A DNA stretch of 64,000 nucleotides, from positions 33,062-97,061 of the forward strand of contig JAFVQT010000036.1 in the NCBI GenBank assembly GCA_017504655.1, read 5' to 3'. Both the position numbers and the translations under genes were made by a program. The stretch is from Clostridia bacterium (GTDB lineage Bacteria > Bacillota > Clostridia > Christensenellales > Borkfalkiaceae). Below, piece after piece: positions 1-64,000 of the stretch. How positions within the stretch are numbered: the first letter of the stretch is position 1; every line of letters begins with the position of its first letter. The notes below the pieces were generated by a model. It was not told the DNA's origin and searched no databases. It saw nothing but the letters and a program-made list of their open reading frames with translations.

Positions 1-842
1 GGCTTTTTGAGGTCACGGGCGACGTCGGTTATATAAACAGCTTTGAGATTTCGGGCTATAACGCCTTATACGGAAGTCTTAATACCGAAATGAACGACCA
101 GCTCAGCATGGAGCATAACAAGATGGTAAAGGGTATGGCATTTGACAGCTACAGCCCCTTATACATGAATACGAGAGGCCGTGGAATAGGTGGCTACAAC
201 GAGTTTTTAAGCGGTGGATATAACGGTTGTTGCGTTGCAATAGGCGCGTGCGGAATTGCGCTTATGCCTCTTACTGCAGTAATGCAAAGCGAGGAAAAGG
301 TATATATCAACATCCTTTTTGACGGTGAAGCAACCGTAAGGGATAAAAGCGGAAATAGGGTAACCTTAAAAATAAAAACCGAATATCCGTCTGACGGCAA
401 GGCAGTAATTACTGTTGACAGCGATTGCGATTTGACTCTTTGTATAAGAGTTCCCGATTGGTGCGAAACGGCAACCGTAAACGGCGATGAGGTAAAAAGA
501 GGATACTTTGTTTTAGATAAAAAGTTCTGTGCGGGAGAATGCGTAGATGTCGATTTTAAAATGCAGCTTAAGGCGTGTGTTTTAAACGGCAAGATTGCCT
601 TTACCTACGGTCCTTTAGTCTTGGCAAGCGATGAGATAAAGACTTGTGTAAGCATACAAACTCCGTTGGAATTTAACGGTAAGCCCGAGGCTGTAAAATG
701 CGATGCGGAGGGCATAGAGATGGTAAGGTTTATCTTAAAAAACAGTATGGGCGAGGAGATTGTTTTAACAGACTATCAATCGTGCGGTAAACTTTGGCTT
801 TCCGATAAGCCTCTTATGACCGTTTGGTTTAATTTAAAGTAA
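1..842 (+). CDS. C-terminal part of a glycoside hydrolase, GH127-like (beta-L-arabinofuranosidase / DUF1680 type). The 5' end lies outside the window.
   Basis: The reading frame is open from position 3 through the first ATG at 90 with no upstream stop, so the gene is truncated at the window edge. It has an adjacent Cys-Cys pair (GYNGCCVAIGACG) as in the GH127 zinc/catalytic site, followed by about 200 aa of beta-sandwich-like C-terminus. The family call is from memory of the fold. Confidence 0.45.
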   Translation, partial: LFEVTGDVGYINSFEISGYNALYGSLNTEMNDQLSMEHNKMVKGMAFDSYSPLYMNTRGRGIGGYNEFLSGGYNGCCVAIGACGIALMPLTAVMQSEEKVYINILFDGEATVRDKSGNRVTLKIKTEYPSDGKAVITVDSDCDLTLCIRVPDWCETATVNGDEVKRGYFVLDKKFCAGECVDVDFKMQLKACVLNGKIAFTYGPLVLASDEIKTCVSIQTPLEFNGKPEAVKCDAEGIEMVRFILKNSMGEEIVLTDYQSCGKLWLSDKPLMTVWFNLK

Positions 843-1157
843 AGTAAAACGGTTTATTTTTGAGAAATAAAATCCAGAAGATTGCAAATAATCAACCTAT
901 AGAGTGGTTTTTTGTTTAAGTTATCCGCTTTGTAGGTTTAATATACCAACGTGTGGAAAATTTACCGATTTTAAACAAAACGCCGAAATGTAAAATTGCA
1001 ATATGGATTTGCAAAATAAGTAAAAATTTCCAACTTGAAGTTTTTTAACGCTTGTGATACAATAATACGTGTGTGTAAAATCGCATTCGCCGTTATTTAT
1101 ATAGTCACCGTTAAAGATCGTCGTTTTTTAAAATTAAAATGATATAAGGAGGTCGTT

Positions 1158-2000
1158 ATGTTACATTATAGAGCAGAAGAAGAGTTTAATAACAACGAGA
1201 TGGTTGCATTAAAAAAGATTTGCGACTATAGGGACGAGGAAATTCATAATCACGATTTCGTTGAGATTGTCTACGTGATGGAGGGGTCTGGCAGGCACCT
1301 TATCAACGGCGAGGAGTTTTCGGTGAAAGCGGGCGACCTGCTTTTTATAAATTACGGTTGCACACACGCGTTTTACGTTGATGATAAGCTTGTTGCTTAC
1401 AATCTTATGGTAAGGGTTGATTACTTCACGAAAAATATGATAAAGGACAACAATCTCTTTTATATGCTTGCGCTCACCTCGTTTGAGAAGATTCAACACG
1501 AGCTCAACGATAAAAGTCCGTTGGTGTTTTTTGATTATCACGAGAGGGACGATATAGTCAATCTGTTCAAAAACGTTGAGTATGAGCTTGAGCACGAGGA
1601 GCTTGGCAAGTCAATTATTTTAGACTCCTACATCAATTTGATTTTGTGCAAGGTTTTCCGTAAAATCTTTGTAAAAAACAGCACGAAGGATTTTTTAATT
1701 CCTCAGGATATTCTCGATTATATCAATGAGCATTTCAATGAGAAGATTACGCTTGGCGATTTGTCGCAAAGGTGCTTTTATAACCCTGCGTATTTCAGCC
1801 GTCTGTTTAAAAAGACCTTTAACATGAGTTTTACCGATTACATTATGGACATAAGGCTCAAGCACTGCTGTGAGCTGCTGAAAAACAGCGACTATACAAT
1901 AGACAAGATAATTGAGGAATGCGGTTTTTCAGACAGAAATACCTTTTACGAAAGATTCAGAAATAAGTACGGCTGTACGCCCAGCGAATACCGTAACTGA
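1158..2000 (+). CDS. AraC-family transcriptional regulator: cupin-type sensor domain plus a C-terminal AraC HTH.
   Basis: The C-terminus LGDLSQRCFYNPAYFSRLFKK...DIRLKHCCELL...IIEECGFSDRNTFYERFRNKYGCTPSEYR is a classic AraC/XylS double helix-turn-helix. An RBS (AAGGAGG) lies 7 nt upstream of the ATG. Confidence 0.9.
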   Translation: MLHYRAEEEFNNNEMVALKKICDYRDEEIHNHDFVEIVYVMEGSGRHLINGEEFSVKAGDLLFINYGCTHAFYVDDKLVAYNLMVRVDYFTKNMIKDNNLFYMLALTSFEKIQHELNDKSPLVFFDYHERDDIVNLFKNVEYELEHEELGKSIILDSYINLILCKVFRKIFVKNSTKDFLIPQDILDYINEHFNEKITLGDLSQRCFYNPAYFSRLFKKTFNMSFTDYIMDIRLKHCCELLKNSDYTIDKIIEECGFSDRNTFYERFRNKYGCTPSEYRN

Positions 2001-2035
2001 CAACTGTAAATTATTACATACGATATAGCGATTAA

Positions 2036-2068
2036 AGCCGAGAGCAGGTAAGCATGCTCTCGGCTTTT
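2036..2068 (+). terminator. Rho-independent terminator after the AraC gene.
   Basis: Stem agccg-gagca / tgctc-(t)-cggct with a central gcatgc, followed by TTTTT. Confidence 0.6.
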
Positions 2069-2099
2069 TGAGTGCGTAAAAGTCTGCGTAAGTTTAAGG

Positions 2100-2117
2100 G
2101 TTACCCTTTAGGGTAAC
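2100..2117. promoter_or_regulatory. Perfect 8-bp-arm palindrome gttaccct-tt-agggtaac, a candidate operator upstream of the transporter operon.
   Basis: I read the palindrome directly from the sequence. It lies about 150 bp upstream of the solute-binding-protein gene in an AT-rich leader. Confidence 0.3.
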
Positions 2118-2259
2118 AAGAATTAACAGTTTAATAATTTTATATATTAGTTTTGTAAAAATTCCAACTGTTTTTAAGGGTGAAAGTAAAAATTTCTTAT
2201 TGTAAAAATGTATTTATTATGGTATAATAAACAGGTAAAATGCATATTGGAGGTTTTTT

Positions 2260-3984
2260 ATGAGCAACTTATTCAAAAAGCTTATATCATTCACACTTTT
2301 GTTAGCCGTTGCTTTTTCGACTGTTTCTTGCCAGAGCAAGAAGAAAAAGCAAGAAAAAGAGGAATCTGCAGCTGTTGCGGGTAAAGCGGTATTAAATATT
2401 TACAGCTTCTCCAGCGGTTACGGCTCCGAATGGCTTACCGAGGCTATCAAGGAATATGAAGAATTAAATAAAGACGTAGTTATCGGCGATAAAAAAGGTA
2501 TCGTTATTAAGCCAACTACGGATACTAACGGTGTAGCAGGCGCTACTATGGCAGGACGTAATGAGGTAATCTACTTCTTGGAGCAACAGGATTATTACGA
2601 GCTTGTTGCAAATAATTACGTTGCGGATATTACTCCTGCAATTACCGGTTCTAATAAGTACGACAACAATTCAAAAACTCTTGAAAGCAAGATGTATGAT
2701 GACCAGATCTCTTACCTTAAGAGAACAAATTCAAGCGGTAAAGTCAGCTACTATGCATATCCTCACTATTTCACGAGCTTCGGTATAGTTTACGACGTTG
2801 ATTTGTTTGACAGCAAGGGCTATTATTTTGCAGACGGATACGATGCAAACGGTGCTCTTGCAGATATGTTCTTAGGCTCTGCGGGCGTCAGTGCGGGTTG
2901 GGCTAAGACTGCGGGTCCGGACGGGACTCCTGAAACGGGCGACGACGGTCTTCCTACTACCTACGAGGAGTTTTTATTGCTTTGCAGATTTATAAGCGAA
3001 GTCGGTAATGACAACCCGTTGATTTGGTCAGGACAGCACAGAGATGCATACCTTACTCACTTTATCAACGCTCTTGCAACCGATTATGAGGGAAAAGATC
3101 AAATGCGTCTTAACTTTACGTTTGACGGATATGCAACAAACCTCGGTACGGTGCAGGGCGGTCAATTCGTAGAGGATGCTAACGATACTTTCATCGACGG
3201 CACTAACGGACAGGAGCTTGCCCGTCAGGCAGGCAAGTATTATGCAATGGATTTTTACAGCGATTTATATAATTCTCCCGCTGTAAATAACGCAGATACT
3301 CAACGCACGCTGTACAGCTCTACCTATTCTCACACGGTTGCGCAAGAGGATTTCCTTATTCCCACAACCAGAAGAAACGCTATGCTTTTAGACGGTAGCT
3401 GGTGGGAAACCGAAGCGACCGCTGCGTTTGATAAGGTTGTAAAGGCAAACGGCTCGCAATATTCAAAGCAAAACAGAAGATTGGGCTGGATGCCTCTTCC
3501 AAAGCATTCAAGCAAGGTTGGCACAAAGCAGACTGTATACGAGCTTATGTATCCCTTATGCGTTGTTAAAAACGGCTTAGACGTAAACGGTTGGGAATAC
3601 AAGTACGCTCTTGATTTCATTCAGTTTATCAACAGTGACGAGCAAATCGCAAAGTTTAACCAACGTACCGGCTGTACTAAATCATTAAAATACGATTTAA
3701 CCGATGCTCAGTATAAATCTTTGACGTATTTCGGTAAGTCTTATTACGACGCTTACAAGGCATCCGATATAGTATTCCCATACGACAACAATCTTCTCTT
3801 TGCGAATAACCAAAAGGTATTCCAGGAAATCGACTATAACGGACAGGGAAGTCCTTTATATAAGTCTACCGATTACCCAACCTGCTTTGTAAGAGGTATA
3901 GAAAACGGTAAGACTGCAAGCAGTTATTTCAGCGGAATGTACACTTATTTCAGTGCTCTTTCAATCTGGAGATCTTCAAAATAA
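2260..3984 (+). CDS. Extracellular solute-binding lipoprotein of a carbohydrate ABC transporter (large LplA-like family-1 SBP).
   Basis: It has a lipoprotein signal peptide (MSNLFKKLISFTLLLAVAFSTVSC) with a lipobox Cys, is 574 aa long, and sits immediately upstream of two sugar-ABC permease genes. A GGAGG RBS is present. Confidence 0.85.
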   Translation: MSNLFKKLISFTLLLAVAFSTVSCQSKKKKQEKEESAAVAGKAVLNIYSFSSGYGSEWLTEAIKEYEELNKDVVIGDKKGIVIKPTTDTNGVAGATMAGRNEVIYFLEQQDYYELVANNYVADITPAITGSNKYDNNSKTLESKMYDDQISYLKRTNSSGKVSYYAYPHYFTSFGIVYDVDLFDSKGYYFADGYDANGALADMFLGSAGVSAGWAKTAGPDGTPETGDDGLPTTYEEFLLLCRFISEVGNDNPLIWSGQHRDAYLTHFINALATDYEGKDQMRLNFTFDGYATNLGTVQGGQFVEDANDTFIDGTNGQELARQAGKYYAMDFYSDLYNSPAVNNADTQRTLYSSTYSHTVAQEDFLIPTTRRNAMLLDGSWWETEATAAFDKVVKANGSQYSKQNRRLGWMPLPKHSSKVGTKQTVYELMYPLCVVKNGLDVNGWEYKYALDFIQFINSDEQIAKFNQRTGCTKSLKYDLTDAQYKSLTYFGKSYYDAYKASDIVFPYDNNLLFANNQKVFQEIDYNGQGSPLYKSTDYPTCFVRGIENGKTASSYFSGMYTYFSALSIWRSSK

Positions 3985-4025
3985 TTACGTTAAAAATTCT
4001 ACGACGAATTTAGATAAGGAAAATT

Positions 4026-4982
4026 ATGGTTGAAACTGTAAATACGGTAAACGAGCCAAAAAAGAAGAGGAGCTTAGAGCGTGGAAGCAATATCTTTTAC
4101 GCTCTCCTCATGATTTTTCCCGTAGCTCAGTTTATTCTTTTCTACTTGGTGGTAAACTTCAAGTCTTTCGGCTATGCGTTTATGGAAGGAACAATATTAA
4201 ACGAAAGTCGTATAGAATGGAGCTTTACTCTTAAAAACATTTCCGAATGGTTTACAAATGCTTATTTGAGGACAAGGCTTTTAGACACAGCAAAGATGTC
4301 GCTTGTTTTTTACGGAATAATGCTTTTGGTAAGCATACCCTTGGGGCTTTTGTTCGCTTATTATATATTCAAAAAATTGCCGTTATCAGGCTTTTTCAGA
4401 ATATTTTTATTTGTTCCGTCAATAATTCCCGCCGCCGCTTTCGTTATGGCGTATAAGTACATCCTCAACGATGCATTTCCGGTTATAACCGAGCAGTTAG
4501 GCGCAAAAATGCCTGTTTTCAAGGGTGCAAACTGGAGCTTTGACGCTCATCCGTTCGGCTACATTTTGTTCTACAATTTATATATAAGCTTCGGTACGTC
4601 CGTATTGATGTATGCAAACAAGATGTTTGATATTTCTCCCGAGATAGTAGAGGCGGGTAAGCTGGACGGCGCTGTAGGTATAAAAGAGTTTTGGCACATA
4701 ATACTTCCTCTCACCTTCCCAACTCTCTCAGTTTTCCTCGTAACGGGTATTGCGACATTGTTTACAAACCACTATAACCTCTTTATGTTCTACGTGGGTC
4801 CCGAATTTGATACTTTGGGATATTACCTGTACAAAGAGGTTGGAACGACTGCGCCTCCGTACGGTTCTGAGGTTGATACGCCACCGATAGCAGCATTGGG
4901 TCTTATTTTAACTGCAATTGCAATCCCATTGACCTTCGGCTTAAAGGCTGTGCTCGATAAGTTCGGGCCGTCTGAGGATTAA
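4026..4982 (+). CDS. Carbohydrate ABC transporter permease (LplB/MalF-like).
   Basis: It has multiple TM segments and the EAA-loop motif EAGKLDGAVGIKEFWHIILPL. Confidence 0.9.
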   Translation: MVETVNTVNEPKKKRSLERGSNIFYALLMIFPVAQFILFYLVVNFKSFGYAFMEGTILNESRIEWSFTLKNISEWFTNAYLRTRLLDTAKMSLVFYGIMLLVSIPLGLLFAYYIFKKLPLSGFFRIFLFVPSIIPAAAFVMAYKYILNDAFPVITEQLGAKMPVFKGANWSFDAHPFGYILFYNLYISFGTSVLMYANKMFDISPEIVEAGKLDGAVGIKEFWHIILPLTFPTLSVFLVTGIATLFTNHYNLFMFYVGPEFDTLGYYLYKEVGTTAPPYGSEVDTPPIAALGLILTAIAIPLTFGLKAVLDKFGPSED

Positions 4983-4994
4983 GGGGGTGAGCGC

Positions 4995-5903
4995 ATGAAT
5001 AAAAATAAACGTTTAGAAACGAGAAACAGACTTTCGCCACTCACAGTCTTTTTGCTTGCGGTCTTGGCCTTGTACGTAGTAGTTTTGATTGCTATATTTG
5101 CGTGGGTATTTTTGACTGCTTCAAAATCGTATGACCTTGATTATAAGACCTTTGACGGAAGCGGTGACAGTAATATTTTCGGTTTGCCTAAGCAATTCGT
5201 ACTGTTTGAAAACATCATGTACGTATACGACGGCTTTGCAGATTTTTCCTTGCTCGATATGTTTATGAACACCATGCTTTACGCAGTTGGATGTTCTATG
5301 TCAAAGGCTATCGTAACCTGTATAGTTGCATACCTTTGTGCAAGGTACGAAAACTGGTTCTCTAAGATAATATACACAGTCGTAATCGTAACGATGATAG
5401 TTCCCGTAGTCGGTAGTCAGGCAGCGGAATTCCAGCTCGTGCAGCAACTTAACTTCCGTGACAATATGATCGGAATGTGGCTTATGAGAGCTAACTTTTT
5501 GGGAATGTATTTCTTGGTGTTCTACGCAGTATTCAAGGCTATGCCAAAGGGATATTACGAGGCAGCAAGAATCGACGGCGCAAACGACTTTCAGGTAATG
5601 GTAAAGGTTGCTTTGCCTCTTGCAAAGCTCACGTTTTTATCGATATTCTTAATTTTATTTATTGAATATTGGAACGATTATCTCATTCCAAACTATTATC
5701 TTCCAAACTACAAAACCCTTTCATTGGCGTTATATCAACAGTCAAGAAAGCAAGGTCTTGATATGACTTCGGGTGTGGATATAAGTCAGGTTACCTACCT
5801 TATGACGACCGCGCTTTGCGTAACCGTTCCAATCGTACTTATATTTGCATTTTTCAGTAAACGCCTTATGGGCAATATGTCCGTAGGTGGATTAAAGGGC
5901 TGA
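4995..5903 (+). CDS. Carbohydrate ABC transporter permease (LplC/MalG-like).
   Basis: It has TM segments and the EAA motif EAARIDGANDFQVMVKVALPL, and follows the first permease directly. Confidence 0.9.
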   Translation: MNKNKRLETRNRLSPLTVFLLAVLALYVVVLIAIFAWVFLTASKSYDLDYKTFDGSGDSNIFGLPKQFVLFENIMYVYDGFADFSLLDMFMNTMLYAVGCSMSKAIVTCIVAYLCARYENWFSKIIYTVVIVTMIVPVVGSQAAEFQLVQQLNFRDNMIGMWLMRANFLGMYFLVFYAVFKAMPKGYYEAARIDGANDFQVMVKVALPLAKLTFLSIFLILFIEYWNDYLIPNYYLPNYKTLSLALYQQSRKQGLDMTSGVDISQVTYLMTTALCVTVPIVLIFAFFSKRLMGNMSVGGLKG

Positions 5904-5926
5904 TAACAGTCTGTTAGGAGAAATAA

Positions 5927-8900
5927 ATGACAATTTCTAAAGCGAAAAGAAGAATTTCTTTGATTTTTATTCTTTTGATATTGATATGCGTGCCCGCCGT
6001 GATACTTTGCTCGTTTGACAGAGTAGACGCGAGTGTAAGCGTTACAACCTCTGCCGAGATAGCGGAGGAGTACGCATTTGGCGACGTGTTAGCCGTGCCT
6101 GAGTGCACCTTCACCGTAGAAGGGCAAAGCGCAAAGGGCTCTGCGTCGGTTGAGTTTCCGGACGGAAGCCTGTCTGACGAAAAAGAGGTTTCTTTAACGC
6201 AGAACGGCAATTACGCCGTCAAGTATATTGCAACCGTAAACGGCAGGGTATATACCAAGGAATACGCGTTCAAGGTTTTGGGTAAGCTTGCCAACTACAG
6301 CAGTAGCAAAACCTCGATAGAATACGGCTTATGCACAAATTTAGGCGCAAGCACAGAGGGGTTGATGGTTAAAATAGCCAACGGCGATGCGCTTTCGTTT
6401 AATCACGTATTCGATATGAAGAATATGTCTATGACCGATAAGCTTTTAGAGGGCTTTGTTGTTCCCGAGCAGCACGGTACGGTAGACTTTACTAAAATGG
6501 TATTTACGTTTACCGACGTGGAAGACCCGTCTGTTCAGCTTGTTTTCCACGGTAATTACTATGCAGACCCAAATGCCTACGGCTTGACGTGGTTTACTGC
6601 AGCGGGCAACGGACAAATTCACTGCGGATTAGAGCACGTAGGCAAGCTTCACGTAGGTACTATGCAGGGTTGTATGGTTCCTCACAGCTTTATGGCTATG
6701 GATACCGGGCTGTATTGGGGGCATTTACCGGCAACGCCGGTAGCGCCTGATGCAAAAACCTTTTGCATAAGCTACGACGCACAGAGAAATCAGGCGTGGG
6801 CAGGCGGTAAGATTGTTTCCGATTTAGACGACAGTAATTATTACGACAAGCTTTGGTTTGGCTTTCCAAGCGGAAAAGCAAAGCTTACAATAAGCGCGTT
6901 AAACTATAACGGACCTACTGCAAATATGTGCTTTACGAGTATTTTGGGAGTAGACCTGTCGGCTGAAAAATTTGTAGACGGTGAAGCACCCGAAATAACG
7001 GTTGACTGCGATTACGACGTAATGCCAAAAGCAGTTGTAGGCGGAACCTATCCGGTACCATCCGCGACGGCAGTAGACGCTGTTGACGGCACGGTTAACG
7101 TAAGAGCTTCGGTATGGCATAACTACGGTACGGAAGATGCAACTATGGTAGGTATCACGGATGGCAGATTTGCCGTTTCGAGCGTTGGTACTTATGCTAT
7201 AGTTTACGAGGCTGCAGACTTTAACGGCAATACTCAAAGAGAGGTGTTGTGGGTTAAAGCATATTTGAGTCAGTATATAGAAAAATTAGCCGTTTCGTTA
7301 GAGGATTTCAATCAAACGGTAGAGCTTGGCGAATTGCAAACGCTACCAAAAGCAACGGTAACGGGCGGTTGCGGTAACAGTACGGTTGTCTATACGATAA
7401 CTCAAGGCAGTGAAGAGTGCGAGATCTCAAACGGCACTTACAGGCTTGAAAAAGCAGGTGCTTGGGTGCTGACGTGCGTTGCAACCGACTACGTGGGAAA
7501 CGTTGCTGTAGTTGCTAAAAATATAACGGGCGTAACCAGCGGCAGACCTATAATTGCCGAAGAACCGGTGCTTGCAAAGGCGTTCGTTTCGGGTAGCACG
7601 TACGTCGTGCCTACAGTTTACGCATACGATTACACCTCGGGCGAAAGAGTTGAAAAGGTATGTAGCGTCAGCGTAGAGTACGCAGGTAGCTCAAATACTT
7701 ATCAGGCGGGCGAAATGTTCGTTCCTACGGTAACTAACGATAACGATACGGTAAAGCTTTTGTTTAAGGTAGACGGTGTAACGCTTTTAGAAAAGACCGT
7801 TCCGGTGAGAATAGTCTTTAGCAAGGAGAGAATACCCGGTAATACGGAGAGATATAGGGACGTTGTAGACGTTTCGAGATATTTCGTTACCGAAGGCGGT
7901 ATTTCCTTTGAAAAAGGGTACGAGATAAATGCCGTTAAGGGCTTACTTTTAAGCGCAAGCGAAGACAGCCAATGCACTGTAGTCTCGTTTATCAATCCTC
8001 AGGTTGCGAATCTTTTCTCTATTGATTTGTTCACAGTGCCAAACGCGGGTAAGTTCAGCGCTATGAAGCTTAGACTTACCGACAGTGCAAATCCCGAAAT
8101 TCAGGTTGAGGTTCAGCTTGTAAAGGGTGACGGTCAGACGGTTTTAAGGGTAGGCTCAACCGAGATGCTTTTAGATATGGACTTTGACGGAAGCGTGGCA
8201 ACAAACTATAACTTAGGCTATAAAGACGGAAATTTAGTAGTAAATTATTCTACGTTAGTAGAAATTGATAAATGCGTTAACGGCAAGGCGTTTGACGGCT
8301 TTACGTCGGGCAAGATATTGTTCGATATCGAAATGCAGGACGTAAAAGAGGGCGCATCGCTGTTTATCAGCGATATTTGCAAGGTAAAGGTAAACAACAA
8401 TCAAGACACTACCGGACCTGCAATAGTGGTTGACGGTATAAAGCAAACAAGCGGTGTTAAAGATAGCAAATACACGGTAAACAGAGTTTACGTAGGCGAC
8501 GTTTTATGTCCGTATTCATCGGCACTGCTCACTGTGACAAGCCCGTCGGGCGCAATAGTAACCGACGTTAACGGAAAGGCATTAGACGGTGTTGACGCTA
8601 CAGTTGATTACGTTATAAGCCTTACGGAATACGGCACTTATCACGTTTCGGTAAAGGCGACGGAGGAGTCTTCCTGGAAATACTCTAACAACGCATTTGA
8701 GGAGTATGCCGTAAGCGTTGTAGACGGGGAAAAACCGACGATAACGTTTGAATCTGATTTTACTACTCAAATAAAGGTTGGCGAAAATCTCATAATACCT
8801 AATTACACGGTAGCAGATAACTATTCTGCTGTAGAAGAGATAGAGGTAATGATAGTAGTTACCAATCCAAAGGGAATGCCGATATATATTTACGGCGATA

Positions 8901-9007
8901 CAAATGCGGTTACGTGTAAATACGCGGGCGTATATAACGTCAAGATTTTTGTATTAGACCAAACAGGTAATCTGACTACTTACGAAGTAGACGTCACCGT
9001 TTCATAG
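5927..9007 (+). CDS. Large (1026 aa) cell-surface protein with an N-terminal signal/anchor and multiple Ig-like beta-sandwich domains. Function unknown, possibly glycan-active.
   Basis: It has an N-terminal hydrophobic segment (ISLIFILLILICVPAVILC) and a long Thr/Val/Gly-rich beta-rich sequence. I could not recognise a catalytic signature. Confidence 0.55.
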   Translation: MTISKAKRRISLIFILLILICVPAVILCSFDRVDASVSVTTSAEIAEEYAFGDVLAVPECTFTVEGQSAKGSASVEFPDGSLSDEKEVSLTQNGNYAVKYIATVNGRVYTKEYAFKVLGKLANYSSSKTSIEYGLCTNLGASTEGLMVKIANGDALSFNHVFDMKNMSMTDKLLEGFVVPEQHGTVDFTKMVFTFTDVEDPSVQLVFHGNYYADPNAYGLTWFTAAGNGQIHCGLEHVGKLHVGTMQGCMVPHSFMAMDTGLYWGHLPATPVAPDAKTFCISYDAQRNQAWAGGKIVSDLDDSNYYDKLWFGFPSGKAKLTISALNYNGPTANMCFTSILGVDLSAEKFVDGEAPEITVDCDYDVMPKAVVGGTYPVPSATAVDAVDGTVNVRASVWHNYGTEDATMVGITDGRFAVSSVGTYAIVYEAADFNGNTQREVLWVKAYLSQYIEKLAVSLEDFNQTVELGELQTLPKATVTGGCGNSTVVYTITQGSEECEISNGTYRLEKAGAWVLTCVATDYVGNVAVVAKNITGVTSGRPIIAEEPVLAKAFVSGSTYVVPTVYAYDYTSGERVEKVCSVSVEYAGSSNTYQAGEMFVPTVTNDNDTVKLLFKVDGVTLLEKTVPVRIVFSKERIPGNTERYRDVVDVSRYFVTEGGISFEKGYEINAVKGLLLSASEDSQCTVVSFINPQVANLFSIDLFTVPNAGKFSAMKLRLTDSANPEIQVEVQLVKGDGQTVLRVGSTEMLLDMDFDGSVATNYNLGYKDGNLVVNYSTLVEIDKCVNGKAFDGFTSGKILFDIEMQDVKEGASLFISDICKVKVNNNQDTTGPAIVVDGIKQTSGVKDSKYTVNRVYVGDVLCPYSSALLTVTSPSGAIVTDVNGKALDGVDATVDYVISLTEYGTYHVSVKATEESSWKYSNNAFEEYAVSVVDGEKPTITFESDFTTQIKVGENLIIPNYTVADNYSAVEEIEVMIVVTNPKGMPIYIYGDTNAVTCKYAGVYNVKIFVLDQTGNLTTYEVDVTVS

Positions 9008-9016
9008 AGGTAAAGC

Positions 9017-11344
9017 ATGTCGATAGATAATATTAAAGATATAGATAACGGCGAAGAAAAGATTATGCCCGAGGAAGAGGTAAATCTTGAAAAGGACAGC
9101 TCTTTGCCTGAGGATAATCAGGAGATTTCCTCTGCAGAGCAAGCCTTTGACGAAGATTATCCGACAAAAGAGGATGAAAAGCCTATTGAGGACGGGGATC
9201 TAAAAACGCCTTCTGAAGAAAATAAAGAGCCTGCAAAGGACAAAAAGAATAAGAAAAAGCGTAAAAAGCTGATTATTATAATAGCTGTTGCTCTTTGCCT
9301 TATTTCGGCTGCGGCAGGGCTTTTGATATGGCTACTTCAGCCAAAGGAGCCTGAGCCGAACGTTTCTGCAGTGCCTGACGTTGAAATACACGAGGTTGCG
9401 GGCACATTGCATAAGGTAAACGTCAGCGAGGGCAGTACTCCTTTTGTAACAAACGGAGTGTCGGAGTATAAAATATACGTAGACCTATCTAACCCTGCGT
9501 TAAGTCAGGCTATAAACAAATCCGCAGTATTTGTAAAAGAGCAAATTTATAACGCTACGGGTGCAGAGCTTGAGATTGAATCTTCAATAGACGGATTAAC
9601 CTCAAGCAGTCGTGCTATAGTTTACGGCTTCAGAAATCAATTTCAAGACTTAGGGCTTTCGATGCCGACCGACGATATTGCAACGAGCGGTTATTACATT
9701 AAGACTAAAGGAAGCGTCGTATTTATTGAGGCGAACGGAGGCGACGGTTACAGAATGGGCGGGCTTGCCTTTTTAAGAGAGGTGCTCGGCTACAATATGA
9801 TCAGCGAGGACTGCATCGTATACTCAAAGGATGCAAAAACCATGCCAAACATGGATATAGTGGAAAGACCCGACTTTGACTACAGACAGATATCTAACTA
9901 TTACTCAAGCATAGAGTCGTACGGAATGGGAATGCATACGCACAGCGATATCTGGATTCCTATAAACGGTTGGGATATGCACAACTCGCTGTACTATATT
10001 CCTCCCGAGCTTTATAAGGACGCGCATCCCGATTGGTACAGATCGGACTTTGCTCAGCCATGCTATACTGCACACGGCAATAAAGCAGAATACGACTTGC
10101 TTGTAGAAACGGTATTTCAGGTAGTAAAAACCAGAATGCAGGAATGTCCTACTCTTGAAAACATTTCGTTTACGGCGATGGACGGAACGGGACAGGATTC
10201 GTGTTGGTGTGACAGCTGTCTATTATACAAGGAGCTTTACGGAACTCCCGCCGCCGCATGTATATACTTTATGAACGACTTGAATAAGCTTGTTCAGGAT
10301 TATATAGATCAGAACGAGCCGGGAAGAGTAATGAACTTAGTATTCTTTGCTTATCACGATTCAGAGCCTGCGCCTGTTGAAAGAAACAAATATACAGATT
10401 CTAACGGAAAGGTAATTTGGGCTGATCCTATCAAGGATGGAAACGGAAATTACATGCCACTTAAAAAATATGCGCGCGGTGAAGACGGTAAGTTTTTAAC
10501 CGACTCAAACGGCAATTATGTTTACGAGAGAGATGAAAACGGAAATTTCGTATACTTAACGTGCGACGACCACGTGTATCCGTGGCTCGCACCAATCTAC
10601 TCTAAGTTTACCTCGTCTTTTTATGACGAAGAAAACAAATCGTATGCAGAAAACGTTGCTCTTTGGTATACGGTAAGCTCTAACGTTTACCTTTGGATTT
10701 ACGGAACAAACTTCAAGTATTATTTGTATCCGTACAATAACTGGAGCTGTATGGTAGAAACCTACCGCTACTTAAAGGAGTGCGGTGTAAAATACGTTTG
10801 GGACCAGGGTCAGGAAAGAAATCAGTCGACCTCGTTTACAGACTTAAAGGACTATATAGATTCTAAGGCTCTGTTTAACGTGAACGTAGATTATAACCAA
10901 GTAATAGACGATTATTTCAATTATTATTACTTAGAGGCCTCCGAGCCTATGAGAAATATGTTCGAGCTTATCCAAGCGAGAAGTGCATATTTAGAAGAAA
11001 ATATTCCTACCATATCGGGCGGTATATACGACGATATAGGCAATGCGGAGTATTGGCCAAGAGTATTGCTTGAGGAAATGTTGACCATGATTAACGAAGC
11101 TTATTCTGCGATTGAAAAGTACAAGACGGCTGATCCGGAGCTTTATGAAAGCTTAGTTAAGAGAATAAAGAAGGAGAGTATTTTCCCAAGATACGTAATT
11201 TGTATGTATTACGGTGAGTACTACGCAAACATCCACGAGATGAGGGCAAGCTTCAGAGATGATTGGAACGAGCTTGGATTCTCGGTTTACAAGGAAACAA
11301 ACGGTGATATGCAATCTGTATTCTCAAACGAGTGGGGATTATAA
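9017..11344 (+). CDS. Type-II membrane protein: acidic cytoplasmic N-terminus, one TM helix, and an extracellular putative glycoside-hydrolase-like domain paralogous to the C-terminus of the 11528..16744 protein.
   Basis: The TM segment is LIIIIAVALCLISAAAGLLIWLL. The downstream domain (SEYKIYVDLSN...YRMGGLAFLREVLGYNMISEDCIVY...MGMHTHSDIWIP...WDMHNSLYY...DSCWCDSCLLY...LWIYGTNFKYYLYPYNNW) aligns by eye with residues about 1150-1741 of the next giant protein. Confidence 0.6.
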   Translation: MSIDNIKDIDNGEEKIMPEEEVNLEKDSSLPEDNQEISSAEQAFDEDYPTKEDEKPIEDGDLKTPSEENKEPAKDKKNKKKRKKLIIIIAVALCLISAAAGLLIWLLQPKEPEPNVSAVPDVEIHEVAGTLHKVNVSEGSTPFVTNGVSEYKIYVDLSNPALSQAINKSAVFVKEQIYNATGAELEIESSIDGLTSSSRAIVYGFRNQFQDLGLSMPTDDIATSGYYIKTKGSVVFIEANGGDGYRMGGLAFLREVLGYNMISEDCIVYSKDAKTMPNMDIVERPDFDYRQISNYYSSIESYGMGMHTHSDIWIPINGWDMHNSLYYIPPELYKDAHPDWYRSDFAQPCYTAHGNKAEYDLLVETVFQVVKTRMQECPTLENISFTAMDGTGQDSCWCDSCLLYKELYGTPAAACIYFMNDLNKLVQDYIDQNEPGRVMNLVFFAYHDSEPAPVERNKYTDSNGKVIWADPIKDGNGNYMPLKKYARGEDGKFLTDSNGNYVYERDENGNFVYLTCDDHVYPWLAPIYSKFTSSFYDEENKSYAENVALWYTVSSNVYLWIYGTNFKYYLYPYNNWSCMVETYRYLKECGVKYVWDQGQERNQSTSFTDLKDYIDSKALFNVNVDYNQVIDDYFNYYYLEASEPMRNMFELIQARSAYLEENIPTISGGIYDDIGNAEYWPRVLLEEMLTMINEAYSAIEKYKTADPELYESLVKRIKKESIFPRYVICMYYGEYYANIHEMRASFRDDWNELGFSVYKETNGDMQSVFSNEWGL

Positions 11345-11527
11345 AACGTCAGTATATGATATTAAATAGAAAAGGAGAAATGTTTGAGTATGAAAGAATA
11401 TGAAAGACCCTTTTTAAGCTTGTTTCTTTTTGAAAACAGCACAATCTTTTTAGCGGCATCTAAGGACGTTGAAAATGACAACGACTTCAGCGATCAAGAA
11501 AACTGGTTTGATTAAGAGGTGAAAAAA

Positions 11528-14500
11528 ATGATTAAAAGTTCTACTAAAAAAAGTTTTATCGTTGTATTGCTTTTATGTCTTTGCTTGTCTTTAACGGCAT
11601 TTTCATTTACGAATTTAGCAAGTAAAAAGGCAACCGCAACTCAGCAGGCATGGCAAACGGAAGGTGTTTTTGCAATGGAAGACGGCGTTGCATTAAAGCT
11701 CAGCAACGCAGGCGGTCTCAGATTCCGCGTAAAGATGGACGAGTCTGTAAAATCCTTCTTAGACAGTAATGCAGATGCAGAACTCGGCTTTATATTTGCT
11801 CCCGAGGAGTTAATGCTTGCAGCTAACGGCGACTACCTCGGTATGTCAAAAAAAGTATGCGGTGCAGTTGATAAGGGCAAGATTTACAAGGAAGGTGACT
11901 ATTATTTTGCTAACGGTTGTATTACCAACATTGGCGAAAATAACAGAGAATTCGATTTTGTTTCAATCGCTTACATAAAGGTGGGCGAAACCGTCCGTTA
12001 CACTCCGTATAACGACTATGCAAGAAACAGCTTTTACGATACCGTTAACTTAGCGGTTGTAAACGGCTGCGGTGAGGACGTTTTTGCATATAACGGATAT
12101 AGCGATTGGTACGGCTCAAACGTGTTCCCAATCGTAGTAGATACCGATGCAGAGTACGATACTGTTGCTGATTTAATCAATAACAGCACACACGATTTAA
12201 CTGGAAAAATCGTTATAGTTGAAGACGGTGCGACTACAAGCAAAGACGTTGACGAGTCAAAGGCTCCTGCAATTATGAGCCGTGAGCTTTTCGAGGTCAG
12301 CGAAGCAATTTCCGTTCTTCCCGACTCGGTTACTATGCCTGACGGCATTGGTAAAATAAGAGAAATACGCCGTGTAGAAGCCTTATACAATGCGCTCAGT
12401 CAATCAGATAAAGACGCGCTTGCAGATGATAAATACAGCAAGTACAGCGGTCTTTTAAGCGCAATCGACGGATACAATATCGTTTATAAGAACGAGGCAA
12501 CGGACGGTACGGTTATACCTTCACACGTACCTAACTATACTTCTGCTGTAGGCGGTACTGCAGCTACGAGAGAGGACGAGTTATACGGAAACGTTTTAAC
12601 CGTAACCTCTGATGCAAGCGGTAAGGCTGCGCTTCACTACACGAATTTCCCTTCAGTAGGAAAATATTCAAAGATTTATTTTTACGTAAAAACGAGCGTT
12701 TCATGTGACCTCTATCTTTCAGACGGTATTACAAACGACGGCTGGGGTGAAAATTGGAAAAACACCTGGAGCGTAAGCGGTTTTTGGTGTAATGCAAACA
12801 CCTGGAGATTAGTTGAAATCGACGTTTCCTCGGGCTACGTCGGAACAAACTTTGCTCTTGGATTCAGAACAGAAACAACTGGCTTTACCTTTGAAATCAG
12901 TGATATATACGGAAAGCTTACCGGTGCTGTCGCTACCGGCTTGACCTTCGGTAATTTCACGGATAGCGGTACGACAAACGAAAACGGTAAGGTTTATAAC
13001 TTCACTCAAGGCTGGTCGAGCGCGACCGATATGGGTGCATTTAATCCGGGAGCATTAAAGGGTGCGCTTCTCAGCGGTTACGACTGCTTGTATTTCTATA
13101 TTTACAACCCACAGGATACCGCAGTTGATTTCAGATTTACAGGGGATATGAACTCTTGGAATGCAACGGGTGAGCATTTAACTAACTTATCTGCAAAGAC
13201 CTGGACTAAGGTCGTAGTTACTCCTACTATAATTCAGCAGGGCGATAGCGGTACGTGGTTCGTGTCAGTTTCGTCGGGCGCAAACGTAAGCGGTTGGCAG
13301 ATTTCTGCTATATTTGCCGATTCGTATGGCGGAAATGCGTTCACCGATCACGGTGACGTTAAAGAGGTTATTAACCTTATTAATTCGTTGCCTGCAAGCG
13401 TAACCTTAAGCAACGAGGATTTAGTTAAGTCTATCCGTCAAGCTTACGACAAGCTTGCTTACGATCAGCAGTCACAGGTAACGAACTACACCGCGTTACA
13501 GTCTGCAGAGCAAAGAATCGTTGACTATAAAAAGGCAAACGACGTTATAGCAATGATCAATGCTATCAACTCTATTGCAGACGAAAGCTTGGTAACGGGT
13601 GCGCGCAATGCATATAACGCATTGACAAATGCTCAGAAGGAGCTCGTTACTAACCTTGACAAATTGGTTGATTTTGAAAATCAAATTGCAAACGAAAACA
13701 ATGTACAGGCTCAAGCTGATAACGTTATAGGCTTAATTAACAATCTTCCTGACTCGGTAGTAATGCCCGACCATCTCGTATTCGTAACGAGAATAGAAAA
13801 GGCAAGAGATGCGTATAATGCGTTGTCAGAGGATGCAAAGACGAGGGTTACAAATTACGGAAAGCTCCGTACCTTAGTAAATGCTATTAAGGGATACGAA
13901 ACGGCACAGATTGTTTCGCCTGAAACAGTAACCGTCGTTCCTTCACACGTTCCTAACTATACATCTACCGTTGGCGGAACGGCAGTAATAGGCTATGACG
14001 CATATTACGGTGATTACTTAAGAGTAACGCCAAATTCGGGCGGAAAGGTTGCTATTCAGTTTAACAGCTTCCCAGATGCCGAGCAATACACAAAGATTTA
14101 CTTTAATATCAGAGTAGTAGGTGATTCCTGTGACATCTATCTTTCAGACGGTATAACCAACGACGGTTGGGGTGAGAATTGGAAAAACACTTGGTCTATG
14201 AGCGGTTTCTGGACCAATAACGGCAACTGGATACAAAAAGAGGTAGACGTTTCAACCGGAATATTCAGTTATAATTGGGCGTTAGGTCTCAGAACTAACA
14301 CGGCGGGCGTTTACTTTGAAATAACCAACATAGTCGGCGTTAAGCCTGACCTCGGTGAGGTAACGGGCGCAACCTTCGGTAACTTCACCGATAGCGGTAC
14401 GGTAAACGCATACGGAACTGTTTACAATTTTACACAGGGTTGGCCCAGTGATAGTGACTTAGGCGCATTTAACCCCGGTGTTTTAATCAGCTCGCTTAAC

Positions 14501-16744
14501 GAGGGTCACGACAGCTTACGTTTCTATATATATAATCCTAACGAATCGGCTGTTGATTTCTACGTTAACCAAAATGAAACATGGACTCAAACTACGCTTG
14601 CTACATTAACTGCTAAAGCTTGGACTGAGGTAATAATTCCGTCAGATATTATTGAGATAAGCAATACCTACCTATACTATATGTGCGTAACGTCAGGTGC
14701 AAGCACAAGCGGATGGCAAATTTCGCCAATATATTCATTCTCAAGCAGTGACGTTGTAGGCAAGGTTCAGGCAAGAATCGACGCTCTTGATTCAAATAAT
14801 CCTAACGATACGGCTATTGAGCTTGTGCGTGATATGTACGAGGAGCTTACGGTTAATGAAAAAGCACTTGTTGATGTAACGAACCTCGTAGCCTGCGAAG
14901 CATTGATTTATGAAAACAATTCAAGCTTTGAGTTTGTAGCGGGCTCTGAATCTAAATTTAAGATTTATGCTGAAAACTCTTATAAAGCGGTTGCGGAATT
15001 TGTAAAGACGCATATCGAAAACGCTACGGGCGCAACCTTAGAAATAATTTATACAAAGCCCGGTCAGATTACCGATTACTGCTATGCTATAGTAATTGGA
15101 TATCAGGATTTATTCGAGGGTAAATACGGTGCGCTCAGCGGATATAATTTAGGTCGTGCAGGCTACGCTGTCAAGTCTACCGGCAGAGCGGTATTTATCT
15201 GCGCAAACAGTGTAGACGGATGCCGTATGGGTGCTTTAGCCTTCCTCGGTGAGGTCGTTGGCTACGACATGCTTTCTGATGATTGTATAGTTTACGCTAA
15301 AGACGGAAGCGTGGTAACAAAGGGTTTAAATATCGTTGGAAGACCTTTCGATTACCGTCAGCAGCAAACGAAAATGTCTGAGAGCGAAGTATACGGTATG
15401 GGTTTACAGTCACATACTGATTTGTGGATAGCTTCAGAGCAGGGTTGGGATATGCACAACTCGTTGCATTATCTTCCTGAATCAGCTTACAGATCTGCTC
15501 ACCCGTCTTGGTATTACGATTATACCGATTCAGACGGAACTGCAAGAACTCAGATTTGTCCTACTGCAGGCGGTAGCTCGGCTGAATTTGACGCTATGAC
15601 GACTCAAATTGCAAACGCAATGGTTGCAAGAATAAACGCTTACCCAACCATAGAGAACATAAGCTTCTCTATTATGGATACTGCAGATAACGACGACTGT
15701 AGCTGTACGCGTTGTAAGTTGTACGACACGTTATACGGCGAGGGCGGATTTGCAGCTGCATGGATTGACCTTATGAACGCTGTAAATGCAAAGGTTCGCG
15801 AGCAGATATCAAGCAATAGAGTAATAAATATCGCATTCCTTGCATACAGAGGAACGGAAAAGGCTCCTGCAAGCATCGACGGTAGCGGTAACGTAACTCT
15901 TATGAAGCGTTATGAGATTAACGACAACGGTACGTATACTCAGACAAGCGAGGACTTAAAGTGTGACGAGGGTGTAACCGTATGGCTTGCTCCTATCAAC
16001 GGACTTTATGCAGAAAACTTGAATTACAGCGGTAATGCAACAACCCTTGCAACCGTTAAAAAGTGGTGCGCGCTTTCCGACAGCGTATTCCTGTGGCTCT
16101 ACGGTACTAACTTCAAGTACTATATGTATCCGTACAATACTTGGCAGGCATCTGCAGAAAACTATAAGATTTTATACGACTTAGGCGTTAAGGGTGTATG
16201 GAGTCAAAGCAATGAAACAGAGGCTACTGCGTTCAGCGACTTAAAGTCTTATATCGACTCAAAGTTTATGGCTAACGTAAATGCAGATTACGAAACGGTA
16301 TTAGACGAGTACTTTGCAAGATACTTCGGACCTGCAGGCGACAAGATGCGTGAAATATTCGATTATATCGTAAACAGATGTAACGCAATTGAAAGCGAAA
16401 AAGGCGTAGGTTACGGTATTTACGACGAGCTTGAGTATACCAAGGGATGGCTTGTTAAGACTACCTATTCTTATTGGACTGAGGACGAATTGAACAGCTT
16501 GGTAACTAAGTGCAACGAGGCAAAGGCATTAGTAAACAGCAGTTCACTTACCGATGCAGAGAAGACTGCAATTATAAACAGAATTACTAAGGAAAGTCTT
16601 TTCCCAAGATACGTTCTTTGTTCCGTTTACAAAAATAGCGGTGACCGCGCTCAATTTGCAGCAGATTGCAGAGCTTTTGGCTTTACCTTATATAGAGAGG
16701 CCAATGGAGATCTTGAAGAATTATTCAAAGATTGGAACGTTTAA
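11528..16744 (+). CDS. Giant (about 1740 aa) secreted multidomain protein. It has two tandem copies of an ~470-aa binding-like module, several ~40-aa helical NLPDSV(T/V)MPD motifs, and a C-terminal hydrolase-like domain shared with 9017..11344.
   Basis: A signal peptide is present. An ATG at 11528 with an AAGAGG RBS 8 nt upstream is a more plausible start than the GTG at 11519 in the ORF track. The module repeat (VIPSHVPNYTSAVGGTA...YLSDGITNDGWGENWKNTWS...GFRT...) occurs at about nt 12490-13330 and again at 13920-14760. Confidence 0.7.
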   Translation: MIKSSTKKSFIVVLLLCLCLSLTAFSFTNLASKKATATQQAWQTEGVFAMEDGVALKLSNAGGLRFRVKMDESVKSFLDSNADAELGFIFAPEELMLAANGDYLGMSKKVCGAVDKGKIYKEGDYYFANGCITNIGENNREFDFVSIAYIKVGETVRYTPYNDYARNSFYDTVNLAVVNGCGEDVFAYNGYSDWYGSNVFPIVVDTDAEYDTVADLINNSTHDLTGKIVIVEDGATTSKDVDESKAPAIMSRELFEVSEAISVLPDSVTMPDGIGKIREIRRVEALYNALSQSDKDALADDKYSKYSGLLSAIDGYNIVYKNEATDGTVIPSHVPNYTSAVGGTAATREDELYGNVLTVTSDASGKAALHYTNFPSVGKYSKIYFYVKTSVSCDLYLSDGITNDGWGENWKNTWSVSGFWCNANTWRLVEIDVSSGYVGTNFALGFRTETTGFTFEISDIYGKLTGAVATGLTFGNFTDSGTTNENGKVYNFTQGWSSATDMGAFNPGALKGALLSGYDCLYFYIYNPQDTAVDFRFTGDMNSWNATGEHLTNLSAKTWTKVVVTPTIIQQGDSGTWFVSVSSGANVSGWQISAIFADSYGGNAFTDHGDVKEVINLINSLPASVTLSNEDLVKSIRQAYDKLAYDQQSQVTNYTALQSAEQRIVDYKKANDVIAMINAINSIADESLVTGARNAYNALTNAQKELVTNLDKLVDFENQIANENNVQAQADNVIGLINNLPDSVVMPDHLVFVTRIEKARDAYNALSEDAKTRVTNYGKLRTLVNAIKGYETAQIVSPETVTVVPSHVPNYTSTVGGTAVIGYDAYYGDYLRVTPNSGGKVAIQFNSFPDAEQYTKIYFNIRVVGDSCDIYLSDGITNDGWGENWKNTWSMSGFWTNNGNWIQKEVDVSTGIFSYNWALGLRTNTAGVYFEITNIVGVKPDLGEVTGATFGNFTDSGTVNAYGTVYNFTQGWPSDSDLGAFNPGVLISSLNEGHDSLRFYIYNPNESAVDFYVNQNETWTQTTLATLTAKAWTEVIIPSDIIEISNTYLYYMCVTSGASTSGWQISPIYSFSSSDVVGKVQARIDALDSNNPNDTAIELVRDMYEELTVNEKALVDVTNLVACEALIYENNSSFEFVAGSESKFKIYAENSYKAVAEFVKTHIENATGATLEIIYTKPGQITDYCYAIVIGYQDLFEGKYGALSGYNLGRAGYAVKSTGRAVFICANSVDGCRMGALAFLGEVVGYDMLSDDCIVYAKDGSVVTKGLNIVGRPFDYRQQQTKMSESEVYGMGLQSHTDLWIASEQGWDMHNSLHYLPESAYRSAHPSWYYDYTDSDGTARTQICPTAGGSSAEFDAMTTQIANAMVARINAYPTIENISFSIMDTADNDDCSCTRCKLYDTLYGEGGFAAAWIDLMNAVNAKVREQISSNRVINIAFLAYRGTEKAPASIDGSGNVTLMKRYEINDNGTYTQTSEDLKCDEGVTVWLAPINGLYAENLNYSGNATTLATVKKWCALSDSVFLWLYGTNFKYYMYPYNTWQASAENYKILYDLGVKGVWSQSNETEATAFSDLKSYIDSKFMANVNADYETVLDEYFARYFGPAGDKMREIFDYIVNRCNAIESEKGVGYGIYDELEYTKGWLVKTTYSYWTEDELNSLVTKCNEAKALVNSSSLTDAEKTAIINRITKESLFPRYVLCSVYKNSGDRAQFAADCRAFGFTLYREANGDLEELFKDWNV

Positions 16745-16760
16745 GATAATATTAACAATC

Positions 16761-16796
16761 CTTACGGGTACTGTAAAGCACAGTCACCCGTAAGGT
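16761..16796 (+). terminator. Stem-loop (10-bp stem ccttacgggt/acccgtaagg with an inner actgt/acagt stem) after the giant gene. It lacks a U-tract.
   Basis: The palindrome is read from the sequence. No T-run follows, so terminator function is uncertain. Confidence 0.3.
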
Positions 16797-16829
16797 GCTA
16801 AACCACGATATACATCAAAAGAGGTTTAA

Positions 16830-19739
16830 ATGAAAATTAAGTGTTTAATTCTACTATTGATTATTTCCGTTTTGTGTGCGGTCGGCTTGTCTTGTAAAAA
16901 CGGCGAGTCAACGAGCACCTCGGAATCCGTTTCTGCGGTAGAGTCGATAACAGAAGCTGAAATTCCCGATATAGTCATAAATCAAAGCGACGTCGTTATA
17001 GGGGTTGGCGATACGTTTATATTGACGGCCAACGCGGATAACATAGAGGGCGCAAGCTTTTCTTGGGCGATTGACGGTGAATCTCTGACTGACGTCGTTT
17101 CTTTAACACAAACGGGAAATAATGCAACTGTAGTTGGTGTAAAGGTTGGACAGACAAGGCTTGTTGCGTCTATTGCGGTTGGCGGAACGACTTATTATAA
17201 AAGCGTTACCGTAACCGTAAGGTATACGGGCTCTGTCGTGCTTATGCTCAGCGATAACGTCGGCTTTAACGACGATGGCTATTTCGTGCGTTTGTCTACG
17301 CTCGGTGTGGCAGAGCATAAAACCTCAATAGTGCCTATAGTAACTGCTTATAAGGGCAGTCAGATAGTGTCTACGGGCACGATTACATGGACTGCATCTG
17401 AGAGCGGTATAGTGCAGATAAACGGCAACGAGTTTTCTTCCTTGGGCGAAGGTGTTGCGGTTGTTACCGGCTCTTGCGTTATTGAAGGGGTAAGCTACAG
17501 TGTAGACGTGACGGTAGAGGTTTACAGACCTACAATAGAAATAGACGAGCATTTTGAAATTGAGATTGAGGCTATAGAGGAGCTTAACGTAACCTCTACT
17601 ATTCTCGGTATTTCAAGAGAAGTGCTGTATAACGGTGAAACGGTTGGCGTATACGACTCTCAAAGCAAAGCGATTACGTTAAACAGGGGCAGCTTCCCCA
17701 AAACGGCTTCAAGTCTTGGCGAGGATAGGGTTATGTCTATAGAAACCAATCTTGCAAGCTATGAGTTCAGCGTTGACGTTTATACCAAAATAATAAAAAC
17801 TAAAGCCGATTTAGAAAATATGGCAGTCCTTTCCAAGGCATGCTCACAGGATCCTGCCATTTGGGACGGATATTTCGTTCTGGGTGCAGATATAGAGTAT
17901 GGCGGATTATTCCAATCAAGGCTTGCTGATATATCTTCACTTTGGTCTGCTGTCGGAGGAAGCTGGTTTAACGGCTGTCTTTACGGATTTAAGGGAGTAT
18001 TAGACGGAAAGGGTCACGTTATTGACGGCTTAAAAATTGATAACGGCAACGAAATGGGTGCATTTTGCGGTGTGCTCCACGTAGACGGAGTAATAAAGAA
18101 TATCACGTTTACAAATGCTTCGGTATGCGCAAACAGCTCGCTTGTTTGCGGTGCGGGCGGTGGCACCGTAGAGAATATTTATATTGAATACGAGTCGCTC
18201 GGTAAAGGAACTCAACGCTACGAGGGCGACGGCTCAATCAACAACTATACGTCCTCATTCTTCGGCTATAAAGAGCCTACGTTAACTGCAAGTGTTTCAA
18301 ATTGCGTTATTGACGTTACAAATGCTCATTTAGACACGAATACCGCGTTAAAGGTTGTCGGTAGCGAATATGCGACTATCAAAAACGTATTCGTAATAGG
18401 CGGAACTCAAGACGTCAGAGATAAGTCTAATGCAACTATGGCATTCGGCTCGGTGGTTGAGTTTTTAGAAGATGCAAATGCGCAAAACCGTTATGCTAAG
18501 TTTGACGGTGCCTTCTGGTCTTTGACAGCAGGAGTTCCCGTTTCGTATCCTATATACGGAAAAATTTGCGACGGAAACGTCAGCTTTAATGAAGAGATAG
18601 CGTATTTAGCTCTTGGTACTCAATACAGATTTGACGTAGATAACGAGTACGCTATAGTTACTACAGATTGCAATGATATAACAATAAGAGGCGGTGTGGC
18701 AACTGTATCTGAATCAGCAACGGTTGGACAAACTGTAACAGTTACCGTAACGTCTGTATTCAATCCCGAAAAAACCGAATCATATATAGCAACGCTGATG
18801 TCGCTTGCTACCTCGTTTGAGGATTTAACGGCAGAAAGCACTACTGCATTTTACGATTTGACAGAGGGTAAGGTATATTTGGCAGAGCTTAGTCAAAAGA
18901 TTTCCGGAGATATCCTCTATTACGTAAACGACGATTTAACTGCTCCTACGTTTTCCTCCGGCGACGGAGAATCGGTTACGGTTTTAGGCGTTGCGCAGGA
19001 TAAGCTTTATAAGGTTACTTGCGAAAGCGTAACAAAGGTTATCGACAGTGCAGACGACCTGCATCACGTCCGCAGAGATTATACGGTAACGTCTTACAAC
19101 AACAGAGGATGCTACGACGGTGCAATTACAGGTAAGTTCGTGCTTATCAACGATATAGACTGTACAGGTCTTGTTTTAGAGGATTCGGGTACTTATTGGG
19201 AGAACTCAAGAGGCTTTGGCGGTATTTTTGACGGAAGAGGATATACTATATCAAATCTTTCGGTAAGCAAAAACGGATTGTTTGGAACACTTTCGTTCGC
19301 AACGGTTAAAAACGTCAATTTCGAAGGGGTCAGGCTGAAGGCAAATTCAGACGGCTCAGGCGCATACGTAGCTTTGTTTGCAAACAGTGTTTACAATACT
19401 ACGGTAGATAACGTCGACGTTCATTATGCTGAATACGTATACGTGGACGGCGGTAACGTAAGTTCAAGCAGCGGTCTTTTGTTCCACGAAAAGAGCTTTG
19501 ACAGCATATTTACTAACGTTACGCTTGATATTACAGACGTGTCAAACGTAGTATTCGTAACAGAATATTCTTACGGCTCAGACGTTCCTTACGGATCTGA
19601 TGAAAAGTCGGTTTACGACAACGTAAAGGTTGTGGTGGCAAATTCGTACGATCTTCCCGCATTTGCGTATAACGGTGACGACGAGGTTGAATATCCCGAC
19701 GGAGTTACGTTAGTTGATGACGAAGGAAATCCATTATAA
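16830..19739 (+). CDS. Secreted 969-aa surface protein with N-terminal Big_2-like Ig domains and two copies of a beta-helix-like domain carrying an F.G.FDG.GH.I.NL...GLFG motif.
   Basis: It has a signal peptide (MKIKCLILLLIISVLCAVGLSC). The motif appears in the windows GVLDGKGHVIDGLKI...GAFCG and GIFDGRGYTISNLSV..NGLFG. The same domain occurs in the 20436..23498 protein. Confidence 0.65.
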   Translation: MKIKCLILLLIISVLCAVGLSCKNGESTSTSESVSAVESITEAEIPDIVINQSDVVIGVGDTFILTANADNIEGASFSWAIDGESLTDVVSLTQTGNNATVVGVKVGQTRLVASIAVGGTTYYKSVTVTVRYTGSVVLMLSDNVGFNDDGYFVRLSTLGVAEHKTSIVPIVTAYKGSQIVSTGTITWTASESGIVQINGNEFSSLGEGVAVVTGSCVIEGVSYSVDVTVEVYRPTIEIDEHFEIEIEAIEELNVTSTILGISREVLYNGETVGVYDSQSKAITLNRGSFPKTASSLGEDRVMSIETNLASYEFSVDVYTKIIKTKADLENMAVLSKACSQDPAIWDGYFVLGADIEYGGLFQSRLADISSLWSAVGGSWFNGCLYGFKGVLDGKGHVIDGLKIDNGNEMGAFCGVLHVDGVIKNITFTNASVCANSSLVCGAGGGTVENIYIEYESLGKGTQRYEGDGSINNYTSSFFGYKEPTLTASVSNCVIDVTNAHLDTNTALKVVGSEYATIKNVFVIGGTQDVRDKSNATMAFGSVVEFLEDANAQNRYAKFDGAFWSLTAGVPVSYPIYGKICDGNVSFNEEIAYLALGTQYRFDVDNEYAIVTTDCNDITIRGGVATVSESATVGQTVTVTVTSVFNPEKTESYIATLMSLATSFEDLTAESTTAFYDLTEGKVYLAELSQKISGDILYYVNDDLTAPTFSSGDGESVTVLGVAQDKLYKVTCESVTKVIDSADDLHHVRRDYTVTSYNNRGCYDGAITGKFVLINDIDCTGLVLEDSGTYWENSRGFGGIFDGRGYTISNLSVSKNGLFGTLSFATVKNVNFEGVRLKANSDGSGAYVALFANSVYNTTVDNVDVHYAEYVYVDGGNVSSSSGLLFHEKSFDSIFTNVTLDITDVSNVVFVTEYSYGSDVPYGSDEKSVYDNVKVVVANSYDLPAFAYNGDDEVEYPDGVTLVDDEGNPL

Positions 19740-19758
19740 AGATAATACGGGGTGAAAC

Positions 19759-20304
19759 GTGAAAAGATTTATTGTATTTATGTTAGTTTTTGTATTATCG
19801 GTTTGTCTTATTTGCTGTGGAGGAAAAGAGGAAAGCTCAAAAAGCAGTGAAAAGACATCAGAAATACAGTCGGTTGAAAGTGTAGAGTCCCTTGAAGAAA
19901 GTCAAAGTCAGATTGAGAGTGAGGAGCAAAGTCAATCTCAGTCAGACGGAGAAGAAAGTGCTTCAGACGTGGAAAGCTCTTCCGATATAGAAAGCTCTTC
20001 AGATGAAGAAAGCACTTCGGAGGAAGAAAGCGAGTCTGAAGAGGTCGACACCTATTACACCGTAACGTTTGACTCAAACGGCGGTAGCCAAGTAGCCGAC
20101 GCAACCGTAAGGGCGGGCGACAAGGTTGCAAAGCCAACCGACCCTAAAAAGTCAGATAAAGACGGAGAGTATGAGTTCGTTCGTTGGTTATATAACGGTG
20201 TAGAGTGGAATTTTGACATGGACACGGTTAGCGGAGATATTACTTTAGTTGCCGAGTGGAGAAAGGTTGAAGGGTATACCCCTCCTTTCTTGCCGGAGGA
20301 CTGA
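19759..20304 (+). CDS. Small lipoprotein with a Ser/Glu-rich low-complexity linker and a C-terminal Listeria-Bacteroides (Flg_new-type) repeat domain.
   Basis: The lipobox is LSVCLICCGG. The C-terminus YTVTFDSNGGSQVADATVRAGDKVAKPTDPKKSDKDGEYEFVRWLYNGVEWNFDMDTVSGDITLVAEW matches the repeat signature Y.V.FdsnGG...P.r.GY.F.gW......dF....v..d.tL.A.W. The start is a GTG in the ORF track; an ATG at about 19782 is an alternative. Confidence 0.65.
   Translation: MKRFIVFMLVFVLSVCLICCGGKEESSKSSEKTSEIQSVESVESLEESQSQIESEEQSQSQSDGEESASDVESSSDIESSSDEESTSEEESESEEVDTYYTVTFDSNGGSQVADATVRAGDKVAKPTDPKKSDKDGEYEFVRWLYNGVEWNFDMDTVSGDITLVAEWRKVEGYTPPFLPED
19850..20050 (+). repeat. Coding low-complexity Ser/Glu (GAA-AGC-rich) repeat within the 19759..20304 gene.
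   Basis: Short units such as gaaagctcttc[ag]gat and gaagaaagc are repeated. The translated sequence is SEEQSQSQSDGEESASDVESSSDIESSSDEESTSEEESESEE. Confidence 0.6.
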
Positions 20305-20435
20305 CAGCTTGGGCTTAAACTGCGACGTAAGGCTCTCCTTATGGCGTAGTTAATTTGTAAATAAGCAAAGGTGGCGGTATTAAGGCTTAATATACCTTTC
20401 CGCTACCGAGCAAAAAAAATAAATAGGAGAAAAAG

Positions 20436-23400
20436 ATGAAGAAATTACTATTAATCGTTTTATCTGTAGTTTGCATGCTCTCTTTATTTGCTTGTAAGGG
20501 AAATGAAGAGTCGGTAAAAGAGCACGTTTACGTTAAGCATGATGCTACTGCGCCAACTTGCGACACTGCAGGTAATCAAGAGTATTACACTTGTTCGGAC
20601 TGTGGCGCAATCTTTGATTCCGGCAAGAACGTTATTCAGAGCGTTCCTACCCTTCCTGCAACAGGACACAGCTATCAGCTCAATGAAGAGTCTGTAGGCG
20701 ACTGCGCGCATAAGGGAACGGTTTCACATTACGAGTGTACTGTATGTCACAAGCTTTTTGATTTGCTCAAAAACGAAATAACCTCAATCGAGGGAGATTA
20801 CGACTATGCAAACCACGCTCAAACGGCGTTTATGACGGTAAGCACAAATCCGGCTAAGCTTGCATATAAGGTAGGCGAAAGCTTTGACCCAACCGGTATG
20901 GTTGTAATTTGCAAGTGTGACTCTTGTGATGGCACGGTTATTGACAACAGTCAGTTGACCTTTGAATATCAATCTGCAGGAGCAACTGCTTTTGGTGTTG
21001 GCGATACTAAAATAACGGTTCGTCTTGGTCAGATGTCTGCAGATGTTGCTGTTACCGTAGAGAGAAACCAAGCCGAAATCACGGGCGTATTAAGTACGTA
21101 TGAAACCTCTTGCGGAGTTGCTCCGGTAATCGAGGCTGTTTCAAGCGTTTCTTCATTGGAAATTCACGTAGAATATTTAGATGCAGACTCTAACGTTGTT
21201 AATCCTACGGATTTTGTTGCGGGCAATACCTATACCGCAAGAGTTTACGTTGAGGGCACTGATCAAATCGAGGGTGCAGAGGTTACTGCAACCGTTAACG
21301 TTGTTCACAGCCACCTCTGGGTAGAGGACAGCCAAGATGTAAACAAACTCGTTTACAGATGTGCATGCGGAGATCAAGAGGATTTTTACGCTTTAAGCAA
21401 TCAAGTAGTATACGTTGACAATGATGATATGTCTATCGACCTTTCCAAGCTTGTTGTAGGCACTTCAAATTACAGCGTTGTTGAAATTCAGCAGATTTTA
21501 CTCTTAAACGGGCATGAAAGAGTTGCAATCGAGGGTGAAAGCAACGGTTTTGTTTATACCTTCGACGTTGACAAATACGAAAAGACCGCCTTCGAGGTTG
21601 TAGAAGGCAATACAGTATATTATACTCCTTATGAGCTTGCTTTAGCGGTTTCCTTTGAAATCGAGGGCAGAAGCTGTACGGTTTCTATTATTTCTAAGTA
21701 CGTAGATAAGGTTATCAGGGATGCTGAAGATTTATTGACTCTTGCTTATGACGGCGAACCGATGAATGACACCGGTTATTCCAAGACGGGTCATTACGTA
21801 CTTGCAAACGATATCGATGCAACGGGCTTAGTGATTTCCGGCTCGACCCCCGCATTCCAAGCTGCAGTCGGCTTCCGCGGTGTTTTTGAAGGACAAGGTC
21901 ACTCCATCAGCAATCTTACTGTTCCCGCATGGTCAAACGGCTTATTCGGTGCTATCGGCTACGGCGCAAATATCAGAAACGTAAGCTTTGAAGACGTTAT
22001 AGTACCCGTTGAGGTTACTCAGGCAAGCGGTACTTACGTATTTGCATACGCTATCAGAAATGCAACGCTTTCTAACGTTTCCGTATCGTTTAGCGCAGAA
22101 TCTATCGGCTTTAAGTTAGCTTGCGAAATTAACGAAACGGTTATTGACAACGTCAGCGTTTATACTTCGGTAGGAGAAGAAGCTTCGTTTGCTGTTAACA
22201 AGGGCGACAGCGGTAGCGGTGATATTTCTTACGAATATATGCCGTTTGCAACTGTTACGTTTGATACCGACGGCGGAAATGCGATTGATCCTATCGAGAT
22301 AACCGTAGGTAAGAAGGTTGCAAGACCTGAAGACCCTACAAAGACATCTCCTGATTACGACTATGAATTTATCGGCTGGTATTTGAACAACGAAGAATAT
22401 GACTTTAACAGTGAAATTGCAGGTGATATAGTACTCGTTGCTAAATGGAATCAAACTGAAAAGGTTGATGTTCAAGCGTTAATTTCAAACCTTCCGGATA
22501 GCGTTACAATGCCTGATCATGCTTATTTCGTTTCAAGAATACTCGGAGCAAAGGCAGCTTACGATACGTTAACACCTGAAAAACAGGCTGAGATTACCAA
22601 TTATGCTAAATTAGAAAGCTTACTTTCTGATATTGATGGTTATGAAAGCGCATTTACGCAAGGCGTTTCTAAAGTAAACGTAATCCCTTCTTACGTTCCT
22701 AACTATACGTCTGCAGTAGGAGGAACGGCATCTATTACAAGCGACGAACTTTACGGAAACTCTTTAACAGTTGCTTCTGCAGTTGACGGAAAGGCAGCAC
22801 TTCATTATGAAAACATTCCATCAGTTGCGAGATACGAAAAGATCTATTTCTTTGTAAAAGTAAGCGTTAGCTGTGATATTTACTTGTCTGACGGTATTAC
22901 TAACGACGGTTGGGGCGACAATTGGAAAAACACGTGGTCTGCAAGCGGTTATTGGTGTAATGCCGACAATTGGAGACTAATTGAGATCAACGTTGCAGAC
23001 GGTTACGTAGGTGAGAACTTTGCTATAGGCTTCAGAACTAATGAAACCGGATTTACTTTTGAAGTAACCGATTTTGTCGGCGTTTGCAAATCACCTGTTG
23101 CTACGGGCTTAACTTTCGGTAACTTTGTAAATAGCGGAAGCACTAACGATCACGGTGTTGTATACAACTTTACTCAAGGCTGGTCGAGCGCGACCGATAT
23201 GGGTGCATTTAATCAAGGAGCATTGAAAAATGCCGTTGCAGAGGGATATGATGCGCTTTGCTTCTGGATTTACAATCCAAATGCAACGGACGTTAACTTT
23301 ACGTTTAACGGAGATATGAATGCTTGGGCGCCTTCGGGAGATCAGGTAACAACCTTAAAGGCAAACGAATGGACTAAGGTTGTAATAACGCTTGAAATTA

Positions 23401-23498
23401 TTGAGATGGGCAATAGCGGTACGTGGTTTGTTAACGTTTCGTCGGGTGCAAACGTAAGCGGATGGCAGATATCTGCAATTTATGCAATTATATTTTAA
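20436..23498 (+). CDS. Large (1020 aa) surface lipoprotein with a Cys-rich N-terminus, a beta-helix-like GLFG-motif domain, a Flg_new-type repeat, an NLPDSVTMPD helical motif, and a C-terminal ~470-aa module paralogous to the repeats in 11528..16744.
   Basis: The lipobox is LSLFAC. It has CxxC pairs (CSDCG, CTVCH), the Flg_new match ATVTFDTDGGNAIDPIEITVGKKVARPEDP...YEFIGWYLNNEEYDFNSEIAGDIVLVAKW, and a C-terminal module VIPSYVPNYTSAVGGTA...YLSDGITNDGWGDNWKNTWS. Confidence 0.7.
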   Translation: MKKLLLIVLSVVCMLSLFACKGNEESVKEHVYVKHDATAPTCDTAGNQEYYTCSDCGAIFDSGKNVIQSVPTLPATGHSYQLNEESVGDCAHKGTVSHYECTVCHKLFDLLKNEITSIEGDYDYANHAQTAFMTVSTNPAKLAYKVGESFDPTGMVVICKCDSCDGTVIDNSQLTFEYQSAGATAFGVGDTKITVRLGQMSADVAVTVERNQAEITGVLSTYETSCGVAPVIEAVSSVSSLEIHVEYLDADSNVVNPTDFVAGNTYTARVYVEGTDQIEGAEVTATVNVVHSHLWVEDSQDVNKLVYRCACGDQEDFYALSNQVVYVDNDDMSIDLSKLVVGTSNYSVVEIQQILLLNGHERVAIEGESNGFVYTFDVDKYEKTAFEVVEGNTVYYTPYELALAVSFEIEGRSCTVSIISKYVDKVIRDAEDLLTLAYDGEPMNDTGYSKTGHYVLANDIDATGLVISGSTPAFQAAVGFRGVFEGQGHSISNLTVPAWSNGLFGAIGYGANIRNVSFEDVIVPVEVTQASGTYVFAYAIRNATLSNVSVSFSAESIGFKLACEINETVIDNVSVYTSVGEEASFAVNKGDSGSGDISYEYMPFATVTFDTDGGNAIDPIEITVGKKVARPEDPTKTSPDYDYEFIGWYLNNEEYDFNSEIAGDIVLVAKWNQTEKVDVQALISNLPDSVTMPDHAYFVSRILGAKAAYDTLTPEKQAEITNYAKLESLLSDIDGYESAFTQGVSKVNVIPSYVPNYTSAVGGTASITSDELYGNSLTVASAVDGKAALHYENIPSVARYEKIYFFVKVSVSCDIYLSDGITNDGWGDNWKNTWSASGYWCNADNWRLIEINVADGYVGENFAIGFRTNETGFTFEVTDFVGVCKSPVATGLTFGNFVNSGSTNDHGVVYNFTQGWSSATDMGAFNQGALKNAVAEGYDALCFWIYNPNATDVNFTFNGDMNAWAPSGDQVTTLKANEWTKVVITLEIIEMGNSGTWFVNVSSGANVSGWQISAIYAIIF

Positions 23499-23515
23499 AA
23501 CTATATAAGCTATAG

Positions 23516-23550
23516 CAATAACTTGGGGCTTTGCCCCAAGTTATTGTTCT
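23516..23550 (+). terminator. Terminator hairpin after the 20436 gene.
   Basis: It has a 14-bp perfect stem caataacttggggc / gccccaagttattg with a 3-nt loop, followed by ttct. Confidence 0.6.
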
Positions 23551-23573
23551 AAAAAGATAAAAGGAAAGACATT

Positions 23574-26500
23574 ATGATAATACCTAATATTGAAGAAAGA
23601 CTTATAACTGTAATAAACAAATTAAGGAATTGGCGAATTGTAAAGGAAGAGTTTTTACCTGTAGTTTACACGGACGAGGTAAACGACAAAAAGGTTTTGC
23701 CAACAGGTTATACAAATTGGAAAACATTTGACCCTCCTTATACTATTTTTGAGCAGGAAAAATACTTTTGGTTTAAGTCTGAGTTTCAAATCAAAACCGA
23801 TAACGAGCATCAAAAGGGCTACTTTATAGCCGACACACATATTGATATCAGCCGAAATTCATCGACTATAAGGCCTCAGGGCTTATTTTATGCTAACGGT
23901 GAATTAGTCCAAGGTATAGATATTAATCACGGCGACGTGTATTTAAAGGACGGTAAGTACCAGACATATTTGCTTTTCTATACGCATACTTTTGATAGGT
24001 CGTTGCCTTTGGATTTTTCGATAAGATATATAGACGAGCGCATTGAAAAATTATATTACGATTTATTCGTGCCGTATCAAGGCTTAGTATTGCTTGATAA
24101 AAGGTCGAACGATTATATAAAATCAGTAACAGTAATAGAAAAAGCCTTGAATATTTTAGATTTAAGAGAGGTTTACTCTGAAGAATTTTACAGTTCAGTA
24201 GAGAAGACGTGCGCGTTTTTACAGGAAAACTATTATAACGGTGTTTGCGGTAGCGATAACGTCGTAAATCTCATAGGACACACTCATATAGACGTAGCGT
24301 GGATGTGGCCGTTATATCAGACCAAGCAAAAGGTTGAAAGAAGCTTTGCAACCGTGCTAAAGCTTATGGACGAGTACCCCAAATACAGATTTTTCATGTC
24401 ACAACCCCAGCTCTTTGCCTTTTTAAAGGAAAGAAATCCCGAGCTTTACAAAAGAGTTAAGCAAAGGATTTCAGAGGGCAGATGGGAGGTTGACGGCGCA
24501 ATGTGGGTAGAGGCGGACTGCAACCTGACGAGCGGAGAAAGCTTAGTCCGTCAGATTGCCTTTGGTAAAAGGTTTTTTAAGGAAGAATTTAATAAGGACT
24601 GCCAAAGCATTTGGCTTCCCGACGTATTCGGGTATAGCGCGTCCTTGCCTCAAATAATGAAAAAGAGCGGTTTAAGCTCGTTTGTTACGGCTAAAATCGG
24701 CTGGAACGATACCAACCGCATGCCTTACGATATGTTTAAATGGCGCGGTATAGACGGAAGCGAGGTGTTTGCATACTTTTTATCAACCTGTGAGTGCAAT
24801 CCAAGAGGCGGTGTGTTTGATAATACCTATACGACTTACACCGCACCAATCAATCCAATGTACGTGCTTGGTACGTGGAACAGATTTCAACAGAAGGAGT
24901 ATACCGATACCGTTATGATGAGCTACGGCTGGGGTGACGGTGGCGGTGGACCCACGAGAGATGATGCAGAACATCAAAAAAGACTTGAGTTTGGTATCCC
25001 CGGTATTCCTAAGGCAAAAATAGAAACCTTGGAAAATTCACTTGCTACAATCAAGAGTAATTTCGATAAAAATGCCGATGAGCTTGGCAGAATGCCTGTT
25101 TGGAACGGTGAGCTTTACTTTGAATATCACAGAGGAACACTGTCCAGCGTGCCCGAAGTAAAAATGAATAACAGAAAGGGTGAGTTTGCCCTTATGAATG
25201 CTGAGCTGTTCGGAGTTTTAGGCTCGTGCTTAGAGGGCTTGCCCTATGCTAAAGAAGAGATTGATAAGGATTGGAGATTGCTTTTATTAAATCAATTCCA
25301 CGATATTCTTCCCGGCTCATCAATAGGCGAGGTGTATAAAGATAGCGCAGAGCAGTTTAAAGAGCTGTTTGCAAGCACCTCGGGTATAATAGACGGTGCG
25401 CTTGATAAAATAGCGGGCGACGTAAAAACAAACGGTGGAATTTTAGTCTTTAACCCTAACGGATTTGTCGCAAACGGAACGGTAAAAATTGGCGATAACG
25501 AGCTTATAGCCCGAGATATTCCTGCTTTTGGATATAAAATCATTCAAAAGTCAAATTGTGAATCTACTGTAAAAGTTGACGGTATGACTCTTGAAAACAG
25601 TTATTACAAAATAATCTTTACAAGCACCGGAGATATTGTTTCTCTCTATGATAAGAGTAATCAGAGAGAGGTTTGCTTAAGCGGTCAGCCAATCAATAAA
25701 ATGGTTGCTTATCAGGATACGCCTTATCAATACGACAACTGGGAGATTACACCTTATCACAGACAAAACAGTTGGGCGTTAAATGGCGAGGCGAAATTTA
25801 CTCCTTTAAACGAGGGAGATAGAAAAGGCTTTAAAATTATTAAAAAATACGGCAAGTCGACAATAACTCAAAGGGTATATTTATATGAAGAGGGAATAGA
25901 CCGTATCGACTTTGTGACTGACGTTGATTGGAAAGAAAAGGCACAGCTTTTAAAGGCTCATTTCCCATTTGACGTTATGTCAAACAGCGCGCGCTATGAC
26001 GTGCAGTTCGGCCACGTTGAAAGAGCGTTACACGACAATACAAGCTGGGATAGCGCGAGGTTTGAATCTGCAGGTCAAAAATGGGTTGACGTTTCCGAGA
26101 ATAATTATGGCGTAGCACTTTTAAACGACGGCAAATACGGCTTTGGCACAACAGACGGCAACCTCTCGATGACACTTGTAAAATCAGCAGGCTTCCCGTT
26201 TGAGGGCGCAAACGACGTTATTCCGAGATTTACCTATTCAATCTTACCTCACGGTGGTAATTTTGCAAAGGGCGGTGTTGTTGAAAAGGCTTACGTTTTA
26301 AACAGACCTATGCTTTGTAAAGAGATTAAAGCTAACAACAACGGTCGCTTAAACGATGAATTTTCATTTATTAATCGACCTATAGACGGATTTATTATTG
26401 AAACAGTCAAGGCAAGCGAGGATGGAAACGGTATAATTATAAGAGGCTTTGAGGCTTATAAGGAAAGAAAGACCGTAAGGCTTAGCGTTCCGTTTGCAAA

Positions 26501-26615
26501 TGAATGCTTCCTTTGCGATTTGAACGAAAACGAGATAGAAAGATTAGAGTCTATTGACGGACAAATCAGCTTTACGGTTAAGCCATTTGAAATCGTTACC
26601 GTTAAATTGCATTAA
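23574..26615 (+). CDS. Cytoplasmic GH38 alpha-mannosidase (1013 aa).
   Basis: The N-terminal GH38 metal-site motif LIGHTHIDVAWMWP is present, the QFHDILPGSSI motif lies mid-protein, and there is no signal peptide. Its length is typical of bacterial MngB/ManA-like GH38 enzymes. Confidence 0.9.
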   Translation: MIIPNIEERLITVINKLRNWRIVKEEFLPVVYTDEVNDKKVLPTGYTNWKTFDPPYTIFEQEKYFWFKSEFQIKTDNEHQKGYFIADTHIDISRNSSTIRPQGLFYANGELVQGIDINHGDVYLKDGKYQTYLLFYTHTFDRSLPLDFSIRYIDERIEKLYYDLFVPYQGLVLLDKRSNDYIKSVTVIEKALNILDLREVYSEEFYSSVEKTCAFLQENYYNGVCGSDNVVNLIGHTHIDVAWMWPLYQTKQKVERSFATVLKLMDEYPKYRFFMSQPQLFAFLKERNPELYKRVKQRISEGRWEVDGAMWVEADCNLTSGESLVRQIAFGKRFFKEEFNKDCQSIWLPDVFGYSASLPQIMKKSGLSSFVTAKIGWNDTNRMPYDMFKWRGIDGSEVFAYFLSTCECNPRGGVFDNTYTTYTAPINPMYVLGTWNRFQQKEYTDTVMMSYGWGDGGGGPTRDDAEHQKRLEFGIPGIPKAKIETLENSLATIKSNFDKNADELGRMPVWNGELYFEYHRGTLSSVPEVKMNNRKGEFALMNAELFGVLGSCLEGLPYAKEEIDKDWRLLLLNQFHDILPGSSIGEVYKDSAEQFKELFASTSGIIDGALDKIAGDVKTNGGILVFNPNGFVANGTVKIGDNELIARDIPAFGYKIIQKSNCESTVKVDGMTLENSYYKIIFTSTGDIVSLYDKSNQREVCLSGQPINKMVAYQDTPYQYDNWEITPYHRQNSWALNGEAKFTPLNEGDRKGFKIIKKYGKSTITQRVYLYEEGIDRIDFVTDVDWKEKAQLLKAHFPFDVMSNSARYDVQFGHVERALHDNTSWDSARFESAGQKWVDVSENNYGVALLNDGKYGFGTTDGNLSMTLVKSAGFPFEGANDVIPRFTYSILPHGGNFAKGGVVEKAYVLNRPMLCKEIKANNNGRLNDEFSFINRPIDGFIIETVKASEDGNGIIIRGFEAYKERKTVRLSVPFANECFLCDLNENEIERLESIDGQISFTVKPFEIVTVKLH

Positions 26616-26714
26616 AATCTTTAAAATTTAAAAAATTTTGAATTTTGGATGCAAAATATAATTGAGTGTGTTATCATGTATAGGCAAATAACAGACATTA
26701 AGGAGCTTTGACGT

Positions 26715-27317
26715 ATGAGAAAAGATTATTGCCATTATTTTGATAAAAATTTACAAGAGGTCTTTTATGCCTATCAGCAGGCAATTAAGAGCAAGTTCGG
26801 CAAAGATGCCGACGCCTCGCCGTTTCATACACTTTCGTTTAGTATAGGCTTTTCGTTTAAATACAATATGAACGGAGGAAGCTGTCACGTACACCTCATG
26901 CCTTATTCCAACGGCACTGCAATTGACGTAAGATATTCAATTGCACAGCTTGCAATGGCAAGGTGCAGTGCACACGATAAGGATTTGACTGTTGCGGTAG
27001 AAAGGATTTTAGGAACAAGCGCACAGCCAATAGAGCTTGACGAAGAATTGTTTATGAAAAACAAAGAGAGCGGTACTGCGCAGTGCTCTTTAAATCAGCC
27101 TATGCAGAATCCGTCGTTACAGCCGCAAATGCAACCCGTGCAAAGAGAAACTCCCCCTGTGAGTCACACTCAAGCACCTGCCTTTGCGCAGGGGCAAAGC
27201 CGGGCTATGTCCTCGACGCCTGCTCAGAGCGGACTTGGAAGATTTTGTGTGAATTGCGGTACAAGATTTGACGGCGACGCAAAATTCTGCATAAAATGCG
27301 GAACAAAACGCCAATAG
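26715..27317 (+). CDS. Hypothetical protein with a Pro/Gln-rich linker and a C-terminal zinc ribbon.
   Basis: The C-terminus FCVNCGTRFDGDAKFCIKCGTKRQ is a CxxC...CxxC zinc ribbon of the same type found on four proteins of the downstream locus. Confidence 0.6.
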   Translation: MRKDYCHYFDKNLQEVFYAYQQAIKSKFGKDADASPFHTLSFSIGFSFKYNMNGGSCHVHLMPYSNGTAIDVRYSIAQLAMARCSAHDKDLTVAVERILGTSAQPIELDEELFMKNKESGTAQCSLNQPMQNPSLQPQMQPVQRETPPVSHTQAPAFAQGQSRAMSSTPAQSGLGRFCVNCGTRFDGDAKFCIKCGTKRQ

Positions 27318-27330
27318 TTAACAATTTTAA

Positions 27331-27376
27331 AAGACGCGCTATAAGGCCGATAATCGACTTATAGCGCGTCTTTTTT
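27331..27376 (+). terminator. Rho-independent terminator, copy 1 of a nearly identical hairpin pair (copy 2 is at 48032..48074).
   Basis: The 15-bp stem aagacgcgctataag / cttatagcgcgtctt encloses the loop gccgataatcga and is followed by TTTTTT. Confidence 0.75.
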
Positions 27377-27506
27377 ATTTTAAATTTTAAGCTTTAAATG
27401 CTTTTCTGATAACAGTAGATAAGGGCAGATTACCGTTTTAAATTCAATCTATATCTTTATAATATAATACAATAATAATTTTTATCGAGCTTTTTTGACA
27501 AAACTA

Positions 27507-27535
27507 TTGCAAAAAGGGATGCAAAGTGATAAAAT
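27507..27535 (+). promoter_or_regulatory. Candidate sigma-A promoter for the Ca2+-ATPase/TerD operon.
   Basis: The -35 element TTGCAA (27507-12) is separated by a 17-nt spacer ending in TGa (extended -10) from the -10 element TAAAAT (27530-35). A consensus TTGACA also lies at 27495-500. The start codon at 27608 is preceded by AAGGAGG. Confidence 0.4.
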
Positions 27536-27607
27536 AATTTTATAGTCATTAAGATGCCAACTTATTTTAATAAGTTTGATATCAAATTGCTAAGGAGGTA
27601 TACATCA

Positions 27608-30253
27608 ATGAAAAACTTTGGTTTGACCGATTCTCAGGTTGAAGAATCACGGCTCAAACACGGTAGCAATGCTTTAACCGAGCAGGCTACCGAGGGATTT
27701 TGGAGTAAGCTTTGGGGCAACTTTGGCGATCCGATGATTAAAATACTTTGCGTTGCGCTTATCGTAAACGTAGTATTTGCTTGTCTTGGACAGGTAGAGT
27801 GGTATGAGTCGGTGGGTATTGCGGCTGCAGTGCTTATAGCTACATTAGTTTCAACTTTTTCTGAATACAAAAATGAAAATGCATTTAGAAAGCTGCAGAG
27901 TGAGGCTTCACAAATTAAATGTAAAGCGTACCGCAACGGTGAGGTTGTGGAAATTTCCATTAACGACATAGTTGTCGGTGACTGCATTATTTTACAGTCC
28001 GGCGATAAAATTCCCGCAGACGGTATTTTGGTTGACGGAAATATTCAGGTTGACCAATCGGTATTAAACGGTGAAGCAAAAGAGGCAAATAAGGTAGTTG
28101 CGCCCGAGGGCTACGTAGACGAAGATACCACTACCGACTTTTTAAATCAGTATAAGGTTTTCCGCGGTTCTGTAGTTTGCATGGGCAGTGCAATTATGCA
28201 AGTAGTAACCGTTGGCGATAAGTCTGTTTACGGTCAAATTGCAAGCGAATTACAGTCTGAGGACGATAGAGAAACTCCGCTTAAGGTTAAGCTCGGTCAC
28301 CTCGCAGGTCAAATAAGTAAGTTCGGTTATTTTGGAGGTATTGCAATTGCTGTCGCATTCCTTTTTCAACGCTTCTTTATTCATAACGGCTTTGATTGGG
28401 CAAAGATAACCGAGTATTTCACAGGCAACTGGATGGCTCCCGTTAACGACGTGGTCAGCGCGGTAATGCTTGCCGTTATCATCATAGTTATGGCAGTGCC
28501 GGAGGGCTTGCCTTTGATGATAGCAATAGTTTCAGCTCAAAACATGGGCAAGATGCTTAAGGATAACGTTTTAGTACGTAAGGTGTCCGGTATCGAAACT
28601 GCAGGCAGTATAAATATTTTATTCAGCGACAAAACCGGTACTATCACTAAGGGTCAGCTTGAGGCAGTCGTTTTTGTAAACGGTGAAAGCAAGGAGTACA
28701 AACAGTTTAATTCAGTACCCGAAAAGCTCAACAGCCTCCTTGCGTTAAACGTAAGGTATAACACCAACACGATTATTTCCGGTGAAGGCAAAAAGCTCAA
28801 CATCGTAGGCGGTAACGCTACCGAAAGAGCTCTCGTTTCATACGTTGCAAACGATCCGTTCAAGGCGAGCGTAACTGTTGGAAATAAGATACCGTTTAAC
28901 AGTCAGAACAAGTATTCTGCTGCAAGAGTAAGCGGTGATTATAATACGACGCTCATAAAGGGCGCACCCGAAAAAATTCTTTCTCAGTGTAAATACTACT
29001 ACAACGAAAACGGTGAAAAGGTTGCAATTGAGGACGGTTGGAAGAAATTAAACGCTTCTATCGACTCGTTAGCTCAAAGAGCTATCCGCGTACTGGCGTT
29101 GGCAACCTGTGACGAAGAGCTTGTTGATGAATCTCTTCCTCAAGGCGATTGGACTCTTATCGGTGTAGTCGGTATACGCGACGAGGTAAGACCCGAATCA
29201 ATAGTTGCTATCGATAAGGTTCAAAAGGCAGGCGTACAGGTAGTTATGATTACGGGTGACCGTAAGGATACTGCTATTGCAATAGCAAAGGAAGCAGGCG
29301 TATTAAAGGCAGATACAGACCTCGTATTTACGTCTGACGAAATTGCAAGCATGAGCGACGAAGAGCTTAAGGATAAGCTTCCTAACATCCGTGTGGTTGC
29401 AAGAGCCCTTCCAAGCGACAAGAGCCGTTTTGTAAGAGTTGCTCAAGAGTTAAATCTCGTAGTAGGTATGACGGGTGACGGCGTAAACGATTCACCTGCG
29501 CTCAAAAAGGCAGACGTTGGCTTTGCTATGGGCGGTGGAACAGAGGTTGCTAAGGAAGCGAGCGAAATTGTTATCTTAGACGATAACTTCAATTCAATTC
29601 AAAAGGCAGTTCACTACGGCAGAACGATTTTCAACAGCATCCGTAAGTTTATTGTCTTCCAGCTTACAATCAACGTAACGGCAGTATTGATTTCATTCAT
29701 TGCACCTCTTCTCGGTATGGAGAATCCGTTGACCATTACTCAGATTCTTTGGGTAAACCTCGTAATGGATACCTTAGCCGCGTTGGCATTTGGCGGTGAG
29801 CCGGCTCTTGATAAATACATGAACGAAAAGCCAAAGCGCAGAGATGAGCCTATTGTAAGCGCAAACATGTGGACGTCGATACTCGTCGGAAGTCTTTGGG
29901 TATTTGCTCTCAGCATGGTATTTATCTTCTGCCCGCCGATCGTTAAGCTGTTCAGAGCAAATAACCATTTGACCGGCTATTTCGCATTCTTCATTTTTGC
30001 AGCGGTATTCAATGCGTTCAACGCAAGAACGGACGAAATCAATCTTTTCAAGCATATTAGAAAGAATGCTGGCTTTATAAGAATGATTGCTCTTATAACC
30101 GCAGTTCAGATTCTTCTTACATACTTAGGCGGTGAAATATTCGGCTGTCACGGATTAAACCTTCAGGAATGGGCTATTGTTATCGGCATGGCAATTACGA
30201 TTATCCCTGTCGATATCGTAAGAAAGCTCGTTGTTAAAAAAATTATAAAATAA
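27608..30253 (+). CDS. P-type (P2-type) Ca2+-transporting ATPase.
   Basis: It has the DKTGTITKG phosphorylation motif, MITGDRKDTAIAIA, GDGVNDSPALKKADVGFAMG and about 10 TM helices. An ATG at 27608 with an AAGGAGG RBS is preferred over the upstream ATG at 27554 used in the ORF track. Confidence 0.9.
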   Translation: MKNFGLTDSQVEESRLKHGSNALTEQATEGFWSKLWGNFGDPMIKILCVALIVNVVFACLGQVEWYESVGIAAAVLIATLVSTFSEYKNENAFRKLQSEASQIKCKAYRNGEVVEISINDIVVGDCIILQSGDKIPADGILVDGNIQVDQSVLNGEAKEANKVVAPEGYVDEDTTTDFLNQYKVFRGSVVCMGSAIMQVVTVGDKSVYGQIASELQSEDDRETPLKVKLGHLAGQISKFGYFGGIAIAVAFLFQRFFIHNGFDWAKITEYFTGNWMAPVNDVVSAVMLAVIIIVMAVPEGLPLMIAIVSAQNMGKMLKDNVLVRKVSGIETAGSINILFSDKTGTITKGQLEAVVFVNGESKEYKQFNSVPEKLNSLLALNVRYNTNTIISGEGKKLNIVGGNATERALVSYVANDPFKASVTVGNKIPFNSQNKYSAARVSGDYNTTLIKGAPEKILSQCKYYYNENGEKVAIEDGWKKLNASIDSLAQRAIRVLALATCDEELVDESLPQGDWTLIGVVGIRDEVRPESIVAIDKVQKAGVQVVMITGDRKDTAIAIAKEAGVLKADTDLVFTSDEIASMSDEELKDKLPNIRVVARALPSDKSRFVRVAQELNLVVGMTGDGVNDSPALKKADVGFAMGGGTEVAKEASEIVILDDNFNSIQKAVHYGRTIFNSIRKFIVFQLTINVTAVLISFIAPLLGMENPLTITQILWVNLVMDTLAALAFGGEPALDKYMNEKPKRRDEPIVSANMWTSILVGSLWVFALSMVFIFCPPIVKLFRANNHLTGYFAFFIFAAVFNAFNARTDEINLFKHIRKNAGFIRMIALITAVQILLTYLGGEIFGCHGLNLQEWAIVIGMAITIIPVDIVRKLVVKKIIK

Positions 30254-30278
30254 ACAAGGTAAATAAGGAGATAGGAAA

Positions 30279-30851
30279 ATGTCAGTTAATTTACAAAAAG
30301 GTCAAAAGGTCAATTTAAGAAAGGAAAACAAAGAGGTTTTAAGACGTATTATGGTAGGTCTTGGCTGGGATGAGGCCGGCCGTTATTCGGAAGACGTAGA
30401 CTGTGATGCAAGTGCTATTCTTTGCAAGAGAGGAAAGCTGGCTGATTTTAGAGACGACGTAGTATTTTACAATCATCTCCGTCATGCAACGGGTGCGGTA
30501 GTTCACCAAGGTGATAATTTAACCGGCGAAGGGGACGGTGACGACGAGCAGATTTTCGTTGACCTCGGTGCTTTACCCTCTGAGTACGACAGAATCATTT
30601 TTGTAGTCACTATTTATCAGGCGCGCGAAAGGCGTCAGCATTTCGGCATGATAGAAAACGCATTTATCCGTATTTGCGATGCTTCAACAGATGTGGAATT
30701 CTGTAAGTTTGACCTTTCCGAGAATTATAACGGAGCAACGGCTATGATAGTCGGCGAAATGGTGAAGGATGCGGGTGAGTGGAAGTTCAACGCTATAGGT
30801 TATCCAACCGTTGACAACAGCATTCTTGAAATTGCCAGACGCTTTGAATAA
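30279..30851 (+). CDS. TerD-family protein, paralog 1 (TerD/TerE/TerZ/CABP-type Ca2+-binding stress protein).
   Basis: It matches the TerD signature along its length: LQKGQKVNL...VGLGWD...DVDCDASAIL, the acidic Ca2+-binding loop GDNLTGEGDGDDEQIFVDL, and the C-terminus EWKFNAIGY. Confidence 0.85.
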   Translation: MSVNLQKGQKVNLRKENKEVLRRIMVGLGWDEAGRYSEDVDCDASAILCKRGKLADFRDDVVFYNHLRHATGAVVHQGDNLTGEGDGDDEQIFVDLGALPSEYDRIIFVVTIYQARERRQHFGMIENAFIRICDASTDVEFCKFDLSENYNGATAMIVGEMVKDAGEWKFNAIGYPTVDNSILEIARRFE

Positions 30852-30942
30852 TTGATTTTAACCGATTGCAAATTTCCCCTTGCGGGAGATTTGCCGCTCG
30901 GTTGATAAAATGAAATTGTGCTTAATAAAAGGAGAAATAAAC

Positions 30943-31530
30943 ATGATTAATCTTTCTAAGGGTCAAAAAATAAGCCTTGATAAAAATATGAATCTCTGTC
31001 TTGTGGGGCTTGGCTGGGATCCAAACAAGTATAAGGGCGGAGCAACCTTCGATTTAGACGCATCCGTATTTTTACTCGGTGCAAACGGAAAGGTTATGAG
31101 CGATGAGGATTTTGTATTCTATTCAAATCCCACTCACTCAAGCGGTTCCGTAAAGTCACTCGGTGACGACCGTACGGGCGGAAAAAGTGATACCGGAGAT
31201 GATGAGAAAATTATAATCAATCTTTCTCGCGTTCCCGCTCACGTGCAAAAGATGGTTATAGTTATCACTATTTACGACGCAGTTGCAAAAAAACAAAATT
31301 TCGGACAGGTATCTAACGCTTACGTAAGAGTTGTTAAAATTAAAAACGAACAGGACGAGGTTGGCGAAGAGGTTGTTAAATTTGAGCTTGACGAGGAGTT
31401 TTCTAACGAAACCTCGGTTGCTGCGTGTGAAATCACCAGAAGCGGAAGTGATTGGAAATTCGGCGCTCTCGGCATTGGATATCAATGCGAGCTTGACGGA
31501 CTTTGCCGTATGTTTGGCATAGACGTTTAA
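30943..31530 (+). CDS. TerD-family protein, paralog 2.
   Basis: It contains MINLSKGQKISL...VGLGWDP...DLDASVFLL...GDDRTGGKSDTGDDEKIIINL...DWKFGALG. A start at 30943 (AAAGGAG RBS) is preferred over the track's 30880. It is about 75% identical to paralog 3. Confidence 0.85.
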   Translation: MINLSKGQKISLDKNMNLCLVGLGWDPNKYKGGATFDLDASVFLLGANGKVMSDEDFVFYSNPTHSSGSVKSLGDDRTGGKSDTGDDEKIIINLSRVPAHVQKMVIVITIYDAVAKKQNFGQVSNAYVRVVKIKNEQDEVGEEVVKFELDEEFSNETSVAACEITRSGSDWKFGALGIGYQCELDGLCRMFGIDV

Positions 31531-31580
31531 TTTAAATTAAAAATTAATTTTAAGATTTGTACAAATAAAGGAGAAATAGT

Positions 31581-32168
31581 ATGGTTAATCTTTCTAAGGG
31601 CCAAAGAGTGAGCCTTGATAAGGGTATGAGATTGTGTTTGGTAGGTCTTGGATGGGATCCTAACAGATATCGTGGAAGTTATGATTTTGACTTGGATGCA
31701 TCTGTATTTTTGCTCGGACCTAACGGTAGAGTAAGAAGTGATGAGGATTTTGTTTTCTACGGAAATCAGGTACATAAGAGCGGTTCGGTTAAATCGCTTG
31801 GTGACGACCGTACGGGTGGAAACAGTGAGGACGGTGACGATGAGCAGATTATTATTGATTTAAGCAGAGTTCCCTCTTACGTAACCCGTATTGCAGTTAC
31901 CGTAACCATATACGATGCTCAGGCAAGACGTCAAAACTTCGGTCAGGTATCAAACGCATACGTAAGAGTTGTTAAGATCAGAAACGAGGGGGACGAGGAC
32001 GGCTATGAGGTTGTTCGTTACGACCTTGACGAGGAATTTGCCGATGAAACCGCAATCGTTGCATGTGAAATTTCACGTAACGGAAGCGAATGGAAGTTCA
32101 GCGCGGTAGGAGCAGGCTACAGAGGTGAGCTTGCAGCGCTTTGCCGTAAATTCGGCGTTGACGTTTAA
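31581..32168 (+). CDS. TerD-family protein, paralog 3.
   Basis: It contains MVNLSKGQRVSL...VGLGWDP...DLDASVFLL...GDDRTGGNSEDGDDEQIIIDL...EWKFSAVG and has an AAAGGAG RBS. Confidence 0.85.
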   Translation: MVNLSKGQRVSLDKGMRLCLVGLGWDPNRYRGSYDFDLDASVFLLGPNGRVRSDEDFVFYGNQVHKSGSVKSLGDDRTGGNSEDGDDEQIIIDLSRVPSYVTRIAVTVTIYDAQARRQNFGQVSNAYVRVVKIRNEGDEDGYEVVRYDLDEEFADETAIVACEISRNGSEWKFSAVGAGYRGELAALCRKFGVDV

Positions 32169-32243
32169 TAATTTACAAAAAGCGGACTTGCGCATTCGCG
32201 TAAGTCCTTGACTGTACAAAAATATTGAGTTTTATCAGAGAGG

Positions 32244-33473
32244 ATGACTATGAGCTTTCAATCTTTTTGTTCAAAATGCGGTGGGCAGTTAATACAGCAG
32301 GACGAAAACACCTTTAAGTGTAAGTTTTGCGATTCAATTTACCGTGAAGACACGTTAAAGAAGGAGATTGATGCACTTTCGCTGTTATTGGACGAGAAAA
32401 AGAGAGAAGAGATTTCCAATTTAAAAAGGGAACTTTGGAAAAAGGCAAACGAGGAGTTTTTAGACAGTAAAGAGATTTTACGTCTTTGTCAAGAGGTGAA
32501 AAAGCTCGTTCCGGACGATTTTTATGCTAATTTTTACGAGGCGGCAAACTCGGATAACGAGGACCGTCTTGTCAGCATGCTTGAATGTATGGACGTGATA
32601 GAGCATTACGACGATATAGAGGACGTTATCGAATACTGCCTTAAATCAATTACGCCTAAAAATATGCTTGCAATATGCAATCTTATCGAAAAGGCATTCA
32701 AGCAAAACGATCTTTCTAAATATAACGAATACAGGACAAGGTACGACGAAAAGTGCGTGCTTATAAACGATTGCGTTTATGACCCTGCATATCCGCGTGA
32801 CGTATTCGTCTGCTATTCAAGTAAGGATATGCCAAAGGTAGAGGAGCTTGTAAAATTCTTAGAGGAGCAAGGTCTTTTATGCTTTGTTGCAATGCGTAAC
32901 CTTCAGCACGGAAGAGGGGCTGTTCAAAATTATTGGAATGCCCTGCACACGGCTATTGAAAGCTGTAAATGCGTTGTATTTTTATCTTCGACGAATTCAA
33001 GAGATATGCATTGCGATGCGTTGCAGGAGCTCAGATACGTACTGTCACTCGAGCAAAAGCTCAATAAAAAGATTAAGAGAATAGAGTATCTTCTCGAAAA
33101 TTATACGGGCGCAGTGGTTGAAAGAAACTTCAAGCGCATATTCGAGGGGTTGGAATATTGCTACGACGTAGATACGGTTTACGACAGAATAATGTGGGAC
33201 GACGATGAGGTTGCCGTTCCCGAGGTTCAAAGCCCCGAGATTTCCGTGCAAAAGGAAATAAAGTATTGCGTAAACTGCGGTAAAGAAAATTTAGACAGCG
33301 CAAAGTTTTGCTCAGATTGCGGAAAGGACGTTTTCGTTGCGACACACGAGGAATACGTGGAGCAGTTGAAAAAGCAAAGAGAGGAGCTTGAAGCGTTAAG
33401 GCAGTCCTTAGCAAGTGCAAACCAGCAGGTTGAGGAACAAAAAAGGATAGCCGAAGAGCAGAAAAGCAGGTAG
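32244..33473 (+). CDS. Zinc-ribbon / TIR-domain / zinc-ribbon / coiled-coil protein. It is probably the 5' part of a longer TIR-TerD gene interrupted by a frameshift.
   Basis: The N-terminus CSKCGG...CKFCDS is a zinc ribbon. The TIR signature is RDVFVCYSSKDMPKVEELVKFLEEQGLLCFVAMRNLQHGRG...CKCVVFLSSTNSRDMHCDALQEL. A second zinc ribbon is CVNCGKENLDSAKFCSDCGK. The gene ends in an AEEQ-rich coiled coil, and an alternative start lies at 32250. Confidence 0.75.
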   Translation: MTMSFQSFCSKCGGQLIQQDENTFKCKFCDSIYREDTLKKEIDALSLLLDEKKREEISNLKRELWKKANEEFLDSKEILRLCQEVKKLVPDDFYANFYEAANSDNEDRLVSMLECMDVIEHYDDIEDVIEYCLKSITPKNMLAICNLIEKAFKQNDLSKYNEYRTRYDEKCVLINDCVYDPAYPRDVFVCYSSKDMPKVEELVKFLEEQGLLCFVAMRNLQHGRGAVQNYWNALHTAIESCKCVVFLSSTNSRDMHCDALQELRYVLSLEQKLNKKIKRIEYLLENYTGAVVERNFKRIFEGLEYCYDVDTVYDRIMWDDDEVAVPEVQSPEISVQKEIKYCVNCGKENLDSAKFCSDCGKDVFVATHEEYVEQLKKQREELEALRQSLASANQQVEEQKRIAEEQKSR

Positions 33474-34264
33474 AGGAGCATAAAAAGCAAGCCGAAGAGC
33501 AAAAAAAGAAGGCTGAAGAGCAAATAAGGCAAGCCGAGCAAAGAAGACGGCAAGAGTCTGACTCTCAAATCCCTCAGCCGTCTAAGGTCGTTCAGCACGA
33601 TTATGCAGACGATGAATACGACGCTTATTTGCATGGTGATATGCAATTTGAGGACGTAGACCCTGAGGAGGATTACTATGAGGACACCTATCTTCAAGGT
33701 CGCAGGGCAGACGTTGCAACGCTTTATACGGGCGATGAGTTTATGGAGCTTATAAAGGGGCAGAACGTAATTTTGCCCGAGGGAATAAGAAAGGCACGTG
33801 TAACCGTTGAAAACGATTATAAGCTTGATAACGTAGTAGCCGATTTATATGTGTTTATGCTCGATAACAACGACCAGGTGCTTTCTGAATCAGATTTGAT
33901 ATTTTTCGGTAATACTTCGTCTTTGAATAAATCTGTCAGCATGACCGAGGACGAGGACTGTAACGTAGTAGATATTTCCTTTAACAAAGTAAATCAGGAC
34001 GTTTCGAAAATCCGTTTCATAATGTCTATGAATATGGAAGACGGCAGAATAAGAAACTTTTCAATGGTCAGGTCATCCAGCATTACGGTTTTACTTGAAG
34101 AGAGAGCCTTCGTTATTAATCTTGAAAACTTTGACAGATTTGAAAGTGTTCTGGCAATAGAGTTTTTAAGGATCAGAAACAAATGGAAGCTCAGCGTTCA
34201 GGTTGCCGGCTTTAAGGACAGTATAACTGCTATATGCGGTGACTACGGAATAGACGTAGAGTAA
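33434..34264 (+). CDS. Coiled-coil plus a divergent TerD domain. The reading frame is open upstream to 33434 and probably continues the TIR gene via a frameshift (the ORF track gives TTG 33629..34264).
   Basis: This frame reads ...QVEEHKKQAEEQKKKAEEQIRQAEQRRRQESD... and then a TerD-like domain (LIKGQNVILPEG...VVADLYVFMLDNNDQVLSESDLIFFGN...VVDISFNKV...IRFIMSM...KWKLSVQVAGF...ICGDYGIDVE). The domain lacks the canonical GDDxTG...GDDE Ca2+ loop and has no RBS or ATG of its own. Confidence 0.6.
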   Translation, partial: GTKKDSRRAEKQVEEHKKQAEEQKKKAEEQIRQAEQRRRQESDSQIPQPSKVVQHDYADDEYDAYLHGDMQFEDVDPEEDYYEDTYLQGRRADVATLYTGDEFMELIKGQNVILPEGIRKARVTVENDYKLDNVVADLYVFMLDNNDQVLSESDLIFFGNTSSLNKSVSMTEDEDCNVVDISFNKVNQDVSKIRFIMSMNMEDGRIRNFSMVRSSSITVLLEERAFVINLENFDRFESVLAIEFLRIRNKWKLSVQVAGFKDSITAICGDYGIDVE

Positions 34265-34306
34265 AAGTCACAATATAGATAAATAAGTAATATAAGGAGA
34301 ACGAAT

Positions 34307-34888
34307 ATGCCTATTTTCTCTAAAAAGAACAAGAAGAGTCCCGAGGAGATTAAAAAGGAGCGCGAGGCTAAAATTGCCAGCACCTCAAATTCTCTTCGTT
34401 TACAGATAGTAACTCTTGAAAAAAAGAAAGAGGTCTTGCTTGGAAAGGTAATGGAAGCTAAAAATAAGGGTCTTAAGGAGCAAGAGCTTCAGGCAAGAAA
34501 TCTCTTAAAGCAGACTATGGCTGCTATAAAGAGAGAAAACGGAATGCTGATGACACTTGAGCTTGCCGTTCAGTCGCGTGATTTAGCTCAGCTCAACGCT
34601 AACTTTTTGGAAAGCATCGGTTCGCTTTCAGACGATATTTTAAGCTCAGGCAAGGTTACGAGCGAGGCAAACGCAAAGCGTATAGGAAACAAATTTTTAC
34701 GCGCCGTATACGAGTCTAATCAGCAAAAGGAGCGTATTGACGATATGCTTGCAATAGGTGATTATTCATCTGTAATCAGCAGCGACGGTGATCAGTATGC
34801 GGAATTTGACGACGAAATAGACAGTATGCTCGAAAATGCTCAGGATACGCAAGTAGGGTATAACACGCCTAATAGAAACCGCTATTAA
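34307..34888 (+). CDS. Snf7/ESCRT-III-like (PspA/Vipp1 superfamily) coiled-coil protein.
   Basis: KKSPEEIKKEREAKIA...LQIVTLEKKKEVLLGKVMEAKNKGLKEQELQARNLLKQTMAAIKRENGMLMTLELAVQS aligns by eye with eukaryotic Snf7/CHMP4 (KKSPQEAIQKLRETEEMLEKKQEFLEKKIEQELETAKKNAKKNKRAALQALKRKK...). It has an acidic C-terminus and an AAGGAG RBS. Confidence 0.6.
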   Translation: MPIFSKKNKKSPEEIKKEREAKIASTSNSLRLQIVTLEKKKEVLLGKVMEAKNKGLKEQELQARNLLKQTMAAIKRENGMLMTLELAVQSRDLAQLNANFLESIGSLSDDILSSGKVTSEANAKRIGNKFLRAVYESNQQKERIDDMLAIGDYSSVISSDGDQYAEFDDEIDSMLENAQDTQVGYNTPNRNRY

Positions 34889-34902
34889 TTAGGAGGTGGA
34901 AT

Positions 34903-36558
34903 ATGGGTTTTCGCGATTTTAAAAAAGAATTGGAAAGAAAGAGAGAGCAAGAGGAAACCATGCGTGAATTAAATTCCGCAATTTCCACGCTCACGAGAAA
35001 GCGTGACAGTTATACAAAGCAGGCTAAAGAAGCGTTAAAGTCGGGAAACACTTCTCAATATAACGCAATGGTTGCACTGCTTAGGCACGCAATATTTAAT
35101 CTTAAGCAAGCCCAGGATATGGTTGCAAATTTCACAATTGCAAGAGATATGTGTGAGATGCAGCATCTTAACAAAAAATTTGTCAAATCGTTAAATTCAG
35201 TAATGAATAACGTATACAAAACGTGCAAGGCAATACACGTAAGTACGAGTGAAAAGACTTTTATGAAGGCTCTTTATCAGCAAAATCAAACCTCGCTTGA
35301 GCTTCAACAGGCGTTGCAGGCAAACAATATGACGTTTGCAAGCAGTGTAGCCTCTCTTTCTGATATTGGCGACGATGAAATTAAAAATCTTTTAAGCGAT
35401 GAGATAGCTGCAGACGAGCAAATGATCGACACCTCGTTAGACGAGCTGGAAAGCTCGCTCTTGGGGTCGGTTGACGGTATCGAAATGCCTAAGGAAAATA
35501 TTGCTACTATCAGCACGCCGAGTGTAATCGGCTCTGCATCTCAGGCTCCCTGTACTTTAGCACCGGTAGCTCCGAGCGAGCATATAACACCTGCGGTCAC
35601 AAGAGAAGAGCCGAAATCCTTTGCAGGTACGCCTGCACCGTCTGCAGAAGGTAAAAAGCGTCCCGAGGACGAGCTTTTGAGCGGAGAGGGCGAAGCGGGT
35701 GATTTCGTTTGGGATAATATTCCGACTATCGGCTTTGATGATATCGCAGGCTTAGACGAGGTTAAAGAGGTGGTTCAGGTTAAGGTACTTCTTCCTCTTA
35801 AAAACCCCGAGGCTTTCGAGGGCTACGAAAAGAAGAACGGTGGTGGCTTGTGTCTTTACGGACCTCCGGGAACGGGTAAGACTATGATTGCCGCTGCAAT
35901 AGCAAAGGAAATCGGCGCAAAGTTCTGCTCGGTTAAGCCGTCTGATTTATTGCAGCAGGGTGCGGGCAATACAGAGCGTGCGGTCAGAACGTTATTCAAG
36001 CAAGCAAGAAAATTCCCTTGTGCCGTAATTTACTTTGACGAAATGGATTCTATTTCGCCAAAGACTACAAGGTCACAGTATGCAAAGCAGCTCAGGTCCG
36101 AGTTTCTTGCTCAGCTTCAAGGTGTAGAGAGCTACGGTAAGGATACGGGTAACCTTCTGTTCCTTATATGTGCGACTAACAAGCCTTGGGATATTGACAG
36201 TGCATTCCTCCGTCCGGGCCGTTTTGGTACTAAAATTTACGTAGGACTTCCCGATGCCCCTGCAAGAGAGTATATGATAAACAAGCGTCTTGCAAAAATC
36301 AAGGCAAAGGGTGTCGTTCGCGTTGGCGACGATCTTGACGTGGCAGGTATCGTAGAGAAAACCAATGGCTTTAATGGCTCTGATATTTCAAATCTTTTAG
36401 ACAGAATTGAAGAGATTTCAATCGTAAGAGGTATCCGTACGGGTGAAAAACTCATCAGCGGTGACGATTTTGATCAAGCCCTTTCAGATATTCACTCATC
36501 GGTACAAACCGAGGATTTGATAAAATTAAAAGAGTGGCGAGAGGAAAACGATTCGTAA
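34903..36558 (+). CDS. AAA+ ATPase (Vps4/katanin-type classical AAA) with an N-terminal ESCRT-III/CHMP2-like coiled-coil region and a Pro/Ala-rich linker.
   Basis: Walker A is LYGPPGTGKTM, Walker B is VIYFDEMDS, and the sensor-1/SRH region is ICATNKPWDIDSAFLRPGRFGTKIYVGLPD. The N-terminal 180 aa (RKREQEETMRELNSAISTL...QAKEALKSGNTSQYNAMVALLRHA...) resemble Vps2/CHMP2-type ESCRT-III. Confidence 0.75.
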   Translation: MGFRDFKKELERKREQEETMRELNSAISTLTRKRDSYTKQAKEALKSGNTSQYNAMVALLRHAIFNLKQAQDMVANFTIARDMCEMQHLNKKFVKSLNSVMNNVYKTCKAIHVSTSEKTFMKALYQQNQTSLELQQALQANNMTFASSVASLSDIGDDEIKNLLSDEIAADEQMIDTSLDELESSLLGSVDGIEMPKENIATISTPSVIGSASQAPCTLAPVAPSEHITPAVTREEPKSFAGTPAPSAEGKKRPEDELLSGEGEAGDFVWDNIPTIGFDDIAGLDEVKEVVQVKVLLPLKNPEAFEGYEKKNGGGLCLYGPPGTGKTMIAAAIAKEIGAKFCSVKPSDLLQQGAGNTERAVRTLFKQARKFPCAVIYFDEMDSISPKTTRSQYAKQLRSEFLAQLQGVESYGKDTGNLLFLICATNKPWDIDSAFLRPGRFGTKIYVGLPDAPAREYMINKRLAKIKAKGVVRVGDDLDVAGIVEKTNGFNGSDISNLLDRIEEISIVRGIRTGEKLISGDDFDQALSDIHSSVQTEDLIKLKEWREENDS

Positions 36559-36568
36559 GGAGGATTGA

Positions 36569-37699
36569 ATGAACTACCAAGTAGAATATTATAGAAATCT
36601 TTACGAAAAGTGCTATAAAGAGGGCTTGCAGGCAAATGACAGACAAAATTTTGCCCTCGCTTATAAAAAGCTTTCAGAATCAGCTCAATATTTACGCAAG
36701 CTCGCATCTGTCGACCTTGCAAACAAAGAGATATATACTGCAAGAGCAGATAAAATACAGCGCATTGCGACTGCGCTTCAGACAAAGGCAAACGAGCAGG
36801 CTCAGCCATGCCCCGCAAACCAAAGGGTGGACAGCCCTTACAACGGTTACAGCCCGTCGCAAGCCGTAGGTAGCGACACTTCAGGCGGATTTGCAGACGA
36901 GGATATGAGCGCGTATTATACCTTTTATAGCGCGGGTGATTTGGTGGACGGCTTTGACAAGGTTATCGGCCTTGAAGAGGCAAAAGAGGCTATAACAGAA
37001 TACGTTATAAATCCAATTCGCTATGCAGATGCCTACAGCTATAACTTTTTAAGCAGTAAATGTATTCTTTTGGAAGGCCCTCCCGGTACGGGAAAGACCA
37101 CGTTTGCAAAAGCCGTTGCAAAGGAAATTGAACAGCCGTTTGCGCTTGTAAACGTCGCCGCTATGGTAAACTGCTACGTGGGTGAAACGGGCAAGACGAT
37201 AGATAAGGTTTTTGCATCCTTAAGAAGATACGTTGAAGAGCATAATTGCGGAATAACTGTTTTCTTTGACGAATTTGATGAAATAGCAAAGAGCAGAGGC
37301 GGTGACGATAAAGCATCACAAACGGCAGTTCCCGCGTTACTGCGCAATTTAGACGGAGTAAAAGAAAATAAAAACTTCCTCATTTTGGCTAATACCAACT
37401 GCAAAGAATCGTTGGATGCAGGTATTTTAAGTAGATTCCGCAGGAAAATTTACATACCGCTTCCTGATAAGAATATGCGTGTTCAATTCTTTAAAAGCAA
37501 GCTGAGTCAGCTTGAAGCTAACTTCTTTGAGCGTTTGGATTTTGAACAGCTTGCAGACGCATCGGATGGGTTAAGTGGCCGTGCAATCGCGCAGATTTGT
37601 GACGATTTTCTCCATTTTATAGGTGGGGTTAAGGCAGGTATACGTTCTTGTGAGGATTTTAATCAAGCATTATTAGATATAATTATCAAGCAAAAATAG
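36569..37699 (+). CDS. AAA+ ATPase with an N-terminal MIT-like three-helix domain (Vps4-like architecture).
   Basis: The N-terminus YRNLYEKCYKEGLQANDRQNFALAYKKLSESAQYLRKL is MIT-like. The AAA module has LLEGPPGTGKTT, VFFDEFDE and LILANTNCKESLDAGILSRFRRKIYIPLPD. Confidence 0.75.
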   Translation: MNYQVEYYRNLYEKCYKEGLQANDRQNFALAYKKLSESAQYLRKLASVDLANKEIYTARADKIQRIATALQTKANEQAQPCPANQRVDSPYNGYSPSQAVGSDTSGGFADEDMSAYYTFYSAGDLVDGFDKVIGLEEAKEAITEYVINPIRYADAYSYNFLSSKCILLEGPPGTGKTTFAKAVAKEIEQPFALVNVAAMVNCYVGETGKTIDKVFASLRRYVEEHNCGITVFFDEFDEIAKSRGGDDKASQTAVPALLRNLDGVKENKNFLILANTNCKESLDAGILSRFRRKIYIPLPDKNMRVQFFKSKLSQLEANFFERLDFEQLADASDGLSGRAIAQICDDFLHFIGGVKAGIRSCEDFNQALLDIIIKQK

Positions 37700-38965
37700 G
37701 TGATTATGATGAAAATATGTCAAAACTGCAAGGCTAAGCTAAATAGCGACGACTTGTTTTGCAGTTCGTGCGGAGCAAAATACAACCCTGACTCCGCGTC
37801 AAATGAAAAAGACTCGCTGTTTTTAAAGTATTCAAGCTATTTAAATAACGATAGCTTGTTTAACGTAGCGTGGGCAAAGGAGCAGGGAATTGTTAAAAGC
37901 GACGTTGCCGACGAAGCTGAGCAAATATATAAGTTTTTAGCCATGAAGGGTCATTTAAACAGTATGTTCAGATACGCGATGATGTTATTAAATCGAGGAC
38001 CGAGTGGCTTAACCGAAGCAAGGACTTGGCTGAAGATAGCTTCTGAGCACGGGCACGTAGAGAGCATTAACTATTTAAAAGCAGAGCTTGGCGAGGATGT
38101 TAAGGGGAGTTGTGTCAGTCACGTGTTACAGTCAGCTCCTACCGTTTCTCCGACTGTACCGTCGGTTTCTCCTGCTGAGCCTGCCGTTTCTCCTGCACAG
38201 CCTGCTCAAAGCGTAAGAAGCGGTGCAGTGCTTTCGGGTGAGGAGGTCTATTCAAAGCTACAGCGTTCAGCAGTTGAAATACACGCCTATACGGCAAACC
38301 TAAAGGCTCGCTCATCTGGTTTTTTGGTTTCCTCAACGGGATTCGTGGTAACTAACGCCCATGCTGTTTTAGACGATGACGGAGAGGTTTACCAAAACGT
38401 ACAAGTGTACTACGGCGGTAAGTATTATCCTGCAAGGGTAGTAGCGGTAGGCAGTCCTGCAGACGGCAAAAACGACAGTGTAGACTTGGCTCTTTTAATT
38501 GCAGCGGGCTTGACGGATTGCAGTGCGGTTGACCTTGGCGACGAGGAGTGCCGTAACGGTCAAAAGGTATATCTTATAGGCAATTCGCTTGGCGACGGTA
38601 TTTGTATAACTTCGGGTATTATAAGCGACGGAAAAAGAGCAATGCCGGGGCTATCGTATCCTTATATAATGACTGATGCCGCTGCAAATCACGGCAATTC
38701 GGGCGGACCTTTGGTTGATGAGAGGGGCTCGGTAATAGGTGTGCTGGTTGCAGGCGTACAAAATGCAGAGGGTATGAATTACGCAATTCCTATTGATATA
38801 GTAAAAGAATTTTTAGCGTACGTAGTGTCCTTATTAAATTTACCGCAAAGCATTTTAGGCGAGCTTTATTCTGCAAGCCCAAGTAATATGTCTATAAAGG
38901 ATAAAATCTTTAAGGGTATTCATCTTGCTATTGATGTAATTGAATTTATTCTTAGTATTTTCTAA
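37700..38965 (+). CDS. Zinc-ribbon / Sel1-repeat / trypsin-like (S1C, HtrA/DegP-type) serine protease with a C-terminal hydrophobic segment.
   Basis: The zinc ribbon is CQNCKAKLNSDDLFCSSCGAK. Sel1-like repeats follow (MKGHLNSMFRYAMMLL...KIASEHGHVESINYL) and then a PxxS linker. The protease core has catalytic His in VVTNAHAV, Asp in SVDLALL and Ser in GNSGGPLVDERGSVIGV. Confidence 0.75.
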   Translation: MIMMKICQNCKAKLNSDDLFCSSCGAKYNPDSASNEKDSLFLKYSSYLNNDSLFNVAWAKEQGIVKSDVADEAEQIYKFLAMKGHLNSMFRYAMMLLNRGPSGLTEARTWLKIASEHGHVESINYLKAELGEDVKGSCVSHVLQSAPTVSPTVPSVSPAEPAVSPAQPAQSVRSGAVLSGEEVYSKLQRSAVEIHAYTANLKARSSGFLVSSTGFVVTNAHAVLDDDGEVYQNVQVYYGGKYYPARVVAVGSPADGKNDSVDLALLIAAGLTDCSAVDLGDEECRNGQKVYLIGNSLGDGICITSGIISDGKRAMPGLSYPYIMTDAAANHGNSGGPLVDERGSVIGVLVAGVQNAEGMNYAIPIDIVKEFLAYVVSLLNLPQSILGELYSASPSNMSIKDKIFKGIHLAIDVIEFILSIF

Positions 38966-38988
38966 AAAAATAAACGGAGATAAGTATT

Positions 38989-39888
38989 ATGAAAGAAAAA
39001 ATCAGAAATCTTACAGTCGCTCCTCGCGAGGATTACGTTATTTGGACGGAAGACCTGACCAATATCGTTCGCGAAACAACGTTGACGGTATCTGCCGGAT
39101 GTGTTGCACTTTACTTAGTAAACGGCGTAATTAAGAGTATAAATATTCCCGGCCGTGCGCTTATTAAATCAAAAGCTGAAGACAAATCCAACAGCAAGCT
39201 CGAGCTCATATGCGTTAATACGGATAAAACCTTTGAAATTTGCTGTGGAGTAGGTAATATTCCTTTCAAGGATTCTGAAATCAACTGCGAAACCGTAGTT
39301 GGTGCACACGGTGAGTGTAAAATCAGAATTTCTCAGCCATGGCCTTTATACACGACCTTCGGCCACGCTCCTATCAGTGCTGAGGAAATTGATTCTTACG
39401 TTAAGCTTAAGCTCAACGAGATTATGACAACCCGTCTTGCAGAGGTTTTACAGCATTACGATTACAGCAATATTATGACTCAGCAGTCAGCTATTGCAGC
39501 AGACCTTGAAAAAAGATTTTCTCAACGCCTTAACGATATAGGTCTTGAGGTTACGAGCTTTGCGCTTGCCGGCATAATGTTCAACGCCGAGTATCAGGAA
39601 AAGCGCAGAGAGTATTTTGAAATGCAAAATTGCAGACAGGCAGAAAAGCTTGAGCGCAGAGCAAGAGAGCGCGAGCAAAGAGCGGAAATTGACAACGTTA
39701 TTGCAATAGCAAACGCAACAAAAAATCTCAACACGTCGTCTAACGTAACGCCTCCTCAGCCTGCAGCGCCCGTAACCCCACCACCTCAACCGCAGTCAGG
39801 CGCAAGACTGAATTTCTGCCCAAGATGCGGTACAAAGGTAGATCCTTCAGCAATTCATTGCTCGGGATGCGGTAAAAAACTTATATAA
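38989..39888 (+). CDS. SPFH/Band-7-like protein of the YdjI type (COG4260-like) with a C-terminal zinc ribbon.
   Basis: The N-terminus EDYVIWTEDLTNIVRETTLTVSAGCVALYLVNGVI resembles B. subtilis YdjI (IEWTDDSKDTLVYRFP...GAQLTVRESQVAVFVNEGEI). The C-terminus is FCPRCGTKVDPSAIHCSGCGKK, and GGAG serves as the RBS. Confidence 0.55.
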   Translation: MKEKIRNLTVAPREDYVIWTEDLTNIVRETTLTVSAGCVALYLVNGVIKSINIPGRALIKSKAEDKSNSKLELICVNTDKTFEICCGVGNIPFKDSEINCETVVGAHGECKIRISQPWPLYTTFGHAPISAEEIDSYVKLKLNEIMTTRLAEVLQHYDYSNIMTQQSAIAADLEKRFSQRLNDIGLEVTSFALAGIMFNAEYQEKRREYFEMQNCRQAEKLERRAREREQRAEIDNVIAIANATKNLNTSSNVTPPQPAAPVTPPPQPQSGARLNFCPRCGTKVDPSAIHCSGCGKKLI

Positions 39889-39905
39889 TAAAAAGGAGAA
39901 AATTT

Positions 39906-40244
39906 ATGGCATTATTCGGTCTTTTTGGAAATAAAGAAAAGAAAAATTTACAGGTAAACGAAGCTAACAAGGCAAAGATATTAAATATCTTAACTCAAAC
40001 TCAAATGGCATGTAAGGATGCTAACGCAATTGCAGTATTAAGAAAAATCGCTTCTCAAATTCAAGCTCAGGGTGAGTCCTCAAGCGAAGAGCTTATGACC
40101 ATCGACGGTGAAATTCTTAAGATTTTGACCGATTCTCACGCGTTTATTCTCAAGCAACAGTATCCGACTGCAATCAGTAAGTTAAACAAGGCGTTTAACC
40201 TTGCAGTTGACAGAAATCAATACTGCATGCTCGGCGGAAGATAG
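39906..40244 (+). CDS. Small protein (112 aa). It is probably the N-terminal part of one gene that continues in-frame past a TAG into 40287..41414.
   Basis: It has a strong RBS (AAAGGAG). It ends at TAG 40242-44, and the next ORF is in the same frame 42 nt downstream with no RBS of its own. Confidence 0.5.
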   Translation: MALFGLFGNKEKKNLQVNEANKAKILNILTQTQMACKDANAIAVLRKIASQIQAQGESSSEELMTIDGEILKILTDSHAFILKQQYPTAISKLNKAFNLAVDRNQYCMLGGR

Positions 40245-40286
40245 ACCAAACAGGATAAAAAGCTTGAAGATCAGGCAAATCGCGTA

Positions 40287-41414
40287 ATGGCTAACGTTAA
40301 AGCTGCAGAAAAGACTCGTGAAGAGGAGCTTCAATCTCGCTTGGACGAGCTTAATGCTGAATTTGAGGCTGCGGTAAACGAGCAAGCTCAGCTCAAGGCT
40401 CTTTATGAGCAAAACCCACACAACGCTTCAATTATCGGCAGAGCAAAATCTATACAAACCAAGATTATTTCTATTAAAAACCAAATTAACGCAACCACGA
40501 TTGAGTTGCAAAAGGAAGGTCAGGATGCTGCTATTATCAGTAACGTTGAATTCAACGAAACCTTAGCAAGCGGAAGACGTAACGATAGCGAAATGGATCT
40601 CGCCCGTGAAAATCTTAAGGCTCAAAATCAATTGCGTGGCGAAATGGCAAGTCAGCTTCATGAGGATGCAGACTTGTTAAATGCAGGCGCAGCAGGGCTT
40701 TTTGACGGTGATCCTTTTGCAGACCCGTTCCAAGACGCAGCGGCAACTGCTGACCTTTTTGAAAATCCGTTTGGCACACAGGCACAAGCATCTGCACCGA
40801 GTGCACAAACTCAATACGGTGGCTTCGACTCGTCAACTATCGGAACTACTTCAATGGCTAACGATATCAGAAAGGCTCGTCAGGAATTAGAAAAGAGCAT
40901 TGAAATTTTCAATGATAAAATTGACGATGCAAGCGACGAGTTAAACGAGTACAATGCTGAGCTTCGTCCTTTATTAGAGCGCAGACGTACCGCATCGCCG
41001 TCAGACTGTCTTACTCTTGACGGTCAAATCGACCAGATAAATGCTAAGAGAAATGCCGTAATCAATAAGATTAAGCGTTACCGTCAGGCAAACGCTCAGC
41101 TTGTGGATAAGCTCGGCTTACTCGATAAGCTCGATACTCAGCAGGATCTTGCTTTAACTAACGCAAAGATTGAACAGCTTACAAACGGAAAATTCGCAGA
41201 TTTCCAAGGTCTTGCTATGTTTCTTAACGATTCTGTTAAGAGAAGCAACGAGGAGCTTCAGGAAATCGGCGAAGCATCAAGCATTGCAGATGCAGAGGAT
41301 ATCATGATGAGCTCGGCTTCTGCTGCTTCTGCTGTTCTTTCCGACGTTGGCTCGATTACTAAAGACGAGCACAAATATGACGCTGTTGAACAAGAGTTAG
41401 GTATGACAATATAA
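40287..41414 (+). CDS. Long coiled-coil protein (PspA/TelA-like by composition only), in the same frame as 39906..40244.
   Basis: Heptad-rich sequence (EELQSRLDELNAEFEAAVNEQAQLKALYEQ...) and a DPFADPF acidic segment are present. I saw no catalytic motif. The TelA/PspA similarity is a composition-level guess. Confidence 0.45.
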   Translation: MANVKAAEKTREEELQSRLDELNAEFEAAVNEQAQLKALYEQNPHNASIIGRAKSIQTKIISIKNQINATTIELQKEGQDAAIISNVEFNETLASGRRNDSEMDLARENLKAQNQLRGEMASQLHEDADLLNAGAAGLFDGDPFADPFQDAAATADLFENPFGTQAQASAPSAQTQYGGFDSSTIGTTSMANDIRKARQELEKSIEIFNDKIDDASDELNEYNAELRPLLERRRTASPSDCLTLDGQIDQINAKRNAVINKIKRYRQANAQLVDKLGLLDKLDTQQDLALTNAKIEQLTNGKFADFQGLAMFLNDSVKRSNEELQEIGEASSIADAEDIMMSSASAASAVLSDVGSITKDEHKYDAVEQELGMTI

Positions 41415-41432
41415 TTAAACAGGAGTATACTC

Positions 41433-42986
41433 ATGAATTTACAGTATATTTTACTTGCCGCTAAAACTATGTCCGAAAAGGCTGAAAAAGAGAATGCTTG
41501 CGGTCTTTCAAGCGCAAAGCAATCGTTTAGTATGGCGGCGAAGAGATATAGACAGGCTGCAGAGTTGGATCCAAATAACAGTAAGGAATATTTAAAGCTT
41601 GCGGAGGAATACGAGCGCAAAGCAAGCGGAGCAATGGCAAACAATGCTTCAATAAGCAGTATTCAAGGCGCGACAATGTCTTCTCGTACGCCAAACGCAC
41701 AAAATGCGCAAAATACACCGAGCGCGCAAGCACCCAAAAAGGAATCTGCAAAGCAAGAGCAGGCAATCAGCGCAAGCGTCACTCAAGAGGACGTTTCAAT
41801 TGAAGAGGCTATGGGTAGGCTTAACGCTCTTACAGGTCTTAAGGGAGTTAAAGAAAAGGTTCAGTCCTGGGTGTCGCAAATCAGGGTGTTTAAGCGCAGA
41901 GAGGAGCTGGGGCTTCCAGTTCCCGACGATTTTTCTTATCACCTCGTGTTTACGGGTAATCCGGGTACGGGTAAAACTACTGTTGCAAGATTTATGGCTC
42001 AGATATACAAGGGCTTGGGTATTTTGGAGCAAGGACAGCTTGTAGAAACGTCAAGTAGTGATTTGATTGCAGGCTACGTCGGTCAAACAGCTCAAAAAAC
42101 AAGGGCGGTAGTCGAGTCTGCAATCGGCGGTGTTCTCTTTATTGACGAGGCGTATACCTTAAACGGTAATGAAAAGGGTAACGAGTTTGGTAAGCAGGCA
42201 ATAGACGAGCTACTTAAGTGTATGGAAGACCACCGAAGAGAATTGGTTGTTATCGTTGCGGGCTACACCGACTTGATGGCTCAATTTATTGACACAAACC
42301 CCGGTCTTCAGTCGCGTTTTAATACGACGATAGAATTCGACGATTATACGGGCGACGAGCTTATGAAGATTTTTGACGGTCTTTGCAAGAAGAACAGATA
42401 CGAGCTTACGACTAAAGCAAGACTTATACTTAGCGAGCATTTCAATAAGCTCTACGAAAAGAGGGATAAAAACTTCGGTAACGGACGTACTGTAAGAAAC
42501 ACCTTCCAACAAATAGTTTTAAACCAGGCGCAGAGGCTTGACAGAATTTTCCAAACATCGCCAACCGCTCAGGTTTCAGACGAAATGATGGTTACTATTA
42601 CAGAAGACGATTTGTCAGGCGTTGTAGGTGAGGACAGCATTTCAAAAACTATCGAATATGAGCGCACTAAGGCTGAGATTAACGACGGTGTAATTTACGG
42701 TTACCTTTCTCAAAAGAATCTTCCCTCAGCCGCGACAGCTCTTTGCTCGCGTTTAGAAAGTCTTTTAAGATACGTTTACAATTTCTCGGGTGACCTTTGT
42801 ACTATGATTAACGAATTAAGGTCCTCCTCACACGCGAAGGCTAAGCTTTTGACAAGAGAGCATTACGATTGTATGTACCGCGTAAGGGTGTACAGAAACG
42901 CTCACGTTCATGCAGGTGAATGTGACGTTCAGCTTACTCCGCAGGACGTAATGGATTGCTTAAAGATAATCTTAATGCTCGAATAA
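41433..42986 (+). CDS. AAA+ ATPase of the SpoVK/CbxX type with an N-terminal MIT-like domain and a C-terminal extension.
   Basis: The N-terminus is AKQSFSMAAKRYRQAAELDPNNSKEYLKLAEEYERKA. The AAA module has FTGNPGTGKTTVARFMAQIY, GGVLFIDEAYTL and LVVIVAGYTDLMAQFIDTNPGLQSRF (CbxX/SpoVK-like). An AGGAG RBS is present. Confidence 0.75.
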   Translation: MNLQYILLAAKTMSEKAEKENACGLSSAKQSFSMAAKRYRQAAELDPNNSKEYLKLAEEYERKASGAMANNASISSIQGATMSSRTPNAQNAQNTPSAQAPKKESAKQEQAISASVTQEDVSIEEAMGRLNALTGLKGVKEKVQSWVSQIRVFKRREELGLPVPDDFSYHLVFTGNPGTGKTTVARFMAQIYKGLGILEQGQLVETSSSDLIAGYVGQTAQKTRAVVESAIGGVLFIDEAYTLNGNEKGNEFGKQAIDELLKCMEDHRRELVVIVAGYTDLMAQFIDTNPGLQSRFNTTIEFDDYTGDELMKIFDGLCKKNRYELTTKARLILSEHFNKLYEKRDKNFGNGRTVRNTFQQIVLNQAQRLDRIFQTSPTAQVSDEMMVTITEDDLSGVVGEDSISKTIEYERTKAEINDGVIYGYLSQKNLPSAATALCSRLESLLRYVYNFSGDLCTMINELRSSSHAKAKLLTREHYDCMYRVRVYRNAHVHAGECDVQLTPQDVMDCLKIILMLE

Positions 42987-43083
42987 TCAACTTATAGGCT
43001 GGTTTTTTTAGAACAATATTAAAATAAAGCAGACAGGTGACCCTTTTAAGGCTCACCTTTGCTTATGTTAAGGAAAAGTTGAA

Positions 43084-44067
43084 ATGGAAAAAGAAATAGA
43101 AGGCAGTCTGTTAAACGGTAAGATGCAAAAGGCGTACCGGGTGGGTGCTTTGCTCTATATTCCCGCTGTTTACGATTTAAGCGTTGTAGATAAAATAGCA
43201 CGCGGAGATTTTAAGTCTGTTGCATTTTGCCTTGAGGATTCTATTGCAGACGATGCGGTGGAGCAGGCAGAAATAAACCTCAAAAGAATTTTAACTGCAA
43301 TAAAAGAAAGAAAAATTGCCAATTTGCCAATGATATTTATCCGTCCGCGCAGTCCTAAGCATTTGGAGCGCGTGCACAATGCTATTATGGGGCAAATTGA
43401 TATTGTATCCGGCTACGTTTTGCCAAAATTTGATATGTCTAATGCAAACGAATATAAGGCTATTTTTCTCGAGATAAACAAGCAGTCGCAAACGCCTTTA
43501 TATATGATGCCTATTTTGGAAAGCCGTTTGATTGCTCAAAAAAGCACGAGGACTGAAGAGCTTTATCAAATCAAAGCAGTATTAGATTCCATAAGCGAAT
43601 ACGTGCTGAACGTAAGAGTTGGAGGAAACGATTTCTGCAATTTGTTCGGAATTCGCAGAAGGGTAAATCAAACTGTATACGACGCAGGTGTCGTTCGTGA
43701 TATTTTGATTGATATTCTAAACGTTTTTTCTTTAGATTACGTTGTGTCGGGTCCCGTTTGGGAATATTATGGCAAGGATGAAAACGGCGATTGGGCAAAG
43801 GGCTTAAAAAGAGAGCTTGAGTTGGATTTGTTAAACGGCTTTGTCGGTAAAACGTCTATCCATCCCGAGCAAATCCCTATAATTTACAAAAGCTTAAGAG
43901 TGGATAAAAACGATTATCAGGACGCTCTCTCTATTTTAGGTTGGCATTCTTCAAGGTTGGGTGTCTTTTCAAGCGCAAATCACTCCCGTATGAATGAGGT
44001 TAAGTGTCACCGCAAATGGGCAGAGAGGATATTTATACTCGCAAGCATTTACGGAATTAAGGAGTAA
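43084..44067 (+). CDS. HpcH/HpaI aldolase / citrate-lyase beta-subunit-like TIM-barrel C-C lyase (Ter-associated biosynthetic gene).
   Basis: AYRVGALLYIPAVYDLSVVDKIARGDFKSVAFCLEDSIADDAV resembles the HpcH/CitE N-terminal strand-loop pattern. The call is strengthened by its operon context with ATP-grasp, PRTase and HAD genes. Confidence 0.6.
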   Translation: MEKEIEGSLLNGKMQKAYRVGALLYIPAVYDLSVVDKIARGDFKSVAFCLEDSIADDAVEQAEINLKRILTAIKERKIANLPMIFIRPRSPKHLERVHNAIMGQIDIVSGYVLPKFDMSNANEYKAIFLEINKQSQTPLYMMPILESRLIAQKSTRTEELYQIKAVLDSISEYVLNVRVGGNDFCNLFGIRRRVNQTVYDAGVVRDILIDILNVFSLDYVVSGPVWEYYGKDENGDWAKGLKRELELDLLNGFVGKTSIHPEQIPIIYKSLRVDKNDYQDALSILGWHSSRLGVFSSANHSRMNEVKCHRKWAERIFILASIYGIKE

Positions 44068-44071
44068 ACGT

Positions 44072-45079
44072 ATGAGAGTTTGGTTTAACCATTGGTTCAG
44101 CACTGTTTTTCATTTAATAAACCTTATAAAACAAGGCTCTCCAAACAAGTTTACGGTTATAGGCTCTAACGAGAATGAAACTGTCGTTTATAAAAATGCT
44201 TGCGACGAGTGGTATACAGAGCCTCGCGGGCTTACCGATGAAGAGTACGTTGATTTTTGCTTGGTGTTTTGCAAGGAGCATAAAATCGACGTTTTTGCTC
44301 CGAGAAAAAAGCTTTTGGCAATATCTAAAAGCTATGACAGGTTTAAGGAGCTTGGAGTAATATTGATGCTTGACGACCAATATCCGTTACTTGAAATGCT
44401 TGAGGATAAAGCAAGGACGTACGAATATTTTGCTCAAATCGTACCCGAGTGTGTTCCAAGCTTTGGCATTGCAAGAAGCTACGGAGAGTTTTTAAGCTGT
44501 TACGAAGAGCTGTCTAAGACAGCAAGCAGAGTATGTTATAAATTGGTTGAGGATGAAGGTGCAAGAAGCTTTCGCGTAGTAGACAACAGAATAGAGGGCA
44601 TTAACGCGCTCTTGGAAAAGCCGGGTATGAAGGTAACTTTAGATACCGCAAAGAAAATTCTTTCGCAATACGATTTTAAGGTTCCGCTTTTGCTTATGCC
44701 GTATCTGTCGGGCGTTGAGGTCAGCGTTGACTGTCTGCAAACGCCAGGCGAAAATATAATTATCCCCCGCTATAAGACCAATAAACGCTATTCTGAGATA
44801 ATTTTCGATGAAAAAATGATGAGTGTTTGCAATAAAATACTTGACAGTATAGCTCTTAAAAGCCCTTTAAATATTCAGTTTAAATTTGAAGGCGATAAAT
44901 TTTATTTGTTAGAAATAAATCCGAGAATGTCAGGAGGATTACAGCTTTCGTGTGAGGCAACGGGCATAAATTTGCCTGACGTTGCCATTAACAAAGCGAT
45001 AGGCGAAAATAAGACTTGGAAATACCCAAGCTTTAAATCACAAAGAGTAGTACACATTGAAACGCCTATACGTCTATAA
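44072..45079 (+). CDS. ATP-grasp family ligase.
   Basis: ATP-grasp hallmarks are present: the ...KLVEDEGARSFRVVD... central domain and LLEINPRMSGG near the C-terminus. The start at 44072 follows an AAGGAG RBS; the track ORF 43994 overlaps the upstream gene. Confidence 0.7.
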   Translation: MRVWFNHWFSTVFHLINLIKQGSPNKFTVIGSNENETVVYKNACDEWYTEPRGLTDEEYVDFCLVFCKEHKIDVFAPRKKLLAISKSYDRFKELGVILMLDDQYPLLEMLEDKARTYEYFAQIVPECVPSFGIARSYGEFLSCYEELSKTASRVCYKLVEDEGARSFRVVDNRIEGINALLEKPGMKVTLDTAKKILSQYDFKVPLLLMPYLSGVEVSVDCLQTPGENIIIPRYKTNKRYSEIIFDEKMMSVCNKILDSIALKSPLNIQFKFEGDKFYLLEINPRMSGGLQLSCEATGINLPDVAINKAIGENKTWKYPSFKSQRVVHIETPIRL

Positions 45080-45081
45080 TT

Positions 45082-46215
45082 ATGAGTGAATATAACCAGA
45101 CTAAGATTTTAAAAATTGCAAAGAGATATGCAAATTCAAAGCGACCTTATTTGCTTGTCAATCCAATTCAGGCAAAGCACGTGCCTACAAGACCCGGTGA
45201 AGCAATTTGCATGATGCGGGATTTAGGTGAGCAGGTCAGTAAAAAGTATCCTGATACCGGCGTTGTAATAGCGTTTGCCGAAACCGCGACTGCAATAGGT
45301 GCGATTGTTGCCTCGTGTTTTAAGGATTGCACCTATGTGCAAACTACGAGAGAGGCTTATCCGTCAGACTGCGACTGCATGTGCTTTCAAGAGGAGCACA
45401 GTCACGCGGTAGAGCAAAAACTGTGTAAAACGCATTTGTTAAAGGCGTTTGAGTCTACCGAAACTGTAATTTTGGTAGACGATGAGATTTCTACGGGTAA
45501 AACACTTATCAATATTGTAAAGGAAATAAAGGAAGCGTATCCTTGTACTGAGGACAAGCAGTTTGTTTCCGTGTCGATAATTAACCGTTTAAGCGATGAA
45601 AACGTAGATTTGCTTTTAAGAAACGGTATAAAATGCGAGAGCTTGCTTAAAATAGTAAATCAAAATTACGACAAGGTCGTTGAGAATATTCAAATAGATG
45701 CCCCATTAGAGTTGACCGACGGGGCAGAATTTTCTGTAGAAAAAATCAGTATGCACGGTGTTGGCAACCCAAGAGTAGGTCTTGCCATAAACGGTTACGT
45801 GACAAATTGTCAACGCTTAGCCACCGACGTGTTCAAAAGACTTAGAAACAACCTTAAATCAAGTAAAAAAGTACTTGTTTTGGGTACTGAAGAGTTTATG
45901 TATCCGTCATTGGTCTTAGCTCAAGAAATTGAAAACAGGGTGAAAGGATGCTCTGCGTTTGTTCATGCGACAACAAGAAGTCCTATCGGCGTGTGTAAAA
46001 TCGAGGGCTACCCCATTCAAAACGGCTACAGGCTAAGTAGCTTTTACGATAATGAGAGGCAGACCTTTTTGTATAATTTAGATTACTACGACGAGGTAAT
46101 TATTCTTACAGACGGCGACGTAGACAGTACAGGTGGGCTTAAAGACGTTATAAGCGCACTGTCCTTGTACGGCTGTAAAAACTTCTTTGCAATAAGGAGC
46201 GTAGATTGTGTTTAG
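45082..46215 (+). CDS. Phosphoribosyltransferase (PRTase)-domain protein of the Ter-associated type.
   Basis: The PRPP-binding motif ETVILVDDEISTGKTL is present. The gene is translationally coupled (TAA..ATG) to the ATP-grasp gene. Confidence 0.75.
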   Translation: MSEYNQTKILKIAKRYANSKRPYLLVNPIQAKHVPTRPGEAICMMRDLGEQVSKKYPDTGVVIAFAETATAIGAIVASCFKDCTYVQTTREAYPSDCDCMCFQEEHSHAVEQKLCKTHLLKAFESTETVILVDDEISTGKTLINIVKEIKEAYPCTEDKQFVSVSIINRLSDENVDLLLRNGIKCESLLKIVNQNYDKVVENIQIDAPLELTDGAEFSVEKISMHGVGNPRVGLAINGYVTNCQRLATDVFKRLRNNLKSSKKVLVLGTEEFMYPSLVLAQEIENRVKGCSAFVHATTRSPIGVCKIEGYPIQNGYRLSSFYDNERQTFLYNLDYYDEVIILTDGDVDSTGGLKDVISALSLYGCKNFFAIRSVDCV

Positions 46216-47257
46216 TTCGTATTTGCCACAAGACGTAACCGTTTTATTAAAGGACATAACGGGAGCTGTTACGCCGTTATCAACTAAAGAAAGAGAGGAG
46301 AGAATACAAAAGGGGACGCCTTATTCCGAGATGCTCCCCATAGAATACGTCCCATCAAAGCAGTATTTAGACACCTTTTATACTGCGCTTGAAAGATACG
46401 CGCCTATAACGGCAAGGGCTGTTGCAAGCGTTGCGCAAAGAATATGGAAAGATAAAAAGGGTGAGGTAACCTTAGTTTCTCTTGCGAGGGCAGGAACGCC
46501 TATAGGAATACTTATAAAGCGTTATTTGTTGAATAAATACGGCGTAGAAGTACCGCATTATACCATTTCGATTATCAGAGGAGTCGGTATTGATAAAAAT
46601 GCAATGCAATATATTTTGAATCGCCACAGCGCTGAATCTGTTCAGTTTGTAGACGGCTGGACGGGAAAGGGAGCAATTCAGAATCAGCTTACCGAGGCAA
46701 TGAGGGGTTATAATGGTGTGTCGGACGGGCTTGCAGTTTTGTCCGACCCTGCCGGAATTTCCGAAAAATGCGGTACGTACGAAGATTTTCTGATTGCAAG
46801 CTCTTGCTTGAATTCTACCGTTTCGGGCCTGCTCAGCCGTACTTTTTATAGGAACGACATAATCAGTGGGCAGGATTTCCACGGCGCAGTATTTTACAGT
46901 GAGCTGAAAAACGATGATCTTACTTACTGTTTTATAGAAAAAGTGCAAAAGCATTTTACCTATAACGAGGATGTTTTTGATGAAGCCCCACCAAAAAACG
47001 TTGGAATTAAAGAGGCTGAGCGTATTCGTGATGAATTTAAGCTTTCAAGTATAAATTTGGTAAAGCCGAGTATTGGCGAGGCAACGAGAGTGCTTTTAAG
47101 ACGCTTACCCTGGAAGATTTTGGTTCATAGTCTGACTGATAACGAGCATTTAGGACATCTTTACAGGCTTGCCGAAGAAAAGGGGGTAGAGGTTGTGGAA
47201 TATCCGCTTAAAAACTATAAAGCATGCGGTTTAATAAAGGATTTGGCAGATACCTGA
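46208..47257 (+). CDS. StiP-like protein (named 'cysteine protease StiP family' in databases; accompanies PRTase in Ter-linked operons).
   Basis: It has a GTG start overlapping the PRTase stop by 8 nt. The assignment rests on size (349 aa) and conserved position between the PRTase and HAD genes. I did not verify a sequence signature. Confidence 0.4.
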   Translation: MFSSYLPQDVTVLLKDITGAVTPLSTKEREERIQKGTPYSEMLPIEYVPSKQYLDTFYTALERYAPITARAVASVAQRIWKDKKGEVTLVSLARAGTPIGILIKRYLLNKYGVEVPHYTISIIRGVGIDKNAMQYILNRHSAESVQFVDGWTGKGAIQNQLTEAMRGYNGVSDGLAVLSDPAGISEKCGTYEDFLIASSCLNSTVSGLLSRTFYRNDIISGQDFHGAVFYSELKNDDLTYCFIEKVQKHFTYNEDVFDEAPPKNVGIKEAERIRDEFKLSSINLVKPSIGEATRVLLRRLPWKILVHSLTDNEHLGHLYRLAEEKGVEVVEYPLKNYKACGLIKDLADT

Positions 47258-47258
47258 T

Positions 47259-48026
47259 ATGAAGAGAATTTTGTTTGCGTGCGACCTTGATAATACCTTG
47301 ATTTATTCGTCGGGTAAAAGGGTTGACGGTGATATTTGTATAGAAAAAATTATGGAAAAGGAGCAGGGCTATATTTCTTTAAAAACCGTAGAGTATTTAA
47401 AGGAGATTAATAAAAAAGCCTTGTTCGTGCCTGTTACAACCAGGTCGATTGAGCAATATTTACGCATAAATTGGCCGGAAGGATGCGAGCCAAAGTATGC
47501 TATAACCACTAACGGAGGAATTTTGTTAGAGGACAAAAAAGAAGCCGAGGAGTGGAAAAGCCTCTCGTCAGAGGTTGTCAAGCCATATTTAGAAGAGTAC
47601 GATAGGCTTTTAAAGGATATGCAAGAGAGCGGACTGTTTATAAGGTGTAGAATGGTAGACGGGCTGTATTTGTTTGCATACTGTGCAGATTTTACAGACG
47701 GAAAAGAGTGTGAAAAAGCATATAGGGCAAAAACTAAATTAAGAGTTGTTTTATCGGGGCGCAAGCTTTACGTTTTTCCCGAAGAATTTCAAAAGGGCAT
47801 TGCAGTAGAAAGACTTGCAAAAATGCTGAACGCGGATACGGTCTATTCTGCGGGCGACAGCATTATCGATCTTTCAATGCTTTTATCCTCCGACCAAGCG
47901 TTTATACCAAACGGGTGGCTAATGAAGGAATGTAAAGATCTAAAGGCAAACGTTTGTCCAACTGGCGTCCGTTTTTCTGAATTCACAGTTGAAAAAATCA
48001 ACGAGTTAATAGATGAAAATATTTAA
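47259..48026 (+). CDS. HAD-superfamily phosphatase.
   Basis: The N-terminal DxDxT motif is ACDLDNTLIY, and GDSIIDLSML is the motif IV region. It is translationally coupled to the upstream gene. Confidence 0.8.
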   Translation: MKRILFACDLDNTLIYSSGKRVDGDICIEKIMEKEQGYISLKTVEYLKEINKKALFVPVTTRSIEQYLRINWPEGCEPKYAITTNGGILLEDKKEAEEWKSLSSEVVKPYLEEYDRLLKDMQESGLFIRCRMVDGLYLFAYCADFTDGKECEKAYRAKTKLRVVLSGRKLYVFPEEFQKGIAVERLAKMLNADTVYSAGDSIIDLSMLLSSDQAFIPNGWLMKECKDLKANVCPTGVRFSEFTVEKINELIDENI

Positions 48027-48031
48027 TTATA

Positions 48032-48074
48032 AAGCGCGCTATAAGTCGATAATCGGCTTATAGCGCGCTTTTTT
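48032..48074 (+). terminator. Rho-independent terminator, copy 2 of the twin hairpin (compare 27331..27376).
   Basis: The 14-bp stem aagcgcgctataag / cttatagcgcgctt encloses the loop tcgataatcgg and is followed by TTTTT. Confidence 0.75.
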
Positions 48075-48086
48075 AAGCGTTTTTAG

Positions 48087-48620
48087 TCATAGTCCAAATT
48101 GTCCGCTTATCGGGTCTTTGAATATGTTTAAGCAAGGTGTGGCAAACGTAAACAGTATAAACGCAAACGCAATTATGCAAAATGCGATAATACTCGGGGT
48201 GTTAAGGTTGAATTTTTTGCTATTTACGTTTTTTAATAGCTTGCCCTCATAAAGATAGCAAAGCCCTGCAGAAATAAAAAATATTGCAACGTTAAACCAA
48301 TCGGGCGATTTGCCTATAACCCCGTTATACGTGTAGAAGATTATTGGGATTAAAAGCAAACCGACAGATGTTCCCTTTAATTTTATAAGCCAAAAATTAT
48401 CTGAATCCTTAAAGCAAAAGCTTTGAAATACGGCGTATAAAAATGCGGGAAAAAAGAACAGCTTCATATGCTCCCACGTGGATTCGTTTACTCCTGAAAA
48501 GGGCGCGGCTAAATATGAGCCTCCCGTCCACTCATATAGAAAGTGAAGCAGTGTCCCGCCGATTGCAGTTACGGTATAACCGAGTAACTGCCAGATTAGT
48601 ATTGAGCGTTTAATAATCAT
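48087..48620 (-). CDS. Small integral membrane protein (about 5 TM) of unknown function.
   Basis: It is hydrophobic throughout (LLGYTVTAIGGTLLHFLY..., LLLIPIIFYTYNGVIG..., IIAFCIIAFAFILFTF). It is the only convincing minus-strand gene before MscL. Confidence 0.6.
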   Translation of the reverse strand: MIIKRSILIWQLLGYTVTAIGGTLLHFLYEWTGGSYLAAPFSGVNESTWEHMKLFFFPAFLYAVFQSFCFKDSDNFWLIKLKGTSVGLLLIPIIFYTYNGVIGKSPDWFNVAIFFISAGLCYLYEGKLLKNVNSKKFNLNTPSIIAFCIIAFAFILFTFATPCLNIFKDPISGQFGL

Positions 48621-48796
48621 ACCTCTTCTAAGTTTATATATATTCTTAAATATTGAAAAAATTCATCTTGTATGCTTTTGTTACATCTTTATTTTAATTT
48701 GTAAGTTTGTGGACAAAGGAAATATTTTTATGATAAAATACAGATGGATATATAGTGTGTGTGTAATATATATTAATAAATTTTTCAGGTGATAAG

Positions 48797-50953
48797 ATGT
48801 TAAAAGGAAGATTTACTTTGCCGGCAGATAATTCGCTTGGCGAAAAGACTAAGGAGATTGCTAAGTTATGGGGCAGTGATGCAGTAAGAGATTGCGACGG
48901 AACAGAGCTTCCCGAAAATCCAAAGCAATACGGAAAGGTTTACAATACTTATTTTATCGTTCGCGGTGATAACGATTGGGCAAGGCTTCATCCTGAGGAG
49001 GCTCAAAGAATTTTCCTTCTTACAGAAAGGCATTTAGCAGTTTGCGATAAGGTTGAAATTGAGATAATGAAAACCTTTTTGAAGGATGAGTTTGACCCTG
49101 ACTGCAGCTATTTGGACAGATGGGAGGTTTATGACAGAACGACCGGTATTTTGCACTCTGACTGGAGCTACGATCAAAAAACGGGAATAGTAACTGTTTT
49201 AAATGCAAAGAAATTTCATGAATATACCGTGTCGTTTTTAGCAAGAATTACTTGGCATCCCGTACAAATATATAATTATTTGACAAACGAATGGACTTGT
49301 GAAAAGCAGCTTACATACGACCCGGCATTCCCTCATACCAAAGAGTATATAAAAAGGCACATGGAGGAGTGGTGTTTGCAAAATCCCGACACTGACGTCG
49401 TCAGATTTACTACCTTTTTATATCAATTTACCTTAATTTTTAACCAATTAGGTAAAGAAAAGCAGGTTGAGTGGTTTGGCTATGCACAGACCGCAAATCC
49501 TATTCATATTGATAATTTCTATAAAAAGACGGGTATTAAGCTCACCGCTGAGGATTTTGTGGACGAGGGTCATTACAACAATATATTCAAAGCTCCTACC
49601 CAAAAATTCAAGATGTATATGGAGTTTATCGAAGAATTTGTTTGCGAAACTGTAGCGGAATTAGTTGAAATTTGTCATAAGCACGGCAAAGAGGCTATGA
49701 TGTTTTTAGGTGATGACTGGATAGGCTCCGAGCCATACGGCGAGCATTTTAAAAAGATGAATTTGGATGCCGTAGTAGGCTCTGTAGGCGGTGGCGTTAC
49801 AGTAAGAATGCTCTCCGAGATTCCTCACGTAAAATATCACGAGGGCAGATATTTGCCTTATTTCTTCCCCGATACCTTTTTCGACGGAAACGAGGATAAC
49901 GCCGTAGCAGAGCTCAATAGAAACTGGCTTACCGCAAGAAGAGCAAATATGAGAAAGCCGTTAGACCGTATGGGCTTTGGCGGATACCTTTCACTTGCTG
50001 CAAAGTTCCCCAAATTTATCGAAAGGGTAGCACAGATTGCAGATGAGTTTAGGACTGTTTATGATGCGATTGATAATAAAAAGCCATATTGCAGATTAAA
50101 GGTTGCTATTTTAAATGCTTGGGGTAAAAAGAGAAGCTGGATGAGTCACATGGTTGCTCACGAGCTTTGGTATCAGTCGATATATTCTTATCAAGGCATA
50201 TTAGAGGCTATTTCAGGGCTTCCCGTCGACGTTGAGTTTTTATCGTTTGACGAGGTTTTAGGCGGTGTGCCGGAGGGTATCGACGTAATAATCAACGCGG
50301 GCGATGCTTATACCTCGTTTAGCGGAGGAAAGGCTTGGCTCGATGAGAGATTGCAAGCCTCTATCAGAGAATTTGTTTATAACGGCGGTGGATTTATCGG
50401 TGTTGGCGAGCCAACTGCTTGCTCGGCAAACGGAAGATATTTCCAGCTTGCAGACGTGTTGGGCGTGGACAAAGAAATAGGCTACACTCTTTCTAACGAT
50501 AAGTACAATATTCAAAAGATAGCTCATGATCTTACCGACGGAATGACTGCATTTGACTACGGCGAGGATAAGAAGAATATTTACGCGTTAGACGGCACGA
50601 GTGTTTTAGACATAGCTTTTTCTGACAGATTTAAGCGCAACGTAAACGTAGGCGAGGTTAAAATGGCTGTAAACAGCTTTGGCAAGGGCAAGAGCTTTTA
50701 TATAACCGGTATCCCTTATTCCTTTGAAAATTCAAGGCTTTTATATAAGGCTATGTGTTACGTTAGCGGAAAGGATTTACACGTATGCTACTCGTCAAAT
50801 GTAAATACCGAATGTAATTATTATCCCACAAGCAGTAAATATGCGGTTGTAAACAATGCGGATAGCGAGCAGGTTACTGATTTTTATGACGTAAACGGTA
50901 ACAAACAAACTATTACCTTAAAGCCTATGGAAATTAAATGGATTGAGGCTTAA
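48797..50953 (+). CDS. GH112 1,3-beta-galactosyl-N-acetylhexosamine phosphorylase (galacto-N-biose / lacto-N-biose phosphorylase).
   Basis: It aligns along its full length with Bifidobacterium LnpA from memory: MLKGRFTLPADNSLGEKTKEIAKLWGSDAVRDCDGTELPE, DVVRFTTFLYQFTLIFNQ, AMMFLGDDWIGSEPYGEHF, EGRYLPYFFPDTFFDGNEDNAVAELNRNW, MGFGGYLSLAAKFPKFIE, GVGEPTAC and GRYFQLADVLGVDKE. Its 718 aa length fits. Confidence 0.9.
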   Translation: MLKGRFTLPADNSLGEKTKEIAKLWGSDAVRDCDGTELPENPKQYGKVYNTYFIVRGDNDWARLHPEEAQRIFLLTERHLAVCDKVEIEIMKTFLKDEFDPDCSYLDRWEVYDRTTGILHSDWSYDQKTGIVTVLNAKKFHEYTVSFLARITWHPVQIYNYLTNEWTCEKQLTYDPAFPHTKEYIKRHMEEWCLQNPDTDVVRFTTFLYQFTLIFNQLGKEKQVEWFGYAQTANPIHIDNFYKKTGIKLTAEDFVDEGHYNNIFKAPTQKFKMYMEFIEEFVCETVAELVEICHKHGKEAMMFLGDDWIGSEPYGEHFKKMNLDAVVGSVGGGVTVRMLSEIPHVKYHEGRYLPYFFPDTFFDGNEDNAVAELNRNWLTARRANMRKPLDRMGFGGYLSLAAKFPKFIERVAQIADEFRTVYDAIDNKKPYCRLKVAILNAWGKKRSWMSHMVAHELWYQSIYSYQGILEAISGLPVDVEFLSFDEVLGGVPEGIDVIINAGDAYTSFSGGKAWLDERLQASIREFVYNGGGFIGVGEPTACSANGRYFQLADVLGVDKEIGYTLSNDKYNIQKIAHDLTDGMTAFDYGEDKKNIYALDGTSVLDIAFSDRFKRNVNVGEVKMAVNSFGKGKSFYITGIPYSFENSRLLYKAMCYVSGKDLHVCYSSNVNTECNYYPTSSKYAVVNNADSEQVTDFYDVNGNKQTITLKPMEIKWIEA

Positions 50954-50985
50954 ACCTTTAATAATCGACTTATAGATAGGTTTTT
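50952..50985 (+). terminator. Terminator-like hairpin after the GH112 gene carrying the ataatcgacttatag motif.
   Basis: The stem aaacct...aggttt is followed by TTTTT. The loop contains the same 15-mer as the loop and right arm of the 27331 hairpin. Confidence 0.45.
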
Positions 50986-51142
50986 CTAAAACGAAAGCTA
51001 CAAATTGGTGAGGGTGGACAGGCAATCGCTTGCCTATCCAAGGAGTAGTTTTCGTTTTTTTTTTGTAAAATTTTAAGTTTTAAATTGAAAATATAGGTTT
51101 ATATGTGGTACAATCATTATATGATATTTAAGGGGGCTTTTT

Positions 51143-52543
51143 ATGGAAAAGGTTAAAAAGCAGTACGGGCTTTGGACGGGTATCGCAATGGTTATCGGTA
51201 TCGTTATAGGCTCGGGCGTTTTCTTAAAGGCAGGCGGTGTGCTTTCGCTTGCAGGTGGAGATTTAAAGCTTGCATTACTTGCATGGCTTGTCGGTGGCGT
51301 TATAATGATTTGCTCAGGCTTTTGCTTTGCGGTTTTCGCAACGAGAGTTACTAAGTATAACGGTGTTATCGACTATGTAGAGGTTTCTACAAACAGAAGG
51401 GTTGGTTACGGCTTGGCGTGGACGATGACGACCTTTTATTATCCTACTGTAGCATCTATCGTGGCTCTTTTTGCAGGAAGTTATTTCTTTAAGCTTTTAG
51501 GCATGAATATCGAGCTTGCAGATTGGCGGAATTTTATATTCGCATTTGTAATTTTACTGCTTTTCGTAGTACTTAATTACGTGTCGCCTATTATATCCTC
51601 AAAATTTCAAATTTCGGCAACGGTAATTAAGCTTATGCCTATAGGCGTTATTGCTGTTGCAGGCTTGTTTGCATCGCTTATAGTTGACGGTAACGTCGGT
51701 ATAATAAATGCGTTTTCTATAAAAGCAAGAGGCTACGAAGCAAATTTTGGCGAGGCCGTCAAAAAAACTGCCTTTGCATACGAGGGGTGGGTGTGCGCGA
51801 CTGCTATAAATGCCGAGCTTAAGGATTCTAAAAAGAATTTGCCTAAGGCTCTCGTTATCGGCACGGTAGCAATTCTCGGTTTTTATCTTATCTATTATAT
51901 TTCGCTCTCCGCATTTTTGGGCAATGCCGGTACTATAATTCAAGACGATTACGCTCCTATCGCCGTGTTTGAGAAAATTATGGGTAAGGTTGGCGGTGTT
52001 ATCTTTACAGTATTTATTCTTGTATCATGCTTGGGTACGGTAAACGGTGTTACCGTTGCATGCTGCAGAGGTATGTATACTATGTCTTGCAGAGGTCAGG
52101 GTATCATGCCCGAAAAGTTCTCTAAGCTTGGCAAAAATCAAAGTGTAAGCCTTTTATCGTGTGTTTACGGCTTTGGTTGTATGATGATAATGCTTGGTGT
52201 ATGGTATCTCGCATTCAGCGGAAATAAGTTCTTTGGGCATCTTACAAGCATGGATGAAATTATTTGTGCTATAATCTATGCGGTTTATATCACAATGTAC
52301 GTTTATATTATGAAGAACTTTAAAGACTGCGGTGTATTCTCAAGATTTGTTATGCCGATAATGGCTATAATAGGTTCGCTCTTCTTTGTATTTTGCGGTA
52401 GCGGGTTATATCAGCTTATCTTCTTAAGCTCGTGGGATAGCTTAAAGGCATTTGGCGTGTTTATGATTATATTTGCGGTGATGACAATCCCTTGTATATT
52501 CTTCTATCACGGCGGTGGAAAGGATTTAAAAGAGAGCGATTAA
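51143..52543 (+). CDS. APC-superfamily amino-acid permease.
   Basis: It has 12 predicted TM helices. The N-terminus is WTGIAMVIGIVIGSGVFLKAGGVL, and GSGVF is the APC consensus. Confidence 0.8.
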   Translation: MEKVKKQYGLWTGIAMVIGIVIGSGVFLKAGGVLSLAGGDLKLALLAWLVGGVIMICSGFCFAVFATRVTKYNGVIDYVEVSTNRRVGYGLAWTMTTFYYPTVASIVALFAGSYFFKLLGMNIELADWRNFIFAFVILLLFVVLNYVSPIISSKFQISATVIKLMPIGVIAVAGLFASLIVDGNVGIINAFSIKARGYEANFGEAVKKTAFAYEGWVCATAINAELKDSKKNLPKALVIGTVAILGFYLIYYISLSAFLGNAGTIIQDDYAPIAVFEKIMGKVGGVIFTVFILVSCLGTVNGVTVACCRGMYTMSCRGQGIMPEKFSKLGKNQSVSLLSCVYGFGCMMIMLGVWYLAFSGNKFFGHLTSMDEIICAIIYAVYITMYVYIMKNFKDCGVFSRFVMPIMAIIGSLFFVFCGSGLYQLIFLSSWDSLKAFGVFMIIFAVMTIPCIFFYHGGGKDLKESD

Positions 52544-52580
52544 TTATTTTCAATACAATTAAGCCCCTTGCCGTAGGTTG

Positions 52581-52619
52581 TACGAGCAAGGGGCTTTTTG
52601 TGTAAAATTTCAAATAATC
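52581..52619 (+). terminator. Rho-independent terminator after the permease gene.
   Basis: The stem aagccccttgc / gcaaggggctt is followed by TTTTT. Confidence 0.7.
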
Positions 52620-52869
52620 GCCTTATACGCGCACGGGCTTTTGGCTTACTAAATGCCCTTTTGTAATATGTTAGGATAAAGTTAATAGCTAAGCGAACTT
52701 TTTAAGACGGAAAATGTCCGTTTATGATACAAAAAACATTAAAATTGTTGTTGAAAAAATTTTTTAATAGTTATATAATTATTATAGAAAACCTTTGGTT
52801 TTCCAATTAAGATTTTCCAAAGGAGAAAATATGATTGTATACAACTTTGGCGTTTTAAAGAGGTAGATT

Positions 52870-54180
52870 ATGAAAAAATTAACTTGTGTTGTTCTTGGAT
52901 ATGGAAACAGAGGAGAGCGTTATAGCGAATATGCTACGGTGCAAAGCGATGAACTAGAGGTGGTCGGCGTTATTGACCCAAATCCTGTAAGAAAAGATGC
53001 TGCAAAGAGTCAATTTTCTTTAAGCGAGGACATGCTCTTTAATAACTTAGAAGAGTTTTTTAATAAAGACGTACAATGCGATTTCGTTATAAATTCAACT
53101 ATGGATGAGTTGCATTATGAAACGACCATGGCTCTTTTAGATAAAGGTTATAATATTCTTTTAGAAAAGCCCGTTACGTCAAACGCAAAGGAGCTTTTAG
53201 ATATTAAAAATAAGGCTGAAGAAAAGGGACTTAAGGTTGTTGTTTGCCACGTTTTGAGATACACGCCTTTCTATTCTTCAATAAAAAACATTATAGACAG
53301 TGGAAAAATAGGAAAGGTGGTAAGCTTACAGCTTAACGAGCACGTTTGGTACGGCCATTTTGTAAACGCATACGTAAGGGGTAAGTGGAATAACGAGGAC
53401 GCTTGCGGAAGTGGACTTTTGCTTGCAAAATGCTGTCACGATACCGACCTTATTTGTTGGCTTAACAATATTACAGAGCCCGTTGCCGTATCTTCCTTTG
53501 GTAGTAAGGCGTTTTTCACTGAAGAAAACGCACCGAAAGGCTCTGCAAAGCGTTGCCACGAGTGTACTGTAGAAAACTGTATGTTTAACGCTAAAAAGTT
53601 TGAAATAGAAAAGGATTTTTGCCCCATGTACACTTGGGGAAAGATTCAAAAACCTTTGGAAGATATTACGTACGAGGAAAAAGTTGAGTTTTTAAAGACA
53701 AGCAGCTATGGCGAATGCGTCTTTAAAACCGATATGAATATAGTAGACCGTCAATGCGTTTCGGTTAATTTTAAAAACGGCTCTATTGCTACGCTTAATA
53801 TGATCGGTGGAACAAGCGCTGCGGGTAGACATATCCACGTAATATGCGAGTTCGGTGAAATAGTAGGTTACGTTGAGCAAAATAAAGTCATAGTAAGAAT
53901 TTTTGATAAAGAAAATATCGGTGTAAACGAGGAAACAGTTGACTTTTCAGCTAAAGTTGACCTTACAAAAGAGGATAACTCTATGGGTGGTCACTACGGT
54001 GGTGATTACTATATCATGCGCGATTTGGTCAGATTTTTGAACGGAGAGCCAACATCCTCGTCAACTACTGTAATTAGCGATTCTATAAGCGGACACATGG
54101 TAGTTTACTGCGCTGAAAAAGCCAGAAAAACCTCAACTGTCGTATTCGTTGACGAGTTTGAAAAGGAAGTTATTGCTTAA
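52870..54180 (+). CDS. Gfo/Idh/MocA-family NAD(P)-dependent oxidoreductase.
   Basis: It has the N-terminal Rossmann motif VVLGYGNRGERY and the family hallmark EKP motif (NILLEKPV). Its 436 aa length fits. Confidence 0.8.
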   Translation: MKKLTCVVLGYGNRGERYSEYATVQSDELEVVGVIDPNPVRKDAAKSQFSLSEDMLFNNLEEFFNKDVQCDFVINSTMDELHYETTMALLDKGYNILLEKPVTSNAKELLDIKNKAEEKGLKVVVCHVLRYTPFYSSIKNIIDSGKIGKVVSLQLNEHVWYGHFVNAYVRGKWNNEDACGSGLLLAKCCHDTDLICWLNNITEPVAVSSFGSKAFFTEENAPKGSAKRCHECTVENCMFNAKKFEIEKDFCPMYTWGKIQKPLEDITYEEKVEFLKTSSYGECVFKTDMNIVDRQCVSVNFKNGSIATLNMIGGTSAAGRHIHVICEFGEIVGYVEQNKVIVRIFDKENIGVNEETVDFSAKVDLTKEDNSMGGHYGGDYYIMRDLVRFLNGEPTSSSTTVISDSISGHMVVYCAEKARKTSTVVFVDEFEKEVIA

Positions 54181-54283
54181 AGAAAGTAAATATTACTTAA
54201 GTAAAACAAATTTAGCAATAGTAATATGGGAGTTTAAAATTGGTGCAAAAATCTATAGAATATCTGAAAGGGGCTATTAAATA

Positions 54284-56407
54284 ATGTTACCTGTTGAAAA
54301 AAAAGTAAAGTTGCCCGAAAATAATTTTCCCACGCTTTGGCAAGCTGTGCTTTTTCGCAACATTGGATTTGTTCCGGTTGATAAAATCGCAAGCGTATTG
54401 AAATGCTCTGTCAGCGTTGTTTCGGCTGAGGCAAAAAGGCTTGGCTTAGAGCATATAAGCTACGATGAAAATTGGGAAAAGTTAGGCTATATGACGGTTA
54501 TTCGCAATAACTGGTATTTATTGCCGTATAATCAGCTACTTAATTTACTTGGTTTTAGCGAAGAAAGATTAGACTTTATTTTAAAAAATGAAGACTTTTT
54601 TGGTGAAAAGTTGGGTGGTTTTAAACCCGAACTTACAGAGATTGTTTATGAGCCTTTAACTAAAGAGCAAATTGAAAAGACCGAGCAGATTGCATGTATA
54701 ATAAGGCGCGAATATAGTGTCAGCTTTGCTAAAAAGTTTAACTTTTTTAATGAGGATAGCAAAGAGATAAGTGTTTTGCATAAGAGAAGTGGAATAAGGA
54801 TTGTTCACGGCTATTTAACCCCTTGCGGTGACGTTTTTAGTGAAGATAGCGAAAAGTATATGCCCGACGCACTTTTAGAGGAGTATGCTCGCGTGGGTAT
54901 AAACGGCGTCTGGGTGCATGCAATGTTGTCAACACTTTCTCCTTATCCGTTTGATAAAACTTTAGGTGACGGCTATAAGCAAAGAAGGTTGGCGTTACAA
55001 AAACTTGTTGATAGATGCGCAAGATTTGGCGTTAAGGTTTATTTGTACCTAAATGAACCAAGGGGAGTTTTCGTTGAAAAACTGGGTGAATTTAAGCATT
55101 TAGCAGGAAGAATAGAAAATGGTGTTGCCAGCCTTTGTTTTGAGCATAAAGAAGTTCAAGATTATTTATATAGCGCAGTTAAAGACCTTTTTGAAAACGT
55201 ACACGGCATAGGTGGTTGTTTTACTATTACAATGAGTGAGAATCAAACGCATTGCCATTTTAGACAGGGTAATAATTGTCCAATTTGCAGTGGTGTTTCA
55301 CCTGAAGAAGTAACTTCTCGCATTAATAACGTTATCGCAAAAGCAGTTAAAGATAGTGGAGCAAATGCTGAGGTTATCGCAAATCTTTGGGGTTGGTCAA
55401 CTTATATGGGTTGGACGGAAGAGCAACTGATAAACGGTATTAGGCTTTTAGATAAAGACGTTTCCGTTATGTGTGTAAGTGAGTTTGATTTAAACATTGA
55501 AAAGGGTGGGGTAAAAAGTAGAATAATAGACTATTCTATAGCAAATCCCGGTCCCGGTGAGGTTGCAAAAAAAGCATTGTCTTTTGCAAAAGAAAAAGGT
55601 CATAAGACCTATGCTAAAATTCAAGTTAATAATAGTTGGGAATGTTCGGCTGTGCCATATCTTCCTGTTTTTGATTTAACTTACGAGCATATAAAAAATT
55701 TAACTGAAATTGGCGTGGAAGATTATTTACTTACCTGGACGTTAGGTGGCTATCCATCGCCAACTATGGATATGATAGCCGACTATTCTTCGCAAAAAGA
55801 AAGTTTTAATTTGCAAAAATGGTACGGTAAGTTTTTTGGCGAAAAGTCTAAAGACGTTCAACTTGCAGTTGATAAAATTTGCAGTGCATTTAGGGAATAT
55901 CCTTTTAGCATACAAAACTTATATCTTTCTCCAAGAACGTTAGGTCTTGCGAATTTGTGGGACGTTGAACCTTGTGAAAAATCTTCTACAATGGTATGTT
56001 ATGCCTACGACGATTATAAAAATTGGTTAGGACCATACCCACTTGACGTGTTTGTTTCTCAATATAATAAACTTCTGACTAAGTGGCAAGAGGGTATCAA
56101 AATATTAGAAAAAATTAATGATAATCAACTTATAGATGAACTTTTAACCTATTCTAAAGTTGCTTATTATCATTTTTATTCAGATTTATTACAAACTGAG
56201 TATAGTTATAAGAAGTTAATTCAAGATAAAAATAGTGTTAATGAGCTTTTAATAAAAGAAAAGGAGTTATCAATCAAGTTGTTGGCTTTACTTAAAAAAT
56301 CGCAGTTCGTTGGTTTCGAAACGTCAAACCACTATTTTTATACCGAAAGAAACGTTTTAGAAAAACTTATAAACGTTGAGAGAATTCAAAAAGAATACGT
56401 AATTTAA
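54284..56407 (+). CDS. Putative clan GH-A TIM-barrel glycoside hydrolase. I do not recognise the family.
   Basis: GINGVWVHAML followed by VKVYLYLNEPRG contains an Asn-Glu-Pro acid/base motif typical of clan GH-A. There is no signal peptide. The flanking genes are glycan-catabolic. Confidence 0.4.
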   Translation: MLPVEKKVKLPENNFPTLWQAVLFRNIGFVPVDKIASVLKCSVSVVSAEAKRLGLEHISYDENWEKLGYMTVIRNNWYLLPYNQLLNLLGFSEERLDFILKNEDFFGEKLGGFKPELTEIVYEPLTKEQIEKTEQIACIIRREYSVSFAKKFNFFNEDSKEISVLHKRSGIRIVHGYLTPCGDVFSEDSEKYMPDALLEEYARVGINGVWVHAMLSTLSPYPFDKTLGDGYKQRRLALQKLVDRCARFGVKVYLYLNEPRGVFVEKLGEFKHLAGRIENGVASLCFEHKEVQDYLYSAVKDLFENVHGIGGCFTITMSENQTHCHFRQGNNCPICSGVSPEEVTSRINNVIAKAVKDSGANAEVIANLWGWSTYMGWTEEQLINGIRLLDKDVSVMCVSEFDLNIEKGGVKSRIIDYSIANPGPGEVAKKALSFAKEKGHKTYAKIQVNNSWECSAVPYLPVFDLTYEHIKNLTEIGVEDYLLTWTLGGYPSPTMDMIADYSSQKESFNLQKWYGKFFGEKSKDVQLAVDKICSAFREYPFSIQNLYLSPRTLGLANLWDVEPCEKSSTMVCYAYDDYKNWLGPYPLDVFVSQYNKLLTKWQEGIKILEKINDNQLIDELLTYSKVAYYHFYSDLLQTEYSYKKLIQDKNSVNELLIKEKELSIKLLALLKKSQFVGFETSNHYFYTERNVLEKLINVERIQKEYVI

Positions 56408-56522
56408 AGCAAGGCATATTAAAGCTTTGCTTTAAATTTTTGATAAATTTAAAAAAAATATTGAAATGTCTAGTAAATTTTGTTATATTTGTAATAAGTT
56501 TTATCATAAAGAGAGGGCAAAT

Positions 56523-58880
56523 ATGAAAAACTTTATTTGCATTGAAAACTGGAAACTTGCTTACGTAGATAACGCAACCTTTAAAGCGGAAAATTTAAAC
56601 CTAACAACACCTAAAGATGTTACAAAAAAGGGTTTGTCTGTTATAAATGCAAGTGTTCCGGGTAACTTTGAACTTGATTTTATGCGCGAGGGTATTTTAG
56701 ATGACGTTTATTTTGGAGCGAACTTTTTAAAGACCTATCGTCTTGAAAATCTGCATTTTTATTATTTTACAATCTTTGAGCTTGCGCATAAAGATGGTTG
56801 CAACACAGTATTATCTTTTGAAGGAATTGATACGGTTGCAGAAATTTTTGTCGATGGTGAAAAGCTTGCTTTCGTTGAAAATATGCACCACGCGCACAAG
56901 TTTGACGTTAATAACTTAAAAGAGGGTAAACACTGTTTACTCGTTCATATTTTACCTGCAGTCTTATATGCAAGACAGTTTGATATTCCATCAATGTGTT
57001 ATGGTATGAAATACAATCACGACGCAATAGAGTTGAGAAAGTCTGCGTCTATGTTTGGCTGGGATATCATGCCAAGAATTGTGTCTGCAGGGCTTTTCAA
57101 ACCAGTTAAAATTGAATACGTTAAAAAAACGAGAATTAAAGACCCGTTTGTTTATTTTGAAAGAATGAATAATGAAAAAACGGGTGGTGTAGTAATAATG
57201 ACCTTTAAAGTTGAAATAGAAGACGATTTTCTTTTCGACTATAAGGTTAAAATTAACGGTAAGTGTAAAGACCACGAATTTAACTATGAAATGGTGCCTT
57301 ATTCCGCATCAAATAGGATTGGTTTAGACTTTAAAAACCTATATTTATGGTGGCCAAAGAATTACGGTGAGCCAAATCTTTACGACATAGAGTTTTCTCT
57401 TTATAAAGGCGAAGATCTTTGTGATACAGTAACAGTTAAGACTGGTTTTAGAAAGGTTTGGCTTAAGAGGACTTCCCTTTCGGGAGATAACGGAGATTTT
57501 TGCTTTATTGTAAACGGTAAGCGCATTTTTGTTATGGGTACAAACTGGGTGCCACCTGATGTTTTTCCTTCACGTCACGGCGAGTATGAGCAAAGGGGCT
57601 TAGAGTTTGTAAATGATTTAGGCTGTAACATGGTGCGTTGTTGGGGTGGAAACACCTATCCATCGCAAAACTTCTATGATTATTGTGATGAGCATGGTAT
57701 AATGATTTGGCAAGACTTTTCAATGGGTTGTGGACATTATCCTGATGACGAAAGACTTTGTAAGCTCGTAAAAGAAGAGGTAAAGCAAACGGCAATAGCG
57801 TTTAGAAATCATCCGTCGCTTGCGCTTTGGGCAGGTGATAACGAATGCGACGTCTTCGTTGTTTACAATGCAGAAAGTGATCTTACCGAAAAAGACCAAC
57901 CTGCAAATCTCAATCCAAATTTGAACAAATTAACTCGTGACGTAATTTTAAAAGAAATAAGAAATCACGACGGAACAAGACCATACTTACCGTCTTCGCC
58001 TTACGTTGACGAGGTTGCATATTTAAAGGGTAACCCTTCCGAGCTTCATATTTGGGGGCCAAGAGATTTCTTCAAGGGCGAGTATTATAGAAATGCAAAA
58101 TGCCATTTCGCATCAGAGATTGGCTATCATGGTTGTCCTTCGCCAAAATCTATAAAGAAGTTTATATCCACTGAAAGTTTGCCAAAGAGTTCTATAACTG
58201 AAATTTACGAAAACCCAGAGTGGCTTGTTCATGCAACTTGTATGGAAACTTGTTTAGAGGGTAATCCGTTTGGGCATAGGCTTCCATTGATGGTTAGCCA
58301 AGTTGAAAGAATTTTTGGTACAGCTTCGAGTGATTTAGCAGAATTTGCACGCCAAAGTCAAATTTCTCAAGCGGAGGCAAAGAAGTTCTTTATTGAAACT
58401 TTTAGGGCTCAAAAATGGAGAAAGACGGGTATTCTTTGGTGGAACGTTATAGACGGTTGGCCACAAATTTCTGATGCTATTATAGATTGGTATGGGGTTA
58501 AAAAGCTCGCTTATAATTACATCAAGAGGTCGCAAAGTTCTTTTTGTATGATTTTTGATGAGCCGGTTGGCGGTAAGCATACGTTAATTGCGACGAACGA
58601 TTCTGTCATAGATGAAAGTGTAGATTATAAAGTAACTAACCTCGTAAATGACAAGGTTGTTTTAAGCGGTAAATTCAATTTAGCGCAATTCGGCAAGAAA
58701 GAAGTTGATAGCTTAGACGTTGAAAACAACGCTTTTTATCTTATCGAGTGGAAGTCAAAGCAAGGAGAAGGTAAAAATCACTTTGTAACGACAATAGGCG
58801 ACGGTTGGACGTACGATACGTATAAGGCTTGTATGATGAAGGCAGGCTTTTATGATGAGTTCGAGGGTTTTGATAAATAA
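56523..58880 (+). CDS. GH2-family glycosidase (beta-mannosidase / exo-glucosaminidase-like).
   Basis: The N-terminal sugar-binding and Ig-like region (ENWKLAYVDN...LSFEGIDTVAEIFVDGEKLAFVENMHHAHKFDV) and the TIM-barrel region (CNMVRCWGGNTYPSQNFYDYCDEHGIMIWQDF...HPSLALWAGDNE) match the GH2 pattern. A start at 56523 (GAGAGGG RBS) is preferred over the track's 56466. Confidence 0.65.
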   Translation: MKNFICIENWKLAYVDNATFKAENLNLTTPKDVTKKGLSVINASVPGNFELDFMREGILDDVYFGANFLKTYRLENLHFYYFTIFELAHKDGCNTVLSFEGIDTVAEIFVDGEKLAFVENMHHAHKFDVNNLKEGKHCLLVHILPAVLYARQFDIPSMCYGMKYNHDAIELRKSASMFGWDIMPRIVSAGLFKPVKIEYVKKTRIKDPFVYFERMNNEKTGGVVIMTFKVEIEDDFLFDYKVKINGKCKDHEFNYEMVPYSASNRIGLDFKNLYLWWPKNYGEPNLYDIEFSLYKGEDLCDTVTVKTGFRKVWLKRTSLSGDNGDFCFIVNGKRIFVMGTNWVPPDVFPSRHGEYEQRGLEFVNDLGCNMVRCWGGNTYPSQNFYDYCDEHGIMIWQDFSMGCGHYPDDERLCKLVKEEVKQTAIAFRNHPSLALWAGDNECDVFVVYNAESDLTEKDQPANLNPNLNKLTRDVILKEIRNHDGTRPYLPSSPYVDEVAYLKGNPSELHIWGPRDFFKGEYYRNAKCHFASEIGYHGCPSPKSIKKFISTESLPKSSITEIYENPEWLVHATCMETCLEGNPFGHRLPLMVSQVERIFGTASSDLAEFARQSQISQAEAKKFFIETFRAQKWRKTGILWWNVIDGWPQISDAIIDWYGVKKLAYNYIKRSQSSFCMIFDEPVGGKHTLIATNDSVIDESVDYKVTNLVNDKVVLSGKFNLAQFGKKEVDSLDVENNAFYLIEWKSKQGEGKNHFVTTIGDGWTYDTYKACMMKAGFYDEFEGFDK

Positions 58881-59157
58881 TCGACAACAGGTGATTTTTC
58901 GCTGTGTACGTACCTTCCTTGGTGAAGACAGGGCATTACCCTGGTAAATCGAGAATATTCGACGGATATTTTGCAAATCCAGACGAACTATAATAGCATT
59001 ATATTTTGCGCTAATCTTGCCGTAAAAAGTCGATAAATAAATTAGCGAAAATTGTATAAATTTACCGTCGAAAAAGGTCGGCGCGAAAAAAATAGAAATA
59101 TGTAAAATGTTAAATAATCGGCTTATATCCGGATTTTTTGACAAAAGAAGGTGAAAA

Positions 59158-59778
59158 ATGAAAGTTTTAATGTTAAATGGAAGTCCAAGAGTTAACGGCA
59201 ATACTCAAATTGCTTTAGAGGAGATGAAAAAGGTTTTTGTTGCAGAGGGGATTGAGGTTGAGCTCGTTCAAATTGGCAATAAAGCAATAAGGGGCTGTAT
59301 GGCTTGCGGTGGCTGTAGAAAAATAGGAAAATGCGTTTTTGACGACGGTGTAAACGGGCTTGTGGAGTCCTTCAAGGATGCAGACGGCTTAGTGGTTGGT
59401 AGCCCCGTATATTACGCATCGGCAAACGCAACGCTCATAGCAGTCTTAGACAGAATGTTCCAATGCAGCGGTTGGCTTGACAAAACTATGAAGGTGGGTG
59501 CATGCGTTGCTGTTGCAAGGCGTGGCGGAACTACTGCTACCTTTGACGAGCTTAACAAATATTTTACCATATCGGGTATGCCCGTTGCTTCGGGTCAGTA
59601 TTGGAACGGTGTTCACGGCGGAGCTCCGGGAGAGGCTGTTGAAGACGGAGAGGGCTTACAGCAAATGAGAACACTTGCAAAAAACATGACTTTTTTAATT
59701 AAGTCGATTGCGCTGGGCAAGGAAAAATTTGGGCTTCCCGAAAAGGAAAGCAGAATTGCCACAAATTTTATCAGATAG
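59158..59778 (+). CDS. Iron-sulfur flavoprotein / NADPH-dependent FMN reductase family (Isf-like).
   Basis: It has a flavodoxin-like fold start (MKVLMLNGSPRVNGNT) and a compact Cys cluster CMACGGCRKIGKC (CxxCxxCx5C). An AAGGTG RBS is present. Confidence 0.75.
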   Translation: MKVLMLNGSPRVNGNTQIALEEMKKVFVAEGIEVELVQIGNKAIRGCMACGGCRKIGKCVFDDGVNGLVESFKDADGLVVGSPVYYASANATLIAVLDRMFQCSGWLDKTMKVGACVAVARRGGTTATFDELNKYFTISGMPVASGQYWNGVHGGAPGEAVEDGEGLQQMRTLAKNMTFLIKSIALGKEKFGLPEKESRIATNFIR

Positions 59779-59984
59779 CATCAATAATTATATATATTAA
59801 GGCAAAATCAATCAAAAATTATATACCAATTATCAAAAATTAATGTTAAGCATATACTAAAGCGACAGAAAGGTTCAATATTGCAACAATTATTAACATT
59901 TTGCAATACTTATTAATTTTTAGTTGACTTTTAGTTTACTTTTGGTTTATAATCATAATATATTAATTTAAAGGAGGACGTATT

Positions 59985-61481
59985 ATGAAATTGTTCAACA
60001 AATTAGCAAGTGTACTTTTGGTAGGAGCTTTAGCCTTTATTTTCGTTGCGTGCAGTGGAGGGAATACCGCTTCACCTGAATATCCGATATTAACACCCAC
60101 ACAGCAACCCGAATCAAGTGGCGAAAATTACACCGAAATAGTAGAAAACGAGTTTGTGTCTACTATCACAAATCCAAACAGTTACTTTTCAATCGATGCA
60201 AATACTGCCTCTTATCCAAATTTAAGAAGCTTAATAAACAACGGGCACTCAATTCCTAAGGATGCAGTAAGAGTAGAGGAAATGTTAAACTACTTTAACT
60301 ACGATTATCCTACGCCGGAAGACGGTGAGGTTTTCTCGGTTACAGGCTCGCTTTTCGATACTCCGTACAATAGCCAGACCAAGCTGTTGACTATAGGTAT
60401 AAGTGCTCAAAAGATAGAGTTTTCCAACATTAAAAATAATATAGTATTCTTAATCGACGTAAGCGGTTCAATGTATTCGGCAGACAAGCTTCCGCTCGTT
60501 CAAGAGGCGTTCAGAATGCTTGCGGAAAATTTAAACCCCGAGGATAGAGTTTCTATCGTAACCTATGCAGGCGACGACAGAGTTGCATTAAGCGGTGCAT
60601 ACGGTCACGAAAAGCAGAAGATAACTGCAGTTATAGAGGATTTAGTAGCAGGCGGCTCAACAGCGGGCAGTGCAGGTATTACTACCGCATACGAGATTGC
60701 TCAGCAGTATTTTATCGAGGGTGGAAATAACAGAGTAGTTCTTGCAACCGACGGTGACTTTAACGTAGGCTTGAAAAACGTTGACGAGCTTGAAAGCTTT
60801 ATCGCTCAAAAAAGACAAACGGGCGTTTATTTCTCGGTATTTGGAGTAGGCAGAGGAAACGTTCAGTCTGATAAAATGGAAGCGTTAGCTCTTGCGGGCA
60901 ACGGTGTATGCTCGTATATAGATAGCCAAAAAGAGGCGAGAAGAGCATTGGTTGAGCAAATTGGCGGTAGCATGGTTACCGTTGCAAAGGACGTTAAAGC
61001 AGGAATAACCTTTGATAAGCAATACGTAGAAAGCTATAGGCTTATCGGTTACGAAAACAAGCTTTTAACTCAAGAGGAATTTGAAGATTCTACGACAGAC
61101 GCGGGCGAAATAGGCAGCGGTCATACTCTTACCGTAATGTATGAAATCAAGATGACCAATAAAGAATTTGTTTCGGGAGAAGAAATTGCTCAGGTAACTC
61201 TTAAATATAAGCCAACAGTTAACGTAGGCGGAAACGAAATAGAGGTTGATTTAGTTGCGGGCATTAAGACTGACGATTATCACGCAGAGCCAACAACCAA
61301 CGATATGTTCGTAGCATCGGTTGTGGAATTTGCTCTTATTTTAAGAGATTCTAAGCACAAGGCAAACGCAAACTTAAACGACCTTGTTACAAGGCTTGAC
61401 TGCTTGGATTTGTCTGACGACGAATATAAGGAAGAGTTCAGAGAGATTGTCAGAAAATACAGAAATACCGTTGAGGGTTAA
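59985..61481 (+). CDS. Lipoprotein with a von Willebrand factor A (vWA) domain (YfbK-like).
   Basis: The lipobox is FIFVACSGG. The vWA MIDAS motif is IVFLIDVSGSM plus VLATDGDFNVG, and an N-terminal DUF3520-like region precedes the vWA domain. Confidence 0.85.
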   Translation: MKLFNKLASVLLVGALAFIFVACSGGNTASPEYPILTPTQQPESSGENYTEIVENEFVSTITNPNSYFSIDANTASYPNLRSLINNGHSIPKDAVRVEEMLNYFNYDYPTPEDGEVFSVTGSLFDTPYNSQTKLLTIGISAQKIEFSNIKNNIVFLIDVSGSMYSADKLPLVQEAFRMLAENLNPEDRVSIVTYAGDDRVALSGAYGHEKQKITAVIEDLVAGGSTAGSAGITTAYEIAQQYFIEGGNNRVVLATDGDFNVGLKNVDELESFIAQKRQTGVYFSVFGVGRGNVQSDKMEALALAGNGVCSYIDSQKEARRALVEQIGGSMVTVAKDVKAGITFDKQYVESYRLIGYENKLLTQEEFEDSTTDAGEIGSGHTLTVMYEIKMTNKEFVSGEEIAQVTLKYKPTVNVGGNEIEVDLVAGIKTDDYHAEPTTNDMFVASVVEFALILRDSKHKANANLNDLVTRLDCLDLSDDEYKEEFREIVRKYRNTVEG

Positions 61482-61511
61482 CTGTAAAATAACTGTAAAA
61501 AAAGTATAATA

Positions 61512-61594
61512 AATGCGCTCTGTTTGGTGCTCCAAACAGAGCGCATTTTATCTCATACAAACAAAAAAGGCACTTGCTTAAGTGCCTTTTAACG
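61512..61594. terminator. Two consecutive bidirectional terminator hairpins between the convergent vWA and mscL genes.
   Basis: Hairpin 1 is aatgcgctctgtttgg-tgct-ccaaacagagcgcatt with T-runs on both strands. Hairpin 2 is ggcact-tgctta-agtgcc, flanked by A-run/T-run. Confidence 0.7.
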
Positions 61595-61607
61595 ATTAAT
61601 CTGTAAA

Positions 61608-62216
61608 TTATGCCTTATTTTTTAAGGTTGCGAGAATTTCTTTAAGTAAGTCCTCTGTAGTTGGGTTAGCAAGTCTGTCAAGTCTTGCCTTTTCAGCAGC
61701 GACAGCATCCTCTGCAGCCTTTTTAGCAGCCTCTTCCTCAGCCTTATTATCTAAGTATGCTTTAACAGCGTTCTTATCGTTAAGCTTGATGCCTGCAGCC
61801 TTAAGCTCTTTTCTTTGCTCCTTAGTAGGCTTGCCCTTAGCAATTGTTTGCTCGAGCTTATCACGGTTTTCTCTTGCCTTGTTAATAAATTTAACTATAA
61901 CGAAGAGTACTAATGCAATAATGAGGAAGTTTATGATTGCATTGATAAATGCGCCCCAATCAATATAGAAGCAGTTTGCAAGGTCTATAGTACCGTCTTC
62001 GAGATATGCCTTATCTCCTAAGAAGGTGTAAACCTCTGTCAAAGCATTTTTACCGAGCATAAGTGCAAGCAAATAGTTGATAATAGGCTTTAAAATAAAA
62101 TTGCTTAAGCCGTTGACGATTGCGGTAAACGCACCGCCTACGATAACGCCGACAGCCATATCAACGATATTACCGCGGGTAATAAATGTCTTGAATTCGC
62201 TAAAAAACTTTTTCAT
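61608..62216 (-). CDS. mscL: Large-conductance mechanosensitive channel MscL with an unusually long Lys/Ala/Glu-rich C-terminal extension.
   Basis: The N-terminus MKKFFSEFKTFITRGNIVDMAVGVIVGGAFTAIV matches MscL (E. coli [29 protein letters not shown]). Two TM helices are present. It is 202 aa, versus about 130-150 typical. Confidence 0.9.
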   Translation of the reverse strand: MKKFFSEFKTFITRGNIVDMAVGVIVGGAFTAIVNGLSNFILKPIINYLLALMLGKNALTEVYTFLGDKAYLEDGTIDLANCFYIDWGAFINAIINFLIIALVLFVIVKFINKARENRDKLEQTIAKGKPTKEQRKELKAAGIKLNDKNAVKAYLDNKAEEEAAKKAAEDAVAAEKARLDRLANPTTEDLLKEILATLKNKA

Positions 62217-62335
62217 ATTTGTTTTCTCCTTTTAAAAATACAGGTAGATTATACACCTATCGTCTGATATTTGTCAAACGCTATTGACAAAATCGTATAA
62301 ATTTAAAATAAATATTTTAAAGGGCAGAAAAGGCG

Positions 62336-62364
62336 TTGACATTTTATAAGTAAAGTATTAAAAT
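62336..62364 (+). promoter_or_regulatory. Candidate sigma-A promoter for the antiporter gene.
   Basis: The -35 element TTGACA (62336-41) is separated by a 17-nt spacer from the -10 element TAAAAT (62359-64). The RBS GGAG lies at 62383-86 and the ATG at 62393. Confidence 0.4.
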
Positions 62365-62392
62365 CTAAAAGATATTTACATTGGAGAAATTT

Positions 62393-63661
62393 ATGGAAAC
62401 GTTATTTAGTTTGTCAATTGCCCTTTTCGTTGGTTTAATGCTTTCGAGATTGGCAAAATTAGTTAAGCTCCCTGCAGTAACCGCTTATTTGATAACCGGC
62501 GTCTTAATCGGCCCTTGGTGCTTGGGTGCTTTCGGCATAAAAGGTCTTGGTTTTGTAAGTGAAGAGGAGTTGAAATCCTTTGGAATAATATCAGACGTGG
62601 CGCTTGGGTTTATTGCATTTTCAATAGGAAACGAGTTCCGTTTGTCACAGCTTAAGGCTATAGGTAAAAAGGCTACCGTAATAGGTATTTTTCAAGCTGT
62701 AACGGCAACTGTTTTTGTGGATGCCGCGCTTATAGGCCTACATTTTATATTAGGTGACAAATTTCCGCTCCCGGCTGCTCTCATATTAGGTGCAATTGCA
62801 TCTGCAACTGCACCTGCAGCAACGTTGATGGTTGTCCGTCAGTATAAGGCTAAAGGTCCTGTAACAGAAACTCTATTACCTGTCGTTGCAATCGATGATG
62901 CCGTTGGTTTGGTTTTATTTGCAGTATCGTTCGGTATTGCAAAGGCTATAATTTTAAATCAGGTAAGCATTATTTCAATTATCTTAGAGCCTATAATAGA
63001 GGTTGTACTATCACTTGGACTCGGTGCGGTAGTCGGTCTTTTGATAACCTATTTCGAAAGGTTTTTCCACTCGCGTTCAAAAAGACTTTCTATGTCGGTT
63101 GCCTTTGTATTTTTGACAGTAGCTCTTTCGATGTTGGAGTTTAAAATCGGTGAGGTACACGTAGCATTTTCTTCACTTTTAACTTGCATGATGCTCGGTA
63201 CTGTTTTTTGTAACTGCTGTGATTTTTCAGAGGAGCTTATGGATAGGTTGGACCGTTGGACAGCGCCCCTCTACATTTTATTCTTCGTAATAAGCGGTGC
63301 AGAGTTTGATTTCTCTCTCTTTGCAGATATACTTATCGTGTTGGTAGGTCTTGTTTATATCGTATTCCGTTGCGCAGGTAAATACAGCGGTGCGTATATG
63401 AGTTCAAAACTCGTCGGTGCAGAGCCAAATGTTGTTAAGTATCTTGGCATAACCCTCTTCCCACAGGCAGGCGTAGCTCTCGGTATGGCAATAAAATCTC
63501 AGGCTCTTGGTGAAATAGGCTTTATCGTTGCAAATATTACACTCTTCTCAGTATTAATTTACGAGCTTGTAGGTCCGTTCCTCACTAAGGTTTCTCTCAT
63601 GAAGGCAGGAGAGATTGACCCTGCGGGTAGGCTTAGTGCGAGAGGTAAAAAACACATTTAA
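62393..63661 (+). CDS. Cation:proton antiporter (CPA-family, NapA/KefB-like Na+/H+ or K+/H+ exchanger).
   Basis: It has about 12 TM helices and an N-terminus LFVGLMLSRLAKLVKLPAVTAYLITGVLIGP typical of CPA2 exchangers. An ATG at 62393 is preferred over the track's TTG at 62381. Confidence 0.8.
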   Translation: METLFSLSIALFVGLMLSRLAKLVKLPAVTAYLITGVLIGPWCLGAFGIKGLGFVSEEELKSFGIISDVALGFIAFSIGNEFRLSQLKAIGKKATVIGIFQAVTATVFVDAALIGLHFILGDKFPLPAALILGAIASATAPAATLMVVRQYKAKGPVTETLLPVVAIDDAVGLVLFAVSFGIAKAIILNQVSIISIILEPIIEVVLSLGLGAVVGLLITYFERFFHSRSKRLSMSVAFVFLTVALSMLEFKIGEVHVAFSSLLTCMMLGTVFCNCCDFSEELMDRLDRWTAPLYILFFVISGAEFDFSLFADILIVLVGLVYIVFRCAGKYSGAYMSSKLVGAEPNVVKYLGITLFPQAGVALGMAIKSQALGEIGFIVANITLFSVLIYELVGPFLTKVSLMKAGEIDPAGRLSARGKKHI

Positions 63662-64000
63662 AGGCTTATATACTTCGCACACCTGCGTTTACTGTTTCAA
63701 AAACCCGACCACAATGACCAACGAGGTCTATTGTGTCCGTCTTTTTTCACGAGCCTTGGTGTGCTCGCATCTAATCCTTTATTTAAAGGCTTATATGCTT
63801 CGCAAAAGTGCGTTACTGCTTTGCGCCCCAAACCCCGATGACCACAGAGGTCTATCGTGTCTCTTGTGTCACCAAGCGAGCCTTCTTTTGCTTTTTAAAG
63901 GCTTATATACTTCGCAAAAGAGCGTTTCTGCTTTGCGCCCCAAACCCCGAAAACTCACTTGATATAGGTACGGGTGCGACAGGGGTGGAGCGTCACGCTC
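63658..64000. repeat. Degenerate tandem direct repeat with at least three units of about 112-125 bp, running to the window edge.
   Basis: Units start at 63658, 63783 and 63895. Each begins tttaaaggcttatata[c/g]cttcgca[c/a]a, and units 2 and 3 share cgtt[a/t]ctgctttgcgccccaaaccccga. Unit 1 is more diverged. The track ORF 63615..63962 overlaps this and is probably spurious. Confidence 0.6.

What the first reader, a model, noticed from the sequence alone, without database searches (positions are those of the whole stretch)
32244..34264. The TIR-domain gene appears to continue by frameshift into a TerD domain (a TIR-coiled-coil-TerD fusion, possibly a pseudogene or a slippage site)
Seen in sequence: ORF 32244..33473 ends ...QVEEQKRIAEEQKSR-TAG inside an AEEQ-rich repeat (gccgaagagca occurs twice within about 40 nt). 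The frame shifted by one relative to it is open from 33434 and reads ...QVEEHKKQAEEQKKKAEEQIRQAEQ... straight into the TerD-like domain of ORF 33629..34264. That downstream ORF has no ATG or RBS of its own; the track start is a TTG. Fused, the product would be a zinc-ribbon/TIR/zinc-ribbon/coiled-coil/TerD protein of about 670 aa. Its TerD domain lacks the canonical GDDxTG...GDDE Ca2+ loop found in the three upstream paralogs. A TIR-TerD fusion is an unusual architecture. The break inside a short direct repeat suggests a recent indel, a sequencing error, or slippage.
Basis: seen in the sequence. Interest (0 to 1): 0.72.

Follow-up and report, generated by a model that had tools for sequence, protein, structure and literature searches.

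The report
Frameshifted copy of a TIR–TerD gene
The two reading frames are one conserved gene for a TIR–coiled-coil–TerD protein, split in this assembly by one missing A; other assemblies of the same strain carry the gene intact, so the break is an ordinary private mutation or assembly error, although the fusion protein itself is uncharacterised.

Summary
ORF 32244..33473 (true start probably 32250) ends at a TAG. The -1 frame is open from 33434 to 34264 and encodes a TerD domain (Pfam E=1.6e-22).

The break lies inside a 21-nt (heptad) tandem repeat. Adding one A to the A4 run at 33462-33465 restores six perfect heptads.

Four other public assemblies of the same strain (99.9-99.98% identical) have A5 at that spot and a single intact 671-aa ORF. 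Eleven more distant orthologue clusters (46-71% identity) and at least seven remote clusters also carry TIR and TerD in one protein.

So this is a one-base deletion private to this assembly. It is either a real strain-level truncation allele or a consensus error. It is not programmed frameshifting, and these are not two genes.

The gene sits in a conserved Clostridia ter-type cluster: Ca2+-ATPase, three Ca-type TerD paralogues, TIR-TerD, a helical protein, two AAA ATPases, a protease, an SPFH protein and the Ter nucleoside-biosynthesis module.

The fused TerD lacks the Ca2+ motifs in all orthologues. The TIR keeps its invariant glutamate.

The frameshift is ordinary. The TIR-TerD architecture is an undescribed variant of known parts.

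The parts
32250..33473 (+). 5' part of the TIR-TerD gene as it stands in this assembly. The ORF listing starts it at 32244; the likely real start is ATG 32250. It encodes an N-terminal zinc ribbon, a helical domain, a TIR domain, a second zinc ribbon and the first two heptads of the coiled coil, then a premature TAG at 33471-33473.
   Evidence: P0007, the NCBI annotation of this same ORF, is 407 aa. GAGG at 32240-32243 lies 6 nt before ATG 32250. Gene callers start the intact gene at the equivalent ATG in L040 and L041.
32802..33071 (+). TIR domain (aa 187-276, numbered from 32244). The family-invariant glutamate E262 is codon 33027-33029.
   Evidence: Pfam TIR_2 scores 41 bits against a cut-off of 28. 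E262 (E87 of alignment A2) is invariant in 26 homologues. It aligns with the Glu of the WCxYEL motif of TLR6.
33264..33329 (+). Second zinc ribbon (aa 341-362), between the TIR domain and the coiled coil.
   Evidence: Pfam Zn_Ribbon_1, E=2.3e-8. The cysteines are invariant in orthologues.
33413..33537 (+). Tandem array of 21-nt units (also scored as 41/42-nt units). It encodes heptads VEEQKRI / AEEQK(K)Q / VEEHKKQ / AEEQKKK / AEEQIRQ / AEQRRRQ of one long predicted helix.
   Evidence: Tandem Repeats Finder reports periods 21, 41 and 42, with scores 81-138. The AF2 model has a single helix over aa 368-435.
33462..33465 (+). The lesion: an A4 run where other assemblies of the same strain have A5. 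This 1-nt deletion shifts the frame.
   Evidence: Inserting one base at 33461-33466 maximises the heptad periodicity. L040/L045, L041, L046 and L048 all read GCAGAAAAAGCAGG, whereas the window reads GCAGAAAAGCAGG.
33434..34264 (+). 3' part of the same gene in the -1 frame: the rest of the coiled coil, an acidic low-complexity linker, a conserved DYFSGxMxFxDVD motif and the C-terminal TerD domain (33743-34246).
   Evidence: Foldseek matches the TerD structures 3ibz and 2kxt with TM 0.74-0.78 normalised to the target. The TTG at 33629 falls inside a motif conserved in orthologues.
27554..32168 (+). Upstream operon partners: a PMCA-type Ca2+ P-type ATPase (27554-30253) and three canonical TerD paralogues with Ca motifs (30279-30851, 30940-31530, 31581-32168).
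   Evidence: NCBIfam TIGR01517 scores 628 bits against a cut-off of 507. Pfam TerD gives E=1e-64 to 1e-69. The motifs are shown. The same order is seen in L001, L002, L005, L006, L018, L019 and L040.
34307..39888 (+). Downstream conserved partners: a 193-aa all-helical protein, two classical AAA ATPases (CdvC/Vps4- and IetA-like), a zinc-ribbon trypsin-like protease and an SPFH protein with a zinc ribbon.
   Evidence: The set is conserved next to TIR-TerD in L001, L002, L018, L019 and L040.
41433..48026 (+). A SpoVK/CbbX-type AAA protein followed by the Ter 'nucleoside-like metabolite' biosynthesis module: TIM-barrel C-C lyase, ATPgrasp_Ter, PRTase_2/TRSP, StiP/PELOTA_1 and a HAD phosphatase.
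   Evidence: Pfam and NCBIfam. The same module directly follows TIR-TerD in L002-L004.

Best explanation
ORF 32250..33473 and the open frame 33434..34264 are the two halves of one conserved gene. It encodes a 671-aa protein with this layout: zinc ribbon, helical domain, TIR, zinc ribbon, heptad coiled coil, acidic linker, and a TerD domain that lacks the Ca2+-binding motifs.

In this assembly one A is missing from an A5 run (33462-33465) inside the 21-nt heptad repeat. Translation therefore stops at TAG 33471 after two heptads. The TerD half has no start signal of its own and is not expected to be made. The lesion is private to this assembly. It is either a very recent strain-level mutation or a consensus error, and I rate these about equally likely. 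It is not a recoding signal.

How the intact protein most likely works is inference:
- It is a subunit of a ter-type, Ca2+-linked stress or anti-phage cluster.
- The C-terminal Ca-less TerD domain ties it to the Ter machinery. It could do this by joining the assembly of Ca-binding TerD paralogues, or by binding the nucleoside-like product of the linked PRTase / ATP-grasp / lyase / HAD module.
- The coiled coil brings TIR domains together.
- The TIR domain, with its conserved glutamate, then cleaves NAD+ or makes an NAD-derived signal as the output.

The truncated 407-aa product in this assembly would keep the TIR domain but lose its link to the Ter system.
For: Shown:
- Frames, stop codon and domains are as described.
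- The break sits in a 21-nt tandem repeat, and a one-base insertion at 33461-33466 gives the best heptad register.
- Contigs from other samples are 99.9-99.98% identical to the window: Logan SRR12529307, ENA ERZ28653803, Logan SRR31077521 and ENA ERZ28653793. All have A5. The ORF is 671 aa where complete, and is open past the site where the contig ends.
- Over the 12,582 bp shared with L040, the window differs by only 2 SNPs and this single indel.
- Eleven orthologue clusters are fused. Seven more remote TIR_2+TerD representatives were found among the nine long hits tested.
- There is no decay downstream of the break: 44 of 48 orthologue-invariant residues are kept, against 148 of 153 upstream.
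- The TTG at 33629 lies inside a conserved motif.
- The gene order is conserved across seven loci, and no terminator-like site was found on the + strand between 27000 and 36000.
- The TerD fold is confirmed, and the Ca motifs are absent in all orthologues.
- The TIR glutamate is invariant and aligns with the WCxYEL glutamate.
- The same N-terminal TIR module is joined to LRR, DUF6273, Sel1, TPR or L7/L12-C domains, or (read from the sequences) to apparent transmembrane tails, in other Clostridia proteins. This fits a model of a constant effector with a variable sensor or adaptor.
- TerD has been proposed as a sensor of specialised nucleotide derivatives (PMC7159879; PMC7824862).
Against: - No read data were available, so a real mutation cannot be separated from an assembly error.
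- The functional model is untested. The AF2 confidence for the TIR domain was low (pLDDT about 50). NADase activity, Ca2+ dependence and TerD-TerD contacts are all inferred.
- PADLOC gives only a weak ThsB-like hit (E=4e-4), and no known defence system is called for the cluster.
- One 205-aa stand-alone homologue of the TerD half exists (P0131, 57% identity). It starts at the Met equivalent to ATG 33641. Occasional independent expression of a TerD-only product therefore cannot be fully excluded.
Confidence: 0.9

Rival explanations
1. Assembly or consensus error only. The organism sampled for this MAG has A5 and an intact gene, and the missing A was introduced during assembly or polishing.
For: Four of four other assemblies of the same strain have A5. 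The TerD half shows no decay. The site is a homopolymer inside a tandem repeat. This is the only indel against L040 in 12.6 kb.
Against: An A4/A5 run is short for a homopolymer error. The other long ORFs of the 64-kb window look uninterrupted, so the assembly is not indel-prone. The window also carries its own synonymous SNP in the same gene (33922 T versus C), so it represents a slightly different haplotype in which a real indel is plausible.
Confidence: 0.45
2. A genuine, strain-private truncation allele. A real 1-nt deletion uncouples the TIR module from TerD, either as a loss-of-function mutation in a costly defence or stress gene, or as a neutral recent pseudogene.
For: The evidence is the same as above, plus the private SNP haplotype. 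Natural short homologues with only the N-terminal module, TIR and a short coiled coil exist (P0039, 429 aa on a 10-kb contig), so a truncated product could fold.
Against: It is seen in only one assembly, no reads were available, and there are no secondary lesions.
Confidence: 0.45
3. Programmed -1 ribosomal frameshifting or transcriptional slippage produces the full-length fusion from the A4 template, or the A run acts as a phase-variable on/off switch.
For: A -1 shift anywhere between 33434 and 33470 would fuse the frames. The region is rich in A runs (A6 at 33439-33444, A7 at 33501-33507). The A4/A5 length differs between assemblies.
Against: The same strain and all orthologues encode one uninterrupted ORF, so the shift is not conserved. 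There is no X XXY YYZ heptamer in the zero frame; CAA AAA AGG allows only P-site slippage (read). Four or five A is far below the roughly 8 or more typical of slippage or contingency loci (my own knowledge). The allele count is 1 of 5 assemblies.
Confidence: 0.04
4. Two independent genes: a TIR protein and a separately translated TerD protein.
For: the ORF listing reports a 211-aa ORF from TTG 33629. One 205-aa stand-alone relative exists (P0131).
Against: There is no Shine-Dalgarno sequence before TTG 33629, ATG 33641 or ATG 33743. The conserved sequence extends upstream of these starts in the same frame. All 11 orthologue clusters and the same-strain contigs are fused. No product of the downstream frame was returned by the protein search.
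Confidence: 0.03

Closest known systems
TerD-family proteins of ter (tellurite, phage and colicin resistance) clusters, e.g. Klebsiella TerD (PDB 2KXT) and Streptomyces TerD (3IBZ). This includes the 'non-metal-binding TerD paralogues' and the linked PRTase / ATP-grasp / C-C lyase / HAD module described by Anantharaman, Iyer and Aravind 2012 (cited from memory; PMC4104200 is not held).
   Same: There is a Pfam TerD match and a TerD fold. The gene sits immediately after three canonical TerD paralogues and in the same cluster as the Ter biosynthesis module.
   Different: The TerD domain is the C-terminal part of a 671-aa TIR protein. It lacks both Ca2+-binding motifs, with a 9-residue deletion of the GDxxTG loop. 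The cluster has a PMCA-type Ca2+-ATPase, and no TerC, TerB, TelA or TerY was found among the ORFs scanned between 20.4 and 48.6 kb.
Bacterial TIR-domain immune proteins, such as Thoeris ThsB and other TIR NADases or signal synthases.
   Same: There is a TIR_2 domain with the conserved glutamate. There is a weak PADLOC ThsB-like hit. The architecture is an effector module joined to a variable C-terminal domain.
   Different: No ThsA-like partner (SIR2, SLOG or Macro) is found in the cluster. The TIR is preceded by a zinc ribbon and a roughly 140-aa helical domain of unknown fold. Its partner domain is TerD. Activity is untested.
Sister proteins with the same Zn-ribbon / helical / TIR / Zn-ribbon / coiled-coil module fused to LRR, DUF6273, Sel1, TPR or L7/L12-C domains, or (read from the sequences) to apparent transmembrane tails (P0013-P0058, Clostridia MAGs).
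   Same: They share 30-44% identity over the first 300-400 residues, the same invariant residues (R, F, S, E, RNL, Y, E, F) and the same K/E-rich coiled coil.
   Different: Their C-terminal domain is not TerD. Their genomic context was not examined.
Ordinary single-base frameshift pseudogenes or indel errors in metagenome-assembled genomes.
   Same: There is one missing base in a short homopolymer, the flanking halves are intact, and sibling assemblies are intact.
   Different: Nothing differs. This is what the break itself is.

Membership tests
TerD family (PF02342) | Significant match to the TerD profile above the curated cut-off | tested here: met
   80.3 bits against a cut-off of 25.3, E=1.6e-22, profile positions 3-187 of 187. 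The PDB TerD chains 2kxt and 3ibz are hit at E=1.8e-14 and 1.8e-10.
TerD family (PF02342) | TerD beta-sandwich fold | tested here: met
   The AF2 model has pLDDT about 80 over aa 500-670. Foldseek hits 3ibz, 2kxt, 2qng and 2qz7 with E=1e-8 to 1e-11 and TM(target) 0.71-0.78.
Ca2+-binding TerD (Klebsiella TerD type) | DxDxS and GDN(R/L)TG..GDGDDE calcium-binding motifs | tested here: not met
   The alignment with the three window paralogues and 2KXT shows 'DLYVF' in place of DLDAS. The GDxxTG loop is deleted and only an E/D-rich remnant remains. The same is true in all orthologues.
Ter stress-response / defence cluster | Co-located TerD paralogues and the PRTase / ATP-grasp / C-C lyase / HAD biosynthesis module | tested here: met
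   Three TerD genes lie at 30279-32168. C-C_Bond_Lyase, ATPgrasp_Ter, PRTase_2+TRSP, StiP+PELOTA_1 and HAD lie at 43084-48026. The same sets occur in L001, L002 and L019.
Ter stress-response / defence cluster | Membrane components TerC, TerB, TelA, and the TerY vWA protein | tested here: not met
   None of the ORFs scanned between 20436 and 48620 matched these families. A PMCA-type Ca2+-ATPase and an SPFH protein are the membrane-associated members instead. The rest of the window was not scanned.
TIR-domain NAD+-cleaving enzymes | TIR domain match above the curated cut-off | tested here: met
   TIR_2 scores 41 bits against a cut-off of 28. A profile of 26 homologues hits TIR domains of TRR-2, TLR6, MAL/TIRAP, TLR1 and MyD88 in the PDB at E=1.5e-4 to 5e-2.
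TIR-domain NAD+-cleaving enzymes | Conserved catalytic glutamate in the W(C/V)xxE(L/I) helix | tested here: met
   E262 is invariant in 26 homologues. It aligns with the Glu of TLR6 'WCHYEL'. Equating this position with the catalytic Glu of SARM1 and plant TIRs rests on my own knowledge.
TIR-domain NAD+-cleaving enzymes | NAD+ hydrolase or cyclase activity | not testable with these tools
   This needs a biochemical assay.
Thoeris defence system | ThsB TIR protein encoded with a ThsA (SIR2/SLOG or Macro) effector | tested here: not met
   PADLOC ThsB gives only E=4e-4 with no stretch passing on its own. No ThsA-like protein is present among the neighbours.
Programmed ribosomal frameshift / transcriptional slippage site | The frameshift is conserved in relatives, with a slippery motif in the zero frame or a long homopolymer | tested here: not met
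   All relatives and the same-strain contigs have an uninterrupted ORF. There is no X XXY YYZ heptamer in frame, and the run is A4.
Phase-variable contingency locus | Long simple repeat (typically 7-8 nt or more) with frequent length variation between and within samples | tested here: not met
   The run is 4-5 nt. A4 is seen in 1 of 5 assemblies covering the site. Variation within samples could not be tested without reads.

The most novel reading that the evidence does not exclude
The intact TIR-TerD protein may be the output subunit of an undescribed Clostridial Ca2+- and membrane-damage-linked immune or stress island.

In this reading, Ca-binding TerD paralogues and a Ca2+ pump sense ion influx. 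A Ter-made nucleoside-like ligand or TerD-TerD contacts recruit the Ca-less TerD domain. The coiled coil clusters the TIR domains so that they burn NAD+ or emit a nucleotide signal. An adjacent helical protein (possibly ESCRT-III-like), two Vps4/CdvC-like AAA ATPases, a protease and an SPFH protein remodel or police the membrane.

The A-run indel could then be a naturally occurring off-switch that uncouples a costly effector.
Probability: 0.15. Interest if true: 0.7.

Novelty: new variant of a known kind. Interest (0 to 1): 0.35.

Why it matters
The frameshift itself matters only for annotation. The deposited MAG lists a 407-aa 'TIR domain-containing protein' and no TerD half, whereas the species encodes a 671-aa TIR-TerD protein.

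The architecture has wider interest. Ter clusters have long been linked to phage, colicin and tellurite resistance without a known mechanism or effector. A conserved protein that physically joins a TerD module to a TIR domain gives a concrete, testable output for a Ter-type system. It also links Ter biology (Ca2+, a nucleoside-like metabolite) to the NAD+-based immune signalling known from Thoeris, SARM1 and plant TIR proteins. Two further observations point to the Ca-less TerD domain being a general docking or sensor module: the same TerD subtype is also fused to a SpoVK/CbbX-type AAA ATPase, and the same TIR module is fused to other C-terminal domains.

Tried and rejected
- An exact-pattern DNA scan of genome contigs for the site, allowing A4-A6, found nothing. 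The window's species is not among the representative genomes held.
- The search for related loci in genome contigs and metagenome contigs gave only distant relatives (L006 at 54%, L020 at 41%) and unrelated TIR hits. No near-identical copy was found.
- A look-up of the contig encoding P0007 failed; it is not on record. The same-strain contigs were reached only indirectly, through the neighbouring proteins P0059 and TerD_c.
- The first homologue search did not list the intact 671-aa protein, although it is encoded in Logan and ENA contigs. Absence from that list is therefore not evidence of absence.
- Anantharaman et al. 2012 (PMC4104200) could not be read. Full-text searches for TerD together with TIR domain, phage defense, ESCRT-III, Vps4, NADase or SPFH found no description of a TIR-TerD fusion.
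- The full-length AF2 model was too poor in the TIR region (pLDDT about 50) for fold matching of that domain. The N-terminal helical domain gave no significant PDB match.
- I considered that a 41-nt repeat-mediated insertion caused the shift, because the GCCGAAGAGCA copies are 41 nt apart. I rejected this: the same-strain contigs differ by exactly one A, not 41 nt.
Full report
**1. The observation**

ORF 32244..33473 ends ...QVEEQKRIAEEQKSR followed by TAG at 33471-33473. The frame one base back has a TGA at 33431-33433. It is then open from 33434 to the stop at 34262-34264 and reads ...KQVEEHKKQAEEQKKKAEEQIRQAEQRRRQ... into a C-terminal domain.

On the conceptual fusion, Pfam finds TIR_2 (aa 187-276, 41 bits against a cut-off of 28), Zn_Ribbon_1 (aa 341-362) and TerD (aa 501-668, 80 bits against 25.3, E=1.6e-22).

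The 'start' of the downstream ORF is a mechanical TTG at 33629. In-frame ATGs at 33641 and 33743 lack a Shine-Dalgarno sequence. The neighbouring genes have GAGG or AAGGAG at 6-8 nt.

The real start of the upstream half is probably ATG 32250, with GAGG at 32240-32243, not 32244.

**2. Where exactly the break is**

Tandem Repeats Finder reports an array at 33413-33537 with periods 21, 41 and 42. Laid out in 21-nt rows, the sequence gives VEEQKRI / AEEQKSR / stop and then garbage. With one extra base in the A run at 33462-33465, it gives six clean heptads: VEEQKRI / AEEQKKQ / VEEHKKQ / AEEQKKK / AEEQIRQ / AEQRRRQ.

I tried a single-base insertion at every position from 33434 to 33470. Heptad periodicity is highest only for insertions at 33461-33466. 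The AF2 model of the repaired protein has one continuous helix over aa 368-435 across this point.

**3. Relatives are fused**

Ten are 606-726 aa, 46-71% identical and cover 99-100% of the query. The eleventh (P0012, 517 aa) is N-terminally truncated and covers 82%. The search also returned the window's own truncated product, P0007 (407 aa, 'MAG: TIR domain-containing protein [Clostridia bacterium]').

In the alignment the linker is variable in length and composition. A motif (D/E)YFSGxMxFxDVD upstream of the TerD domain is conserved, and the window's TTG 33629 and ATG 33641 fall inside it.

An exhaustive HMMER search of 1.84 billion representatives with the TerD half found one fused representative above 50% identity (P0008) and one 205-aa stand-alone sequence (P0131). 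Next came a series of 30%-identical C-terminal TerD domains in long proteins. Of the nine long hits I scanned, seven are TIR_2+TerD proteins (P0133-P0136, P0138, P0141, P0144; one has three TIR domains). One is a SpoVK/CbbX-type AAA-TerD fusion. The architecture is therefore rare but old and recurrent.

**4. The same strain has the gene intact**

The decisive result came from the neighbours. I looked up the contigs that encode exactly the window's 193-aa protein (34307-34888) and its third TerD paralogue (31581-32168). This returned contigs from other samples that are 99.9-99.98% identical to the window.

- In Logan SRR12529307 (L040/L045) and ENA ERZ28653803 (L041), the TIR-TerD gene is one 671-aa ORF.
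- In Logan SRR31077521 (L046) and ENA ERZ28653793 (L048), the ORF runs open through the site to the contig end.
- All four read GCAGAAAAAGCAGG where the window reads GCAGAAAAGCAGG.
- Within the 2,016-nt gene, the only differences between the window and L040/L041 are this one A and a synonymous T/C at 33922.
- Over the 12,582 bp shared with L040, there are two SNPs and this single indel.

The translated intact gene equals the repair I had predicted from the heptad register.

**5. What the break is**

It is a one-base deletion (A5 to A4) private to this assembly.

It is not a recoding site:
- It is absent from the same strain elsewhere and from all orthologues.
- No X XXY YYZ heptamer lies in the zero frame.
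- Four A is too short for transcriptional slippage or classical phase variation (my own knowledge of those mechanisms).

It is not two genes, for the reasons given in sections 1 and 3.

I cannot tell whether it is a true mutation or a consensus error without reads.
- For an error: 4 of 4 sibling assemblies are intact, and the TerD half shows no decay. It keeps 44 of 48 orthologue-invariant residues, against 148 of 153 upstream.
- For a real allele: the run is short, the other long ORFs of the 64-kb window look uninterrupted, and the window carries its own SNP haplotype.

I rate the two about equal.

**6. The protein and its setting**

The gene sits in a long co-directional cluster. No terminator-like site was found on the + strand between 27000 and 36000, and there is a promoter-like site before 27554. 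The gene order is:
- a PMCA-type Ca2+ P-type ATPase, passing the NCBIfam equivalog cut-off;
- three canonical TerD paralogues;
- TIR-TerD;
- a 193-aa helical protein;
- two classical AAA ATPases, with best matches CDC48/CdvC/PAN and PADLOC IetA;
- a zinc-ribbon trypsin-like protease;
- an SPFH protein with a zinc ribbon;
- an unknown 375-aa protein;
- a SpoVK/CbbX-type AAA protein;
- the complete Ter biosynthesis set: C-C_Bond_Lyase, ATPgrasp_Ter, PRTase_2/TRSP, StiP/PELOTA_1 and HAD.

The same order, with small rearrangements, recurs around the orthologues in L001, L002-L004, L005, L006, L018 and L019. Base composition is not distinct from the flanks.

The fused TerD has the TerD fold. It lacks both Ca2+ motifs in every orthologue, so it belongs to the non-metal-binding class of TerD paralogues.

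The TIR domain keeps an invariant glutamate, E262, which aligns with the Glu of the WCxYEL motif.

The N-terminal Zn-ribbon / helical / TIR / Zn-ribbon / coiled-coil module is shared with many Clostridia proteins. Their C-termini are LRR, DUF6273, Sel1, TPR or L7/L12-C domains, or apparent transmembrane tails (the last read from the sequences).

**7. Most likely mechanism (inferred)**

- The constant TIR module is the effector or signal generator, and the C-terminal domain decides what it listens to.
- In TIR-TerD, the Ca-less TerD domain couples the TIR to the Ter machinery. It could do this by joining the assembly of Ca-binding TerD paralogues. Alternatively it could bind the nucleoside-like product of the linked biosynthesis genes. 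TerD has been proposed to recognise specialised nucleotide derivatives (PMC7159879; PMC7824862).
- The heptad coiled coil would bring TIR domains together, which TIR enzymes need for activity (my own knowledge).

The allele in this window would produce a 407-aa TIR protein with two heptads and no TerD, cut off from that input.

**8. Comparison with what is known, and novelty**

The parts are all known: TerD, TIR, ter clusters, and frameshift pseudogenes in MAGs. The cluster is not Thoeris, because there is no ThsA and only a weak ThsB-like score. It is also not a classical ter operon, because no TerC, TerB, TelA or TerY was found among the ORFs scanned and a Ca2+-ATPase is present instead.

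I found no description of a TIR-TerD fusion in the searchable literature. NCBI names an orthologue simply 'TerD family protein'.

The frameshift is ordinary. The architecture and its cluster are a new variant of known kinds.

**9. Verdict**

- Interest in the frameshift is low.
- Interest in the TIR-TerD family and its Ca2+ / AAA / protease / SPFH / Ter-biosynthesis island is moderate.
- Overall interest score: 0.35.

Noticed in passing
[not shown]
   Followed up: partly
window 37700-39888: A zinc-ribbon trypsin-like protease and an SPFH/Band-7 protein with a C-terminal zinc ribbon follow the AAA pair. SPFH + coiled-coil + zinc-ribbon proteins are noted in archaeal ESCRT-like loci, and SPFH YdjI localises PspA in B. 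subtilis (PMC10936438). An AAA plus protease pairing also recalls the IetAS defence system (PADLOC IetA hits).
   Followed up: partly
window 27554-30253: A PMCA-type Ca2+-translocating P-type ATPase (above the NCBIfam equivalog cut-off) heads the cluster. It is conserved upstream of the TerD paralogues in all long related loci, in the position where classical ter operons have the membrane protein TerC.
   Followed up: partly
window 41433-48026: A SpoVK/CbbX-type AAA protein with a C-terminal DUF4145 is followed by the complete Ter 'nucleoside-like metabolite' module (C-C lyase, ATPgrasp_Ter, PRTase_2/TRSP, StiP/PELOTA_1, HAD). In L002-L004 this module directly follows TIR-TerD.
   Followed up: yes
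P0137 and P0136 (protein representatives): The same Ca-less TerD subtype is also found as the C-terminal domain of a SpoVK/CbbX-type AAA ATPase (P0137, 474 aa) and of a 1045-aa protein with three TIR domains (P0136). This suggests it is a general adaptor or sensor module.
   Followed up: no
P0013-P0058 (sequences): The Zn-ribbon / helical / TIR / Zn-ribbon / coiled-coil module is widespread in Clostridia MAGs. It is fused to LRR, DUF6273, Sel1, TPR or ribosomal L7/L12-C domains, or to apparent transmembrane tails (read from the sequences). The roughly 140-aa helical domain before the TIR has no recognisable fold match.
   Followed up: partly
P0131 (sequence): A 205-aa stand-alone homologue (57% identity) of the TerD half starts at the Met equivalent to window ATG 33641. 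It could be a gene call at a contig edge, another broken copy, or a real TerD-only form. Its context could not be looked up.
   Followed up: no
window 32184-32207: A 10-bp inverted repeat (GGACTTGCGC-ATTC-GCGTAAGTCC, with one G-T pair) lies in the 81-nt spacer between the third TerD gene and the TIR-TerD start. No T run follows it, and the terminator scan did not call it.
   Followed up: no
window 32244-32252: the ORF listing starts the gene at ATG 32244. The GAGG at 32240-32243 and the gene calls in sibling contigs point to ATG 32250. The intact protein is therefore 671 aa, not 673.
   Followed up: yes
The homologue search with the repaired protein did not return the intact 671-aa protein of the same strain, although that protein is encoded in Logan and ENA contigs. 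It returned only the 407-aa truncated form as a 100% hit. The near-identical contigs were found only through the neighbouring genes.
   Followed up: no

Follow-up and report, generated by a model that had tools for sequence, protein, structure and literature searches.

The window analysed here, a stretch of 64,000 nucleotides from Clostridia bacterium (GCA_017504655.1, JAFVQT010000036.1:33062-97061), contains at 34307-37699 three real and tightly packed open reading frames. The source is an uncultured gut Clostridia bacterium. The spacers between genes 1 and 2 and between genes 2 and 3 are 14 and 10 nt, each of the three genes is preceded by a strong ribosome-binding site with an AAGGAG/AGGAGG Shine-Dalgarno sequence, and their products have identical counterparts in NCBI Clostridia MAG records as well as numerous homologues. 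They form the front of a cassette that ends at 42986 and whose seven genes encode, in order, a Snf7-like protein, a Snf7-like-motor fusion, an MIT-like AAA protein, a trypsin-like protease, an SPFH-zinc-ribbon protein, a coiled-coil protein of about 500 aa and a third AAA ATPase (Table 1).

Table 1. Features of the cassette and its upstream flank, in window coordinates
Feature	Position	Strand	Basis
Three TerD genes	30279-32168	+	Pfam
Zinc-ribbon-TIR-zinc-ribbon gene	32244-33473	+	Pfam
Fourth TerD gene	33629-34264	+	Pfam
Gene 1, free Snf7-like (ESCRT-III-like) protein, 193 aa	34307-34888	+	ORF
Gene 2, 551-aa ATPase with Snf7-like N-domain	34903-36558	+	ORF
Gene 2 aa 7-186, second Snf7-like domain	34921-35460	+	hhalign
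Gene 2 aa 187-271, Pro/Ala/Ser-rich linker	35461-35715	+	read from translation
Gene 2 aa 272-551, classic-clade AAA module	35716-36558	+	Pfam AAA
Gene 3, 376-aa MIT-like + AAA protein	36569-37699	+	ORF
Gene 3 aa 3-78, MIT-like three-helix bundle	36575-36802	+	AF2, profile A5
Gene 3 aa 117-376, AAA module	36917-37699	+	Pfam AAA
Gene 4, zinc ribbon + helical repeats + trypsin-like serine protease	37700-38965	+	Pfam
Gene 5, SPFH/Band-7 + C-terminal zinc ribbon, YdjI-like architecture	38989-39888	+	Pfam
Gene 6, ~500-aa coiled-coil protein	39906-41414	+	tblastn
Gene 7, third AAA ATPase, SpoVK/CbbX/EccA type	41433-42986	+	Pfam, NCBIfam

The cassette and its neighbourhoods

The original prediction had placed the three genes inside a Ter/TIR locus, and Pfam does identify TerD and TIR genes directly upstream of gene 1. 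The order of the cassette is conserved across many loci, recurring in at least 11 others without TerD. Among the approximately 17 loci with flanks, TerD adjoins the module in just two, the window and locus L006, so the Ter/TIR setting lies outside the conserved unit, and the conserved TerD linkage of a TerD-centred Ter stress system is absent. The full cassette was found in 13 of 185,579 species representatives, with a patchy spread among gut MAGs and variable neighbourhoods containing accessory-type genes (TIR/LRR, TerD); TIR, TIR-LRR and BrxL-like neighbours recur at its loci. It was not found in the phage, plasmid and viral-contig collections that we searched.

The gene 4 product (Pfam Trypsin_2, E 5.7e-25, and Zn_ribbon_3; HtrA-type by NCBIfam) has no PDZ domain, and the protease was found in 10 of the other cassettes. 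Gene 5 (Pfam Band_7, E 2.1e-8, and Zn_ribbon_3) is kept in the cassettes and also in three distant versions of the module, L019, L021 and L026. Gene 6 is split in the window by an in-frame TAG at 40242-40244 into ORFs of 112 and 375 aa, and tblastn with the 509-aa orthologue from L005 gave one HSP, in one frame, that runs through this stop; the coiled coil is kept in the cassettes and does not match the Snf7-like profile. Gene 7, likewise kept, encodes a protein with a TPR/MIT-like N-terminus and a C-terminal DUF4145 (Pfam AAA, AAA_lid_6 and DUF4145) and scores 265 bits against NCBIfam spore_V_K.

In the distant versions a Snf7-like protein is paired with an AAA protein and accompanied by a Band_7-zinc-ribbon protein and trypsin (L019, L021) or by a Band_7 protein (L026). 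The AAA proteins of the gene 2 lineage in L021 and L019 match Vps4_C above threshold (32.0 and 29.9 bits) and have a Vps4-like pore loop, SKWVGES or SKYVGES. A minimal version, consisting of two Snf7-like genes and the MIT-like AAA gene, sits between der/plsY and spoIVA, among housekeeping and sporulation genes. This position, the SpoVK-like ATPase of gene 7 and the FtsK/SpoIIIE-type variants of gene 2 described below are the evidence for an explanation in which the module works in clostridial sporulation or cell division, for instance by coupling DNA translocation to membrane fission at engulfment, and is analogous to the archaeal Cdv system rather than part of stress or defence. However, a core developmental function is a poor fit because the full cassette is sporadic, its neighbourhoods are variable and its neighbours are of the accessory type, and division in Firmicutes is as a rule FtsZ-based. 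We consider this explanation very improbable.

The Snf7-like pair

The motifs quoted in the original prediction are found in the translations of genes 1 and 2, and for the 193-aa protein the KKSPEE start, the LEKKKE core and the acidic C-terminus are kept across an alignment of its family. The protein, whose N-terminal motif is MxxFxKKxKKTPEE, has no direct Pfam match by itself. The original prediction took it to be Snf7-like, and profile searches tie its bacterial family to Snf7-type ESCRT-III rather than to PspA. Profile A2, built from 108 of its relatives, found CHMP2A as the best match in the PDB (E 5.5e-4), in register (5-149 against 2-142), followed by CdvB2, CdvB, CHMP3 and Vps60; ESCRT-III proteins made up 5 of the 14 PDB matches at E<10. 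The sole PDB match of profile A1 was CHMP3, in an alignment that starts at the N-terminus. Pfam Snf7 (PF03357) was matched by 12 of the 108 family members (best E 9.6e-7) and was the only family matched by more than one of them. The relative P0164, whose gene sits in a cassette of the same kind, scores 27.0 bits against the Snf7 gathering threshold of 27.3 and covers Snf7 positions 3-169 of 171. Comparison of the gene 1 family with CHMP2A by hhalign gave E 5.4e-5, and in reverse phmmer searches of a 1801-sequence decoy database with CHMP2A and CHMP3 fragments all matches listed were family members. Foldseek also placed CdvB and CHMP2A/3 at the top for gene 1, but every match was at E > 1e-3. 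The AF2 model (pLDDT 72.5) predicts helices at 12-53, 57-114, 120-150 and 166-184. This layout, in which an alpha1-alpha2 hairpin precedes alpha3, alpha4 and alpha5 within some 200 aa, agrees with that of ESCRT-III. At the N-terminus the family has the basic/hydrophobic motif (alpha0) of the ESCRT-III type, which is predicted to bind membrane, and its consensus there, MxxFxKKxKKTPEEL, can be aligned with MGLFGKTQEKPPKEL of CHMP3.

In a rival explanation the Snf7-like domains of genes 1 and 2 are generic helical-hairpin or coiled-coil adaptors that owe their ESCRT-III likeness to composition, with the ATPases being ordinary classic-clade AAA chaperones that have TPR-like N-domains. Against this, the natural profile matches are mostly ESCRT-III proteins, Snf7 is the sole recurrent Pfam family, and the alignments are in register from the N-terminal motif onwards. 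Four coiled-coil controls (cc375, p112 and the coiled-coil proteins of L021 and L026) gave no match to the Snf7-like profile, and PspA fails as well. We therefore regard this explanation as improbable. An identity with PspA/IM30/Vipp1 was considered separately for gene 1 and rejected, since none of the 108 family members matches PspA_IM30, no PspA or Vipp1 chain is among the PDB matches of A2, and hhalign against E. coli PspA gave a probability of 0.9%. At the profile level only, gene 1 appears to fall within the ESCRT-III/Snf7 superfamily (PF03357).

The 551-aa ATPase had been predicted to carry an ESCRT-III-like N-terminus of about 180 aa, and hhalign of A2 against gene 2 aa 1-214 (probability 99.3, E 3.3e-20, 180 columns) identifies this region as a paralogous copy of the gene 1 domain. 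From these comparisons gene 1 and the gene 2 N-domain can be recognised as paralogues in a Firmicutes family of Snf7-type ESCRT-III-like proteins. Orthologues of the N-domain (145-264 bits) are present in 14 other cassettes, where the C-terminal motors differ: the motor fused to the Snf7-like domain varies by locus between a classic AAA module, RuvB with a nuclease, and FtsK, and is thus interchangeable. The variants include nuclease-bearing (TnsA-like, NERD) and FtsK/SpoIIIE-type proteins. In the window the linker between domain and motor matches no family.

The C-terminus of gene 1 contains a conserved acidic helix, EFDDEIDxM, and a basic tail. The MIM1 consensus is (D/E)xxLxxRLxxL(K/R) and MIM2 is proline-rich; the original prediction had called for MIM-like motifs to be sought in the Snf7-like protein, and its C-terminus contains neither. 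An acidic helix, DxEIDxL[IL], is instead conserved in both paralogues.

The ATPases of genes 2 and 3

Both ATPases had been described as Vps4-like, which stands in so far as each has a single classic AAA cassette with Walker A and B motifs and SRH arginines. Neither reaches the Vps4 clade at the equivalog level of NCBIfam CdvC, against which they score 158 and 128 bits, far below the cut-off of 650, and CDC48, PAN and FtsH give similar scores, also below their cut-offs (for the 551-aa protein, CDC48 163, CdvC 158, PAN 156 and FtsH 148 bits).

In the 551-aa protein the Pfam AAA match (E 4.8e-33) covers aa 316-449, with GPPGTGKT at aa 320, FDEMD at 378 and RPGRFG at 437; its Walker A is GPPGTGKT, its Walker B IYFDEMD and its SRH ATNKPWDIDSAFLRPGRFG, of the RPGRF type. 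The best single-domain PDB match of this module is katanin p60 (E 1.7e-41). Its C-terminal helix is Vps4_C/katanin-like and scores 20.0 bits against the Vps4_C gathering threshold of 21.3, and PF09336 is carried by some gene 2 orthologues. Pore loop 1 is degenerate, reading SDLLQQGAGN without an aromatic residue, and it is SDLLxQGxGN across 63 gene 2 orthologues, so that the family as a whole has lost the aromatic. The protein has no MIT domain because the Snf7-like domain forms its N-terminus. For want of both the MIT domain and the pore-loop-1 aromatic residue it is not a canonical Vps4.

The N-terminal helices of the 376-aa protein (3-24, 28-48 and 50-78) are modelled by AF2 with pLDDT above 90. 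Among natural PDB entries, profile A5 best matches the MIT domains of archaeal CdvC/Vps4, 2w2u (E 3.8e-3) and 4lcb (E 7.5e-3), and then those of Chs1, VPS4B and NRBF2; designed TPR proteins outscore the MIT domains in this search, and Pfam MIT does not match the protein. A disordered linker (aa 81-109) leads to the AAA module (Pfam AAA E 1.1e-28, aa 166-298), which has the pore loop NCYVGE, in which Tyr203 is nearly invariant in the family, and an SRH, GILSRFRRKIYIPLP, of the Vps4/katanin type; of the two arginine-finger positions of Vps4, one is kept in this SRH, GILxRFRKxIxIPLP. Yeast Vps4 is the best single-domain PDB sequence match (E 1.3e-32) and gives the highest identity in Foldseek (33-35%), where M. 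sedula Vps4 (4d82) comes first (E 1.1e-15). There is no Vps4_C match, and a Vps4 beta-domain insertion is not obvious in the AF2 model. Gene 3 thus encodes a protein that joins an MIT-like bundle to an AAA module whose Walker motifs are intact and whose pore loop has its tyrosine. The prediction of an MIT-like helical N-terminus plus AAA in the third protein is supported by the three-helix bundle, the Vps4-type SRH, the tyrosine and the top structural match.

Proposed working and known systems

Our results make it fairly likely that 34307-37699 encodes the core of an ESCRT-III-like bacterial module driven by AAA proteins, for which we propose polymer turnover. The basic, hydrophobic N-terminus of the gene 1 product would let it polymerise on the membrane's inner face, and the SPFH-zinc-ribbon protein may organise this polymer in the way that YdjI acts on PspA. 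The Snf7-like domain of gene 2 would join the polymer, and by such co-assembly a ring ATPase would be docked there via the flexible Pro/Ala/Ser linker. The MIT-like AAA protein of gene 3 could recognise the exposed, conserved acidic C-terminal helices and pull subunits through its pore, resulting in ATP-dependent turnover of the polymer as with Vps4/CdvC. The products of genes 4, 6 and 7 would be regulators or effectors. Because TIR/LRR, TerD and BrxL-like neighbours recur, we suggest that the module serves physiologically in an envelope-stress or anti-phage response and not in cell division.

A rival explanation makes the cassette mainly an anti-phage or abortive-infection AAA + protease system like IetAS, in which the coiled coils are oligomerisation or sensor scaffolds, the gene 2 motors are effectors that act on phage proteins or DNA, and ESCRT-III ancestry is incidental, with no membrane remodelling. 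Of the named families in PADLOC and NCBIfam, IetA matches the 376-aa ATPase best, the ATPase gene is followed by one for a protease, gene 2 occurs in nuclease-bearing and FtsK-type forms, and the defence-type neighbours and patchy spread in gut MAGs agree with such a function. However, the IetA score is 132 bits against a family cut-off of 510, and no PADLOC system model covers the genes for the Snf7-like, SPFH or coiled-coil proteins. The phage, plasmid and viral-contig collections lack the cassette, a membrane site is indicated by its SPFH-zinc-ribbon protein and by the N-terminal motif of ESCRT-III type, and the minimal version lies among housekeeping and sporulation genes. We consider this explanation unlikely; as a statement of physiological role, the anti-phage reading is compatible with the ESCRT-like module.

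A more far-reaching version of the ESCRT-like reading, which we put forward tentatively, is that some Firmicutes have a self-contained ESCRT machine of Snf7-type filaments with its own Vps4-type disassembly ATPase, whose Snf7-like domain docks interchangeable ring motors (a protein unfoldase, a RuvB-nuclease or an FtsK DNA pump) at a membrane-bound polymer in an envelope-repair or immune response. If this is true, the ESCRT-III/Vps4 partnership is not limited to archaea and eukaryotes, and is either older than thought or was acquired horizontally and then elaborated in bacteria.

Among known systems, the ESCRT-III+Vps4 systems of archaea (Cdv), Asgard archaea and eukaryotes resemble the module in that its lFgKK.KtPEEl is like the N-termini of CHMP2/CHMP3 and related bacterial cassettes hold Vps4_C-bearing AAA proteins. 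In contrast to them, its host is bacterial (Clostridia), it has no CdvA, no ESCRT-I/II and no MIM1/MIM2 consensus, it has an ATPase joined covalently to one of its subunits, and there are two to three AAA genes per cassette. The B. subtilis ydjFGHI system (PspA + YdjI), also from Firmicutes, shares the combination of an ESCRT-III-superfamily protein with an SPFH/Band-7-zinc-ribbon partner, and the inner membrane face is the probable site of action of both systems. YdjI (SPFH) localises PspA, and archaeal ESCRT loci have SPFH + coiled-coil + zinc-ribbon proteins (PMC10936438; PMC11237479). PspA systems are reported without dedicated classic AAA ATPases (PMC7619361), whereas the module has its own, together with a Snf7-type protein that does not match PspA_IM30.

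The original prediction held a Snf7 + Vps4-like pair inside a Ter/TIR locus to be undescribed as a functional unit, and recent reviews depict bacteria without an ESCRT-III-like/Vps4-like pairing. This stands for the cassette, of which we found no description in the literature, but not for the general association, since Ravi et al. 2024 predicted that some bacterial members of the PspA/Snf7 clade work with AAA+ proteins in ESCRT-like remodelling and noted Band-7 links (PMC11237479). The idea of bacterial PspA/Snf7 + AAA+ is thus not wholly new. Their cases differ from the cassette and include a protein with two AAA copies of which the N-terminal one is inactive, a transmembrane Snf7 with ABC transporter genes, and transfers of archaeal Vps4 in which snf7 was displaced, and variation in Snf7 domain architecture is given as minimal (PMC11237479); fusions of a Snf7-like domain to AAA, RuvB or FtsK and a seven-gene cassette are not described there. 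The 'Meth_adaptin' loci of Makarova et al. 2024 (PMC10936438) similarly have ESCRT-III/Vps4 genes beside an SPFH + coiled-coil + zinc-ribbon protein, but these are archaeal, contain adaptin-like and other components, and have neither a protease nor fused motors. IetAS shares with the module a classic AAA ATPase that adjoins a serine protease. Membership in it was rejected on the IetA score, the Trypsin_2/HtrA type of the protease and the absence of a PADLOC system-level match, and the module conserves five genes more, the Snf7-like pair among them.

Gene array and the ESCRT-III-like family

The three ORFs at the centre of the original prediction are separated by 14 and 10 nt, and each is preceded by a ribosome-binding site, AAGGAG or AGGAGG. 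Pfam places one AAA cassette in the 551-aa protein (E 4.8e-33) and one in the 376-aa protein (E 1.1e-28), and identifies the upstream genes as four TerD genes and a zinc-ribbon-TIR gene. The ORFs, the AAA cassettes and the motifs quoted from the proteins were all confirmed, and the window proteins match NCBI MAG entries from uncultured Clostridia identically.

Features of the window and of related loci in other genomes (L numbers)
Feature	Locus	Position	Strand	Length
Carbohydrate-use genes	window	5927-26615, 48797-50953		
Protein with Gln/Pro-rich middle and C-terminal zinc ribbon	window	26715-27317		200 aa
Single long gene array	window	27554-48026	+	
P-type cation ATPase	window	27554-30253		
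TIR neighbour	window	32244-33473		
Gene 1, Snf7-like	window	34307-34888	+	193 aa
Gene 2, Snf7-like-AAA fusion	window	34903-36558	+	551 aa
Pore-loop-1 region of gene 2	window	35935-35970		aa 345-356
Gene 3, MIT-like AAA	window	36569-37699	+	376 aa
Coiled-coil gene, split	window	39906-41414		112 aa + 375 aa
In-frame TAG	window	40242-40244		
Third AAA	window	41433-42986		
HpcH to HAD hydrolase genes	window	43084-48026		
TIR neighbours	L003	12746-end		
TIR neighbours	L006	3706-5577		
TIR neighbours	L016	12452-19090		
TIR neighbours	L019	1788-5831		
Minimal set	L023	10001-12290		

Searched alone, the 193-aa protein gave no significant match in Pfam, NCBIfam, PADLOC or the PDB. Its close family comprises 72 clusters (45-100% identity) from gut and rumen Clostridia MAGs only. 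The sole PDB match of a 34-member profile (A1) was CHMP3, in an alignment starting at residue 1 that is not significant (E 1.6); a search of 1.84 billion representatives with A1 yielded 210 relatives. A second profile, A2, built from 108 diverse members of ~190 aa each, matched CHMP2A in the PDB in register and over nearly the full length (E 5.5e-4), followed by CdvB2 (0.021), CdvB (0.046), CHMP3 and Vps60, and ESCRT-III proteins made up five of its 14 PDB matches at E <10. The hhalign comparison of A2 with a CHMP2A fragment gave E 5.4e-5. When the members were scanned singly against Pfam, 12 of the 108 matched Snf7 (PF03357; best E 9.6e-7), the sole Pfam family matched by more than one of them. 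One such member, P0164, fell just short of the gathering threshold (27.0 bits, threshold 27.3) across Snf7 positions 3-169 of 171, and its gene lies in a cassette of the form Band_7 - X - Snf7-like - AAA. Genomes were scanned with A1, A2 being too diverse for this use.

A rival reading is that the Snf7-like domains are generic coiled-coil adaptors. Four other coiled-coil proteins of these cassettes gave no match to the Snf7-like profile, and E. coli PspA gave none to the family (probability 0.9%). In reverse phmmer searches with CHMP2A and CHMP3 fragments, the 1801 sequences searched included decoy ORFs, and every match listed was a family member. The family N-terminus, MxxFxKKxKKTPEEL, resembles that of CHMP2 and CHMP3. 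Because of the profile matches and the clean controls, we think it quite likely that the 193-aa family belongs to the Snf7-type ESCRT-III superfamily, as a divergent bacterial branch of it, and does not belong to PspA, so the proposed Snf7-like identity finds its support at the profile level. The MIM-like motif that was to be sought at the C-terminus did not appear; the conserved acidic helix there, DxEIDxL[IL], departs from the consensus of both MIM1 and MIM2.

The two ATPases

The predicted fusion of an ESCRT-III-like N-terminus to an ATPase was borne out, residues 7-186 of the 551-aa protein matching A2 over 180 columns (probability 99.3%, E 3.3e-20). Single-sequence phmmer with the 193-aa protein alone also found the orthologous gene-2 N-domains in register. 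After a Pro/Ala/Ser-rich linker of ~85 aa comes a classic AAA module whose Walker A and B motifs are intact and whose SRH reads ATNKPWDIDSAFLRPGRFG. Its C-terminal helix is of the katanin/Vps4_C-like kind (20.0 bits for Vps4_C, threshold 21.3), and its best single-domain PDB match is katanin p60. None of the 63 fusion orthologues keeps the aromatic residue of pore loop 1, the loop reading SDLLxQGxGN; in cassettes where this AAA lineage occurs unfused, SKWVGES or SKYVGES is retained. Since the aromatic residue is lost, the 551-aa ATPase probably does not work as a conventional threading unfoldase.

The AF2 model of the 376-aa protein (pLDDT 87) has a three-helix bundle (helices 3-24, 28-48 and 50-78; pLDDT >90), a disordered linker (aa 81-109) and an AAA module. 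A profile of its N-domain enriched with distant relatives (A5) had as best natural PDB matches the MIT domains of archaeal CdvC/Vps4 (2w2u, E 3.8e-3; 4lcb, E 7.5e-3), with designed TPR proteins scoring higher; the 4lcb match falls at the N-terminus of the full-length protein. The MIT domains of Chs1, VPS4B/SKD1 and NRBF2 came next. The fold and the natural matches are in keeping with the MIT-like N-terminus that had been proposed; Pfam MIT was not matched, and the designed TPRs rank above. The AAA module retains the pore-loop tyrosine (NCYVGE) and has an SRH of the Vps4/katanin type (GILxRFRKxIxIPLP). Yeast Vps4 is its best single-domain sequence match and has the highest identity in Foldseek (33-35%), where M. 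sedula Vps4 ranked first with E-values compressed across classic AAA proteins.

NCBIfam models for CdvC, CDC48, PAN, FtsH and IetA gave similar scores, all far below their cut-offs, and lid-only PDB searches returned p97, PAN, katanin and FtsH within a narrow, non-discriminating range. We therefore describe both proteins as classic-clade AAA ATPases with Vps4 or meiotic-clade features; this much of the claim for two Vps4-like ATPases stands, and the two are no more than candidate members of the Vps4 clade. FtsH-type and ClpX-type assignments find no support for either, as they are without transmembrane or protease domains and ClpX scored just 41 bits.

Gene cassette and genomic neighbours

When the ORFs of 15 related loci were searched with the window's proteins, at least 11 showed one conserved order: Snf7-like protein, Snf7-like N-domain-NTPase fusion, MIT-like AAA, trypsin-like protease, Band_7-zinc-ribbon protein, ~500-aa coiled-coil protein and third AAA. 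With its protease and AAA genes, the cassette has a rival reading as a pure AAA-protease defence system. The Snf7-like N-domain of gene 2 is orthologous across the loci (145-264 bits in 13 of 15; 87 in L012 and 58 in L018), and the motor on it is swapped between genomes. Seven loci have a classic AAA, five (L001, L008, L010, L011 and L013) RuvB_N plus RuvB_C, joined in several of them by a TnsA-like endonuclease, and three (L012, L016 and L018) FtsK_alpha plus FtsK/SpoIIIE; some other Snf7-like/RuvB fusion proteins contain a NERD nuclease.

The coiled-coil gene occurs in every cassette. In the window an in-frame TAG splits it into two ORFs in the same frame, which could reflect a pseudogene, a sequencing error or read-through. 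Further ESCRT-III paralogues were rejected among these 112-aa and 375-aa ORFs and the 201-aa and 309-aa coiled-coil proteins of L021 and L026, none of which gave a profile match. The third AAA, of the SpoVK/CbbX/EccA type, has a TPR/MIT-like N-terminus (E 2.6e-4 against the 376-aa N-domain profile by hhalign) and a C-terminal DUF4145; a 376-type AAA takes its position in some cassettes (L001, L011 and L013).

Distant cassettes are simpler. In L019 and L021 a Band_7-zinc-ribbon gene and genes for small proteins accompany the Snf7-like gene, the AAA gene and a trypsin-like protease gene. In L026 the Snf7-like and AAA genes come with those for a Band_7 protein and a 309-aa protein, and the minimal set of L023 is two tandem Snf7-like genes and an MIT-like AAA. 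The AAA proteins of L021 and L019 share the lineage of the 551-aa AAA module (40-42% identity), exceed the Vps4_C threshold (32.0 and 29.9 bits) and have SKWVGES or SKYVGES pore loops. Because these cassettes also combine a Snf7-like gene with an AAA, the predicted Snf7-like/Vps4-like pairing is conserved across the whole family. The L023 set lies between der/plsY and spoIVA, a core-genome, sporulation-gene neighbourhood.

The pair had been proposed as a unit within a Ter/TIR locus. TerD, HpcH and PRT neighbours are limited to the window and L006 among the loci compared, so the Ter setting is incidental and was rejected as the defining context. TIR or TIR-LRR genes adjoin the cassette in the window, L003, L006, L016 and L019; they are often giant TIR-LRR genes (BspA-type LRR_5) with a common N-terminal zinc-ribbon-TIR region, and a BrxL-like ATPase lies downstream in L019. 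Downstream in the window are HpcH/citrate-lyase-like, ATP-grasp, two phosphoribosyltransferase-like and HAD hydrolase genes, which we take to resemble the Ter-associated nucleoside-like metabolite module of Anantharaman et al. 2012; L006 likewise has HpcH-like and two PRT-like genes alongside TerD and TIR. The 200-aa zinc-ribbon protein and the P-type ATPase precede the TerD genes, the latter also in L006. The flanking genes (DUF4838 proteins, GH38 alpha-mannosidase, Listeria-Bacteroides repeat protein, lacto-N-biose phosphorylase) fit a gut glycan-degrading Clostridia chromosome, unlike a mobile element. A mobile-element origin is unsupported, since no relatives were found in phage, plasmid or IMG/VR collections.

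Proposed mechanism and known systems

From the sequences, structure predictions and gene linkage we infer a mechanism in which gene 1 would polymerise at the membrane via its N-terminal motif and be organised by the SPFH-zinc-ribbon protein. The gene-2 N-domain would join this polymer and tether a ring motor there, the MIT-like AAA would bind the acidic C-terminal helices and recycle subunits, and the protease, coiled-coil protein and SpoVK-like AAA may regulate or execute the response. YdjI is an organiser of PspA, and archaeal Meth_adaptin ESCRT loci contain proteins that combine SPFH, coiled-coil and zinc-ribbon parts (PMC10936438, PMC11237479). A sporulation or division machine is a rival reading; we favour an envelope-stress or anti-phage role because the cassette is distributed as accessory genes are and has TIR/LRR, TerD and BrxL-like neighbours, whose recurrence points to a possible role in membrane-linked defence or repair in gut Clostridia.

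No earlier description of the cassette or of Snf7-like-motor fusions turned up in targeted literature searches. Vps4-like ATPases, the partners of ESCRT-III, appear absent from bacteria according to a 2025 review (PMC7619361), Makarova et al. 2024 found ESCRT homologues or components not identifiable in bacteria (PMC10936438), and recent literature treats the disassembly of bacterial ESCRT-III relatives as an open question. The locus supplies candidates that can be cloned for a Snf7-type polymer of bacteria and a dedicated MIT-like AAA, together with natural polymer-motor fusions, so this question becomes testable in vitro; the locus is also relevant to the age of the ESCRT-III/AAA partnership. 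The fusions suggest a new principle, an ESCRT-III domain as tether for different ring translocases. Some bacterial PspA/Snf7-AAA+ partnerships were predicted by Ravi et al. 2024, but their architectures differ from this cassette and little Snf7 domain variation was reported there (PMC11237479). Among known systems, the cassette comes closest in presumed working mode to archaeal CdvB/CdvC and to the ESCRT-III/Vps4 of Asgard archaea or eukaryotes, and in its SPFH link to Firmicute PspA-YdjI.

Follow-up and report, generated by a model that had tools for sequence, protein, structure and literature searches.

The five genes at 43084-48026 of the window (the whole 64,000-nt stretch of DNA that we analysed) are almost certainly a Ter-associated biosynthetic module with all five enzymes (Ter standing for bacterial "tellurite resistance"), and at the 3' side they close a Ter-type stress/defence locus of 20.5 kb (27554-48074) from an uncultured gut Clostridia bacterium. 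The run holds 20 ORFs, in the order PMCA-type Ca2+ pump, three TerD genes, a TIR-TerD gene, a seven-gene cassette, and the five enzymes (Table 1). Apart from a frameshift region, no gap inside the block exceeds 97 nt, and there is one terminator, after the last gene. The module, which is predicted to make a nucleoside-like molecule, was reportedly predicted by Anantharaman, Iyer and Aravind in 2012. Since the Pfam families in the operon are those that define the Ter module, as the initial annotation had proposed, we consider the operon to be an ordinary member of the kind predicted then. We found no product or activity of these enzymes reported in the searchable literature. The less ordinary part is the setting: a Ter operon in one block with a TIR-TerD gene and an ESCRT-III-like/AAA cassette.

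Table 1. Features of the Ter-type locus (window coordinates).
Feature	Position	Strand	Evidence
PMCA-type calcium-translocating P-type ATPase, first gene of block	27554..30253	+	Pfam Cation_ATPase_N/C, E1-E2_ATPase
TerD paralogue 1, acidic motif GDNLTGEGDGDDE	30279..30851	+	Pfam TerD 9e-66
TerD paralogue 2, acidic motif GDDRTGGKSDTGDDE	30880..31530	+	Pfam TerD 1e-64
TerD paralogue 3, acidic motif GDDRTGGNSEDGDDE	31581..32168	+	Pfam TerD 7e-69
TIR-TerD gene (Zn-ribbon, helical, TIR, Zn-ribbon, coiled-coil, TerD)	32244..34264	+	tblastn, frame translations
Snf7/ESCRT-III-like small helical protein, 193 aa, cassette gene 1	34307..34888	+	transitive profile evidence
Snf7-like N-terminal domain (residues ~6-184) fused to classical-clade AAA ATPase	34903..36558	+	family profile residues 6-184 E 9e-41; Pfam AAA 5e-33
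AAA ATPase, 376 aa, helical N-terminal region	36569..37699	+	Pfam AAA 1e-28
N-terminal zinc ribbon + HtrA/DegP-like trypsin-fold serine protease, without PDZ	37700..38965	+	Pfam Trypsin_2 6e-25, Zn_ribbon_3
SPFH/Band-7 protein, C-terminal zinc ribbon	38989..39888	+	Pfam Band_7 2e-8, Zn_ribbon_3 4e-6
Coiled-coil protein, ~502 aa, no known family	39906..41414	+	499-507-aa single ORF in relatives
SpoVK/CbbX/EccA-type AAA ATPase, last cassette gene	41433..42986	+	Pfam AAA_lid_6, weak C-terminal DUF4145 match
Intergenic gap, 97 nt, largest true one within block	42987..43083	+	read directly
C-C bond lyase, HpcH/CitE-like TIM-barrel	43084..44067	+	Pfam C-C_Bond_Lyase 331 bits, 1.3e-98, full-length
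ATP-grasp carboxylate-amine ligase	44072..45079	+	Pfam ATPgrasp_Ter 124 bits, 6e-36
Type I phosphoribosyltransferase (PRTase_2) + TRSP fusion	45082..46215	+	Pfam PRTase_2 147 bits, TRSP 78
StiP + PELOTA_1 protein	46208..47257	+	Pfam StiP 337 bits, 6e-101; PELOTA_1 101 bits, 4e-29
HAD-IIB (Cof/SPP-like) phosphatase	47259..48026	+	Pfam Hydrolase_3 44 bits, 3e-11; DxDxT + GDxxxD motifs
Intrinsic terminator	48031..48074	.	~15-20-bp GC-rich palindrome + T6, read from sequence

In profile searches, all five operon proteins (including the PRTase_2/TRSP, StiP, and HpcH families, for which such searches had been suggested) far exceed the curated Pfam cut-offs, and the family pattern of this region is not due to chance. 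The ORF calls agree with the earlier reading of five tightly packed co-directional genes on the + strand, and the junctions overlap or abut as described. The lyase stop (TAA, 44065-44067) is followed after 4 nt by the ATP-grasp ATG (AAGGAG upstream), a 2-nt gap precedes the PRTase ATG, the StiP gene begins at a GTG (AAGGAG upstream) with an 8-nt overlap, and the HAD ATG follows after 1 nt. The longest ATP-grasp ORF begins at 43994 rather than 44072, which corrects the initial annotation; we favour 44072 because of its ribosome-binding site and the 335-336-aa gene calls in relatives. Downstream, the strong hairpin and T-run close the unit between the HAD gene and a convergent DUF6512 gene. Upstream, the gap before the lyase gene holds a hairpin, AGGTGACC...GGCTCACCT, and then TTGCTT, ahead of the lyase ribosome-binding site. 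This hairpin, which the terminator scan did not call, may act as a weak terminator inside the block or as an attenuator.

The catalytic motifs of the operon enzymes are intact, and the three that had been read by eye are present. The PRTase has the PRPP-binding motif VILVDDEISTGKTL, with D134, E135, T138, G139, K140, and T141 invariant across 31 homologues. The HAD protein has DLDNTL (residues 9-14) as well as GDSIIDLS, and its NCBIfam matches (Cof-subfamily and HAD-SF-IIB) are both under their cut-offs. The ATP-grasp protein has the C-terminal motif LLEINPRMSGG and weakly matches the CPS-like ATP-grasp 2pn1 (1e-8), the EINPRxxGG motif included. We sought solved relatives of the lyase (by sequence) and of the StiP-PELOTA_1 protein and found none. 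The StiP domain was named as a cysteine protease, and the 2012 work is said to have predicted that it is a second PRTase; our comparison of StiP with PRTase gave an hhalign probability of 0.7% and one faint Pribosyltran match, so the relationship was not confirmed.

The module is widespread: its homologues make up at least 590 matched stretches among species-representative genomes, and PRTase homologues (26-29% identity over at least 90% of the length) appear in 2,559 plasmid records. In relatives of the window the order lyase-grasp-PRT-StiP-HAD recurs at 52-97% identity, and in other Clostridia the five families adjoin TerD and Ca2+-ATPase genes. Among 41 full-length species-representative loci, the Ca2+ pump adjoins the PRTase in 26, and TerD lies within 10 kb in 30 (in the other 11 it is farther away or absent), so relatives largely keep the TerD neighbours. 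In the window itself, the neighbours that had been expected are three TerD genes and a TerD domain (30279-34264). The Pfam TerD match of paralogue 2 begins at residue 23, and its true start is probably an internal Met before MINLSKGQ. The pump exceeds the NCBIfam TIGR01517 cut-off (628 bits versus 507).

Proteobacterial ter islands share these families. On the IncHI2 plasmid pECJS-59-244 (we take plasmids of this type to be R478-type), ATP-grasp, PRTase_2/TRSP, a HAD-size protein, StiP/PELOTA, and an HpcH-type lyase adjoin the TerD-family genes terZABCDE. Their order there is grasp-PRT-hyp-StiP-lyase, unlike that in the window, which lacks TerC, TerB, TerW, vWA TerY proteins, and the PP2C/kinase pair and instead has the Ca2+ pump, the TIR-TerD gene, and the Snf7-like cassette. 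Clostridial and Bacillus Ter clusters (for example L005, L006, and that of Bacillus altitudinis in PMC11994780) combine a Ca2+-ATPase, TerD paralogues, YceG/TelA, and three to five biosynthetic genes. With the window they have in common, on one strand, the P-type Ca2+ pump, a set of three to four TerD paralogues, and a PRTase-StiP-HAD core, with or without the lyase and ATP-grasp. The window differs in having neither YceG nor TelA; where its TerD genes end and before its enzymes begin, it has TIR-TerD and the cassette, an arrangement confined to its small clade. Ter loci often include a trypsin-fold protease as well (23 of 86 loci).

The initial annotation placed a TIR/ESCRT-like module immediately next to the operon. 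A TIR domain is present, but its ORF ends 9.6 kb upstream, and the gene that adjoins the operon encodes the SpoVK-like AAA ATPase. Intact TIR_2 and TerD fusions occur in at least 11 related protein clusters (606-683 aa, 54-78% identity); we found no such combination in the searchable literature. The TIR glutamate E262 is invariant and lies at the catalytic position. The TIR-fused TerD domain lacks the acidic motif of TerD1-3. In more distant TIR relatives, LRR, DUF6273, or Sel1 stands where TerD sits, which suggests that TerD occupies the sensor position. The family resembles Thoeris ThsB and TIR-sensor fusions in its TIR_2 domain with the invariant glutamate, its weak match to the ThsB profile (2e-4), and its variable C-terminal sensor-type domain. 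It differs from Thoeris in that the window has no ThsA-type partner and the sensor domain is TerD.

The ESCRT-III part of that label stands, on transitive profiles to Snf7, whereas a Vps4-type ATPase was not established. The cassette's small protein has the ESCRT-III helix topology, its distant relatives match Pfam Snf7, and classical-clade AAA ATPases adjoin its gene, as in the ESCRT-III/Vps4 (CdvB/CdvC) systems of archaea and eukaryotes. Unlike in ESCRT, one Snf7-like domain is fused straight to an AAA ATPase, and the ATPases are as near to Cdc48, PAN, or FtsH as to CdvC/Vps4, with no MIT domain demonstrated. The fusion protein scores 20 bits for Vps4_C, just under the cut-off of 21.3, and far under the NCBIfam cut-offs for CDC48 (163 bits), CdvC (158), and PAN (156). 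Further members of the cassette are a protease (degP_htrA 106 bits, under cut-off), a coiled-coil protein of 500 aa, and a SpoVK-like ATPase (spore_V_K 265, EccA 249, and CbbX 227 bits, all under cut-offs). The second gene varies among relatives, some of which have a RuvB-like ATPase with a nuclease in its place, or else an FtsK-like ATPase. The 376-aa ATPase gene and the protease gene directly after it recall IetAS (PADLOC IetA 6e-40 over the AAA core). However, IetS is a subtilase and this protease is trypsin/HtrA-like, the ATPase falls under the NCBIfam cut-offs (IteA 132 versus 510, CdvC 128 bits), and the pair is embedded in a seven-gene unit. The SPFH-zinc-ribbon gene is kept in all cassette loci; bacterial PspA-Band-7 loci of the B. 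subtilis ydjFGHL type and archaeal loci likewise encode SPFH proteins whose C-terminus is a zinc ribbon (PMC11237479, PMC10936438).

Our best overall explanation, which we hold with moderate confidence, is that a Ter metabolite made by the five enzymes is read by TerD and drives a TIR/cassette output. Judging from the enzyme families, PRTase_2-TRSP would form a ribonucleotide from PRPP and a base-like acceptor; an amide-linked group would be attached by the ATP-grasp ligase, and the carbon skeleton of that group (or of the acceptor) would be made or trimmed by the lyase; StiP-PELOTA would carry out a second ribose-phosphate step; and the HAD-IIB phosphatase would strip the phosphate and release a nucleoside-like product. 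This order of steps is tentative. The product would remain in the cell and be read, with Ca2+, by TerD domains, the pump setting Ca2+ and TerD1-3 binding it. In this clade the motif-less TerD is fused to a TIR NADase-type domain, and the fusion gene stands ahead of the Snf7-like/AAA/protease/SPFH cassette, which would be membrane-associated. Under envelope or phage stress, the Ter signal would thus trigger NAD+ cleavage and have membranes remodelled or repaired. Published work already contains the general notion that TerB/TerD sense the Ter metabolite as a signal (PMC7824862, PMC7159879). In two cassette-free Ter loci (L037 and L044), the gene just ahead of the biosynthetic genes encodes a SpoVK-like AAA homologue (48-52% identical to that of the window) joined to TerD. 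Together with the TIR fusion, these proteins favour the view that TerD domains may link the Ter signal to output modules. As the initial annotation suggested, the metabolite may plausibly act as a signal to the TIR/ESCRT-like module; we regard the particular chain from signal to TerD to TIR and cassette as doubtful, more so than the chemistry.

The operon might instead serve housekeeping purine or pyrimidine salvage, as the generic PRPP loop and the nearest solved folds (APRT, XPRT, and OPRT) could suggest, but this is effectively refuted. Those solved enzymes are just 10-19% identical to the PRTase, its scores with the NCBIfam APRT/HPRT/OPRT models are 15-30 bits where the cut-offs lie at 115-200, and its structure model shows a type I PRTase fold that has no close relative among salvage enzymes. 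The PRTase_2+TRSP architecture is common to all of the best 120 homologues, and the TRSP fusion and the four partner families occur specifically in Ter loci; the PRTase is not a housekeeping salvage enzyme. It is quite improbable, too, that the product is secreted or envelope-directed (a nucleoside antibiotic, metal-binding molecule, or cell-wall modifier), with Ter proteins giving self-protection or transport. Nucleoside-antibiotic pathways typically use PRTase, ATP-grasp, HAD, and aldolase-type enzymes, and Ter loci are associated with toxic-ion resistance (PMC11994780). But the block contains none of the exporters, regulators, or resistance genes that usually mark antibiotic clusters (its sole transporter is the Ca2+ pump), thousands of enterobacterial plasmids carry the Ter module, and TerD fused to intracellular enzymes fits an internal ligand better.

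A more serious alternative, though we think it unlikely, is that the TIR gene and cassette make up a separate system for defence or membrane stress that entered a Ter locus once by chance, as in a defence island, with the enzymes serving just the core Ter functions (TerD and Ca2+). The cassette stands alone beside unrelated genes in five Clostridia loci (L087, L088, L089, L091, and L092), with its own TIR-LRR neighbour in L088; it was found in none of 80 species-representative Ter loci; and the Ter-linked copies form one clade by identity. These facts point to a single insertion in one small clade, and the 97-nt gap with its hairpin parts the cassette from the lyase gene. Against independence, this clade's TIR protein gained a TerD domain, which would be puzzling if it did not interact with the Ter system; the last ATPase's homologue is fused to TerD in cassette-free Ter loci; and relatives at 52-82% identity still have the cassette nested inside the Ter locus, after the TerD genes and before the enzymes, rather than beside it.

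That the cassette occurs without Ter genes, and Ter modules without the cassette, counts against a link between signal and module.

Returning to the output that TerD would drive, two of its genes carry disabling lesions in this genome, so the output arm may be inactive here. A 1-nt frameshift splits TIR-TerD into ORFs at 32244-33473 (TIR) and 33629-34264 (TerD domain). In tblastn, a 637-aa protein from L090 matches frame 1 (78% identity) and then, from ~33533, frame 3 (67%); loss of one A from the A-run at 33462-33465 would most simply account for this. The coiled-coil gene carries a nonsense codon (AAG to TAG, 40242-40244), which is the sole difference from L003 over 181 nt.

We recovered all five genes of the operon that the initial annotation had placed at 43084–48026 (see table). 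The ORFs lie on the forward strand, and all five Pfam families score well above their curated cut-offs, which bears out the assignment to the Ter-associated biosynthetic pathway. The genes are tightly coupled, as had been proposed: the lyase and ATP-grasp genes are 4 nt apart, the ATP-grasp and PRTase genes 2 nt, and the StiP and HAD genes 1 nt, and the PRTase and StiP genes overlap by 8 nt. The longest ORF for the ATP-grasp protein begins at 43994, and we preferred the alternative start (ATG 44072) because it agrees with the 335–336-amino-acid gene calls in relatives. AAGGAG ribosome-binding sites are found upstream of this ATG and of GTG 46208. No Rfam family (at the gathering threshold) and no tRNA was detected in the whole window, so there is no sign of a riboswitch ahead of the operon, and a scan of the window for promoters and terminators gave counts at background level only.

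Coordinates and supporting evidence for features of the locus and for related genes in other genomes (window positions unless a relative's locus is named)
Feature	Position	Strand	Evidence or remark
Lyase	43084–44067	+	C-C_Bond_Lyase PF15617, 331 bits (Pfam)
ATP-grasp	44072–45079	+	ATPgrasp_Ter PF15632, 124 bits (Pfam)
PRTase	45082–46215	+	PRTase_2 PF15609, 147 bits; TRSP PF12500, 78 bits (Pfam)
StiP	46208–47257	+	StiP PF11202, 337 bits; PELOTA_1 PF15608, 101 bits (Pfam)
HAD	47259–48026	+	Hydrolase_3/HAD-IIB, 44 bits, cut-off 20.9 (Pfam)
Terminator	48031–48074		GC-rich palindrome, then T6; closes the five-gene unit
Zinc-ribbon–HtrA-like protease			cassette gene
SPFH protein with C-terminal zinc ribbon			cassette gene
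Coiled-coil protein, ~502 aa			cassette gene; nonsense change in window
SpoVK/CbbX-type AAA ATPase			cassette gene
Stand-alone cassette	L087 10001–19060		
Stand-alone cassette	L088 5737–12682		
Stand-alone cassette	L089 6287–14752		
Stand-alone cassette	L091 10001–18582		
Stand-alone cassette	L092 10001–18662		
AAA–TerD fusion	L037 6949–8973		single ORF, 674 aa
AAA–TerD fusion	L044 7837–9897		single ORF, 686 aa

The PRPP, HAD, and ATP-grasp motifs quoted in that annotation are all present in the translated proteins. The PRPP loop of the PRTase reads VILVDDEISTGKTL; D134, E135, T138, G139, K140, and T141 are invariant across 31 homologues, as is the HxTTRSP motif of the same PRTase_2–TRSP protein. 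The HAD protein has the catalytic DxDxT (as DLDNTL) together with GDSIID, and the ATP-grasp protein carries LLEINPRMSGG. Neither of the two observations that the initial annotation named as refuting speaks against the Ter assignment. The PRTase reached no curated family score for the housekeeping type I enzymes (APRT, HGPRT, XPRT, or OPRT), and TerD neighbors are present: four TerD domains lie 9–13 kb upstream of the five enzymes on the same strand. For these genes, the families to which they belong, the intactness of the catalytic motifs, the structure of the operon, and its genomic associations are all established. We found no solved structure related by sequence to the lyase, the PRTase, or StiP, and no PADLOC model matches the lyase, ATP-grasp, StiP, HAD, or TerD proteins.

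Anantharaman, Iyer and Aravind reportedly described these families in 2012 as a biosynthetic module linked to ter loci, and they are said to have predicted a PRTase fold, and not a cysteine-protease fold, for the StiP domain, i.e., a second PRTase. (The StiP family was formerly named PRTase_1.) Our comparisons do not confirm a second PRTase: when an 81-sequence StiP alignment was compared by hhalign with one of 87 PRTase_2 sequences, the result was negative (probability 0.7%), and a permissive Pfam scan was nearly so, with Pribosyltran matching residues 65–99 in one of six members (E = 0.039). The 2012 work is summarized in PMC11994780 and PMC7824862. Judging from the enzyme families, the pathway would include PRPP-dependent formation of a ribonucleotide and an amide ligation by the ATP-grasp enzyme; the TIM-barrel lyase would contribute C–C chemistry, and the HAD enzyme would remove phosphate, leaving a nucleoside-like product.

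We surveyed species-representative genomes (one per species) with a pattern scan and confirmed relatives in at least 590 stretches. The best relative among the matches listed is just 47% identical, which suggests that the window's own lineage is missing from the representatives. For gene context, we considered 41 species-representative loci with full 10-kb flanks and scored a feature if it lay within 10 kb of the PRTase. StiP was found in 37 of these loci, TerD in 30, and the ATP-grasp enzyme in 13; the lyase, the HAD enzyme, and a homologue of the PMCA-type pump were each found in 26. All five enzymes occurred together in seven loci (six of them with TerD as well). Homologues of the PRTase with 26–29% identity are present in 2,559 plasmid records, mostly from Klebsiella, Escherichia, Enterobacter, and Salmonella. 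The IncHI2 plasmid pECJS-59-244, for example, has genes for ATP-grasp, PRTase, a 257-amino-acid protein, StiP, and an HpcH-type lyase that are divergent from terZ–terE and lie upstream of terW, vWA, TerD, PP2C, and kinase genes. Just four phage records have a PRTase homologue, and we dropped the idea of a phage origin. Taken by itself, the five-gene operon is thus nothing unusual and belongs to a known type that is widespread.

The locus as a whole differs from known Ter systems and is a new variant. It spans 27554–48026 and has 20 co-directional ORFs with gaps of at most 97 nt, apart from one of 155 nt where a frameshift lies. In order, it encodes a Ca2+ pump, three TerD proteins (TerD1–3), a TIR ORF with a divergent TerD ORF, a seven-gene cassette, and the five enzymes. 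The pump is a P-type ATPase that exceeds the curated NCBIfam cut-off for PMCA-type Ca2+ pumps (628 bits versus 507). TerD1–3 carry an acidic GDxxTG...DDE motif, which we take, from TerD structures, to be a Ca2+ site; the TIR-fused TerD domain is without this motif. A classical ter operon (terZABCDE) has the membrane protein TerC as well as TerB, whereas a scan of ORFs of at least 110 amino acids, which covered the full locus and almost the entire window, gave no TerC, TerB, TelA, or YceG. A mobile element was also considered and dropped, as integrase, transposase, and tRNA genes are all lacking and the locus is flanked by glycan-utilization genes.

The TIR ORF and TerD4, the fourth TerD ORF (together 32244–34264), are parts of a single gene with a 1-nt frameshift, given the frame switch and the linker that can be restored. 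Compared with a 637-amino-acid protein from the related locus L090, frame 1 of the window encodes the TIR part (78% identity) and frame 3 continues from about 33533 (67% identity), upstream of the nominal TerD4 start. Frame 1 ends ...RIAEEQKSR* and frame 3 goes on ...AEKQVEEHKKQAEEQKKKAEEQ...; putting one A back into the run at 33462–33465 yields a regular heptad linker. The frameshift sits in a repetitive AEEQK linker (33430–33540) and may stem from genuine decay, from phase variation at the homopolymer, or from misassembly. The NCBI record of the same MAG protein is likewise truncated (407 amino acids). Intact fusions of a Zn-ribbon, TIR_2, and TerD form at least 11 protein clusters (606–683 amino acids, 54–78% identity), and farther TIR relatives (32–46%) have LRR, DUF6273, or Sel1 where TerD stands. 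Glu 262, part of a CDALQEL motif, does not vary among 24 family members. From the WCxxEL motif, we infer that it corresponds in position to the catalytic Glu in TIR NADases; this equivalence is our own. Thoeris combines a ThsB-type TIR with a ThsA-type effector. We rejected a Thoeris assignment, since the window's TIR matches the ThsB profile only at 2e-4, a generic domain match, and we saw no ThsA-like (SIR2/SLOG/Macro) gene among those of the locus.

The seven-gene cassette begins with a 193-amino-acid protein that has no direct Pfam or PDB profile match. Its model is a helical hairpin of 42 + 58 residues followed by two shorter helices; ESCRT-III proteins of the Snf7/PspA superfamily combine such a hairpin with helices alpha4 and alpha5. 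Its family comprises 72 clusters by word-indexed search, and an exhaustive profile search gives 208 representatives. The Pfam family that 91 distant members match most often is Snf7 (15 members, best E = 1e-6). Neither the window's helical proteins nor its N-terminal regions matched Snf7, PspA, or MIT in Pfam at E up to 10, and the family profile gave no match to PDB sequences, even at E up to 10. Long members of the family are N-terminal fusions to AAA, RuvB-like (with a NERD/TnsA-type nuclease), or FtsK ATPases. The family profile matches residues 6–184 of the window's 551-amino-acid AAA protein (E = 9e-41), which indicates that this protein is a Snf7-like domain fused to an AAA ATPase.

By sequence, this ATPase and the 376-amino-acid ATPase belong to the classical AAA clade and do not appear specifically Vps4-like. 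They score 158 and 128 bits against the NCBIfam CdvC model (cut-off 650); the CdvC, Cdc48, PAN, FtsH, and IteA models score alike on both, all far below their cut-offs, and Pfam's Vps4_C falls just short (20.0 bits versus 21.3). Vps4/CdvC ATPases have an MIT domain and the Vps4 C-terminal helix and form a specific clade. By model score, those of the window are no nearer to CdvC than to CDC48, PAN, or FtsH. IetAS, which combines the IetA ATPase with the subtilase IetS, was rejected as well: the NCBIfam IteA model gives 132 bits against a cut-off of 510, and the window's protease has a trypsin fold and is not a subtilase. The PADLOC matches to IetA, ThsB, and an RT-protease are generic domain matches.

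The coiled-coil gene is interrupted by an AAG-to-TAG change at 40242–40244, which splits its approximately 502 codons into ORFs of 112 and 375 amino acids and is the sole difference from a near-identical contig (L003) over 181 nt. Disabling lesions thus affect two output genes in this genome; they may reflect genuine decay or mistakes in the assembly of the MAG.

We found no description of this Snf7-like/ATPase/AAA/protease/SPFH/coiled-coil/AAA cassette in the searchable literature. In bacteria, links between PspA/Snf7 and AAA+ proteins are scattered, and Firmicute operons with PspA, Band-7, and zinc-ribbon proteins are known (PMC11237479, whose main text mentions neither TerD nor trypsin). 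Recent reviews limit the pairing of ESCRT-III with a dedicated AAA ATPase to archaea and eukaryotes (PMC10936438, PMC7619361). The cassette is a candidate for a bacterial ESCRT-III-like system with dedicated AAA ATPases.

The initial annotation suggested that the metabolite might act as a signal or co-factor for the adjacent TIR/ESCRT-like module. A link of this kind is plausible and is sharpened by the TerD fusions, but coupling is unproven. The main rival reading is that the cassette is an independent system that was inserted into the Ter locus by chance, which we consider nearly as likely as coupling, with both at less than even odds. Five loci from other Clostridia have the cassette without any Ter gene, and one of these cassettes (L088) adjoins a giant TIR-LRR protein; conversely, none of 80 species-representative Ter loci has the cassette. 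Also, Ter-linked cassettes are uniformly closer to the window's (71–82% identity for most genes) than stand-alone ones are (21–70%), which points to a single insertion event. Against chance insertion, the cassette is nested inside the Ter locus with its order kept down to 52% PRTase identity, and it is the TIR protein of exactly this cassette-bearing clade that has a TerD domain. Furthermore, in two cassette-free loci from Ruminococcus and Acutalibacteraceae MAGs (L037 and L044), a SpoVK/CbbX-like AAA ATPase that is 48–52% identical to the window's is fused at its C terminus to TerD and lies immediately 5' of the Ter biosynthetic genes. Of the evidence here, these fusions of TerD to two unlike output enzymes speak most strongly for TerD domains as a possible link between the Ter signal and effectors.

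Given this context, the TerD domains might sense the product and/or Ca2+ and thereby switch on the TIR protein and the membrane cassette, which we put forward tentatively as a real possibility. A more specific proposal, which we regard as doubtful, is that the Ter metabolite is a second messenger built by PRPP chemistry and not by a nucleotide cyclase, with TerD domains as its receptors. Ligand- or Ca2+-loaded TerD would then turn on the fused TIR NADase and recruit the ESCRT-III-like polymer, which would be remodeled by the dedicated AAA ATPases, the protease, and the SPFH scaffold. Such an assembly would amount to a bacterial ESCRT-III-plus-ATPase machine for membrane repair or abortive infection, connected to a small-molecule signal.

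The Ter system is among the most widespread bacterial gene sets for resistance to stress, phage, and colicins and is found on thousands of clinical plasmids. More than ten years after the prediction, we found no report in the literature of the product of the Ter enzyme module or of a TerD ligand. The five biosynthetic genes of this locus are ordinary, but the locus offers unusually direct handles on that question. With TerD fused to a TIR domain (assayable as an NADase) or, in related loci, to an AAA ATPase, an effect of the metabolite or of Ca2+ could be measured as enzyme activity. The operon is compact and its five genes are intact, which makes it fit for heterologous expression.

Several further features were seen in these loci. 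Among the stand-alone cassettes, the second gene varies (Snf7-like fused to AAA, to a RuvB-like ATPase with a TnsA/NERD nuclease, or to an FtsK-like ATPase), an additional HTH gene is present in two loci, and the protease is missing from one. Trypsin-fold proteases recur in cassette-free clostridial Ter loci (23 of 86 loci), sometimes fused to a YceG_bac domain within the biosynthetic gene run (L005 12224–13672), and L090 has a second trypsin gene (8944–9957) between TIR–TerD and the Snf7-like gene. In three relatives, an unannotated ORF of 146–147 amino acids lies 3' of the HAD gene (L001 12995–13435, L006 12961–13404, and 14029–14469 of a GCA_016648615.1 contig), and two of the three have a double-AAA + Peptidase_M41 (FtsH-like) protein of about 1,150 amino acids further downstream; the window has a terminator and neither gene after HAD. 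This palindromic terminator is shared with a convergent DUF6512 gene (48087–48620, - strand), whose DNA is conserved in L003, though no gene is called there.

At the other end of the locus, 236 nt upstream of the Ca2+ pump, 26715–27317 encodes a 200-amino-acid protein with a Q/P-rich linker and a C-terminal zinc ribbon of the same type as in the TIR, protease, and SPFH proteins; the gene is not conserved at the matching position in L090. The glycan-utilization flanks (2260–26615 and 48797–58880) encode ABC permeases, two DUF4838 proteins (775 and 1,741 amino acids), Listeria-Bacteroides repeat proteins, a GH38 alpha-mannosidase, a lacto-N-biose phosphorylase, and a GH2 enzyme, along with large ORFs without a Pfam match (574 amino acids at 2260, 1,026 at 5927, and 707 at 54284). 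vWA proteins are Ter partners in proteobacteria. A YfbK-type vWA protein (vWF_A + VWA + YfbK_C) is encoded 12 kb downstream at 59985–61481, next to MscL; it is probably unrelated to the Ter locus because it is of a different type and housekeeping genes lie in between.
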